Source: an uncultured Candidatus Saccharibacteria bacterium (GTDB lineage Bacteria; Patescibacteriota; Minisyncoccia; Phycocordibacterales; UBA12088). From it: a stretch of DNA of 40,646 nt. Positions 1 through 40,646 of the stretch are shown in pieces (positions within the stretch are counted from its first letter, which is position 1; each line of letters opens with the position of its first letter). The stretch is taken from the NCBI GenBank assembly GCA_964521185.1, contig CAZFRC010000001.1:73023-113668 (forward strand). The letters are read 5' to 3'. The position numbers were made by a program, and so were the translations under genes. Below the pieces are notes generated by a model. It did no database searches, was not told where the DNA came from, and saw nothing but the letters and a program-made list of their open reading frames with translations.

Positions 1-548
1 CCAGACGATTTGTATATTTTTTACTCACCATGCGCCCAGAATACCGACGCGAGCTATCTGAAGCGTTACTCTCTATTGGCGAAACGGTAAGCGTGTGCCC
101 ACACTGTTTTCGATATTTCACCAAAAATGGTGAAAACCAGTGTTCGGTATGCGGTGATGCTTCGAGGAATACGGAGCTTCTCATGGTGGTTGAAAAAGAT
201 GTTGACGTCGATGCCATTGAAAAAACCGGAGTATACACTGGAAGATATTTTGTACTGGGGGGCGTAATTACCGCTCTTGAAAAGCATCCGGAAGAAAGGA
301 TACGAGCAAAAGAATTCGCGCGCGCCGTTTCGGCGCGCGCGAAAAACGGTCTTAAAGAAATCATTTTCGCTTTATCCGCGACAATGGACGGTGACGAGAC
401 TCGCGAATACTTAATTGAAAAAATGGAGCCTGTTACTAAAAAACTCGGCATTCGACTCTCCACATTAGGACGAGGACTCTCCACCAACAGCGAGATCGAA
501 TATGCCGATCCCGCAACAATAAAAAACGCTTTGAGTAATCGAAAATAA
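1..548 (+). CDS. recR: Recombination mediator RecR (5'-truncated by window edge)
   Basis: C4 zinc finger (CPHC...CSVC) and TOPRIM motifs (VVEKDVD, YFVLGG, EIIFALSATMDG, LGRGL...EIEYAD). The frame is open upstream of the ATG at 30 (RRFVYFLL), so the true start lies before base 1. Confidence 0.95.
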   Translation, partial: RRFVYFLLTMRPEYRRELSEALLSIGETVSVCPHCFRYFTKNGENQCSVCGDASRNTELLMVVEKDVDVDAIEKTGVYTGRYFVLGGVITALEKHPEERIRAKEFARAVSARAKNGLKEIIFALSATMDGDETREYLIEKMEPVTKKLGIRLSTLGRGLSTNSEIEYADPATIKNALSNRK

Positions 549-572
549 AGTAGTGGCTCCTCTACTCCTCCC

Positions 573-614
573 CACACCTACACATAAGCACGATCGTTCT
601 TATATGCAGGTGTG
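573..614 (-). other. 16-bp RNA hairpin between convergent recR and rplU
   Basis: On the minus strand CACACCTGCATATAAG pairs with CTTATGTGTAGGTGTG using only Watson-Crick and two G.U pairs. No U-tract follows. Confidence 0.6.
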
Positions 615-741
615 AAAAATCTCTACAGATGTATGCAGGTAGTGAACATACTAAAACAAACAACCTGCGGAGATTGCTCATTTGTATTTGAATCAGTAGC
701 AAAAGAAAACGAAACCTACAAGCAGCGTAGAGTATATGCGA

Positions 742-1050
742 TTACTGTATCTTTTCTATTCGTATTTCCGTGTATGGTTGTCTATGTCCTCGTTTCTTAA
801 AATAGCGAGATTTCGGCTTGTACTTTATGACTTCAATTTTTTTTGCTCGGCCCTCAGACACCACCATCGCTGTAACCGTCGCCCCAGAAACCATCGGAGT
901 GCCTATTTTGGTATCTTTTCCATCATCGACAAGGAGAACCTCGTTAAACGTGATTTTTCCACCTTCTGAGGCCACACGTTCAACTTTAAGAGCATCTCCC
1001 TCAGAGATCTTATACTGCTTCCCTCCGGTCTTAATTACTGCGAATTTCAT
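742..1050 (-). CDS. rplU: 50S ribosomal protein L21
   Basis: MKFAVIKTGGKQYKI...KKRGHRQPYT signature. Confidence 0.98.
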   Translation of the reverse strand: MKFAVIKTGGKQYKISEGDALKVERVASEGGKITFNEVLLVDDGKDTKIGTPMVSGATVTAMVVSEGRAKKIEVIKYKPKSRYFKKRGHRQPYTEIRIEKIQ

Positions 1051-1059
1051 AGTTTCGAG

Positions 1060-1088
1060 ATCATACGCTATATGACGCCTTTTTTCAA
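1060..1088 (-). promoter_or_regulatory. Putative sigma70 promoter of rplU
   Basis: TTGAAA-17 nt-TATGAT on the minus strand, 9 nt before the ATG. Confidence 0.6.
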
Positions 1089-1131
1089 GGAGAATTGACA
1101 GATGGTAATATTTGTTGTTTGGTATTAAACG

Positions 1132-2193
1132 TTACTCCTCTTCCCTGTTTGGTTTTTCAATCGACACGACCGCAATTTCAGGAGATTCTCCGGTTATACG
1201 AAGCACATCTTTATCGATTTTTCCAAGTTCTTTATTCGCGGCATTGTAGTGCGACACAGTAGTGCCAAGTGCGCTTCCGAGTTTCTGCATGAATTGGTCG
1301 TAGTTGGAAAGATGTCGCCCCAATTCCCCCACTCGTTTTTGAATATTTTTCGCCTGCTCTTCAATTTGAAGCGCCTTGAGTCCTTGCATCACCGTCTGCA
1401 AATACGCTAGAAATGAGGTGGGAGACACGATGATAACTTTCTTTTCTTGAAAGGCATACTCAATCAGATCACGGGTTGAAACTTTTATGGCACCCACCTG
1501 GTTGACCAGAAGATCGTAGTAAATACCTTCAGACGGAATAAACATGAATGCGAAGTCCATGGTATTTTCGCTTGGACGGATATATTTTGAGGTTTCGTCA
1601 ATACGGTTTTTAAGATCCTGCTTAAATAATTTTTCAATTCTTTCGCGCTCATCCGAATCTTTGGCTTCTAAAATGCGATTGTAATTTTCGAGCGAGAACT
1701 TTGAATCAATGGGGAGAATTTTGTTTTTATCGAGAAAAATCACCGCGTCCACAATTTCTCCATCGGCAAATTTGTACTGCATCTGAAAGCGCCCGGGGGG
1801 TAATACATTCTTAAGCACCGTTTCCAAATAGTATTCGCCAAGCACTCCGCGCTGCTTCGGATTTTTGAGGATATCCTGAAGCGATCGAAGCTCATCGGCA
1901 AACGAAATCACCTGACGGTTGGTTTCGTCAAGTTTCGTCAAACCCTCGGTAACTTCGCGAACGATTTTGGACGATTCTGACAACTGTGTTCGTACACTTT
2001 CATGAATGGATGCATTCGATTCCTGCAGTCGTTCGTTCAACGAGCGTGAAAGTTCTTGTAATTCGCGCTGAAGAAGCAAGAGGCCCTGCGTCTTATCTTC
2101 CATTGGGGTTTGTTTCCGAAAGATGACATATAAAAACGCCGCATTTATGAAGAACACCAACACAACGAGAATGCCGATCGGTAGAGATTCCAT
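1132..2193 (-). CDS. rmuC: DNA recombination protein RmuC
   Basis: N-terminal TM and coiled coil, then RGVLGEYYLE, PIDSKF, TMDFAFMFIPSE, IIVSPTSF. Confidence 0.93.
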   Translation of the reverse strand: MESLPIGILVVLVFFINAAFLYVIFRKQTPMEDKTQGLLLLQRELQELSRSLNERLQESNASIHESVRTQLSESSKIVREVTEGLTKLDETNRQVISFADELRSLQDILKNPKQRGVLGEYYLETVLKNVLPPGRFQMQYKFADGEIVDAVIFLDKNKILPIDSKFSLENYNRILEAKDSDERERIEKLFKQDLKNRIDETSKYIRPSENTMDFAFMFIPSEGIYYDLLVNQVGAIKVSTRDLIEYAFQEKKVIIVSPTSFLAYLQTVMQGLKALQIEEQAKNIQKRVGELGRHLSNYDQFMQKLGSALGTTVSHYNAANKELGKIDKDVLRITGESPEIAVVSIEKPNREEE

Positions 2194-2211
2194 GATGTCT
2201 ATTGTAGCGCG

Positions 2212-4887
2212 TTAGCGCCGATTTCGCTCAAAAAAGAAGTATTTTGCAGTTTCAATTGTGACAAGGTTGAGAAATCCGAGACCGGCAAGCAAAAGTATTT
2301 CAAACGCCGAAAGCGGCACCAAGTGGAACGTACTTGCTATTATAGGCACAGTGAGCGCACCAAGGAGAGCGACAAGTGAAGCGAGGAGCCCGATTAAAAG
2401 AAACCGGTTGGTAAAAATAGAAATCTTCCATAGTGGAGTTTGGAAACTTTTGATTGAAAGCGCGAAAAAAATGGAATCGAGTGAAAGCGCCACAAACATA
2501 AATGTTTGTATTTCAGAAGCGGGAATTTGAGCGACGACTAACCATACATACAATCCTACGAGCAATACGCTAGTAATAGCGCTGGCGAGCAAAATCAAAT
2601 TACGGACGCTGGGTGTCATTACCGCGCCGAGTCCTTTTGCATACGGCTTTTGATTCATTATTCCCTTTTCTGCTGGTTCGAAAGCAAATGCAAAATTCAT
2701 AAGTCCACCCTCAATGATATTCGTCCACAAAAGTTGTGTCGGAAGAATGGGAATCGGTCCTCCGATAATGAGTGCCCCGCCAATCAAAAACACCGCACTG
2801 AAATTGGTGGAAAGCATGAATGCAAAAATTTTTCGAAGGTTATCAACAATACGCCGTCCTTCTTCCATGGCTGCTTCAATAATAGAAAAACTATTGGTAA
2901 GAAGAATGAGATCCGAAGCTTCTTTTGCAACATCCGTGCCGCTTCCAAGCGCAATTCCAATATCGGCATTTTGGAGGGCCGGCGCATCATTCACCCCGTC
3001 TCCCGTCATGGCAACAATTTCACCGCCATTTTTAAGAACGCGCACCAATCGAAGCTTATCTTCAGGAGCAACTCTCGCGCACACTACCTCCTCCTGGAGT
3101 TTTTCAAATAATTCTTGATCAGTAAGATTAGCAATATCGGCGCCGGTAAGAACGGGGGTGGTATCATGTGCAATGCCAACGGCGCGGGCAATATGTCTCG
3201 CAGTTTCCTGATTATCTCCAGTGGCCATTATCACTTTTGCCCCTGCGTTTTTTACCGTGTTAATAGCAAGAGGCACATCAGACCGAATAGGATCAGAGAA
3301 GACCAAGAAACCAACAAAAGTTGATCCTTCAATCAACGCTCGTTCAGCCTCAAGATCCCCCTTTTGAAGCGCGTTAAACGAAACATCTTTGTATGCAACG
3401 CCAATAAATCTCATGCCTTCAGCGCTTTTTGCCTGCTGCATACGCACAAATCGCTCTCTTGTTTCTCCATCAAGCATACGCGAAGTACCATGGAGAAATA
3501 CCGTCTCGCCCGCCGCAAGCAGAAATTCGGGAGCGCCGGTCATATAGAGACGATGGGTATTGTCTTTTTCAAGGTGGAGCGACGCGGCAAAACGGCGAGC
3601 GGATTCAAATTTCAAAAAATCAACCCGCGGCGATTTTGCATGGAGCATCGGCTGGGTAAATCCCGCCTCAAGACCTGCCCGCATAATCGCCTTTTCTATC
3701 GGCCGACCGTGAATAATGAAAGGTTCTCCGTTTCCATCCTCGTCTTTCGATGGCACTTCTTCAATGAAAGCGTCCGATGCTAACACCGCCATCTGAAGCA
3801 ACGCCCGGTCGTCTTCGCTCCACCCCTTCATTCGATCTATGGGATCAATCGAGGAAAGACTGTATATCGAATCGAGCACCATTTTTGCCTCTGTGAGCGT
3901 CCCTGTTTTATCTGTAATGACCACGGTGGTAGCTCCGAGCGTTTCTGCAGCAAGCAAATTGCGAACCAAGCCGCCGCGTTTCAAAATACGTTCCATTCCA
4001 ATAGCTAAAACCACCGTTACCGCCGCTGGCAATCCTTCAGGAATGGTAGCAACTGCAATGGCGATAGCCATCAAAAGTATTTCGACTATCATGTGTCCCC
4101 GTAGCACGCCCAACATAACAATGACGCCAATCATTACTATCACCACCCCGACAAGAAAAATTGCGAGTGAGCGGATACTTTTTTGAAGGGGCGTCATCCG
4201 CGTCTCCTGAAATTGAAGTGCGTTTGAAATTTTTCCAACTTCAGTGTCTGCTCCAATGCCAACCACAATACCCATTGCAGATCCAGATACTGCGAGTGTC
4301 CCCATATACGCCATGTTGGAACGCTCTGGCAACACAGTATGTGCGGCAACCGGAGTTATATCTTTTGCCACAGAAGCCCATTCTCCAGTGAGAGCCGATT
4401 CATTAGTGGTAAAGTTGTTTACCTCAAAAAGTCTTGCGTCAGCGGGAATAGTGGTTCCTGCTTCAATGAACACAATATCGCCCACCACCACCTCGGCGGA
4501 TGGTATGACGATTTTTTTTCCGTCTCGAAATACGACCGCATGGTGTTCTTGGGACGAAGCAAGGGTGTCAAAGGCTCGCGACGCTCGCTCTTCCTGAAAA
4601 AAACCAATAATGACATTAATAAGAAGCGCCACCAAAATCACGGAAGCATCCACTACTTCCCCAAGCATAAAAGCTCCCAATCCGGATAGTACGAGCACAA
4701 AAACAAGCGGGCTCTGAAGCTGCCGCGCTAATCGAATGATAATATTGTCATGCTGAACTTTCCCAAGAGAATTTGGGCCGTATGTTTTGGCACGAGAAGA
4801 AGCTTCTTCTCCAGAAAGGCCGTTTATTGTATCAGTAGCATACGCAAGCGCTACCTCACTCGCTTCCTTTGCGTGCACATCATCCAT
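2212..4887 (-). CDS. Cation-transporting P-type ATPase (P2A-like)
   Basis: TGE, PEGL, DKTGTLT phosphorylation site, TGDN, GDGVNDAPAL. Start re-set to MDDVHAKE (4887) because TATACT lies 7 nt upstream and the longer ORF overlaps yqeY. Confidence 0.93.
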   Translation of the reverse strand: MDDVHAKEASEVALAYATDTINGLSGEEASSRAKTYGPNSLGKVQHDNIIIRLARQLQSPLVFVLVLSGLGAFMLGEVVDASVILVALLINVIIGFFQEERASRAFDTLASSQEHHAVVFRDGKKIVIPSAEVVVGDIVFIEAGTTIPADARLFEVNNFTTNESALTGEWASVAKDITPVAAHTVLPERSNMAYMGTLAVSGSAMGIVVGIGADTEVGKISNALQFQETRMTPLQKSIRSLAIFLVGVVIVMIGVIVMLGVLRGHMIVEILLMAIAIAVATIPEGLPAAVTVVLAIGMERILKRGGLVRNLLAAETLGATTVVITDKTGTLTEAKMVLDSIYSLSSIDPIDRMKGWSEDDRALLQMAVLASDAFIEEVPSKDEDGNGEPFIIHGRPIEKAIMRAGLEAGFTQPMLHAKSPRVDFLKFESARRFAASLHLEKDNTHRLYMTGAPEFLLAAGETVFLHGTSRMLDGETRERFVRMQQAKSAEGMRFIGVAYKDVSFNALQKGDLEAERALIEGSTFVGFLVFSDPIRSDVPLAINTVKNAGAKVIMATGDNQETARHIARAVGIAHDTTPVLTGADIANLTDQELFEKLQEEVVCARVAPEDKLRLVRVLKNGGEIVAMTGDGVNDAPALQNADIGIALGSGTDVAKEASDLILLTNSFSIIEAAMEEGRRIVDNLRKIFAFMLSTNFSAVFLIGGALIIGGPIPILPTQLLWTNIIEGGLMNFAFAFEPAEKGIMNQKPYAKGLGAVMTPSVRNLILLASAITSVLLVGLYVWLVVAQIPASEIQTFMFVALSLDSIFFALSIKSFQTPLWKISIFTNRFLLIGLLASLVALLGALTVPIIASTFHLVPLSAFEILLLAGLGFLNLVTIETAKYFFFERNRR

Positions 4888-4949
4888 AGGACATAGTATA
4901 CATGGTGGGAAACCACTTGAAGAACTGATACGTATGGTACAATCTCCCC

Positions 4950-5405
4950 ATGACACTGCAAGAACAAATCCGAACTGATTTAACTGCCGCAATGAAGCAA
5001 AAAGAAGAACCTCGGCTTACGGTGCTTCGAGGACTTGTTGCCGCGTTCACTAATGAACTCGTACAAATGAAGCGAGGACCTCAAGGAACGCTTTCGGATG
5101 AGGAAGCTCTTTCGATAATTCGTCGCGGAGTAAAGCAGCGAAAGGACGCTATTCAGCAATTTATTGCCGGAAACCGTCCTGAGCTTGCGGCAAATGAAGA
5201 AGCGGAAATACGAGTCCTTGCCTCGTATCTCCCCCAACTCATGAACCAGGATGAAATTCGTATCATTGCTGAAGCAAAAAAAACTGAACTTGGCGTAACT
5301 GATAAATCAAAAGCAGGAATCTTAATGTCAGCGCTGATGAAAGATCTTAAAGGTAAGGCCGATGGCAATGATGTGAAAGCGATTATCGATATTTTGCTGA
5401 AATAA
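4950..5405 (+). CDS. yqeY: GatB/YqeY domain protein
   Basis: DLTAAMK...KQRKDAIQQF...GNRPELA..E..E...L..YLP pattern. Confidence 0.92.
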   Translation: MTLQEQIRTDLTAAMKQKEEPRLTVLRGLVAAFTNELVQMKRGPQGTLSDEEALSIIRRGVKQRKDAIQQFIAGNRPELAANEEAEIRVLASYLPQLMNQDEIRIIAEAKKTELGVTDKSKAGILMSALMKDLKGKADGNDVKAIIDILLK

Positions 5406-5454
5406 CCGTACCTGTAACACGTGCAATATAAATAAACTCTGAAACATAGTATAT

Positions 5455-5814
5455 ATGCATCGAATCACTATTCCACTAAGTGTATTACAATCTGAAAAAC
5501 TGTATCCACTTGTTCGAGAATGTTCTGTGCGTTTGGATCCAAATACACCAAATCAGTATCACGTTCGACTACAGACCGCTCTCGGCATATATCTAATTTC
5601 TCTGTTACACGAACCCGATTCAAAAAATAAAGCTAAAAAATTCACACCTATTGGTTATGAAGTAGAAAGTGACACTACCCCACCGAATGCACATGTATAC
5701 GAAGCGGCATTTCGGGCGGTCAATATTGCAATTCCTCTCATTAGAACAGAAGAAAAAGATCGGGAACTAAAGAAAAGAACAGAAAACGAGCTACGTCCTC
5801 CTCGTTTCTCCTAA
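5455..5814 (+). CDS. Hypothetical protein (119 aa)
   Basis: Fills the gap between yqeY and mpg without overlap; no recognised motif. Confidence 0.65.
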   Translation: MHRITIPLSVLQSEKLYPLVRECSVRLDPNTPNQYHVRLQTALGIYLISLLHEPDSKNKAKKFTPIGYEVESDTTPPNAHVYEAAFRAVNIAIPLIRTEEKDRELKKRTENELRPPRFS

Positions 5815-5828
5815 ATGCAACACCTAGA

Positions 5829-6395
5829 CTATTTATAGTTATTATGCCTTACCGTATGCGGTAAGGCTGGATTCGACCGCAACAAAAATCGATATTTTTT
5901 ATTCGCCCATCTGGGTCCTGCGTAGGCAACGCCAATGCGGGGAGTTTTTACAATGGCGCGCTTCGGAATACTGACACCGCGATCTTCGATCCACAAACCA
6001 GATTCTGGTGTGGCGGCTTTAGCGTTTAGAGATTTGCGTATAGAAAGGGCTTTCGTGAGACGTCCCGGACCAGAAATTTCCTCAACGCCACGCACCAACA
6101 CTGCCGCTGGATACCCGCTTTTTCCACATACAATATTCAGCATGTAATGCATGCCGTAACAAAGATACACGTACCAATGTCCTGCTTCGCCGAACATCAC
6201 TGCATTTCGGGGTGTCTTTCCTCGGTGGGCGTGCGAAGCTTTATCCTCAAATCCTTCGTACGCCTCAATTTCAGTAATCATTGTCCGAATAATCTTGCCA
6301 TTTCGCGTTCGACGAACAAGATATGTTCCTAAAAGTGCTTGCGCAACGAGAACCGCGTTTCGGTTAAAAAAACTTCTACGAAGTACTTTTTTCAT
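5829..6395 (-). CDS. mpg: 3-methyladenine DNA glycosylase (AAG/MPG family)
   Basis: ITEIEAY, YVYLCYGMHYMLNIV, GPGRL, TPRIGV motifs. Start could be 6395 or 6407. Confidence 0.93.
   Translation of the reverse strand: MKKVLRRSFFNRNAVLVAQALLGTYLVRRTRNGKIIRTMITEIEAYEGFEDKASHAHRGKTPRNAVMFGEAGHWYVYLCYGMHYMLNIVCGKSGYPAAVLVRGVEEISGPGRLTKALSIRKSLNAKAATPESGLWIEDRGVSIPKRAIVKTPRIGVAYAGPRWANKKYRFLLRSNPALPHTVRHNNYK
5846..5867. terminator. Perfect 9-bp hairpin between convergent genes (possible bidirectional terminator)
   Basis: GCCTTACCG-TATG-CGGTAAGGC, lying in the last codons of mpg. Confidence 0.5.
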
Positions 6396-6436
6396 GAGAT
6401 ATTTCAAAATAGGACACGAGCGTTATAGTGAAATCT

Positions 6437-6511
6437 TGGTGACCCCTACGGGAATCGAACCCGTGTTTACGCCGTGAGAGGGCGCTGTCCTAGCCGCTAG
6501 ACGAAGGGGCC
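6437..6511 (-). tRNA. tRNA-Glu (anticodon CTC), CCA encoded
   Basis: GGCCCCT/AGGGGTC acceptor stem, anticodon arm GCGCC-CTCTCAC-GGCGT, GGTTCGATTCC T-arm, terminal ACCA. Confidence 0.97.
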
Positions 6512-6561
6512 AATGATCCCAAAATAACACAGAAACTTGGACTTTAAAAACGATTTCGATT

Positions 6562-7857
6562 TTATTTTTTCTTCAACCACTCCGCATCTTGTCGCGCCAA
6601 AAGTTCTTCTTTTCGATCTGGTTCGGCCATAATAGCTTCCACCACCCTCTCAAGACGCATGGACTGCGATCCCTTGCATAGCACCACATCGCCCGGCCGC
6701 AACAGTTCGTCAACTTTTTTTCCTGCTTCGTATGCATCATCAAATTCGAAAATGTTGCTTTTCGAAAATCCTTCCTGATTCGCCGCAACGGCTGCCATCC
6801 GCGCGCGAATGCCAACAGTAACGATAATATCGACAACATTCGCAATCTCCTTCCCCGCTCCCTTGTGTGCGTCCCCCGTATATTTCCCAAGCTCAAGCAT
6901 ATCGCCAAATACAATAATCTTTCTCCCTTCCGTCTGTATGTCTTTAAGCGTGGAGAGCGCTTCGGTGAGCGCGATGGGAGACGCGTTGTATGTATCATCA
7001 ATAATCAACGTATCTTTAATGCCAGATAATAATCGCATACGGCCCGGGGGGGTCAAATGTGATTTGAACGCTCGAGCGCTTTCTCTTGGAGTCAATTGTT
7101 GAATTGATGCGACCGCAAACGCCGCTAGAACCGGATACACATGCTGTCGTCCCAAGACACCCGGGAGCACTATGGGTACTTTCGATTGGTTGCTTGCCAC
7201 ATCAAAGGCGATGCCGGAGGGGCGATTATTGGAATCATATGTCAAGCGATAATTAGTGGCTTGAAACGCAGACCCTTCGCTCCACCCATAGGTAATAACA
7301 TTCGATTTTGGAAATACCACACGCTTCGTAATATTCGGATCGTCGGCGTTTACCACTAGAAATCCATCATGTCGAAGCGAACGCACAATACTGTAGTCTT
7401 CATCATGGAGCGCCTCAGGTGTTTCAAAGAATTCAACATGAACGGGTAATTCCGGAAATCGAGTCAATACGACAATCGACGGGGACAGCCAATGCGCAAG
7501 ACTGGCGATATCGCCCGGCTTATCGGCGCCAACCTCGAGAACCAGCCATTCCGGATAATTGATCGGCCATACAATCAATCGAAACCCGTGCAGAATATTT
7601 TTCAACCACTCAAGCGGATTTTTCCACGCATTTGATCGTCCAAGAATGGTAAGCGGAATGCCAATTTCAGTGTTATAGGTTTTTGCGCTTTTTCGCACAT
7701 GACCATGCCCCATAAGGACCGTATAAATAGCGTCTTTGGTTGAAGTTTTGCCGACGCTTCCCGAAACCGCGATGATCTTCGGCTTATATTTGCGAAGTAT
7801 CATACGAGCCTCACCCATGAGAATCGTAGCGATTATTTTTTTCAACGTGGGAACCAT
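6562..7857 (-). CDS. murF: UDP-MurNAc-tripeptide D-Ala-D-Ala ligase
   Basis: GSVGKTSTK P-loop, YNTEIG, DDTYNASP, GDMLELG, KGSQSMRLE; last gene of the dcw cluster. Confidence 0.9.
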   Translation of the reverse strand: MVPTLKKIIATILMGEARMILRKYKPKIIAVSGSVGKTSTKDAIYTVLMGHGHVRKSAKTYNTEIGIPLTILGRSNAWKNPLEWLKNILHGFRLIVWPINYPEWLVLEVGADKPGDIASLAHWLSPSIVVLTRFPELPVHVEFFETPEALHDEDYSIVRSLRHDGFLVVNADDPNITKRVVFPKSNVITYGWSEGSAFQATNYRLTYDSNNRPSGIAFDVASNQSKVPIVLPGVLGRQHVYPVLAAFAVASIQQLTPRESARAFKSHLTPPGRMRLLSGIKDTLIIDDTYNASPIALTEALSTLKDIQTEGRKIIVFGDMLELGKYTGDAHKGAGKEIANVVDIIVTVGIRARMAAVAANQEGFSKSNIFEFDDAYEAGKKVDELLRPGDVVLCKGSQSMRLERVVEAIMAEPDRKEELLARQDAEWLKKK

Positions 7858-7858
7858 A

Positions 7859-9568
7859 TTATCGATCGGGCGGTATTTCGTAATAATTAATCAAGTAATC
7901 CACCATATGCATAAAAGGCTTAGTCATGGTTTCAGATGCATAACGAACCCCTTTTGGTTCAAGTGTATATATAAATATAAGAAACTTCGGTTCATATGCG
8001 GGGAAATATCCAAAGAACGAATGCAGGTATCGATCGTCATAATAGCCTCGCCCGTCCGTCTTTGCAATTTGTGCGGTTCCGGTCTTCGCCGCGATTGAAT
8101 AATGTTCTTTTTTTACCGTACCGCCCTGAAGCGCAGTATCGACTACCGTAACAAGCATTCGCGTAACGGTTTCCGCCGATTCTTTTGATATGACTCTACG
8201 TTCTCCCGGAAACGAAATGGTATTCGTGAACCCCGAACGATAAGCGATGGATTGCGCGACATGAGGCGTAACCAACACACCGCCATTAGCAAGCGCCCCT
8301 AGTGCACGCGCCGCCCCAATGGGAGACAAAGCAATTCCCTGTCCAAAGGAAGCGGTGGCATATTCAACGGCTCGTGGACTGTCGAGATTACCGATTAACC
8401 CCCTTACCTCGTTTGGAAGATCAATACCGGTTTCCTCTCCTATTCCAAAACGCTTCATATAATCTGCAAACCGCGCAGAACCCATGGTGTGGACCACAAA
8501 TGCAACGCCTGTATTTAGCGATTGATTCAACACCTCCTGCATCGATACGATCCCGCGGCCGCGCTTATCGAAATTAGAAATGGTATATCCATCAAGCGTA
8601 ATATAGCCGAGGTCGTTGTAAGTAGTCTCTGGAGTTATCGTTTTTGCATCAATGGCGGAAGCCATGGTAAGCGGCTTAATAATTGATCCCATCTCATATA
8701 CTCGCTCAACTAACGGATTTGCAAATGTGTCTGGATTGGCTTCACGAAAATTATTTAAATCAAAATTCGGCAAGACAGCCATGGCAATAATTTGTCCACT
8801 GGTTGGATCCATAATAATCCCCGCAGTTTCGCGCGAATTATAGTCTGTGTGCACAGTATCAAGAGTCTTCTCAAAAAAAGTCTGCACATTCGGCTCTATT
8901 CCAGTAACCACATCGCCATCGAGTAACGTGGCATCTTTAGTGATGATATCCGACACGCTATTGAACACTTCGGCAAAAAAATTAGTATACGCGGAATCAG
9001 TATCTCTCGTGAGCGTGTCCTCGTAATACCGTTCGATGCCGTACATACCCCGAAGCGTATCTTGATCGAAACTCAAAAATCCGATGGCATGAGAGGCAAG
9101 CGAATTACCTGGGTAGTAACGCCATCGTTCTCGATGCACTAATACTCCTGGAATGTTCAAATCTCTTATCGCTTTTCCAGAAGCATCGGAAATTCGATGC
9201 AGCAATTCTTCGTACGGATCATTCGTCTTTGACGCTCTCGCAAAAAACACATCACGCGGAACAGTTACATGCTTGCTGAGTGCCTCGTATACAGCTTCTG
9301 GATCCTTGAGTTCAGATGGGTTAATCGAAAGCACAAAACCCGACATCATTGTCGCAGCCGAAACCACCTCTCCGGTTTTCCGAGTAAAAAATATAGAGCC
9401 GCGATTAAAGAGCCGCGCGCCTGGATTGGTGTATTGCAATTCAGCGCGCTCGGTAAATGTATCCGCAGAAACGATCTGGAGCATCCACAATCGTCCACTA
9501 AGGATTAAGGCCCCTACCACAATAAGAGCGCCAAGCATCCGGATTCGAAGAACAAAATGCCGACGCAT
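7859..9568 (-). CDS. ftsI: Class B penicillin-binding protein (FtsI/PBP3-like)
   Basis: N-terminal TM, SIIK (SxxK), SLN (SxN), KTG; downstream of mraZ-rsmH-ftsL. Confidence 0.9.
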   Translation of the reverse strand: MRRHFVLRIRMLGALIVVGALILSGRLWMLQIVSADTFTERAELQYTNPGARLFNRGSIFFTRKTGEVVSAATMMSGFVLSINPSELKDPEAVYEALSKHVTVPRDVFFARASKTNDPYEELLHRISDASGKAIRDLNIPGVLVHRERWRYYPGNSLASHAIGFLSFDQDTLRGMYGIERYYEDTLTRDTDSAYTNFFAEVFNSVSDIITKDATLLDGDVVTGIEPNVQTFFEKTLDTVHTDYNSRETAGIIMDPTSGQIIAMAVLPNFDLNNFREANPDTFANPLVERVYEMGSIIKPLTMASAIDAKTITPETTYNDLGYITLDGYTISNFDKRGRGIVSMQEVLNQSLNTGVAFVVHTMGSARFADYMKRFGIGEETGIDLPNEVRGLIGNLDSPRAVEYATASFGQGIALSPIGAARALGALANGGVLVTPHVAQSIAYRSGFTNTISFPGERRVISKESAETVTRMLVTVVDTALQGGTVKKEHYSIAAKTGTAQIAKTDGRGYYDDRYLHSFFGYFPAYEPKFLIFIYTLEPKGVRYASETMTKPFMHMVDYLINYYEIPPDR

Positions 9569-9589
9569 ACGTAAAAATGAGCATTCTGA

Positions 9590-9943
9590 TTATTGGCTCG
9601 CACTTACCAAGGAATTTTCTCTAGTAATGAATTTTTTGTCGTATATTTTAACAAAACCTCTCGACACCGCTTCATATTCGGTGATAGTGCCTGTTTTTGC
9701 AAGATATTCGGTTTCAAGAGCTGCAATACGTGCGTTTCGATCAGCAATGCTTCGTTCTATTTCTTCTCGCAACACCACATGCGCTACTGACGATGCAATG
9801 GAGTATATATAAAGAGCCATGCTTCCTAATATGCAACATAGTAAAAACCAAAATACTTTGCGGCCGTGGTCCTCATGACGTTCGGCGACATATTTTGTCC
9901 CCATCTGTACCTGTCTATACATTATACGAGTAGTTTGTAACAT
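9590..9943 (-). CDS. FtsL-like cell division protein
   Basis: Single TM followed by a coiled coil, located between rsmH and ftsI. Confidence 0.7.
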   Translation of the reverse strand: MLQTTRIMYRQVQMGTKYVAERHEDHGRKVFWFLLCCILGSMALYIYSIASSVAHVVLREEIERSIADRNARIAALETEYLAKTGTITEYEAVSRGFVKIYDKKFITRENSLVSASQ

Positions 9944-10904
9944 GGTTTTTTTGAAAAAGTCTCAATTTTGCGCTTCGCGAAGCCCGATTTCGAGCTATTT
10001 CTTCACGCAAAGGAACGATTGGTTTTTTGTTCAAAAGAATTCCCTCCCCCTTCTCGCACGCTTCTTTCAATATGCGTTTAACAATTCTGTCTTCCACACT
10101 ATGGAACGAAATGATCGCAAGTCGTCCGTTCGGTGAAAGACATCGTATAGCGTTCGGAATCCCTTCTTTCAACGCGCCAAGTTCATCGTTCACAGCCATA
10201 CGAAGAGCTTGGAATGTTTTAGTTGCGGGATGAACGCGACGGAACCTATACCATTCGGGAACTGCGTCGGAAATGATTGTCGCAAGTTGTCCGGATGTCT
10301 CGATGGGAGCGAGCCGTCGCGCCGATATGATTGCCCGAGCAATCCTTCTGGAAAACTTTTCTTCGGCATAGGCGTACAGCAGCTCGGCGATTTCCTCCTC
10401 CTTCCATCTGTTTACGATATCTGATGCTGTTTCTTCTACATGCACTGGGTCGTCTGCGTATGTCATATAGAGAGGTTCGTCTGATGAAAAAGTGAAACCT
10501 CTCCCTCCGCTCTCAATTTGATCCCTACTCCAACCAAGATCGAGAAGAATTTTATGTACATGCAGTATGTTCAGGCGATGCAGAATGTCTGGCAAATTTC
10601 GAAAATTGTCGTGGACAAGATGCACTGCGGACCGAAGACCCGCGAGACGCTTGCGCGAGCGCTCTAGCGCATGCCCGTCGAGGTCAATTCCGATCAGGAT
10701 GCCCCGTGCGCCGAGTGCGCGCGAAAGTGCCTCGCTATGTCCCCCTCCGTTTATCGTCCCATCAACGACAATATCGTTTTCTTCTATCGCAAGCCCTGCG
10801 ATAACTTCTTGTAAAAGAACGCTCTCATGTGTCCCACGTGCACGGAAGGTGTCCGTTTGGTCAGAATAATCGGACAATATCCTTTGCGCTCGAGACGAGA
10901 CCAT
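9915..10904 (-). CDS. rsmH: 16S rRNA m4C1402 methyltransferase
   Basis: HESVLL, DGTINGGGHS, LDLG, RGFTF, HPATKTFQALR, SFHSVEDR, SRSAKLR. Confidence 0.96.
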   Translation of the reverse strand: MVSSRAQRILSDYSDQTDTFRARGTHESVLLQEVIAGLAIEENDIVVDGTINGGGHSEALSRALGARGILIGIDLDGHALERSRKRLAGLRSAVHLVHDNFRNLPDILHRLNILHVHKILLDLGWSRDQIESGGRGFTFSSDEPLYMTYADDPVHVEETASDIVNRWKEEEIAELLYAYAEEKFSRRIARAIISARRLAPIETSGQLATIISDAVPEWYRFRRVHPATKTFQALRMAVNDELGALKEGIPNAIRCLSPNGRLAIISFHSVEDRIVKRILKEACEKGEGILLNKKPIVPLREEIARNRASRSAKLRLFQKNHVTNYSYNV

Positions 10905-10907
10905 ACA

Positions 10908-11342
10908 TTAAATGACCCCTATCTCTCCCAACTTCTCTGCCAATTGGTCTGCCTGCCCTTCGATGCGTTTTTTATAATCGTTCCAAATATCCGCATCCCA
11001 AATTTCTACCCGACTTTCGACACCCGCGAGAACTACTTTTTCGTGGAGATGTGCAAAATCTTTGAGAAAATCTGGTATGAGCATGCGTCCAACGGAATCA
11101 ATTTCGATTTCAACCGCTCCCGAGAGCATAAATCGGCTGAATCCTCTCGTGTCCGCCTGGCCCATGGGAAGTTTTGCGATTCTTTCCACAATGTCTTTCC
11201 ACCCTTTTTGCGAATAAATAAACAAACAGGTGTCGAGACCACGCGTGACCACAACCTTTCGACCAAATTCCTTCCGAAATCTTGAAGGAAGCGAGAGTCG
11301 TTTTTTGGGGTCTATGGTGTGCGTGTACTCGCCGATTAACAT
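10908..11342 (-). CDS. mraZ: Division/cell-wall cluster regulator MraZ
   Basis: GEYTHTIDPKKRL and IDSVGRMLIP motifs; first gene of the dcw cluster. Confidence 0.97.
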   Translation of the reverse strand: MLIGEYTHTIDPKKRLSLPSRFRKEFGRKVVVTRGLDTCLFIYSQKGWKDIVERIAKLPMGQADTRGFSRFMLSGAVEIEIDSVGRMLIPDFLKDFAHLHEKVVLAGVESRVEIWDADIWNDYKKRIEGQADQLAEKLGEIGVI

Positions 11343-11348
11343 TCGGTT

Positions 11349-11400
11349 AGTATACCACTTCTTCCCACTAGTAAAGAATTATATTCCACTTTATCCCACT
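11349..11400 (-). promoter_or_regulatory. mraZ promoter with GTGG(G) direct repeats (MraZ operator)
   Basis: Minus strand AGTGGGATAA-AGTGGAATAT...AGTGGGAAGA-AGTGG-TATACT: four AGTGG units spaced 10, 21 and 10 nt; -10 TATACT lies 6 nt before the ATG. Confidence 0.8.
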
Positions 11401-11414
11401 TAGCGAAACATGGG

Positions 11415-11423
11415 TTATCCACA
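11415..11423 (+). promoter_or_regulatory. Consensus DnaA box
   Basis: TTATCCACA, an exact match, 15 nt upstream of the MraZ repeats. Confidence 0.5.
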
Positions 11424-11493
11424 GTCCCCGTACACAACAAAAGCCCCGATCTACTTCGAAGGCGGAATTCGACATTCGCGATGGACTATTTTC

Positions 11494-13089
11494 TTATAAA
11501 GACGGAGCGCTCGCCTCTTTGAGCCTCTGTATCAGAAAATCCCTCGGAAGCACTGACAAAAACCATCCTGCTTTGGGGCCTGACGATTTGCCAAGAGTAA
11601 TAAGATACAGCATCGAAAAGAATTCCTGCGGATCAAGTTTTTTTCCTTTTCGAATACCGTGGAGAGCGGTGTGAAATTCTTGACCATCGAGAACGTTGTT
11701 ATTTTCAACATAGGTCAACACTTCTCGGAGAGATTCTTTTTGATCCGCTGAAAGATTCGTCGCCGTATCTGGAAATGTTTTAGCGAGTTCGAACCGATAA
11801 TCTTCGGGTGCGTAGTTGGTAAGCCAATACCGAGCGTATCTTGCTCGAAGTGCCAGTTCAATACGATCCTCATCGGTTAAAGAGCTTCCTTTCATTGTTT
11901 CGATCTCTTTTTCAAGAGAAAGATGCGGCATTTGAATTATAAAAGAGACGAGCGAAAAGCGCGGGAGGTAGCGGATGGGAATGGTTGCCTGTTCTTTCGG
12001 AAGATGGACGAGGGTGAATAAACGCGAATCGTCGTCTATGACTCCACTCCATGTTTTCTCTGCAATACGGTCATACCAATCAAAGAGGAGAGGTACGGCA
12101 TCGCCGGAAGGATCAAAATTGATTTGCTGTCTCGGGTCTTTACCAAGGAGCGCCAATCGAAAAATATGTGGAGGGAGAAGTTCGGCGATATCGCGTGCTG
12201 GTGCGGCATTGCCCTTGGAGGAAGACATTTTCTTTCCTCCAACGAGGAAAAACTCATAGGAAGGATCAAACGGCGATTCAAAAGAAAAAATTTCTCTCGC
12301 TATGTGGCTTGCCACATCGCGCGATCCTCCTTTGGTCGCATGGTCTTTTCCTCCTCCTTCAATATGAACCCCGAACACTTTCCATTTCGCCGCCCATTCC
12401 ACTTTCCAGGGCAACTTTGCGTTTCCATTAAATGGCGAGATGTGCCCCGTATGCCCACAACCTGTTGCCCACCCAACAAGCGATGGTTCGCAGGAATACG
12501 CTACTTTCTCCCCGTCAAATCCGGTCACTTTGGTGGTTCCGATTTTTCCGCACTTTTCACACACCACATGGAGAGGATACCAGTCAGCCGGTTTTACTGA
12601 TCCGGACACTTCTTTGTAGATACGACGGATGTCGTTGTGTTTTTCAAGCGCTAATCGAATCACCTCATTGAATGATCCGTTTTGATACTGTACTGACAAT
12701 CGGTAGTACACGGGATGGAATCCTGTCTTCTCGATTACTTCTGTAAATTCCGCGCCGAAATATTCAGCAAAATTTGGCGCGATACCATCGGGAGATGGAA
12801 CGGTATAGAGCGGCTTGCCCATATGAGGACGAAAGGTTTTCTCGTCCAAATAAACGGGCAATCCGTCCATTGGATCAAAATCATTGATTTCCCATAAAAA
12901 CTGGTTGGAAATGCCGCGATCCGTAAGAATTTCGGCAATAATGCCGTGGACGGCGACACCCCTCATGCTTCCGACATGTACGCGGCCCGACGCAGTTTTT
13001 TCATCCCGAATAATGAGCGGCGTTTGTTTCTTCACCTCTTTTTCAAAGCGACGCATTATTTCTTCGACAAATGTATCAGCCCAAAACAT
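11494..13089 (-). CDS. lysS: Class I lysyl-tRNA synthetase
   Basis: SGRVHVG (HIGH), CEKCG, KLPWKVEW, GGKDH, KMSSSKGN (KMSKS). Confidence 0.95.
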   Translation of the reverse strand: MFWADTFVEEIMRRFEKEVKKQTPLIIRDEKTASGRVHVGSMRGVAVHGIIAEILTDRGISNQFLWEINDFDPMDGLPVYLDEKTFRPHMGKPLYTVPSPDGIAPNFAEYFGAEFTEVIEKTGFHPVYYRLSVQYQNGSFNEVIRLALEKHNDIRRIYKEVSGSVKPADWYPLHVVCEKCGKIGTTKVTGFDGEKVAYSCEPSLVGWATGCGHTGHISPFNGNAKLPWKVEWAAKWKVFGVHIEGGGKDHATKGGSRDVASHIAREIFSFESPFDPSYEFFLVGGKKMSSSKGNAAPARDIAELLPPHIFRLALLGKDPRQQINFDPSGDAVPLLFDWYDRIAEKTWSGVIDDDSRLFTLVHLPKEQATIPIRYLPRFSLVSFIIQMPHLSLEKEIETMKGSSLTDEDRIELALRARYARYWLTNYAPEDYRFELAKTFPDTATNLSADQKESLREVLTYVENNNVLDGQEFHTALHGIRKGKKLDPQEFFSMLYLITLGKSSGPKAGWFLSVLPRDFLIQRLKEASAPSL

Positions 13090-13184
13090 ACTCCTAGGCT
13101 ACCAGGCTACCGTGCCGTTAGGCAAATGACATATAGAATCGAATATGTTCCTACTATGGAAATCGCGCAAAAACCTTGCGATAT

Positions 13185-13649
13185 TTATTCAACGTCGACA
13201 ATTTTGTAATGCATCTTTCCTTTAGGTGTTTCGAACGAAAACTTATCGCTTTTCTTTTTTCCCATCATGGCCTCACCTAATGGCGAGAGGTGTGAAATTT
13301 TGCGCTCAAGCATGTTTGCTTCTTCGCTGCCAACTATTTGATACCGATGCATTTCTTTGTCGTCATCTTTCTGAATAGTGACAATGGACCCCATAGACAC
13401 TGCATCGCTTTTGGATTTTCCAGAGACTATTTTTGCATTCTGTAAAATGGCTTCGAGCTTCCCTATCCGTTCCTCGGTGGCGGCCTGAAATTCACGCGCT
13501 TCTTGATACTCCGCATTCTCAGAGATATCTCCAAGCGAACGAGCATATTCAAGGCTCTCAGCGATTTCCTTTCGGCGCACCTTTTTTAAATGTTCAAGCT
13601 CTTTTTTAAGCTCCTCAAATTTTTCCTGGGAAAGATATTCGTCGCTCAT
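13185..13649 (-). CDS. greA: Transcription elongation factor GreA
   Basis: ARSLGDISENAEY, ISHLSPLG. Confidence 0.97.
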   Translation of the reverse strand: MSDEYLSQEKFEELKKELEHLKKVRRKEIAESLEYARSLGDISENAEYQEAREFQAATEERIGKLEAILQNAKIVSGKSKSDAVSMGSIVTIQKDDDKEMHRYQIVGSEEANMLERKISHLSPLGEAMMGKKKSDKFSFETPKGKMHYKIVDVE

Positions 13650-13720
13650 ATGTTTTTGTGGGGACAGTATATCGTGTCAGATGGTATCGCGCAAACAAGG
13701 CAAAAAGAGGCATGTAACAA

Positions 13721-15436
13721 TTAACGTGCCGCCGTGTATTCCGGAGCTTCGGCAAGTAACCAGTCCAAAAACTGACGCATGACGGCAACCGCACCAATGG
13801 TGTTCCCTGCTGGTCCGTTTTCCATAAGAACCGTAAATGCATATCGAGGATTATCATACGGGAAAAATCCAATCGTCCAGGAATTAACTCTGTCTTTTTT
13901 TACCCCAACCTGCGCGGTTCCTGTTTTTGCTGCAACGGAAACTCCCGGCACCGATAATCCCTGCGCCGTTCCCATAATAACGCCCTGCCGCATTCCCTCA
14001 CGGACTATCTGAAAATATTGTTCTGGTATAGTAATCGTCCGTTCGGGAGACAAAATGACTCCCTCCGAAGCTTTCCGAAGCGTAGGACGGACGAGAGAAC
14101 CTCCGTTTGCAATGGCCGCAATAGCGCGCACCATTTGAATAGGTGTTACCTGAACTCCATACTGACCTATTGCCGTATTGTACGTATCACCAAGTCGCCA
14201 CGGTTCATTATCAAATTCCCTGGCTTTCCAAGAAGGATTTGGGATTGTTCCCCTCCCCTCGGATAACCCGATTCCTGTTTCTTCGGAAAGGCCGAAGAGG
14301 CGGAAATATTTTTCAATCCCTGAAATACCGATGCCTTTTTGATCTTCGAATCCTCCGCCTACTTCATAAAAATAGATATTCGACGATAACGCGATAGCTT
14401 CGCGAACAGACACCCATCCGTGCGGACGCCAGTCGACAAATTGATATGGGCGAAGTGGATTGTATGGGTTTGGAATAGTGAGCACGCCTGTACTTAAAAT
14501 CTCTTTTTCGGGGGTGATCACCTTTTCGTTCAACGCACCGATTGCTACAAACGGCTTAACAATTGATCCTGGGGTATACAGCCCGCTCACTGCCCGATTT
14601 AAAAAAGGCTTTCCTGGATCATTCAAAGCGTTCGAAAGTGCCTCTCCGTCTCCCCGTGACAGCGCTTGATTGTCGTATTCCGGATAACTCGTGAGCACGA
14701 TTATCTCACCCGTTTTTATATCCATAAGCAGACCGGCGCCCCCAACAAACCCCCTATCTACTGCAATGCTGCGGATGGCGCTGAAGAACGCTTTTGTTAC
14801 CTTGGCATCGATGGCAAGATTCACATTAGATCCGTTTCGGGGAGAACGAATAACGCTTTTCGATATTTCAGCATTATGCGCGTCAGTTTCAATAATAACC
14901 GATCCGTTTACCCCCCGAAGCTCACTCTCAAAAAGGAGTTCAGAACCTGCTGTACCCTCAAATGTTGTCTGGTAATATACGCCTCGATCGTCTTTTCTCG
15001 GCGGCTTCAAGTATCCGAGCACATGTGACAATCCACTGGTGGATGTTGCATACGCGCGAGAAGAAAACTCATCATCTGGATCCTCTGATAGGACGTTAAA
15101 CGCGAGAGGGATTCCATTCCGATCAAATAACACCCCTCGGTCCGCAAAAAGAGTTGATTGGCGAAGCCGATTGTCTTCGCTCTCCAACATATATTTCGTA
15201 CCCTCGACTATCTGAAGGGTGCCAAGTCGAAATACAACAACGCCGCCAATCAAAAGTGCGCATATCCCTAGAAGATACACCGCACGCGTACCAATGGGCC
15301 GTTCTAATCTTCCTTCGAGCTGATCGGTGTCAAACGAAGGAAGATTGCTTGCGTCCAAAAATATTTCATCTGGATCAAATGAATTATTGGAAATAGTTTT
15401 TTGTCTTCGAAAAAAACGGAAAGGTCGGTTGATCAT
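13721..15436 (-). CDS. mrdA: Penicillin-binding protein 2 (elongasome)
   Basis: SIVK, SSN and KTG motifs. Start re-set to MINRPF (15436), which overlaps the upstream stop as ATGA. Confidence 0.9.
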   Translation of the reverse strand: MINRPFRFFRRQKTISNNSFDPDEIFLDASNLPSFDTDQLEGRLERPIGTRAVYLLGICALLIGGVVVFRLGTLQIVEGTKYMLESEDNRLRQSTLFADRGVLFDRNGIPLAFNVLSEDPDDEFSSRAYATSTSGLSHVLGYLKPPRKDDRGVYYQTTFEGTAGSELLFESELRGVNGSVIIETDAHNAEISKSVIRSPRNGSNVNLAIDAKVTKAFFSAIRSIAVDRGFVGGAGLLMDIKTGEIIVLTSYPEYDNQALSRGDGEALSNALNDPGKPFLNRAVSGLYTPGSIVKPFVAIGALNEKVITPEKEILSTGVLTIPNPYNPLRPYQFVDWRPHGWVSVREAIALSSNIYFYEVGGGFEDQKGIGISGIEKYFRLFGLSEETGIGLSEGRGTIPNPSWKAREFDNEPWRLGDTYNTAIGQYGVQVTPIQMVRAIAAIANGGSLVRPTLRKASEGVILSPERTITIPEQYFQIVREGMRQGVIMGTAQGLSVPGVSVAAKTGTAQVGVKKDRVNSWTIGFFPYDNPRYAFTVLMENGPAGNTIGAVAVMRQFLDWLLAEAPEYTAAR

Positions 15437-15681
15437 AATGGCAACAATCGAGCGCGGATCCACCAGCTGCATACCAAGATCATCAATACTGTGATTGTAA
15501 GAAAAAATGGAACAAATGCCGGTGGTCCAAAATATGTATCGAGAATCATCGCGTACGCAATCCCGAAGATGATTTGACGAGTGCCAATAAAGGCACAGAG
15601 AATTGGGATAATGACTAGAAGCGTCGGTACATACAACACGGAGACCAGCAAAGCAATATGAGGAAATGCAAGGAGGATCAT
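15433..15681 (-). CDS. Small membrane protein in the mreD position (82 aa)
   Basis: Fully hydrophobic, ATGA-coupled to both mreC and pbp2; GIAYAMILD resembles the MreD G..lD motif. Confidence 0.7.
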   Translation of the reverse strand: MILLAFPHIALLVSVLYVPTLLVIIPILCAFIGTRQIIFGIAYAMILDTYFGPPAFVPFFLTITVLMILVCSWWIRARLLPL

Positions 15682-16529
15682 GGTGACGAAGAAGGCTCAT
15701 CTAAGAGCGGTGTAATTTCAACAGCGCTTCCTTTGATAATTCCCACCACGCGTGTGACGAGCATGTTTGAAAGCTCGCTTCCAAACAACGTCTGAAATGC
15801 ATCAGCAGGATCTGATTTGCTTGCCTCAATTACCGTGAGTGCATGATCCGGCACACGAGGGAGAAATACGGGAGTGCCGACAGGAATCATTATCTCCTTA
15901 GGAAGTACAAGTTCGAAACTGCCGGCTCCTCGACCTTGGAGCGTAGCCGGAGGTCCTTCAATGCCTATTATCACTTCAGTTTCTACTCCAGAAGCAGAAA
16001 ATAATCGTACCGTAGAGCTGTGCTGATACACGCGAAGTATGGCGCCTACTAGAATCCCATTCTCAGCGATGACTAATTCTCCTAATTGAAGCGAATCATC
16101 CGCCCCTTTATCAATAATGATTGTACCAAATGGATATCCAAGCGGTCCCGCTATTACCTTCGCAAGCACGACTGTGCTATTTTCTTTAATCGATCCGAAT
16201 CGTTCCAGAGCGAGCGCATACATGTCCCGTTCGGCCTTGAGAAGGACATTTTCCCCGGAAAGAGTTGAGAGACGCTTTGTAAGGTTTTGGTTCTCTCGGA
16301 CTAAAGATTGCTTAGAACGCAACAGTGATCCTTTCTCTGCTATAAATGATTTTGCATATTCCGCTCCAATAAAAAACGGTGTTCCAACAAAATGCACAAC
16401 AATTCCCATTGGTCGTTCAAGTTGCGGTAGTGCTATTAGAAATACCACACCAAGCAATACGCCGAGTATTTGAATTGTTCGAGTGCGAGAAGCACTACGG
16501 CCTAAGCGCAAGTTCTTCATCATGAGCAA
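15678..16529 (-). CDS. mreC: Rod shape-determining protein MreC
   Basis: TM, coiled coil (L..EN..L), IIIDKG, G.LVG beta domain; follows mreB. Confidence 0.88.
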   Translation of the reverse strand: MLMMKNLRLGRSASRTRTIQILGVLLGVVFLIALPQLERPMGIVVHFVGTPFFIGAEYAKSFIAEKGSLLRSKQSLVRENQNLTKRLSTLSGENVLLKAERDMYALALERFGSIKENSTVVLAKVIAGPLGYPFGTIIIDKGADDSLQLGELVIAENGILVGAILRVYQHSSTVRLFSASGVETEVIIGIEGPPATLQGRGAGSFELVLPKEIMIPVGTPVFLPRVPDHALTVIEASKSDPADAFQTLFGSELSNMLVTRVVGIIKGSAVEITPLLDEPSSSP

Positions 16530-17556
16530 TCAATACATCGCGATACATAGGAACATCTTCAAGAATAACACCGGCACCTCTCACTACGGCAGTCAGAGGA
16601 TCTTGTGGAACATAGACGGGGATTTTCAGTACTTCGGTCAAAAGCTCCGGCATGCCACGAATCAAAGCGCCTCCTCCGGCCAAATAGATGCCGCGCTGCA
16701 TGACATCCCCCACCACTTCAGGCGGTGTGGTTTCGAGGACTTCCTTAATGGCATCGATAAGGTTATCTATCGAATGCGATATGGCTTCCCGAATGTCTGC
16801 ATCGGTGATAACCACTTCGCGCGGAAGACCCGTTACCAGATCGCGTCCGCGCACCGGCGCCTCGATAGGAATTCCGTTTGATATGACCGAGCAAGTCGCT
16901 ATTTTTAATTCTTCAGCTGTTTTTTCCCCAATCAGAATTTTAAATTCGCTACGCACATAAGATGAGATATCGCTGTTTAATTTGTCACCGGCGATACGGA
17001 TATTTTTTGATCGTACAATGCCGCCAAGCGAGATCACGGCAATATCAGTAGTGCCTCCGCCAATATCAATGATCATATTGCCGACTGGAGAAAATACAGG
17101 CAACTTAATGCCGAGTGCTGCCGCCATTGGCTCTTCGACAATATGCACTTCGCGCGCGCCGGCGCTCGACGCAGCGTCGCGCACGGCGCGCGTCTCCACG
17201 TTGGTAATTCCCGACGGTACGCCAACCACCACTCGCGGTCCAAACAACAAGCGAGAGCCCATCTGCGCCTTTCGGATCAAATACGCAAGCATCTCTTCAG
17301 TCACTTCAAAATCAGAAATGACGCCATCAATAAGAGGACGAACTGCCGTGATATGGGTTGGCGTGCGTCCCAGCATGTCTTTGGCATCCTTCCCCACGGC
17401 AACCACCTGTCCAGTTTTTTGATTTACGGCAACCACCGACGGTTCGTTGATGATTATCCCTCTCCCTTTTACATACACCAACGTATTGGCAGTTCCGAGG
17501 TCAATCCCGATGTCGTTTCCAAAAGCGACGTTGAAGTGTTCGAAAATTTTTTTCAT
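16495..17556 (-). CDS. mreB: Rod shape-determining protein MreB (operon copy)
   Basis: IGIDLGTANT, EPSVVA, EEPMAAA, DIGGGTT, LAGGGAL. Confidence 0.97.
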   Translation of the reverse strand: MKKIFEHFNVAFGNDIGIDLGTANTLVYVKGRGIIINEPSVVAVNQKTGQVVAVGKDAKDMLGRTPTHITAVRPLIDGVISDFEVTEEMLAYLIRKAQMGSRLLFGPRVVVGVPSGITNVETRAVRDAASSAGAREVHIVEEPMAAALGIKLPVFSPVGNMIIDIGGGTTDIAVISLGGIVRSKNIRIAGDKLNSDISSYVRSEFKILIGEKTAEELKIATCSVISNGIPIEAPVRGRDLVTGLPREVVITDADIREAISHSIDNLIDAIKEVLETTPPEVVGDVMQRGIYLAGGGALIRGMPELLTEVLKIPVYVPQDPLTAVVRGAGVILEDVPMYRDVLIAHDEELALRP

Positions 17557-17562
17557 AGAGAA

Positions 17563-18819
17563 TCATTGATGATCAGCGAGACGAGCGATAAGTTCCGGTT
17601 CTTTCATACTGACGGCGGTGCCTCCTTTCCGTTCTTTGACTTCTATGACATTCGCGTCAATTGTTTTTTGTGATACCACAGCTCGAAGTGGAATGCCAAT
17701 TAAATCACTATCCGCAAATTTTTCTCCAGCGCGGAGATCGCGATCGTCATACAACACTTCTATGCCAGCCCTGCAAAGACTTTCGTACAATTGATCGCTG
17801 GCTTTTTTAACCGCCTCTTCCTCTCCAACTCGAATAAGATGCAATGAGAACGGCGAAGCTTCTTCTGGCCATACCATTCCTTTATCGTCGGCGAATTTTT
17901 CTACCAACACACCAACAAGCCTAGTGACACCGATACCGTACGAACCCATCCAAACCGGGATTTTTTCTCCTGACTCGCTCATATAATAAAGACCGAGATC
18001 TTCTGATTTTTGAGTTCCGAAATTAAAGATATTTCCTACTTCTGCTGTTTTTGTTTCAGTAAGTTCCGATCTCGTAATACCGAGCGATTGCAACGTATCG
18101 TCATTAAGCACCTCCCCATTGATTGCGATGTTCTTCTCGCGATTCACATAGATAACATCCTCGCCGGAAGAAACAATGGTTTGAAATTCATGACTGAATT
18201 TAGTAAACGCTCCGCCTGACGCGAACGTGACGAATGTATCGGCGCCAAGTCCAAGCCGTCGATACACATTCATATAGGCCTTGATGGTGGCCTCATAGAA
18301 AGCTTCGTGCTGAGTCGAGTCGAGACAAAATGAATACATATCCTTCATCACGAATTCACGTCCGCGCATAACGCCGCTTTTTGCACGAAGTTCATTTCGC
18401 AGTTTAGTCTGAAACTGATAGACAAAAATGGGAAGGTCGCGAAAACTTGAAATGTAACCTTTCATCATCTCTCCAATTGGTTCCTCATGGCTCCATCCAA
18501 ATCCCACTTCCCCTCCTGCCTTAAGCTCGGATTTAAACCATACGTCAACCACGTCGTCACTCCATCTCTTGGTTTGCTCCCAAAGCTCTTTCCGTTGCAA
18601 AGTGGTCATGATGAGTTCTTGCCCGCCAATCATGTTCATTTCCTGACGTACGATTGTCTTGATCTTCTCCAAAACCCGAAGCCCAAGTGGAAGGTATGCG
18701 TACACCCCTGCCATTTCTTTATGCACAAAACCCGCACGAATCAAGAGTTCCGCATTTTTTGACGTCTCATCTTTCGGAGCTTCTTTTCGAGTCTTGGTAA
18801 AAAGTTTCGATTGGCGCAT
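17563..18819 (-). CDS. proS: Prolyl-tRNA synthetase, short form
   Basis: MRQSKLF, LLIRAGF, FRNE-type motif 2 (KLRNELRAKSGVMRGREF), MGSYGIG, DADLIG-like anticodon domain; no INS editing domain. Confidence 0.95.
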   Translation of the reverse strand: MRQSKLFTKTRKEAPKDETSKNAELLIRAGFVHKEMAGVYAYLPLGLRVLEKIKTIVRQEMNMIGGQELIMTTLQRKELWEQTKRWSDDVVDVWFKSELKAGGEVGFGWSHEEPIGEMMKGYISSFRDLPIFVYQFQTKLRNELRAKSGVMRGREFVMKDMYSFCLDSTQHEAFYEATIKAYMNVYRRLGLGADTFVTFASGGAFTKFSHEFQTIVSSGEDVIYVNREKNIAINGEVLNDDTLQSLGITRSELTETKTAEVGNIFNFGTQKSEDLGLYYMSESGEKIPVWMGSYGIGVTRLVGVLVEKFADDKGMVWPEEASPFSLHLIRVGEEEAVKKASDQLYESLCRAGIEVLYDDRDLRAGEKFADSDLIGIPLRAVVSQKTIDANVIEVKERKGGTAVSMKEPELIARLADHQ

Positions 18820-18895
18820 ATCTTAGGTAGGGCTATTGTACCTGAACCAGGAAGATGGTCAAAAACGAAACCGCCTTGTACGATTTACGTAACCA

Positions 18896-19996
18896 CTATA
18901 GAAGTTTCAGAACGTCAGATACCGTAATAACCGCCATGAGCAGAAGCAAAAACACTATGCCTGCTCCATTGACGACATTAGCAACTTTTGTGTTGATACG
19001 AGTTCGAGTGAGCGTTTCGATTCCAACCAGCACAAGCCGTCCCCCATCAAGCGCGGGGAAAGGCAACAGGTTGATGACAGCAAGGTTAATGGAGATCAGT
19101 GCGGCAAATTGGAACACATACATAAATCCCTCCGACGCTGCATCACCAAGAAGCGTCGCGATGCCAACGGGTCCAGAAATATCCGACAATGTTGCGTCGA
19201 AGGTAAGGGCGTTTCCAATAAACGAGAGGATCCCGCTACCCACGGCAACGGTTAAATCTTTCGTTAACAAAAACGCCTGAGTAGGAGCCATATACCATGG
19301 ATACGATACTACTCCCGTATCACTCATGATAATACCTATGCCGTATAATTCGGGATTATCAGGAATAAGTCCTTGTACGGGATTAATTTCGATGGTCTGT
19401 TCTTCTCGATCTCGAAGCACAGTAAGGAGCAGCGGATTCCCGTTTGATAACTGGAGCAATGGTATAACGGTACTGCTTTCATTAATCGGAGATGGAATAT
19501 TGTTTTGGTGTATCGCAAGGAGCGTATCCCCCTGCTTCATTCCCGAAAGATCGGCGGGAGAATCTGGAACAACGCTTGTTATAATAACGGCTCGATCTTC
19601 AACAATAGCGCGCGGATCGTCTGGAACGGCGCTCGGTATACCAATTATAAATCCTAGCGTAAAAATAGCCCATGCTAATACGATATTCATAGTGACACCC
19701 GCAAGCATGACGAGCGCTTGCACGTATTTTGGTGCGTTTGCAAGGCTTCGGTTTGCCTCAGGACCATGGAGAGATTCAACGGTTGGATCTTCTCCAAAAA
19801 TACGCACATACCCTCCGATGGGTAGCAGATTGAACGCATACTCTGTTTCCCCTTTTTTAACCGAAAATAGACGAGGCGGGAAACCGAGAGCAAATTCGTC
19901 AACGCGAATATTGAACCATTTAGCAACGATAAAATGTCCGAATTCGTGCACTAAAATAAGCGTGAAAAGGACGAGCAGAAATGTCAGAATTGTCAT
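18896..19996 (-). CDS. rseP: RIP metalloprotease RseP (M50, PDZ)
   Basis: HEFGH, NLLPIGGYV, PDZ domain, NLLPFPALDGG. Confidence 0.95.
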   Translation of the reverse strand: MTILTFLLVLFTLILVHEFGHFIVAKWFNIRVDEFALGFPPRLFSVKKGETEYAFNLLPIGGYVRIFGEDPTVESLHGPEANRSLANAPKYVQALVMLAGVTMNIVLAWAIFTLGFIIGIPSAVPDDPRAIVEDRAVIITSVVPDSPADLSGMKQGDTLLAIHQNNIPSPINESSTVIPLLQLSNGNPLLLTVLRDREEQTIEINPVQGLIPDNPELYGIGIIMSDTGVVSYPWYMAPTQAFLLTKDLTVAVGSGILSFIGNALTFDATLSDISGPVGIATLLGDAASEGFMYVFQFAALISINLAVINLLPFPALDGGRLVLVGIETLTRTRINTKVANVVNGAGIVFLLLLMAVITVSDVLKLL

Positions 19997-20019
19997 AGGG
20001 ATGGGGGAGATTTTTTACA

Positions 20020-20571
20020 TTATGCGTTGATTTCTTCGTTTTTCTTTTCAACCAACACATCAAGCGCGGAATTTCCATTATCAACAATTTTTTGCATCTG
20101 ATCTTTTGCACGAAATTTATCGTCTTCAGACAACTCTCCATTTTTTTCCTTTTTCTGAATATCGCCCCAAGTGTCATCACGCGCCTTGCGAATGGCAATA
20201 CGCGCTTCTTCAAGTTTGTCTCGAACAAGTTTCTGGAGCAATCCTCTTCGTTCGGCGGTCAATTCAGGAAATATGACCCTGCATCCTTTGTCGTCGGAGA
20301 CGACCGAAACGCCGAGATTCGCTCCTGTTACCGATTTCTCAATCTCTTTAGCGAGACTCATGTCCCATGGCGTGACTCGAATCGTCCGAGCATCTTCGGT
20401 TGAAATGGCGGCAACTTCTTTAACCGGCATTTTCGATCCATATGCGTCAACCCGAACAGAATCAAGCAGCACAGGGGTCGCCCGTCCAGTTCGAACCCTC
20501 CCGAGTTCGCGAACAAGCCATTCTTTGACTTCAGTAATTCGGCTCTCAAATGGTTTGAAATTATATGTCAT
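20020..20571 (-). CDS. frr: Ribosome recycling factor
   Basis: RTGRATP, PELTAERR, RKARDD. Start re-set to MTYNF (TATACT 8 nt upstream). Confidence 0.95.
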   Translation of the reverse strand: MTYNFKPFESRITEVKEWLVRELGRVRTGRATPVLLDSVRVDAYGSKMPVKEVAAISTEDARTIRVTPWDMSLAKEIEKSVTGANLGVSVVSDDKGCRVIFPELTAERRGLLQKLVRDKLEEARIAIRKARDDTWGDIQKKEKNGELSEDDKFRAKDQMQKIVDNGNSALDVLVEKKNEEINA

Positions 20572-20640
20572 TAGAACCCAGTATATCGAAGCATTCAAAA
20601 AGCCGCAAAACATTCTTGAATAAGGAAAATACGAGAGCAC

Positions 20641-21309
20641 TTACTTGTGTTTTGGCAATGCTACCGCCAAATATTCAAGAAGCAATTTTCTTGACGATCC
20701 TCGATCCGTTATATATCCACGAATCATTGAAATAACTCGAAGCGACTCCTTAAGTGCTATAGAGGATGGAGCTTGTTCAAAAGAACGCCCCACAAGTATT
20801 TCAAGGGCGTGAAGAAACGAGGCAGGATCTTTGCGCTGCTTCTCTTTGAGAAATGGAGCAAGGAGTTTACTCCTTTCTCCTATTGTCGAAGCAAGAAACT
20901 TCTTTGCGGTTACCATATCTTCTGAAGTCGAAGATTCGACATATAAAAGTCTCGACTGAAGCGTGTTCAACACCGAAACCCCTCGCGGGACAAACAAAAA
21001 AACGTGCGTACCGATTGCCGGTTCTTCAAGTGCCTTCAGAAGCGATTGTTGCGCTTCTCGGGTAACGGTTTCCGCGGTTACGAGCACTATGCGGTGTGGC
21101 CGTGTTGCCTTTCGTTCTAGCTCATTTCGAAGAAGACGCGCTTCAGGAATTCCCATCGCATCAAACATCATCGTCTGGATGGTTACTTCGTCATCAGGAA
21201 AAAAATGTCGTTCAGATAATATACGCCGCACCTCCGCAAGGGCTATGTGCGTATCTCCAACAACCAGATATCCATGAAATAATCCGCTTGAACTCAAAAG
21301 CGTCTCCAT
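20641..21309 (-). CDS. DNA polymerase III delta' (HolB)-like protein
   Basis: HGYLVVG, EAQQSLLKALEEP, TLQSR motifs of the clamp-loader family. Confidence 0.8.
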   Translation of the reverse strand: METLLSSSGLFHGYLVVGDTHIALAEVRRILSERHFFPDDEVTIQTMMFDAMGIPEARLLRNELERKATRPHRIVLVTAETVTREAQQSLLKALEEPAIGTHVFLFVPRGVSVLNTLQSRLLYVESSTSEDMVTAKKFLASTIGERSKLLAPFLKEKQRKDPASFLHALEILVGRSFEQAPSSIALKESLRVISMIRGYITDRGSSRKLLLEYLAVALPKHK

Positions 21310-21340
21310 GCCGTCAGTATATCCGTTCTACACCCAAAGG

Positions 21341-21448
21341 TTAAAACGGTTCTTCGGTTACTTCGTTTGGCGGCATACCCTCTTCGACAGCATCTTCTCC
21401 ATGACTGGGAAACTGATCCGGACGAAGAGGAAAACCTTCAAATTTCAT
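21341..21448 (-). CDS. Unannotated 35-aa acidic small protein
   Basis: MKFEGFPLRPDQFPSHGEDAVEEGMPPNEVTEEPF*. It fills the intergenic gap; TATAAT lies 9 nt before the ATG. Confidence 0.65.
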   Translation of the reverse strand: MKFEGFPLRPDQFPSHGEDAVEEGMPPNEVTEEPF

Positions 21449-21467
21449 ATCGTGATTATTATACGAC

Positions 21468-22811
21468 TTATTCCCTTGTAATGCCGATCCGTTTTGCCAA
21501 CAGTGGAGTGAGGGGAGGTTCGATAATGAGGGTGAGGAGTATTACCCACATGCCGATGGCGAAGATATATTCCGCTCCTATGACATTGCTTGAAACCGCG
21601 ACTAAAATTAATACTGCGGGAATGACTCCGGTTTCCCGAATAAACGATAAAAACAACAGTTCTCGAATGGAAAACAAGCGATGGCCGGAAACAACCCACG
21701 GAAGCAGCGACATGAACACAACGATTGGGCGGATTACGAACATGAAGATGAGAGCAATACCGATGCCGACCCATGCAACCTGGATGAGCGAAGGGAGCGG
21801 AGCGATGCCTCCAAGCAGTATGAAAATAACTGGTTTGACGAGAGAATCATTTACTGTTTCAAAGAAACGACGGACCGAGCGCGTGGCCGCCCCCCCATCA
21901 AACAACAATCCGGCAACAAATGCAGCAAGATACCCCGAACCACCGACAAGACTTCCAGCCGAAAACATAATGATGGGAACAGCGATGAATAGTGCCGGAT
22001 CGGAAACATGCTCCCCTTTTTTCGCTAATTGATGCGCCCATTTTTGAAGAATCCACGCCCCGACCATTCCCACAGAAACACCCCAAAAGATCTCGAGTAT
22101 GAGATGTTCGATGGTCTCGCGCGCGAAAAACGGAGCAAACGATGAAATGATATTAGAATCCCCCGCCACTGTTCCGGCAAGTAGTGCTCCTATCAAAAAA
22201 AAGCGTGTGACAATGGTCCCCGCCACATCATTGACCGCGCTTTCAGATATTGCGATGTCTTTTACAAACGGACGATGCAGCGCAAGTGATTTAAGAGTGG
22301 GAATGATTGCGGTTGGATCGGTTGAGGCCAGCATGGCCGCCATAAGGAGAAGCGATGGTGCGCCGAGCGGAATGCCGAAGACAGGGGTCAATTTTTCAAG
22401 AAAAAAAGCGAAGAGGAACACGGTGCCAAGCGTTCCAAGAAGCGAAATGGACGCAATAGGCGCAAAATATTTTTTGAAGTTTCGAAACGGCACCTCCACG
22501 CCTCCGCCGAACAGTACAAGCGCTGCAAGAAGCTCCACCAAAATACGGAGCGTTGCTGCGTTTTGTGTTACCAAAAGGAGAAACGGCTGAAGCGCCATTC
22601 CAAAAAAAATTGCCCATACAAACGACGGGATGGCTGTTTTTGGCGCAATGTAATTGAGTCCGTAGCCGAGCGCAAAAATAAATCCGATAGTCAAATAGAG
22701 CCCTTGCGGTTGAGAAAGAAATATTTCAGAAAGTATGGGAAATTCGCGAGATGCAAACGAACATACCGCAGCTATGCCAAGAAGTACCGCGTATGGCGCG
22801 AAGCGCTTCAT
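21468..22811 (-). CDS. CPA1 (NhaP-type) cation/proton antiporter
   Basis: Multiple TMs, LVLFGGG, LASTDPTA, SESAVND, SGYLAAFVAG. Confidence 0.9.
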   Translation of the reverse strand: MKRFAPYAVLLGIAAVCSFASREFPILSEIFLSQPQGLYLTIGFIFALGYGLNYIAPKTAIPSFVWAIFFGMALQPFLLLVTQNAATLRILVELLAALVLFGGGVEVPFRNFKKYFAPIASISLLGTLGTVFLFAFFLEKLTPVFGIPLGAPSLLLMAAMLASTDPTAIIPTLKSLALHRPFVKDIAISESAVNDVAGTIVTRFFLIGALLAGTVAGDSNIISSFAPFFARETIEHLILEIFWGVSVGMVGAWILQKWAHQLAKKGEHVSDPALFIAVPIIMFSAGSLVGGSGYLAAFVAGLLFDGGAATRSVRRFFETVNDSLVKPVIFILLGGIAPLPSLIQVAWVGIGIALIFMFVIRPIVVFMSLLPWVVSGHRLFSIRELLFLSFIRETGVIPAVLILVAVSSNVIGAEYIFAIGMWVILLTLIIEPPLTPLLAKRIGITRE

Positions 22812-22813
22812 GA

Positions 22814-23149
22814 TTATTGTGCCATAGAAATCTTTGACTGATCTCCAAGATTCGTCATGAATTCTTTAAAGGCCCGGATTTCCTCTTGCGCCGCCCCTTG
22901 TACGATTGAATCGATGCCTGGTACTTGTTGTTTCAAGAAAGTTTCCATGCCAACCTGATCTCCGGAATCAGCCAGCGCATCGAATGCAGATTGTTGACTC
23001 TCCGGAATGCGCTTTAATATCTCAAGCATTACTCGCTCCATAACCACCTGCCCCAGATTCGAAATGATATGTTCTTGCTGTTCGGGAGGAAGATTCCCGA
23101 TCCCAAGATTGTCTGAAACCTGTGTTCTAATATCATCTCGAAGTCCCAT
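22814..23149 (-). CDS. Small acidic helical protein, CPR-type (resembles DUF5663 as I recall it)
   Basis: LGIGNLPPEQQE...ERVMLEIL...METFL pattern recalled from Parcubacteria proteins; not searched. Confidence 0.6.
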   Translation of the reverse strand: MGLRDDIRTQVSDNLGIGNLPPEQQEHIISNLGQVVMERVMLEILKRIPESQQSAFDALADSGDQVGMETFLKQQVPGIDSIVQGAAQEEIRAFKEFMTNLGDQSKISMAQ

Positions 23150-23186
23150 ATATAGTAATTACGTTATCATCGATCACCATCTCTTG

Positions 23187-25850
23187 CTACGAAACAATGG
23201 GGACTATTTTTTTTGTCGAATTTGTAACATTGGCAAGAAACAGGATCCTGCGCGCATACGCAAATATGCTTTCTTCAGGATACGGCGACAGTGACGGAAG
23301 ATTACTCCCGTTTTTCAGTTCTTCCAAGAATTCTCGAATGATACGGAGTCGATTTGTATCCGCATTCTTAAAAGGTGATGACTCCGGAACTTCTGATCCC
23401 CCGAGCATAGAAGGTTTGCCAACACCGATTCCACCAAGTAGATTCAGGGTAGAATGTTTCATGACAAATTCGGCTCCTCCAGGTGTACGCGAAAGCATGT
23501 CAGGTGAATTTTGCAGTCCGACAAACGCAGTAACATATTCCCGATGATCATTCAGCTTTTTAAGTAATTCCACACCCGCTGATTTGATATTTTTTAGAAG
23601 GTCTATGCCAAGTATCTCATGACTTGTTTTAGAATTTTTCAACATTTCGATCGAATACACTGGGCCTTCATCCCCCATGCGTATAAGACGTACCCCGGAT
23701 ATAGGCTGTTCATGAAACATTTTGGTCGATGGATCGATCAACAAACTGTATTCCGGTATTTTGTACAGTTCTTTGAGAAATGTTTGTGGCGCAGAAGTGA
23801 TTGCAAACGGGTTTTCGGTCTTGGCATGAGGCGCTACGTTTGGCTGTTCTGCGTCGTTAGGATTAGGTTTTCTGAAAGGAATAATGTTCCCTCCATCTTC
23901 TGCTTTTGCGCTCATCGCTTTGACGTTCTCTTCGACTTCGTGTCCCCTTATGGCCGGATTCACTCCTTCATCTTGCATGATTACTCCCGCTGCACGCATA
24001 ACTGGCGCAAGATCAAGATTTCCGGATCGCACTTTTGTTGGTTCAACGCCAAGAATACTCCTTATATCTTCTTCGGAACGTCCATTCAAAAATTTCAAAA
24101 GGGATAATTTGTCCCGCAAAGGAATTCTCTTGTCCATTATAATAGCAGTAGAAATACCTCCCTCCCCAACCTCAATAATGAAAGTATCGGTTGTGCTTCG
24201 AGGTTCAGATTCTTCCTCGTGTGGCTTGAGATTCCCTGGGTCTTTTGTATCCAATCCAACAAACGGGTTCGGTTTTGCTGCAAAGATTACAGGTGGAGTA
24301 GAGACGGAGGGTTTTTCTTTTGTTGTTCCCCCCAATGTATCTTCTCCTCCGCCTCCCGCTAACACGTCCTGTCCGTGACCAATTTTACCCTCCGCAACAT
24401 GCGAAGATGTGGGATGTAAAACGGATGCGTCATGCCACCATTCTCCGAGTGCGTTCATCAGATTCTTAATTGGGGTAATGTCCAATAACAATTCTCTTAC
24501 GATCGTTCGGGCAACCTCTGGTCCAACAACAGGAGTAATTGCTCCTAGAGCGATCGACAACGCATACCGTCCACGTATAGACCGAAGCCCGTCTTTAATT
24601 TGATTTATTCTTTCTTGTCTCCATTGGATGAATTTATGGTCGGTAGGATCAACAATCTTGCGAGGACTCTCCGAGATACTTTTGAATATTTGTTCGAGTA
24701 TAACGCTTATACCTGCGGAAACGGCAATGCGTTTTCCTAACACCAACGCCGTTGCGGCTGCGGCGGTAGTAGGAGTGCCGACAACCATCAACCCGCCAGC
24801 GGTTAATCCCGCGGTAACCCCGAACGCGATCTTCCATTTAGCAGGTAACGCATTGTACCGTACTCCCATCTCCATCCATTTTCTAAATCCCCAACGGTCC
24901 AAAGAATGCGCCTCCCCTTCAAGCGCCGCCTTTCTTTGACCAATAAAATCGTTCACACCGTTTAAACCTTCTTCTCGAGAAGGTTGTTTCTGATCTGGAT
25001 TTTCGAGTCTTGCTAGTTGAGACTCCAGAGCCTCTCTTAATTTCTCTTTTTCAGTTCCTCCCTTCGTTCTCAAATATTGCTGTATGGATTCTTCGAATTG
25101 TTTTAACCAATCTGCTATCGTGATTCCATCAAATTCCTGCGGACCTCTACCTTTGCCCTTCGCAAGAATCTCTTTCGCTGCCTCGACGCGCTGTCTCCAG
25201 TTTCGCACACGTTCTTCATCCACAGATGCCATAAACACAAAAAACGCCCGTTCATGCTCTCTGAGCATGGTCTGTAAAGTATTTGTTGCTTCTAAAGAAA
25301 CCCTGGATGCACCATTTTCCTTTGAAAGTTCTGCTTCCAAGAATTCTATTGCTTTTCGAAACGCGATTATGCATGGATCATGGGAGTTACTATAGTTTCG
25401 CCAACGAGGATCGTCGTCCCCCAACTTCAATGTATCTTTTGTGAATTTTGCTTTTATCCATTGTTCCAACACATATCGTCCTTTTTCAGTAAGGATATTC
25501 AGTGTCAATTCCTCAGGATTGGATTCATCAGTTGGTGTTAGAACCTCCACCCCAGCAGAATCCCCCTCTGCAGGTGAATCTGTAGGAGGGTCTGGGAGTT
25601 TTTCGGCATCCCCTCTTTCGGCGTCTTCTCTTTGGGCTTCCCTTCGAAGAGCGGCAAGGACAAGTTCTCTTACGGGCACTCCTTGAATTTCTCCTGTAAG
25701 ATCGTGTATTTCTTTCGGGATTTCGTCTCTTCTAATTGCTTCCAGAATTTCCGGATTTTGCCTAAATGATTCAAGCAAGCCTATAACGCGTAGTACTAGG
25801 CTCTCTTGAGTTGGGTGGGATTCTGGATTAGGCGATGGTTGTTGGGTCAT
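23187..25850 (-). CDS. Large orphan (887 aa) with central hydrophobic hairpin
   Basis: Long ORF: helical N-half, Gly/Ala-rich hydrophobic segments at about aa 341-389 and 429-443, Pro-rich linkers. Confidence 0.85.
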   Translation of the reverse strand: MTQQPSPNPESHPTQESLVLRVIGLLESFRQNPEILEAIRRDEIPKEIHDLTGEIQGVPVRELVLAALRREAQREDAERGDAEKLPDPPTDSPAEGDSAGVEVLTPTDESNPEELTLNILTEKGRYVLEQWIKAKFTKDTLKLGDDDPRWRNYSNSHDPCIIAFRKAIEFLEAELSKENGASRVSLEATNTLQTMLREHERAFFVFMASVDEERVRNWRQRVEAAKEILAKGKGRGPQEFDGITIADWLKQFEESIQQYLRTKGGTEKEKLREALESQLARLENPDQKQPSREEGLNGVNDFIGQRKAALEGEAHSLDRWGFRKWMEMGVRYNALPAKWKIAFGVTAGLTAGGLMVVGTPTTAAAATALVLGKRIAVSAGISVILEQIFKSISESPRKIVDPTDHKFIQWRQERINQIKDGLRSIRGRYALSIALGAITPVVGPEVARTIVRELLLDITPIKNLMNALGEWWHDASVLHPTSSHVAEGKIGHGQDVLAGGGGEDTLGGTTKEKPSVSTPPVIFAAKPNPFVGLDTKDPGNLKPHEEESEPRSTTDTFIIEVGEGGISTAIIMDKRIPLRDKLSLLKFLNGRSEEDIRSILGVEPTKVRSGNLDLAPVMRAAGVIMQDEGVNPAIRGHEVEENVKAMSAKAEDGGNIIPFRKPNPNDAEQPNVAPHAKTENPFAITSAPQTFLKELYKIPEYSLLIDPSTKMFHEQPISGVRLIRMGDEGPVYSIEMLKNSKTSHEILGIDLLKNIKSAGVELLKKLNDHREYVTAFVGLQNSPDMLSRTPGGAEFVMKHSTLNLLGGIGVGKPSMLGGSEVPESSPFKNADTNRLRIIREFLEELKNGSNLPSLSPYPEESIFAYARRILFLANVTNSTKKIVPIVS

Positions 25851-25877
25851 GTTTCTAAAAGTGACAGTTGCATTGCA

Positions 25878-28373
25878 CTAAGATTTGTCCTCAATGTCTC
25901 TGGGTAATAATCTTCTCAATTCTCCTATAAGAGCACCGACCCCTTCTGCTGCAGCTCCCCTTAATGAATTTCCACGCATTTCAACAAATGCTTCGTGTAT
26001 CTTCTGTTCGAATATCCTAAGACTTTCTTCTGCTCTTTGGACCACTTCATAAAATTCTTTCCATGTCTGAGGGTTTTTACTGTTTATTAAGGGAGATTCT
26101 CCAATAAAACTGGAGAGATATCCTTTCCATGGATTAATGATCAAGCTCTGTATTTTACTCACCTCCTCACCCCACAGAGTAAGCAATTCCTGTTTCAACA
26201 CATCGTTCGGGATCCTTTTCAAAGCCGCTCCGACCGACGAACCGTCTGGGGTCAGTGTTGCCAATACATCCCGTGTCACTACACCCAAAAATTTCTCCAA
26301 TGCCAGGATTCTTTCAAGGCGTCTTCTTGCTTCTTCAATAGTTCCTTCCGTTCGCCTTATTCTCCTTTTAGGGCTGCTGTCCACCGGAGGGGTAGGAGCA
26401 GCTTTATTATCTATGTTCTTCCATTGATTATAGAGAACGGCGTATGCGCGTTCAAAAAAGTCAAGGTCCTCAGTGGTAATTACACGCCCTTCTCCCATTT
26501 TGTTATGAAGCTGGACCCGAATGTCGTAGAGCGTGTCCAGAGATTTCTTAAGATTTTCCACGTCTTGATTAGTTTCAGTCCCAATGTGTATCATCTGGTG
26601 CGCATAATCATTGAGTACTTCCACATTCTTGTTCGTAATACCGAAATATCTATAAACGGAGAGAATGAGCGAATCCGCTTTTGTTACTATGTGCGTATAC
26701 CTGTCCCTTTCGTCAAAATCTCCTCGATAAGCTCTATAGGGAAAAACTTCTGGTTGGGGCAATAACGTAGGAGATGGGGAATGCTTTGGTGACGCCAACC
26801 CACCACCCCCTTTTTTATTTTCGCTTCCTCCAGACTTATCTGTTCTAATTCCTAAATTCTCGGCATTCTTTGCTCGCATTTCCGAAAGCAAATTGTTAGC
26901 CAATTCGCGTATATCGACAGTAATTCCTTCTGTAGATAGTCTCTTCAGATGAAATATTGCCTCTGATTCAGGCAGTATACCGATTGTTTTTAGTGTTATT
27001 AATTGTAAAATAGCCGCGCGTGCTCTTATTGGCAAATCTTCCTTCAACAGAAGATTCAACTGTTCAAGTGGTATTCCTGGAGTTATTTGTTCAATCGTTA
27101 TGGAATCTCCCCCTGTTTCTGCTCCTCCTCGGTAAGGCGCTTTCTCTCTTTTTCCAGACGTTGCGTTTCCTTCGTTAGGCGCTGCCTTTCCTTTTTCAGA
27201 CGTCGCGCTTCCTACGTTAGGCGGTGCATCTGTTTTTTCAGACGTTGCCCTCGGCATACTTTTTCCCGAATTCGGATCCGAAGGAAGATTGTCTGGGGGT
27301 GGAACCTTTTTCTGTCTTGTATTACCGTATTGCTCTTCAAGCGTTTCAAGTATGCGTAATGCTTTTAAAATGCTCTCTGCACTTCTCCTTGGATCTTTTG
27401 TTTCAAGTCTTTGTGCGTTATCTAATTCATCAGTAATTCTTTCTAATGTCGCTTCTATCGAATGCCCGCGATTTGCGGCTCGTATCCGCACTTCTCGCAT
27501 TCTAGTCCGTATATCTGCGGGAGAAGGTCTCCCTTCAGCACCTCGAGGTTTTGCTGTTCCCCCTTGAGTTCCTGCACTAGGTTCTTTGGCGGGTCCGGAT
27601 GGCGTACGGGGTGGTAATAGATCTATCCCTGTATTTTCTTCTTGTAATAGAGGATGCAGGGGGATGTCTGGAATTGTTCCAGCAGGGTTATTTGAATCTT
27701 CTCTCCCTGGAGTTTCATAAAATCCTTCAAGTCTGTCGACCAATTCATTTAACCTTGTAAATTCTTCTTCATACTCCTTGACACCTTCCCTATCCCCATC
27801 TTCTTGCATTTGTTCAACAGTTTTAACTGTGCGAAGATCTTTCCATAAACCCCTTAGGTATGGGGAAAAATGCTCAAAATTGGAAATATATTCCTCCAAA
27901 AAATCTTTGCCGCCTTTTTTTGAAGAAATATCCCGAATTAATATGTATGCTTCATGAATTTTCGTAAGCATGGCGCGATGCGCACGTAAAATGTTTCGAT
28001 ATTCTTTAAGAGTGTTTTTGTAAAATTCCAACTTGTCTACATGCTTCTGAATTTCCTTTCTGGCATTCTCTAAGGCAGAAACCGAATCTATTGCCTCCCC
28101 TTCTTTGGAGGGAGAATTCAATGCACTGATGATTATACGAACAGACTGTTGTGTCTCTCTGAACAGTGCTTGGATCTCTATATCAAGATCGTCGTCAATC
28201 TTGTTTGGTTTAAATCCAATCGAACGCGCAAGATTATTTATGTCGTAGGAAAGTCTATCAAAAGATTCTTGGAATTTTTTTTTCAGTTCGGATACACTCT
28301 CCGCTTCCAACGATGGATTTTCTGAAAGTGAAGGACCTTTTGCTGGTATTTGAGATCTCATAATGATGAACAA
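25878..28373 (-). CDS. Large orphan (831 aa), coiled-coil/helical with low-complexity linkers
   Basis: Long ORF with no signal peptide or TM; internal 14-aa repeats. Confidence 0.85.
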   Translation of the reverse strand: MFIIMRSQIPAKGPSLSENPSLEAESVSELKKKFQESFDRLSYDINNLARSIGFKPNKIDDDLDIEIQALFRETQQSVRIIISALNSPSKEGEAIDSVSALENARKEIQKHVDKLEFYKNTLKEYRNILRAHRAMLTKIHEAYILIRDISSKKGGKDFLEEYISNFEHFSPYLRGLWKDLRTVKTVEQMQEDGDREGVKEYEEEFTRLNELVDRLEGFYETPGREDSNNPAGTIPDIPLHPLLQEENTGIDLLPPRTPSGPAKEPSAGTQGGTAKPRGAEGRPSPADIRTRMREVRIRAANRGHSIEATLERITDELDNAQRLETKDPRRSAESILKALRILETLEEQYGNTRQKKVPPPDNLPSDPNSGKSMPRATSEKTDAPPNVGSATSEKGKAAPNEGNATSGKREKAPYRGGAETGGDSITIEQITPGIPLEQLNLLLKEDLPIRARAAILQLITLKTIGILPESEAIFHLKRLSTEGITVDIRELANNLLSEMRAKNAENLGIRTDKSGGSENKKGGGGLASPKHSPSPTLLPQPEVFPYRAYRGDFDERDRYTHIVTKADSLILSVYRYFGITNKNVEVLNDYAHQMIHIGTETNQDVENLKKSLDTLYDIRVQLHNKMGEGRVITTEDLDFFERAYAVLYNQWKNIDNKAAPTPPVDSSPKRRIRRTEGTIEEARRRLERILALEKFLGVVTRDVLATLTPDGSSVGAALKRIPNDVLKQELLTLWGEEVSKIQSLIINPWKGYLSSFIGESPLINSKNPQTWKEFYEVVQRAEESLRIFEQKIHEAFVEMRGNSLRGAAAEGVGALIGELRRLLPRDIEDKS
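27123..27248 (-). repeat. Three imperfect 42-bp tandem repeats
   Basis: Encode ATSEKTDAPPNVGS / ATSEKGKAAPNEGN / ATSGKREKAPYRGG. Confidence 0.85.
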
Positions 28374-28443
28374 TACAATGATGCAATACGCTTGAAGAAA
28401 CTGGTTCTATGCGGAATACCCGGCTCGTGCATGTTTTTTTCTT

Positions 28444-28935
28444 CTATGTGTTTGGGTCAATGGTGTTCTGTTTTTTTTCTACATCTAAAAATGCTTTCAG
28501 GTTCTCGTAAAAAATTTCCGCTTCTGAATGATTTCCCATTTGGAGAGCGCCTAGATATTTTGCCCATGCCGTCGGAAAATCCCCCCAACCATGGAGGGGG
28601 CCAGAATTATATCCGTAGTTAATTGAAATGACCTTTTGATTTGAACTGCGGGGCGCCCTTCTTCCTTCTGGATTTTCTTGAATCCGCAATGCGGATGTCA
28701 ATGCTTTTGGTGTATTGCCAAACAATCTACGTATTATGGAACGAGCCAATGCTTCCAATTGGTTTTTTTTATTCTGTGCTTCCGATGTTTCCCCCCGTGC
28801 GAGAAGTTCAGTGTTAGCTCTGGAACCCCCATCAGATGGAGTAAATGGAACTCCTGCCTCTCCTAATGCACGTTCGAAATCCGTCAGATCGAAAAATCTT
28901 TCGTGTCTATTTTCTTCTTGTCTTTCGTGTGTCAT
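28444..28935 (-). CDS. Hypothetical protein (163 aa)
   Basis: Co-oriented ORF 43 nt downstream of the ATPase gene. Confidence 0.7.
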   Translation of the reverse strand: MTHERQEENRHERFFDLTDFERALGEAGVPFTPSDGGSRANTELLARGETSEAQNKKNQLEALARSIIRRLFGNTPKALTSALRIQENPEGRRAPRSSNQKVISINYGYNSGPLHGWGDFPTAWAKYLGALQMGNHSEAEIFYENLKAFLDVEKKQNTIDPNT

Positions 28936-28978
28936 ATGTTCTTATGAAATTAATTATACTACGATAGTATTGATGTGT

Positions 28979-31789
28979 TCATTCTTCTCCAAAGATCTCG
29001 TGGTGTGGTAATTGCGGTTTCCGATATCGCTTATCAATTCCTTCTTCCACATCTTCGCGGCGACGTCCGTATTTAAGGTATGAAAATTGCTTAAGCAGCT
29101 CAATCTGCTCAGGATTTCCCTGCCTTGGAGCAAGGGTCTGGATATTAAACGGTTTCATCAGTTTTCCTTCGGCAAGCAGTTTTACATACGCGTTTCGATT
29201 ATCGAGATTCATGATGTCGGACGCGGAAAACGTGGGAGCGAATTGGGGTTCGACAAATTTTGCGTCTTCAGATGAAATACGAAATACTGCCATGGACCCC
29301 ACGTTTCCAAATACCGCGTCACGGATATTTTCTTGAAGTTGGGCGATGAATTGGTGGGCGACCGTGAGCCCCAGTTTATATTTGCGCGCCTCGGAAAGAA
29401 TTGAGGAAATCGAATCAGTGGTGATATTTTGGAATTCATCGATATACAGGTAAAACGGTGGCATTTCTTTACTGGTGCCAAACGCGTCGACGCGTGACAG
29501 TGCGGCCATAAGAATCTTGCCGACAATAATGAGTCCTATGAGATTTGCGTTGATATCGCCCAGACGCCCTTTGGAAAGGTTCACAAGAAGTATGTTCTTA
29601 TTATCCATGATGTCACGGAACCGGAAGGCTGACTTTTCTTGTGCAATGATGGGTCGCATATACTCGTTCGCGGTAAACACATCGAACTTGTTTGTAATGT
29701 ACGGCACTATATTAGCGAGAGACGCTTCTCCCTGCGCCTTGGTTGCAATTTCTTCCCAAAATTGTTTGACCACAGGATTTCTCGCTTTTGATAATTTTAA
29801 CGCACGATATCCAGAATCCGCCAACACTCTCGACACATCAAGAAGGGTGGTGCCGCTTTCCTGATCTTCAAGCACAAGCATCGTGGCGTTTCGAAAATAC
29901 TGCTCAAAGGCGGGACCCATTGATTCGGGAACCGCTCCGTAGAGTTTCCTGAATATAGAGAAAAGCTCGTTAACTACAAAAGTTTTTTGTTCCGGAAATT
30001 TCGGATCGAATTCGAGCATATTGAGTCCAAACACTCGATCAAGGTATGACGGATCAAAATAAATCACGTCCTCAAAGCGCGATTCAGGAATTGCGGCAAG
30101 CACGTCCTGCACGTCGCTTCCGTGAGGGTCAATAAAACATACCCCGTCTCCCCGTTCGATATCCTGCATGATCATGTTCTTGAGGAGCACTGTTTTTCCT
30201 ACTCCGGTTTGCCCAATAACGTAAAAGTGCCGCAATCGGTCCATCGGCGTTATGTACGCCTTGGTTTCCGTGCCACGATACATATTGACGCCGAGCAACG
30301 TGCCTTCATTTGGAAGTCCGATCGGTGCAGGACCGCCACCCGCTTTCGCCTGTTTAAATTCATGCGCGCCGCCAATGCCGGCAATTGGAAAATGCATGAG
30401 CGTCGATAATTCGCGAATTGATAACGGAATTTCTTCGTTTGGTGAAAAAGCACGGAAGGAGTAACTTCGAGAAAACTCAAGAATTTTATTGGCGGGAACA
30501 CGATTAAACAACATACGGTTCCCCGACGTGTTTTCAAATTGACTGAACGCCGATTCGATGTCTCGCAAAATATCGTCAGCGCGCTGTGTGTCACGCGCCG
30601 ACACGATAATACGGATGTTTGCGCCAAAAATTGGGGTTTCGACTTTTTTCCTGATTGACTCGACTTTCGCCTCATCGGTTCGATTATCAGTCTTAGTCTT
30701 TTCTTTTTGTTCAGGCGAAGTTGGCAGTAATACGTCGCGAACCGCCTCAGACATGCCTACCCAAACACTCCCCAACATTGAGGTCGATTCTTTGTATGCG
30801 TCATCCAATTTTTTCCCTTTTCCAATTTTTTCAAGCACCGTTTTATATTGAGACAAATATTGGTTGGCGTGCGGATTGATAACCACCTGAAGGGTCGCCC
30901 CCACGCCTTCTTTGTCGATTTTTGAAAAGGCATTAAGAAGGACAGTGAACGGATCGGTGTCAAAATCGAGATATGTCTTTATGGGAAATATCGGTTTCTC
31001 CTTAAGGGTGGCTTTTGCCGCAGCGGTAAATCCTTCGGGAATAAAAATATTGTAATCAGCGCGCTGCTCTTCAAGACGGGCGTGCGGGTAGAGCGAAAGA
31101 AGTTGTTTTTCAAACAAGCCCTTCCGGTGCGTGGGGATGGCTACGTAAAAAATGATTTCTTCGCCGACATCCGCCACAGATACCTCAAGAGCAAACACGT
31201 TTGATCTGGTATCTTTTGGGTCAACGGAAGAAAGGCCCGCGTAAAATTGCTCCATGACGGATACGAGCTCTTTGAGCGATTTTGCTTTAGTTTCTTCATC
31301 GCGTATTTCCGGCATCGCGACTTCGAAAAGTGTCATATGAAGATTGTTCCAAAGCGGCGTTTTTTCTTTAAGACCCTGCGTGGGGTAGCCGGCACGAATA
31401 TATTCGATCAAAAAACGGTGAAAATCATCAGTCACATGGGCATTCTGAAGCCGTTCGACAACTTGAAGCGCATTATAGATGCCCTTTTGCTGCATCACCC
31501 CAAGAAGTTCCGCCATGGTTTGGTCGTGTGCTTCGGGGGGAAGATCAAGCACGATTTGATCGAGTTCGTGCGTTTTAAGGGCATACTGTTCTGCAAGTAC
31601 TTCGTCGGAGCGTTTTTTTGTATAGAGATTGAGAACATTTTGAATAAGTCCGCCGCGTTCGGCATGGGATATTTCATTCTTGCCAGGATTCGTAAGTTCG
31701 AATTCTTTGAGAGCAACCTGTTCGCGCAGATATTTCACCTCCTCCTCGATGGAAGCGAACTTAGGCTCATGCTCCTTAAAGGTTTGCAT
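28979..31789 (-). CDS. VirD4/TraG/TraD-like (FtsK-HerA superfamily) ATPase
   Basis: RLRHFYVIGQTGVGKT (Walker A), FIDPHG, YLYIDEFQN (Walker B), LSEARKY, AHQF, AVFGNVG; about 500-aa N-terminal extension; no obvious TM. Confidence 0.9.
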   Translation of the reverse strand: MQTFKEHEPKFASIEEEVKYLREQVALKEFELTNPGKNEISHAERGGLIQNVLNLYTKKRSDEVLAEQYALKTHELDQIVLDLPPEAHDQTMAELLGVMQQKGIYNALQVVERLQNAHVTDDFHRFLIEYIRAGYPTQGLKEKTPLWNNLHMTLFEVAMPEIRDEETKAKSLKELVSVMEQFYAGLSSVDPKDTRSNVFALEVSVADVGEEIIFYVAIPTHRKGLFEKQLLSLYPHARLEEQRADYNIFIPEGFTAAAKATLKEKPIFPIKTYLDFDTDPFTVLLNAFSKIDKEGVGATLQVVINPHANQYLSQYKTVLEKIGKGKKLDDAYKESTSMLGSVWVGMSEAVRDVLLPTSPEQKEKTKTDNRTDEAKVESIRKKVETPIFGANIRIIVSARDTQRADDILRDIESAFSQFENTSGNRMLFNRVPANKILEFSRSYSFRAFSPNEEIPLSIRELSTLMHFPIAGIGGAHEFKQAKAGGGPAPIGLPNEGTLLGVNMYRGTETKAYITPMDRLRHFYVIGQTGVGKTVLLKNMIMQDIERGDGVCFIDPHGSDVQDVLAAIPESRFEDVIYFDPSYLDRVFGLNMLEFDPKFPEQKTFVVNELFSIFRKLYGAVPESMGPAFEQYFRNATMLVLEDQESGTTLLDVSRVLADSGYRALKLSKARNPVVKQFWEEIATKAQGEASLANIVPYITNKFDVFTANEYMRPIIAQEKSAFRFRDIMDNKNILLVNLSKGRLGDINANLIGLIIVGKILMAALSRVDAFGTSKEMPPFYLYIDEFQNITTDSISSILSEARKYKLGLTVAHQFIAQLQENIRDAVFGNVGSMAVFRISSEDAKFVEPQFAPTFSASDIMNLDNRNAYVKLLAEGKLMKPFNIQTLAPRQGNPEQIELLKQFSYLKYGRRREDVEEGIDKRYRKPQLPHHEIFGEE

Positions 31790-31894
31790 TATAACTTTTA
31801 GTATACATCGAAGGTTTGCGTATTTGGGGCGTTTGTTGTGTGTATAGTAACCCCAATCTACGTATGAAGTGCATCATGCTACACTTATATACGT

Positions 31895-33370
31895 ATGCAC
31901 GAGCAGGGTCCCAAAAATGAATCGAGCCGACGGAAATTCTTGGTTGGAATGATTGGCGTTGGCGCGGCAGGGGCGCTTGGAGTGGTCGCCGAACGTATGG
32001 ATAGCGAAAGACGTTTGTCCGAAGCTGTCGATATCCTTCGTAAAGGAAAAGGGGCTCTCACACTGGATGTGGAAGGCAGACAAATTACAGTACATCGCGA
32101 AGATCTGATTAATACAGTAAAAGAGATCATCGACAGCCGAATTAATGCAGGTTTCCCGAGCGTGTCTCCCGAAGATATTAGCCATATCACAGACTCGTTT
32201 GGCACGATGATTGAAGTTGAACACACTTCCAGCAACGGAACGAAGCAACAGCTTGGAAGAATGGCGGAATATGCCGGAATTGCCAAGACGTATGGAATTT
32301 CTCAATTACACCCAGACACCGCAAAAACGGTATTCCTCAAATACAGAAAAACATTAATACAAAAGGGATTCATTTCGGAGGATGTTGTCGCGCGCGTACA
32401 AAAAGAAACAGATCCCCAGAATCTTATAAACCTTCTTCAGATTACCGAAGATATGGGATTAGTGCTTGGCCTCTTGTATTTTTACGAGATGTACAATCTC
32501 TACGGACGAGACAGTAGTGGCAATCTGCATGCCAACCGAGAGCAGTATCCGTATGAATATGGTCTTGCGGTCGCGGCATATAGCAGTACGCCACGTGCAC
32601 CCGCGGTGGCACAACTTCAAAATGAATTAAATGAACGTATTATATTTGAAACTCTTTTTAAATCTCCACCGTCAGAAGATTCTAGAAAAAAACTCGAAAC
32701 AATAACACTTTTAGAGGTTGATGGAGATCTCGGAGGATTGACCCTTGCGCTTGCTAGAGAAAATAATATTAATACAGCGATCCTCGCAGGAGGAATAAAC
32801 GATCCTGAATTTCCTCAGAAACTGCGTGAATTTTCAAGAGAAGTGCTCAAATTAAGAGCGTATTCCGACGAGGCATTATCTCAAATACTTATCGAGCCAT
32901 TTGAAGAGGCATCCCCTTCTCAAAATCTCAAAAGGAGAATGGCGGCATCTGCTCTCTATCGTATAGCGGAAAATCGATATTCTGTGGCAATTCTCGTATA
33001 CAACCGACTCAAAAACGCCGCAAAAAATAATGAAGGGGCAAAAAATAATGCCCGTAGCGCCTTCATGAATTTTATAGAAGACAGAGATCCTTATTTATTA
33101 AAAACTCTCACTCGACCAAAAGAGTTCGATAACATGATGCGCGAAGAAGGAGGGACATGGAAAAAATATATGAGATCAGTAGGAAAAGCGTTCCTAGAAG
33201 AAAGAGCGCGCGGCGCGCATTACAGCGGCACTGTACCAACCGCCTATAAAGACCCTTGGTTACAAAAACCAAGGAATATTATGGGGCGTGTACTAAAGGG
33301 GATGCTCCTTGACGAAAAATCTTTAAAAGAGAATCCAGAGATTCCCAAGTTAATCAATGAGAAATATTAA
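31895..33370 (+). CDS. Membrane-anchored/exported protein with divergent lytic transglycosylase and PG-binding-like domains
   Basis: SRRKFL plus a hydrophobic segment; TMIEVEH, YGISQLHPDTA, LAVAAYSSTP; VAQLQNELN...LEVDGDLGGLT. Confidence 0.65.
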   Translation: MHEQGPKNESSRRKFLVGMIGVGAAGALGVVAERMDSERRLSEAVDILRKGKGALTLDVEGRQITVHREDLINTVKEIIDSRINAGFPSVSPEDISHITDSFGTMIEVEHTSSNGTKQQLGRMAEYAGIAKTYGISQLHPDTAKTVFLKYRKTLIQKGFISEDVVARVQKETDPQNLINLLQITEDMGLVLGLLYFYEMYNLYGRDSSGNLHANREQYPYEYGLAVAAYSSTPRAPAVAQLQNELNERIIFETLFKSPPSEDSRKKLETITLLEVDGDLGGLTLALARENNINTAILAGGINDPEFPQKLREFSREVLKLRAYSDEALSQILIEPFEEASPSQNLKRRMAASALYRIAENRYSVAILVYNRLKNAAKNNEGAKNNARSAFMNFIEDRDPYLLKTLTRPKEFDNMMREEGGTWKKYMRSVGKAFLEERARGAHYSGTVPTAYKDPWLQKPRNIMGRVLKGMLLDEKSLKENPEIPKLINEKY

Positions 33371-33423
33371 CCTCTTTCCGTCCTTGCCCTTGGGTTGATT
33401 ATGGATTCGTTTTTTGAGACTGT

Positions 33424-34437
33424 CTAACGCTTTGCGATAATGCTTTTTTTATAGATATCCAAATGTTTAAGCGCGATACCAGTTCCTTTCACCACGCAAA
33501 ATGGAGCGTCTTTTGCCAAAACCGCCTTTACTCCCGTTCGGCGAAGTACTAATTCCGGAAAATGCCGCAGCAGTGAGGAACCGCCCGTCATGATGATTCC
33601 GTAATCAATAATATCGGACGCGAGTTCGGGAGGGGTCTCCTGAAGCACGTCTTTAATGGCTTTGATCATTTCTCGAAGGTCGCGCGAAATCGCCCTCATA
33701 ATTTCATTCGTTTTCACTTCAGCTGTTCGAGGAAGTCCCGATAATAAATCGCGACCTTTCACCGTTATCGAGAGTTCTTCGTCAACGGGTACTGCGCTTC
33801 CCACTTTAATTTTAATATCTTCCGCAGTCTTATCACCAATCGCGAGATTGTAGGTTTTTTTTACATAATCGGCGATCGCGTGGTCAAGCCGGTTACCCGC
33901 ACACTTCACTGATGTAGACGCGACAATGCCGCCCAAAGAAATAACGGCGACATCAATAGTGCCTCCGCCCACATCGACAATCATGTGCCCGCGCGGCTCA
34001 TGGATGGGAATGCCGGCGCCTATTGCCGCTAGAATAGGTTCCTTCACCACATAAGCGTTCTTCGCTCCGGCTTTTATTGCAGCCTCTATAACCGCCCGTC
34101 TCTCAGTTGATGTCACTCCTGCGGGAACAGAAACAAGCACGTCGGGTCGAAATATATTCCATTTGGGAAGCGATTTCCGAATGTAATACCGAAGCATTGC
34201 TTCCGTAACTCGATAATCGGCAATCACTCCGTCTTTCATGGGCCGATACGCAATGATTGATTCCGGGGTGCGGCCGATCATTTCTTTGGCATCGTTCCCC
34301 ACCGCAAGGATTTTCTTATCGGTTTCAGATACTGCCACCACCGACGGCTCGTTGAGCACCACCCCTTTCCCCGGCAAAAACACAAGGGTCGTGGTGGTGC
34401 CCAAATCAATCCCGAGTTTTGGCGAGAAAAATGACAT
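33424..34437 (-). CDS. mreB: Second MreB/Mbl paralog
   Basis: LGIDLGT, NEPSVVA, KEPILAAIGAG, DVGGGT, MTGGSSLL. Confidence 0.95.
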   Translation of the reverse strand: MSFFSPKLGIDLGTTTTLVFLPGKGVVLNEPSVVAVSETDKKILAVGNDAKEMIGRTPESIIAYRPMKDGVIADYRVTEAMLRYYIRKSLPKWNIFRPDVLVSVPAGVTSTERRAVIEAAIKAGAKNAYVVKEPILAAIGAGIPIHEPRGHMIVDVGGGTIDVAVISLGGIVASTSVKCAGNRLDHAIADYVKKTYNLAIGDKTAEDIKIKVGSAVPVDEELSITVKGRDLLSGLPRTAEVKTNEIMRAISRDLREMIKAIKDVLQETPPELASDIIDYGIIMTGGSSLLRHFPELVLRRTGVKAVLAKDAPFCVVKGTGIALKHLDIYKKSIIAKR

Positions 34438-34599
34438 GGTGTACTATCCTACCCTGTTAATGCATTTTATGCGAGACCTTGGAAAATATAACGGGGTACT
34501 TGCGGTCTCAATTCACCATAAACAGAGGGCACGGGGACATCGCTGGTTTCCCCCATCTTGTTTTTTATGACGACCAGCAACCACCTAGACAGCTTGCCT

Positions 34600-34619
34600 C
34601 CTATAGCGGTCGCTATAGG
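34600..34619. terminator. Perfect hairpin downstream of the 583-aa gene
   Basis: CCTATAGC-GGTC-GCTATAGG, extendable with flanking AGCTT/AAGCT; no U-tract. Confidence 0.4.
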
Positions 34620-34627
34620 TAAGCTAT

Positions 34628-36379
34628 TTAGGCAGACGATGTGGGTGGAATAGATGGTTTAGGGGAATAACTGACATCATCATCAACGAGTTGGAGTGGT
34701 TTTCCAGAAAACCCTTTGAGATCAATGCGCGGCGCGATAACCACGGGATTCGATGAAGAAATATTTCCTTCCAACTGAAACACATCCCCAAGTGTCGTCG
34801 GTCGAGATTTCCCGCTCGGATCTTTGCCGCCTGAGACCATCATGGCATTAAATTCATTTCCTTCAGGAATGAAATCCTTGCTGTAACCAACCTGCCCATA
34901 TTCGGCGAGAGCAATCATGACAGGCGGTTTACCTAATTTCTTCCCTTCCGATAAGGCATACCATTCTTTATAGAAATTTTGTATAAAATTCGAGGAATAA
35001 CACGAGCCCAAAATTATAATGTCGGGAACGGTTGTGTTTGTTCTTTTTCGCACACGATGTTTACTGTGTTCGACAAACGCATGCGCCAATGTTGATGGAT
35101 CAATGCCAATGGGGTTGTCGATATCCTGCGAATCATCAAAAATGCGCACGGTACCGAGATTAAGAACACCGGTCGATTCGTCACCGTGCCCGTCATAATA
35201 AAACGTTATCGGATACGCAGACGACCTTACCCATTCCAAAGCATTTTGTATGGTTGCAACAGCGCCAAATTTTGAATCGGGTGGTACCTGTACTTCGAGG
35301 CGTTTCGGATGTTCTGCTTTAAGAGCCGAGACGAAAGAGTCCGTGCCAAAACGTTTCTTCCCGTCTTCCCACGTCTCTTTCGACGCAAGGAGAAGAACTT
35401 CGCGCCCCTTAAACAGGGGCATCGAATGCAACGCTTTTCTAGTCTCCTGTATTTCTTTCGCCGTCCGACTAATCATTTCTTTAGTAATCTGATTTGGATC
35501 AGTGACTCCTTCAAAATAGAGCGCTCGTGCAATCATAAGCCGTGCTTCTTCGGGCGAAATAGAGGTAGGGGGAATTCTATCGGGAACGGATATATCGGGT
35601 ATCCAGTCAGGAGGAATACCCGGAACGAGAACGAAGGCTGGATCGCTTAGAAGCCCTTCCGGTTGATCACCTACATCAGGTATGAGGGAACGTTTCAATA
35701 CTGCGAATGGGACTGTCTCCTCTGGATCTTTCAATAGTTCTTTTCTTCGCTCTATGGCTGCTTCAAAAAATGCTTGAGGGCGAGGTCTTATTTCTTCCAA
35801 TTTTTCAATTAAATTCTCTAAATTACGTAGACGCTTGGATTTGGGAATTAATTCTAAAGCCTCCAGCAACCAATCAATTGCCTTGGTATGGTTTGCGATC
35901 GAAGGAGTAAGGATAAAATAATTAACAAAATCCTGAGGATAAACTCGAAGAAGTTTTTCGACAACACTTGGGGTTACCTGCAAAAACCCAGATTGTATAT
36001 CCAAGTAATACCACTTTAGTAATACCTTCTCTAAAATTTCATGAGACACGTCTCCTGTAGCATTAGATGTAGTAAGAAAATCGATTACCACAGATTCTTT
36101 TTCTTGGGATTCTAAAGATCCCCATTTTTCTAAAAGAAAATATGCAGGGTCTTTTATGAACATATCGACGAGTTCTTTTCTTCGCATTTCCTTTTCTACA
36201 CTTTCAGACGACGTCGTATCTGACCAACCTATCGTAAGGTCCGGAGAGGACGCGAGCATCATTCCAGCAAGCCCGGCCGATACCAATGCGGCTGCATTAC
36301 GTGCTTTGGAAGATCGACCAGAACGACGTTTCTGATTAGGACTATATTGATTCGGTAACTGTTCGTTTCCACGGATCAT
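34628..36379 (-). CDS. Exported/anchored protein with C-terminal clan CD (caspase-like) peptidase domain
   Basis: Basic N-region plus hydrophobic segment; ITFYYDGHG (H398) and DIIILGSCYS (C460). Confidence 0.7.
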   Translation of the reverse strand: MIRGNEQLPNQYSPNQKRRSGRSSKARNAAALVSAGLAGMMLASSPDLTIGWSDTTSSESVEKEMRRKELVDMFIKDPAYFLLEKWGSLESQEKESVVIDFLTTSNATGDVSHEILEKVLLKWYYLDIQSGFLQVTPSVVEKLLRVYPQDFVNYFILTPSIANHTKAIDWLLEALELIPKSKRLRNLENLIEKLEEIRPRPQAFFEAAIERRKELLKDPEETVPFAVLKRSLIPDVGDQPEGLLSDPAFVLVPGIPPDWIPDISVPDRIPPTSISPEEARLMIARALYFEGVTDPNQITKEMISRTAKEIQETRKALHSMPLFKGREVLLLASKETWEDGKKRFGTDSFVSALKAEHPKRLEVQVPPDSKFGAVATIQNALEWVRSSAYPITFYYDGHGDESTGVLNLGTVRIFDDSQDIDNPIGIDPSTLAHAFVEHSKHRVRKRTNTTVPDIIILGSCYSSNFIQNFYKEWYALSEGKKLGKPPVMIALAEYGQVGYSKDFIPEGNEFNAMMVSGGKDPSGKSRPTTLGDVFQLEGNISSSNPVVIAPRIDLKGFSGKPLQLVDDDVSYSPKPSIPPTSSA

Positions 36380-36393
36380 ATGATTAAGAAACG

Positions 36394-37722
36394 TTATTTT
36401 GAAATTCGATCGATAGCAACGCCTATGTTTTGAAGACGATGTTCGATCGCGGCATATCCTCGATCAATATAATACGCGTTATGAATGATTGACTCCCCTT
36501 TCGCGATAATCGCGGCAATGACAAACGCCAATCCTGCTCGAATATCAGGGCTTTCTAGCTCTTTGCCTTTGAGCGCGCTGGGGCCCTTCACCGTTGCGCG
36601 ATGCGCGTCCCACACGCGAATGTCGGCACCCATTCGTACCAAATCTTGCATATAATTGAGACGATTTTCAAAAATAGTTTCGAACACTAATCCCTCTCCG
36701 TTTGATTGCGTTAAAAATACGGTGGTCGGCGCCTGTACATCAGTTGGGAAGCCCGGGTATTCATGCGTTTTAATATTAAACGAACGAAACGATGTATTTG
36801 GAATAGTGCCGTTTCCGGACACGCGTACAAAATCTTTTCCTATACCAATAGGCACACCCGCTTCTTTCAACATTGAAATGTGCATTTCGGCGTGATCAGG
36901 ACGGCAATTGGTGAGAGTGAGGTCGTTTGCGGCAAGAGCGCCAAGCACGAGAAAACTTCCTAATTCGATACGATCGGGAATTACGGTATAGGGTGACGTT
37001 GCATGAAGAAGAACACCTCCCTGTATGGTAATCGTGGGCGTTCCTGCGCCAATTATGTTTGCGCCGCACAATACCAAGAATTGGGCAAGGTCTTCAATCT
37101 CGGGTTCCATTGCCGCGTTTCGAAGCACCGTTGTTCCTTCGGCAAGGAGCGCCGTTAACATGAGTGTTTCAGTTGCCGTAACGGAAACGACAGGAAAAAA
37201 GATTTCCGTGCCCCGAAGGGCTCCGCCCTTCGGGGCACGGATCACAAACATTACATCCCCCTCCTCCCCCGTCGCTCCCATTTTTTCATATGCGGAAAGA
37301 AACATGTCAATCGGCCGAGGACCGATGGTGCACCCTCCCGGATGCGGAAACGATACTTCGCCAAAACGCGCAAGCAGGGGGCCGGTACAAATGACCGATG
37401 CGCGCAACCGTTTCGCGATGTCTTTATCGAGAACGCCGTCCGCGATTTTTCTGCTATCAAGAGTGAGCGCGTTCTTCTCCGTGGTCACGATGCCGCCAAG
37501 CTTTTCATAGAGTTCAACCATCCTAGACACATCTTCAATATCCGGGACATTCAAAAGGGGTAGAGGACCATCAAACACAAACGCAGCGGCAATTGCAGGA
37601 AGCACGGAATTTTTTCCGCCTGAAATGGCAATTTCTCCCTTAAGGGTTTTTTCACCGCCAAGCCCTTCCACTCGAAACGATTCCCGTTTGTCAGCTTTCT
37701 GTAAAGTTATTTCACTTCCCAT
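36394..37722 (-). CDS. murA: UDP-GlcNAc 1-carboxyvinyltransferase
   Basis: GGKNS, LRAS, PGGCTIGPRP (active Cys), SVTATE, PDRIE, GFPTD, FENR, DIRAG. Start set at MGSEIT (TACAAT 7 nt upstream). Confidence 0.95.
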   Translation of the reverse strand: MGSEITLQKADKRESFRVEGLGGEKTLKGEIAISGGKNSVLPAIAAAFVFDGPLPLLNVPDIEDVSRMVELYEKLGGIVTTEKNALTLDSRKIADGVLDKDIAKRLRASVICTGPLLARFGEVSFPHPGGCTIGPRPIDMFLSAYEKMGATGEEGDVMFVIRAPKGGALRGTEIFFPVVSVTATETLMLTALLAEGTTVLRNAAMEPEIEDLAQFLVLCGANIIGAGTPTITIQGGVLLHATSPYTVIPDRIELGSFLVLGALAANDLTLTNCRPDHAEMHISMLKEAGVPIGIGKDFVRVSGNGTIPNTSFRSFNIKTHEYPGFPTDVQAPTTVFLTQSNGEGLVFETIFENRLNYMQDLVRMGADIRVWDAHRATVKGPSALKGKELESPDIRAGLAFVIAAIIAKGESIIHNAYYIDRGYAAIEHRLQNIGVAIDRISK

Positions 37723-37779
37723 ATCGGCCATTGTACGGTATGTTCGATATGTCGACCACCAACTCCAAAGGAGGAGGAG

Positions 37780-37887
37780 ATGGTGTTCTGTACGGGGGCT
37801 TTGTTCCTGTCCCGTCCGCGTCCGGATGGGAAGACGGGCCCGCGCAAGTTCCTTCCGTACGTCTTCATGGGGAGCGGTAGCGAGTAA
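37780..37887 (+). CDS. Possible 35-aa small protein
   Basis: MVFCTGALFLSRPRPDGKTGPRKFLPYVFMGSGSE*, preceded by AAAGGAGGAGGAG and followed by a terminator. Confidence 0.35.
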   Translation: MVFCTGALFLSRPRPDGKTGPRKFLPYVFMGSGSE

Positions 37888-37943
37888 AACCCTACCACCC
37901 ACCACCCCACCAGAGCGCGCTTTGGCGCGCTCGGGCGCCCTCG

Positions 37944-37980
37944 GCCGCCCGGAACGATAGTCGCTCCGGGCGGCTTTTCA
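37944..37980 (+). terminator. Rho-independent terminator
   Basis: GCCGCCCGGA-11 nt-TCCGGGCGGC followed by TTTTCATTTT. Confidence 0.75.
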
Positions 37981-37998
37981 TTTTGATATACTCCGTCC

Positions 37999-39906
37999 AT
38001 GTACCTCATTCACGCCCATCCGATTTCGCGCGGAATTTCAAACGACGAACTGACCTATTTTTCAAGCGAGACCTATCCGGAAGGTGCGCTTATTTTTGTC
38101 CCCCTTCGATCTAAGATTGTGCCGGCGCTTGTGGTGCAATCAGAGCGCGTGTCTGATGCCAAGGCGAGTATTCGAAGCGCCGATTTTGCGATTCGAAAAG
38201 TTGCCAAGCGCGCCCCCCGCTTTCTATTTTCTTCAGGAACGATTCGCGCGCTTCAAAAGGTCTCCAACTGGCACGCATCATCCCTTGGCGCGATTCTGTC
38301 TGAGGTGGTGCCGCGCGGATCGATCGAAAACGCAAAACGAACGCCAATCATTGAATACGGAACCAAGGGAGGCGCATCAATCGAGCGCGTTGCGTTTCAA
38401 GGGACAATGACGGAGCGGTTTGAAGAATATCGAAATCTTGTCCGTGAAGAATTTGCAAAAAAACGCTCGGTGTTGCTTCTCGCGCCAACGCGAAGAGAGT
38501 CGGAAGCCCTTGCGCAATATCTTGCGCGCGGCATTTCAGAATACACATTTTTGCTCCATGGAGGATTGCCGGCTACGTTGTTTCGCGAGCAATGGAGCGG
38601 CGCGCACAACAGCGCGCATCCTGTGCTCATTATCGGTACGCCATCTTCTGTGGCGCTTCCTCGGCACGATATCGGCACCATTATCATAGAACGGGAAACG
38701 GCGACGACGTGGCGGCGCGACACCCGACCCTATATTGATTTTCGCATTGTTGCGGAAGAAATTGCGAACGAATACGGCGCACGTTTTTTGGTTGCTGATA
38801 TGCCCCTTCGTATTGAGACGGTATACCGCATGAACGCGCGCGAATTTGAAGAACGAGGAATCCGAAAAACACGCGTATCTTCGCCCCCTGAGATGAGACT
38901 CATCGACGCGAGACCTCGTATACGAAAAGAACTCGAGCAGGTTTCCCCCAGACGTGAAAGATTCAGAGCGATTCATCCGGAGCTTGCGCACACAATTCAA
39001 AAAATGATTCAAAAACCATCGCGTGTGTTTTTGTTCGCGGCGCGGCGAGGGCTTGCGCCGATTACGGTGTGTGATGATTGCGGAAGCCCCGTGGTGGATG
39101 ACGCAACAGGGCTACCAGTTGTGCTCCATAAAAGCGCGAGAGGAAACGTGTTCGTATGTCATGCGAGCGGCACGGTTCGGAGCGCGAATGAACGTTGCCG
39201 ATTTTGCGGATCATGGAAATTATCCACACTCGGTATCGGCGCAGAATTGGTAGAAGAAGAAGCAAGAGAGCGTTTTCCGGATGTACCGGTGTTTTCAATT
39301 ACCAAGGATTCGACGCCGAAAGAAAAAGAAGCGGAGAAAACCGCGCGGCGCTTCAAAGAAGCGCCGCGCGCAATCCTTGTTGGTACCGAGCTTGCTCTTT
39401 CGTATCTCCCGGACGCCCTCACGCTCTCCGCAGTCGTGTCTCTTGATTCCCTCCTCTCTGCTCCAGAGTGGAATATCCATGACAGAATTTTCAGCATTCT
39501 CATGCGAATTCGCGAACGGACAGAAGAAGCCATGATTATTCAAACGCGACAACCGGAACGTTCGGTAGTTATCGAAGCTGTGGGAGGTGCAATTGCCGAT
39601 TATTACAAAACAGAGCTCAATGACAGGAGACGCTTCGGATATCCTCCGTTTAGTACATTGATCAAAATATCATGTGTAGGGAGCAAAGAACGAGTCTCAA
39701 AAAGACTCTCTGAGGTTGAAACAATGCTTTTGCCTTTTACACTCTCCGGCCACACCCACGTGATGAATCTTCCAAAAGGAAGGAGCGTCATCCACGGATT
39801 TATCCGGCTTCCCCAACACGAATGGGTGCGTGAGGATTTGCTGGAAAAAATTCGTTTGCTGCCGCCAGATATCGCGGTAACCATAAACCCAGATAGTATT
39901 TTGTAG
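37999..39906 (+). CDS. priA: Primosomal protein N' (PriA), degenerate helicase motifs
   Basis: 3'-DNA-binding N-terminus (LTYF...VPLR), IGTPSS, RRGLAP-VCDDCG, CRFCGS, ILVGT, QTRQPE, RRRFGYPPF. Confidence 0.88.
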   Translation: MYLIHAHPISRGISNDELTYFSSETYPEGALIFVPLRSKIVPALVVQSERVSDAKASIRSADFAIRKVAKRAPRFLFSSGTIRALQKVSNWHASSLGAILSEVVPRGSIENAKRTPIIEYGTKGGASIERVAFQGTMTERFEEYRNLVREEFAKKRSVLLLAPTRRESEALAQYLARGISEYTFLLHGGLPATLFREQWSGAHNSAHPVLIIGTPSSVALPRHDIGTIIIERETATTWRRDTRPYIDFRIVAEEIANEYGARFLVADMPLRIETVYRMNAREFEERGIRKTRVSSPPEMRLIDARPRIRKELEQVSPRRERFRAIHPELAHTIQKMIQKPSRVFLFAARRGLAPITVCDDCGSPVVDDATGLPVVLHKSARGNVFVCHASGTVRSANERCRFCGSWKLSTLGIGAELVEEEARERFPDVPVFSITKDSTPKEKEAEKTARRFKEAPRAILVGTELALSYLPDALTLSAVVSLDSLLSAPEWNIHDRIFSILMRIRERTEEAMIIQTRQPERSVVIEAVGGAIADYYKTELNDRRRFGYPPFSTLIKISCVGSKERVSKRLSEVETMLLPFTLSGHTHVMNLPKGRSVIHGFIRLPQHEWVREDLLEKIRLLPPDIAVTINPDSIL

Positions 39907-39915
39907 CATTTCTGC

Positions 39916-40646
39916 CTATGGACACCGTCCGCCATTTTCTTGACATGCTCGAATAGATCGTATTCTATCAACACCTCGACGCGTCTCTTTGAATCCTATA
40001 TTTTCTCTGCACCCTGGTGGCGTTGGTTCTACTTGGTAACAACCCTTTGTGTCCCAGGGGCAAGCGTATTTCATGACCCCAGCAGGACAATGCTCGCTTT
40101 GTTCGAGCGCGTTGCTCTTAAGTCCCGCATTATACAGAGGATAGAAACGAGCCGGATCATTACTTCCAGCTGTCTCGATAGTCTTTTTTAAATAAAATGC
40201 GGTGGCTCTTGTGTTGTTTTGAGGATTTGCCAACCAACCTTTAAGCCTTTCGTCGTCAGTAACTATATCGGACGGTATGCCTAATTCTCTTGCATACGTT
40301 TTGGCGTTAGTAAGAAGCACTTGTCCAAGGCCTACGGCTTCGGTTTTATTATTATAAGCACCAGCCACCCCCGAAGATTCAGTCATAATGAGTGCCTGAA
40401 GAATATTCTCATCAACTCCAAATTCTTTAGCTGCGGCAGCAATCGCTTGTTGATGAAGCTGTAATTGAAAATTTAATCGATTATACTCTCCCTGGGTAAC
40501 AGCTACATGTTTAACATTGGGATCAAATCCAATAATTCCTCCCCCGCCTACCAAACCTCCTCCGGAACTTGAAGAAATTGATGATCCCATTGGCACCTCC
40601 CTCTTGACCGGCGCTCCTGCTCTGCAGAGAATGGTGTTCCATGGCC
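39916..40646 (-). CDS. SLT lytic transglycosylase domain protein with Cys-rich tail (5'-truncated)
   Basis: LQALIMTESSG (catalytic Glu), AVGLGQV, YNAG. The frame stays open to the window edge (PWNTILCRAGAPVKREVPMG). Confidence 0.85.
   Translation of the reverse strand, partial: PWNTILCRAGAPVKREVPMGSSISSSSGGGLVGGGGIIGFDPNVKHVAVTQGEYNRLNFQLQLHQQAIAAAAKEFGVDENILQALIMTESSGVAGAYNNKTEAVGLGQVLLTNAKTYARELGIPSDIVTDDERLKGWLANPQNNTRATAFYLKKTIETAGSNDPARFYPLYNAGLKSNALEQSEHCPAGVMKYACPWDTKGCYQVEPTPPGCRENIGFKETRRGVDRIRSIRACQENGGRCP

Follow-up and report, generated by a model that had tools for sequence, protein, structure and literature searches.

The question raised by this locus is what is encoded by the un-annotated 'hypothetical' gene at 31895-33370 of the forward strand, which we analysed within a 40,646-nucleotide stretch of DNA (the window). 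On the evidence of sequence comparisons, the most likely reading of its 491-AA product, from an ultrasmall (Patescibacteria) bacterium, is that of a very diverged wall-cutting enzyme which is exported and carries a wall-binding module. A reading of the sequence alone had proposed a cryptic lytic transglycosylase from a series of motif strings, and the open reading frame and every one of these strings were found at the positions and in the order claimed: SRRKFL (residues 11-16), TMIEVEH (104-110), YGISQLHPDTA (133-143), LLQITEDMGLVLGLLYF (180-196), LAVAAYSSTP (224-233), VAQLQNELN (238-246) and LEVDGDLGGLT (273-283). Since the key residues of that reading proved to be the most conserved columns in an alignment of 20 family representatives, and since the profile of the family gave a significant, colinear match to SLT domains, the motifs appear to reflect more than chance. 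Of its interpretation, the SLT-like core, the PG_binding_1-like module and the twin-arginine N-terminus were supported, whereas a VirB1-like role in opening the host wall was not.

The gene belongs to a rare protein family. An exhaustive HMMER search of 1.84 billion (1.84e9) proteins gave 20 representatives at 50% identity, which are mutually only ~25% identical overall. In their alignment E109, G134, L181, Y203, L224, P236 and Q242 do not vary, and Q137, A143, Y229, D276, G277 and G280 are conserved in at least 90% of the members. That E109, G134 and Q137 (the last in 18/20) are kept among sequences so far apart implies a putative active site. No Pfam or NCBIfam family was above threshold for the target protein; single-sequence searches of Pfam, NCBIfam and, by phmmer, the PDB gave a weak TAT_signal match and otherwise nothing. 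A word-indexed homologue search with the target sequence or the family alignment returned the query alone, a genome-collection scan with the target sequence found zero relatives, and a promoter/terminator scan at the borders of the gene was uninformative.

At the N-terminus, residues 11-33 (31925-31993, forward strand, as for all features of the gene given below) are predicted to form a twin-arginine-type signal peptide or a membrane anchor, in which SRRKFL leads into one Gly/Ala-rich hydrophobic stretch (residues ~14-32). The twin-arginine-like start with a transmembrane segment had been described from the sequence, and we find it kept across the family: R12 is present in 18/18 and R13 in 16/18 of the N-terminally complete members, 15 of which show the RR.[FVILM][FVILM] pattern. 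The target matched Pfam TAT_signal (PF10518) at E 0.0037 with 17.6 bits (cutoff 22.7) and TIGR01409 with 11.9 bits (threshold 16.7). Sub-threshold TAT_signal matches were seen in 6/20 members, and matches to the Rieske-type UCR_Fe-S_N in two. The ORFs annotated in the 40.6-kb window include no tat genes (tatA/tatC), and a literature search on Tat in Patescibacteria found nothing relevant.

Residues 88-236 (32156-32602) form a candidate SLT/GH23-like catalytic core with insertions between motifs I and II, II and III, and III and IV. In motif I (TMIEVEH) the invariant E109 (20/20; codon 32219-32221) is proposed as the catalytic general acid; the Ser of the SLT 'ES' pair is replaced, with S in 2/20 and D in 10/20 members. 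Motif II (YGISQLHPDTA, 32291-32323), with the family consensus FG.GQINP.TA, resembles the SLT GLMQ..P.TA and was paired with GLMQv.P.TA in every hhalign run; G134 is conserved in 20/20, Q137 in 18/20, T142 in 17/20 and A143 in 19/20. The motif III helix (LLQITEDMGLVLGLLYF, 32432-32482) aligned with the NI..G..YL helix of the SLT pattern L.DP..NI..G..YL, with L181 in 20/20 and a Leu at position 183 in 19/20 members. Motif IV (LAVAAYSSTP, 32564-32593), comparable to SLT AAYNAG, aligned with laaYNaG, with L224 in 20/20 and Y229 in 19/20. Motifs II-IV are thus colinear with those of SLT domains. One relative (P0005) carries a literal AAYNAG, at which Pfam SLT scored 16.8 bits (E 0.0053; gathering threshold 21.3 bits), and another (P0010) gave a sub-threshold Pfam DUF1402 match at FGFGQINPYTA. 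The insertion between motifs I and II varies from 10 to 27 residues and must be bridged for motif I to be aligned.

Profile-profile comparison was done by hhalign against 13 annotated SLT domains, a reference that contained no sequence from the window. The family core matched these with Prob 78-80% and E 1.4-1.8e-5 over 64-68 columns, with motifs II-IV colinear; with 14 SLT references the values were Prob 91% and E 1e-6. Against five E. coli SLT domains alone only motif II was aligned (P = 0.13), as the significance depends on the diversity of the reference and rises with more diverse references. The positive result was accepted once it held with the 13-sequence, window-free reference and exceeded the shuffle, reversal and decoy nulls. 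The family core scored 37.8, compared with 11.1 +/- 1.9 (max 17.0) for column shuffles and 19.7 +/- 3.8 (max 30.7) for block shuffles, with 0/100 reaching the observed value in either case, and with 9.2 for the reversed family alignment. With the 13 SLT references unchanged, other segments of the family gave P 0.27-0.77; for decoy profiles P was >= 0.07. E109 fell on the SLT catalytic Glu in both global and relaxed-gap alignments, in which the insertion was bridged; the relaxed-gap score was 63.8, where column shuffles reached at most 49.3 and block shuffles at most 47.8, and the segment with E109 tested by itself gave P = 0.011. These comparisons support a remote SLT/GH23-like core at residues ~88-236, with motifs II-IV aligned as had been proposed and E109 placed on the catalytic Glu only where the insertion is bridged or the segment is taken by itself, at a level that is sub-threshold in HMM libraries.

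Searches with single models or structures did not call an SLT domain. In Pfam, NCBIfam and PHROGs no SLT model reached threshold for the protein, any relative or the family consensus; for PF01464 (gathering threshold 21.3 bits) the target and the consensus of the family core gave no match. The family HMM, full-length or core-only, searched against PDB sequences, matched no lytic transglycosylase through the core, and BLASTP of the target vs. the window's own SLT protein found no similarity. The AlphaFold model had a pLDDT of 83 and a pTM of 0.85, with 86-95 in the core except at residues 111-130; a single-sequence model (pLDDT 42) was of no use. Helix 92-113 of the model holds E109 four residues before its C-terminal end and is followed by a small beta hairpin (133/138) and a helix (140-149), both of motif II, a long helix (186-203) and a helix at 219-230. 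Three short helices between motifs II and III and a hairpin between III and IV come in addition, and the modelled order of elements fits an SLT core with insertions. Foldseek, run with the full-length, multi-domain, all-helical model and with no positive control, found nothing at E <= 0.001 in PDB and BFVD; the best match (E 0.16, TM <= 0.16) was among long all-helical junk alignments with RMSD of 20-40 A. None of its matches was lysozyme-like. For the modelled protein this blank counts against a canonical fold but is not decisive.

Downstream of the core, residues 235-300 (32597-32794; VAQLQNELN ... LEVDGDLGGLT) resemble a PG_binding_1 module. The consensus of this family segment matched PF01471 at E 1.3e-4 over profile positions 2-45/57, and its 22.6 bits lie just under the gathering threshold of 23; the target itself gave no match, and two relatives matched PG_binding_1 at E 0.008-0.02. 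When the segment profile was searched against PDB sequences, enzymes with a PG-binding domain made up 10/14 matches (best E 0.0024), falling at the D-G-x-x-G-x-x-T motif after the amphipathic 'V..LQ..L' helix. In the family this motif is conserved at D276 (18/19), G277 (19/19), G280 (18/19) and T283 (16/19), with Q242 in the preceding helix in 20/20. Comparison with the PG-binding domain of E. coli LdtD gave P = 8.5e-4. The PG-binding assignment made from the sequence is therefore retained as borderline but consistent, pointing to a probable PG_binding_1 module. A tblastn search of phages with the LdtD domain recovered only near-identical mycobacteriophage LysA sequences, useless as a diverse reference.

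The remaining residues 301-491 (32795-33367) make up an all-helical C-terminal region which is conserved in the family, with R361, Y362 and G445 near-invariant, and is built from confident model helices. Searches of Pfam with the family consensus, of PDB sequences with the family HMM and by Foldseek with the model found no family or structure match for it. The pTM of 0.85 implies that, in the model, this region packs against the core.

Taken as a whole, the explanation that we regard as best, and as reasonably probable, is that the protein, a member of a rare Patescibacterial family, is exported and acts as an enzyme on peptidoglycan. Two alternatives concern the core itself. The protein could belong to the envelope and have a new, all-helical fold without homology to SLT, its motifs being convergent or coincidental and its function at most peptidoglycan binding or scaffolding through DG..G..T. 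The blank Foldseek search with a model of this quality, the sub-threshold outcome of all HMM-versus-sequence searches, the non-significant hhalign result with the five E. coli references and the lost ES dyad are what such a protein would show. However, the three-motif colinear match beats every shuffle, reversal and decoy and grows stronger with diverse references, the acidic residue that never varies aligns precisely with the catalytic Glu of SLT, the conservation of E109, G134 and Q137 points to an active site, and the Foldseek search had the shortcomings given above; we consider a new fold unlikely. Less probable still is that the lack of structural neighbours is real and no failure of sensitivity. 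The family would then have a new peptidoglycan-active fold, or an unrecognisably remodelled SLT core plus a novel helical domain; it would occur in Patescibacteria only, use Tat for export and breach the host wall at the episymbiont-host interface. We would give similarly little credence to a catalytically dead, SLT-derived domain that binds murein or is regulatory, e.g., one that puts a second enzyme or an MreB-linked complex in place. That the otherwise conserved Ser next to the catalytic Glu has been lost, that the core has large insertions and that an MreB paralogue adjoins the gene in this genome would suit a dead enzyme, yet E109 is invariant and Q137 and Y229 nearly so at ~25% identity, and it is exactly such residues that pseudo-enzymes usually lose.

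The third alternative concerns the neighbouring gene. As stated in the sequence-only reading, our gene is divergent from a VirD4/TraD-like ATPase (936 AA, 28979-31789; intergenic distance 105 bp), and a VirB1-like transglycosylase might work with this ATPase to open the cell's own or the host's wall for type IV secretion or DNA transfer. Such an arrangement is not without parallel, as genuine VirB1-type SLT genes adjoin T4CP genes on plasmids, and canonical VirB1 homologues are rare in Patescibacteria, where other glycosidases might fill the role (PMC12102498). Against this, the ATPase gene is core-like in Patescibacteria and codes for an orphan T4CP homologue that is widespread: Patescibacteria genomes contain at least 496 relatives with 52-58% identity, the neighbours are not syntenic, and at 0/80 loci in related genomes was a member of our family found within ~6 kb of the ATPase homologue. 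A search of these 80 Patescibacteria loci for SLT domains that could enlarge the reference gave none. Among 5,713 Patescibacterial T4CP homologues only 148 have virB4 nearby, and exaptation of the gene is possible (PMC12102498). In the window no VirB4, VirB2, VirB6 or other T4SS gene besides the ATPase was found, none of eight neighbourhoods of other family members had T4SS genes, and assembly GCA_015491245.1 carries its ATPase on one contig and its family member on another. With the pairing not kept and no T4SS cluster, the VirB1-like, host-wall role is unsupported, and we rate it as very improbable. The likeness to VirB1-type transglycosylases comes down to the SLT-like core and the ATPase adjacency in one genome, and the differences lie in the missing T4SS cluster and the unconserved linkage. 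The true VirB1-type proteins taken for comparison are also shorter, at 148-236 AA, and are matched at E 1e-17 to 1e-28 by an SLT reference HMM built from the five E. coli SLT domains and the window's SLT, against which the target scores nothing.

The genomic setting suggests instead that the diverged enzyme acts in remodelling the wall of its own cell and not for a T4SS. The window is a region of genes for the cell wall and the elongasome, with a Mur ligase, two PBPs, MraW, MreC, two MreB, MurA and an SLT; our gene adjoins an MreB paralogue, near MurA, in a dcw/mre-type region, and in one relative (P0014) MurD-like and MurC-like ligases adjoin the family gene. Gene context varies among the family relatives, so that the own-wall role rests on 2-3 of 9 neighbourhoods. 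From the features described we infer how export, catalysis, substrate and biological role might fit together. The twin-arginine-type N-terminus would take the protein across the cytoplasmic membrane or anchor it there, and the PG_binding_1-like module (235-300) would grip murein. The core would cleave the bond between MurNAc and GlcNAc, for which the invariant E109 would be the one general acid, in the manner of family-1 lytic transglycosylases; Q137 and Y229 would line the substrate groove, while the helical region on the core would perhaps guide the substrate or be regulatory.

Among the closest known systems are the family-1 lytic transglycosylases (PF01464, GH23; e.g., the E. coli Slt70 C-domain, MltC, MltD, MltE/EmtA and MltF), and the target is, on sequence grounds, most likely a diverged version of this known kind of enzyme. 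The same four motifs occur in the same order: a Glu near the end of a helix, a G-x-x-Q..P-x-T-A hairpin and helix, an N..G..YL-type helix and an AAY-x-[AG] helix; profile-profile similarity is significant, and a single invariant acidic residue aligns to the catalytic position once the insertion is bridged. Unlike these enzymes, the target lies below every HMM threshold, has ES changed to E-[D/x], was not recognised by Foldseek, and possesses core insertions and a conserved helical C-terminal region of ~190 residues. It also resembles phiKZ gp144 and SltB3-type proteins, which combine a glycan-cleaving, lysozyme-like domain with a PG_binding_1-type module. The PG-binding profile of the family matched gp144 (9xps, 3bkh) and SltB3 (5anz, 5ao8), weakly (E 0.2-2.3) and at the DG.xG..T helix only. 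SltB3 is of the Slt35/SLT_2 type. In gp144 chains the PG-binding motif is near the N-terminus (~43-70 of 260-268), whereas in the target it follows the catalytic core.

If this assignment is true, an unrecognised type of murein-cleaving enzyme, in which an SLT-like core bearing large insertions is combined with a PG-binding module, an extra conserved domain and a Tat-type signal, would join the Patescibacterial cell-wall toolkit, with E109 as a concrete candidate catalytic residue, and current HMM libraries and Foldseek would overlook such enzymes. The analysis also corrects a tempting but unsupported connection with type IV secretion, as the neighbour described as 'VirD4-like' is a widespread orphan ATPase. 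General importance is limited by the rarity of the family. The genomes of Patescibacteria are tiny, and many envelope proteins encoded in them lack annotation. The canonical SLT of the window (39916-40596, 226 AA), from the same genome, is also diverged, with no relatives in a word-indexed search and no PDB sequence match. Unlike the target, it was recognised by Pfam SLT at E 5e-12 and matched the 13 references in hhalign with Prob 96% and E 1.6e-9.

The target ORF is present at 31895–33370 on the forward strand and encodes 491 amino acids. All motif strings quoted in the sequence-only reading are found in its product, in place and in order, E109 being the second Glu within TMIEVEH. When 1.84 billion cluster representatives were searched exhaustively with HMMER, only 20 proteins passed E <= 0.001 (15 also E <= 1e-10); most are 470–620 amino acids long, and their identity to the target is about 25%. 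The family is thus rare (20 clusters) and, as placed taxonomically by the window and one relative only, seems to be confined to ultrasmall bacteria. In its alignment, E109 and G134 occur in 20/20 members, A143 and Y229 in 19/20, Q137 in 18/20 and T142 in 17/20; D276 and G280 are each kept in 18/19 and G277 in 19/19, L181, Y203, L224, P236 and Q242 show no variation, and R361 and G445 are near-invariant in the C-terminal region. The residues chosen by eye from one sequence therefore coincide with invariant or near-invariant columns. The consensus reads M.EVED.FG ... ASSFG.GQINP.TA ... N.V.SFL.F ... LAVAAYSA..SP..AK.QTYLNE ... L.VDGD.G..T, and one member, P0005, carries literal AAYNAG and VDGDFG. 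Given this family-wide conservation and the literal matches, the motifs are no accident of a single sequence.

To compare the family core with SLT domains, reference alignments of annotated proteins were used: E. coli Slt70, EmtA, MltC, MltD and MltF, and eight plasmid SLT proteins, of which three adjoin T4SS coupling-protein genes and one of these three also VirB2 and VirB4. With the five E. coli domains as reference P was 0.13, motif II (YGISQLHPDTA) alone being aligned. With all 13 sequences, the window excluded, the core matched at Prob 78% and E 1.8e-5 over 65–68 columns, and addition of the window's true SLT protein as a 14th raised this to Prob 91%, E 1e-6. A second HH implementation gave, against the 13 references, Prob 80.1%, E 1.4e-5 for the core and Prob 59%, E 9.3e-5 for the full-length family. 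The 13-sequence alignment pairs G.GQINP.TA with GLMQv.P.TA, the N.V.SFL.F helix with NI..G..YL, and LAVAAYSA with laaYNaG. Its score of 37.8 compares with 9.2 for the reversed family alignment, 11.1 ± 1.9 (maximum 17.0) for 100 column shuffles and 19.7 ± 3.8 (maximum 30.7) for 100 shuffles in blocks of 8 columns, in which the motifs stay intact but change order. Other family segments gave P 0.27–0.77 against the same references, and six decoy profiles P >= 0.07 in both directions.

The default local alignment ends short of motif I, because a variable insertion of 10–27 residues (pLDDT 56–58) separates motifs I and II. When it is run globally, or when the gap penalties are relaxed, it extends and places MIEVED.F on ii..ES.f, and therefore E109 on the position of the SLT catalytic Glu; the relaxed-gap score was 63.8, whereas column-shuffled nulls reached at most 49.3 and block-shuffled nulls at most 47.8. 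When the motif I segment and the SLT N-terminal part were compared alone, the best match was the same E109 pairing (P = 0.011). The alignment-based AlphaFold model of the target is confident (pLDDT 83.1, pTM 0.85), with a helix at 92–113 ending just past E109, a hairpin at 133/138 bearing G..Q, and helices at 140–149 (P.TA), 186–203 (long) and 219–230 (AAY). These predicted elements fit an SLT core with insertions.

Against these colinear motifs, profile matches and controls stand the direct searches. Pfam, NCBIfam and PHROGs made no SLT call for the target, any relative or the family consensus, the best relative (P0005) scoring 16.8 bits vs. a cutoff of 21.3, and the family HMM retrieved no transglycosylase among PDB sequences. 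Foldseek with the model, a multi-domain all-helical query run without a positive control, returned nothing from PDB and BFVD at E <= 0.001. Although it conflicts with the Foldseek result and falls short of proof, remote homology of the family core to the SLT/GH23 core is, in our judgement, fairly probable.

The claimed PG-binding module held up as PG_binding_1-like. The target's own sequence gave no PG_binding_1 match, and the family consensus over residues 232–300 matched PF01471 at E 1.3e-4 (22.6 bits, cutoff 23; profile positions 2–45 of 57), formally under the Pfam threshold. Several relatives had sub-threshold PG_binding_1 or PG_binding_3 matches at the DG..G..T helix. Searching all PDB sequences with a profile built from the segment gave 14 matches at E <= 10. 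Ten were peptidoglycan enzymes, most of which carry PG_binding_1 domains and all of which were aligned at a DG.(F/I)G..T stretch of their own: the 4nso effector (E 0.0024), endolysin 7rum, 1lbu, SltB3 (twice), YcbB/LdtD, an ErfK-family protein, SleB and phiKZ gp144 (twice). Alignment by hhalign to the single E. coli LdtD domain gave P = 8.5e-4. The segment's assignment as PG_binding_1-like is thus well supported by sequence comparison.

In action the target would resemble a family-1 lytic transglycosylase joined to a PG-binding module, its known parallels being phiKZ gp144 and SltB3; it scores under the thresholds of PF01464 and PF01471. In contrast to family-1 enzymes, its core has large insertions, the ES dyad is lost, and a conserved helical C-terminal region of ~190 residues, for which no relative was found, is added.

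A single hydrophobic stretch (residues ~14–32) follows SRRKFL. Among the 18 N-terminally complete members, R12 is present in 18 and R13 in 16, and in 15 RR.[FVILM][FVILM] precedes a hydrophobic stretch rich in Gly and Ala. Six members have sub-threshold TAT_signal matches and two match PF10399, which models the Rieske Fe-S subunit's Tat signal; Rieske-type Tat signals are often uncleaved anchors. The twin-arginine-like N-terminus is thus borne out as a conserved motif, while the 40.6-kb window holds no tat genes. Tat-type export or membrane anchoring of the target is plausible.

The sequence-only reading also suggested that the target may have a VirB1-like role at the host wall, in view of the neighbouring, divergently transcribed gene for a VirD4-like ATPase. 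The gene order is as claimed: the ATPase (936 amino acids, 28979–31789, reverse strand) has weak, consistent TraD/VirD4/TrwB-type matches. Its TraD, TrwB and T4SS-DNA_transf matches are limited to the C-terminal half, and it is also annotated as DUF8128. It is a highly conserved Patescibacterial gene, with at least 496 relatives at 52–58% identity in Parcubacteria/Paceibacterota and other Patescibacteria genomes, around which there is no synteny. The distribution of these relatives assigns the window itself to Patescibacteria. A family member lay within about 6 kb of an ATPase relative at 0/80 loci, and in GCA_015491245.1 the two are on separate contigs (WFWH01000013 and WFWH01000007, respectively). 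In 2,918 Patescibacteria genomes, 148 of 5,713 VirD4-like coupling-protein homologues were near virB4, and exaptation was suggested (PMC12102498); the ATPase fits such an orphan, possibly exapted protein. Downstream of it on the shared strand lie consecutive ORFs of 887, 831 and 163 amino acids (23187–28935), with no Pfam family over cut-off, two sub-threshold matches for the 831-residue product, and relatives near ATPase homologues at 1, 0 and 0 of 80 loci. A 635-residue ORF (37999–39906, forward strand), also with no Pfam family, has relatives at 4/80 of these loci.

The eight other family members with inspected neighbours sit amid housekeeping genes (DnaB/RecR/MraY; TrpRS/RNase J; RNase J; pyrophosphatases; GyrB/thymidine kinase; MurD-like and MurC-like ligases), and none has a T4SS gene beside it. 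Around the target, the window is a region of cell-wall and elongasome genes: it encodes a Mur ligase, MurA, MraW, MreC, two PBP transpeptidases, a canonical SLT and two MreB paralogues, of which one immediately adjoins the target. Because the ATPase linkage is unconserved, T4SS neighbours are lacking and the setting is one of cell-wall genes, the host-wall role is unsupported; the motif reading was good, and the functional link to type IV secretion was not borne out. It is more economical to suppose that the target remodels the wall of its own cell, but its gene neighbourhood is too poorly conserved to establish this.

RNase J is the sole recurrent neighbour among nine contexts of family genes, its gene following convergently in relatives P0003 (L003 9586–11472) and P0008 (L101 2992–4710). 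Both MreB genes (16495–17556 and 33424–34437, reverse strand) fall within one 40-kb stretch of this reduced genome; one forms part of an mreB-mreC-PBP2 arrangement, and its paralogue stands alone, convergent with the target. The true SLT-domain protein (39916–40596, reverse strand; Pfam E 5e-12) has a Cys-rich C-terminal tail and is strongly diverged, with no relatives by word-indexed protein search or PDB phmmer. A 583-residue protein (34628–36379, reverse strand) has a hydrophobic segment at its N-terminus and matches no Pfam family; its C-terminal half contains YYDGHGDESTG and IIILGSCYSS, a possible resemblance to the His-Gly/Cys dyad of caspase- or clostripain-like peptidases. The lysyl-tRNA synthetase (11494–13089, reverse strand) is of class I (PF01921), the rarer form among bacteria.
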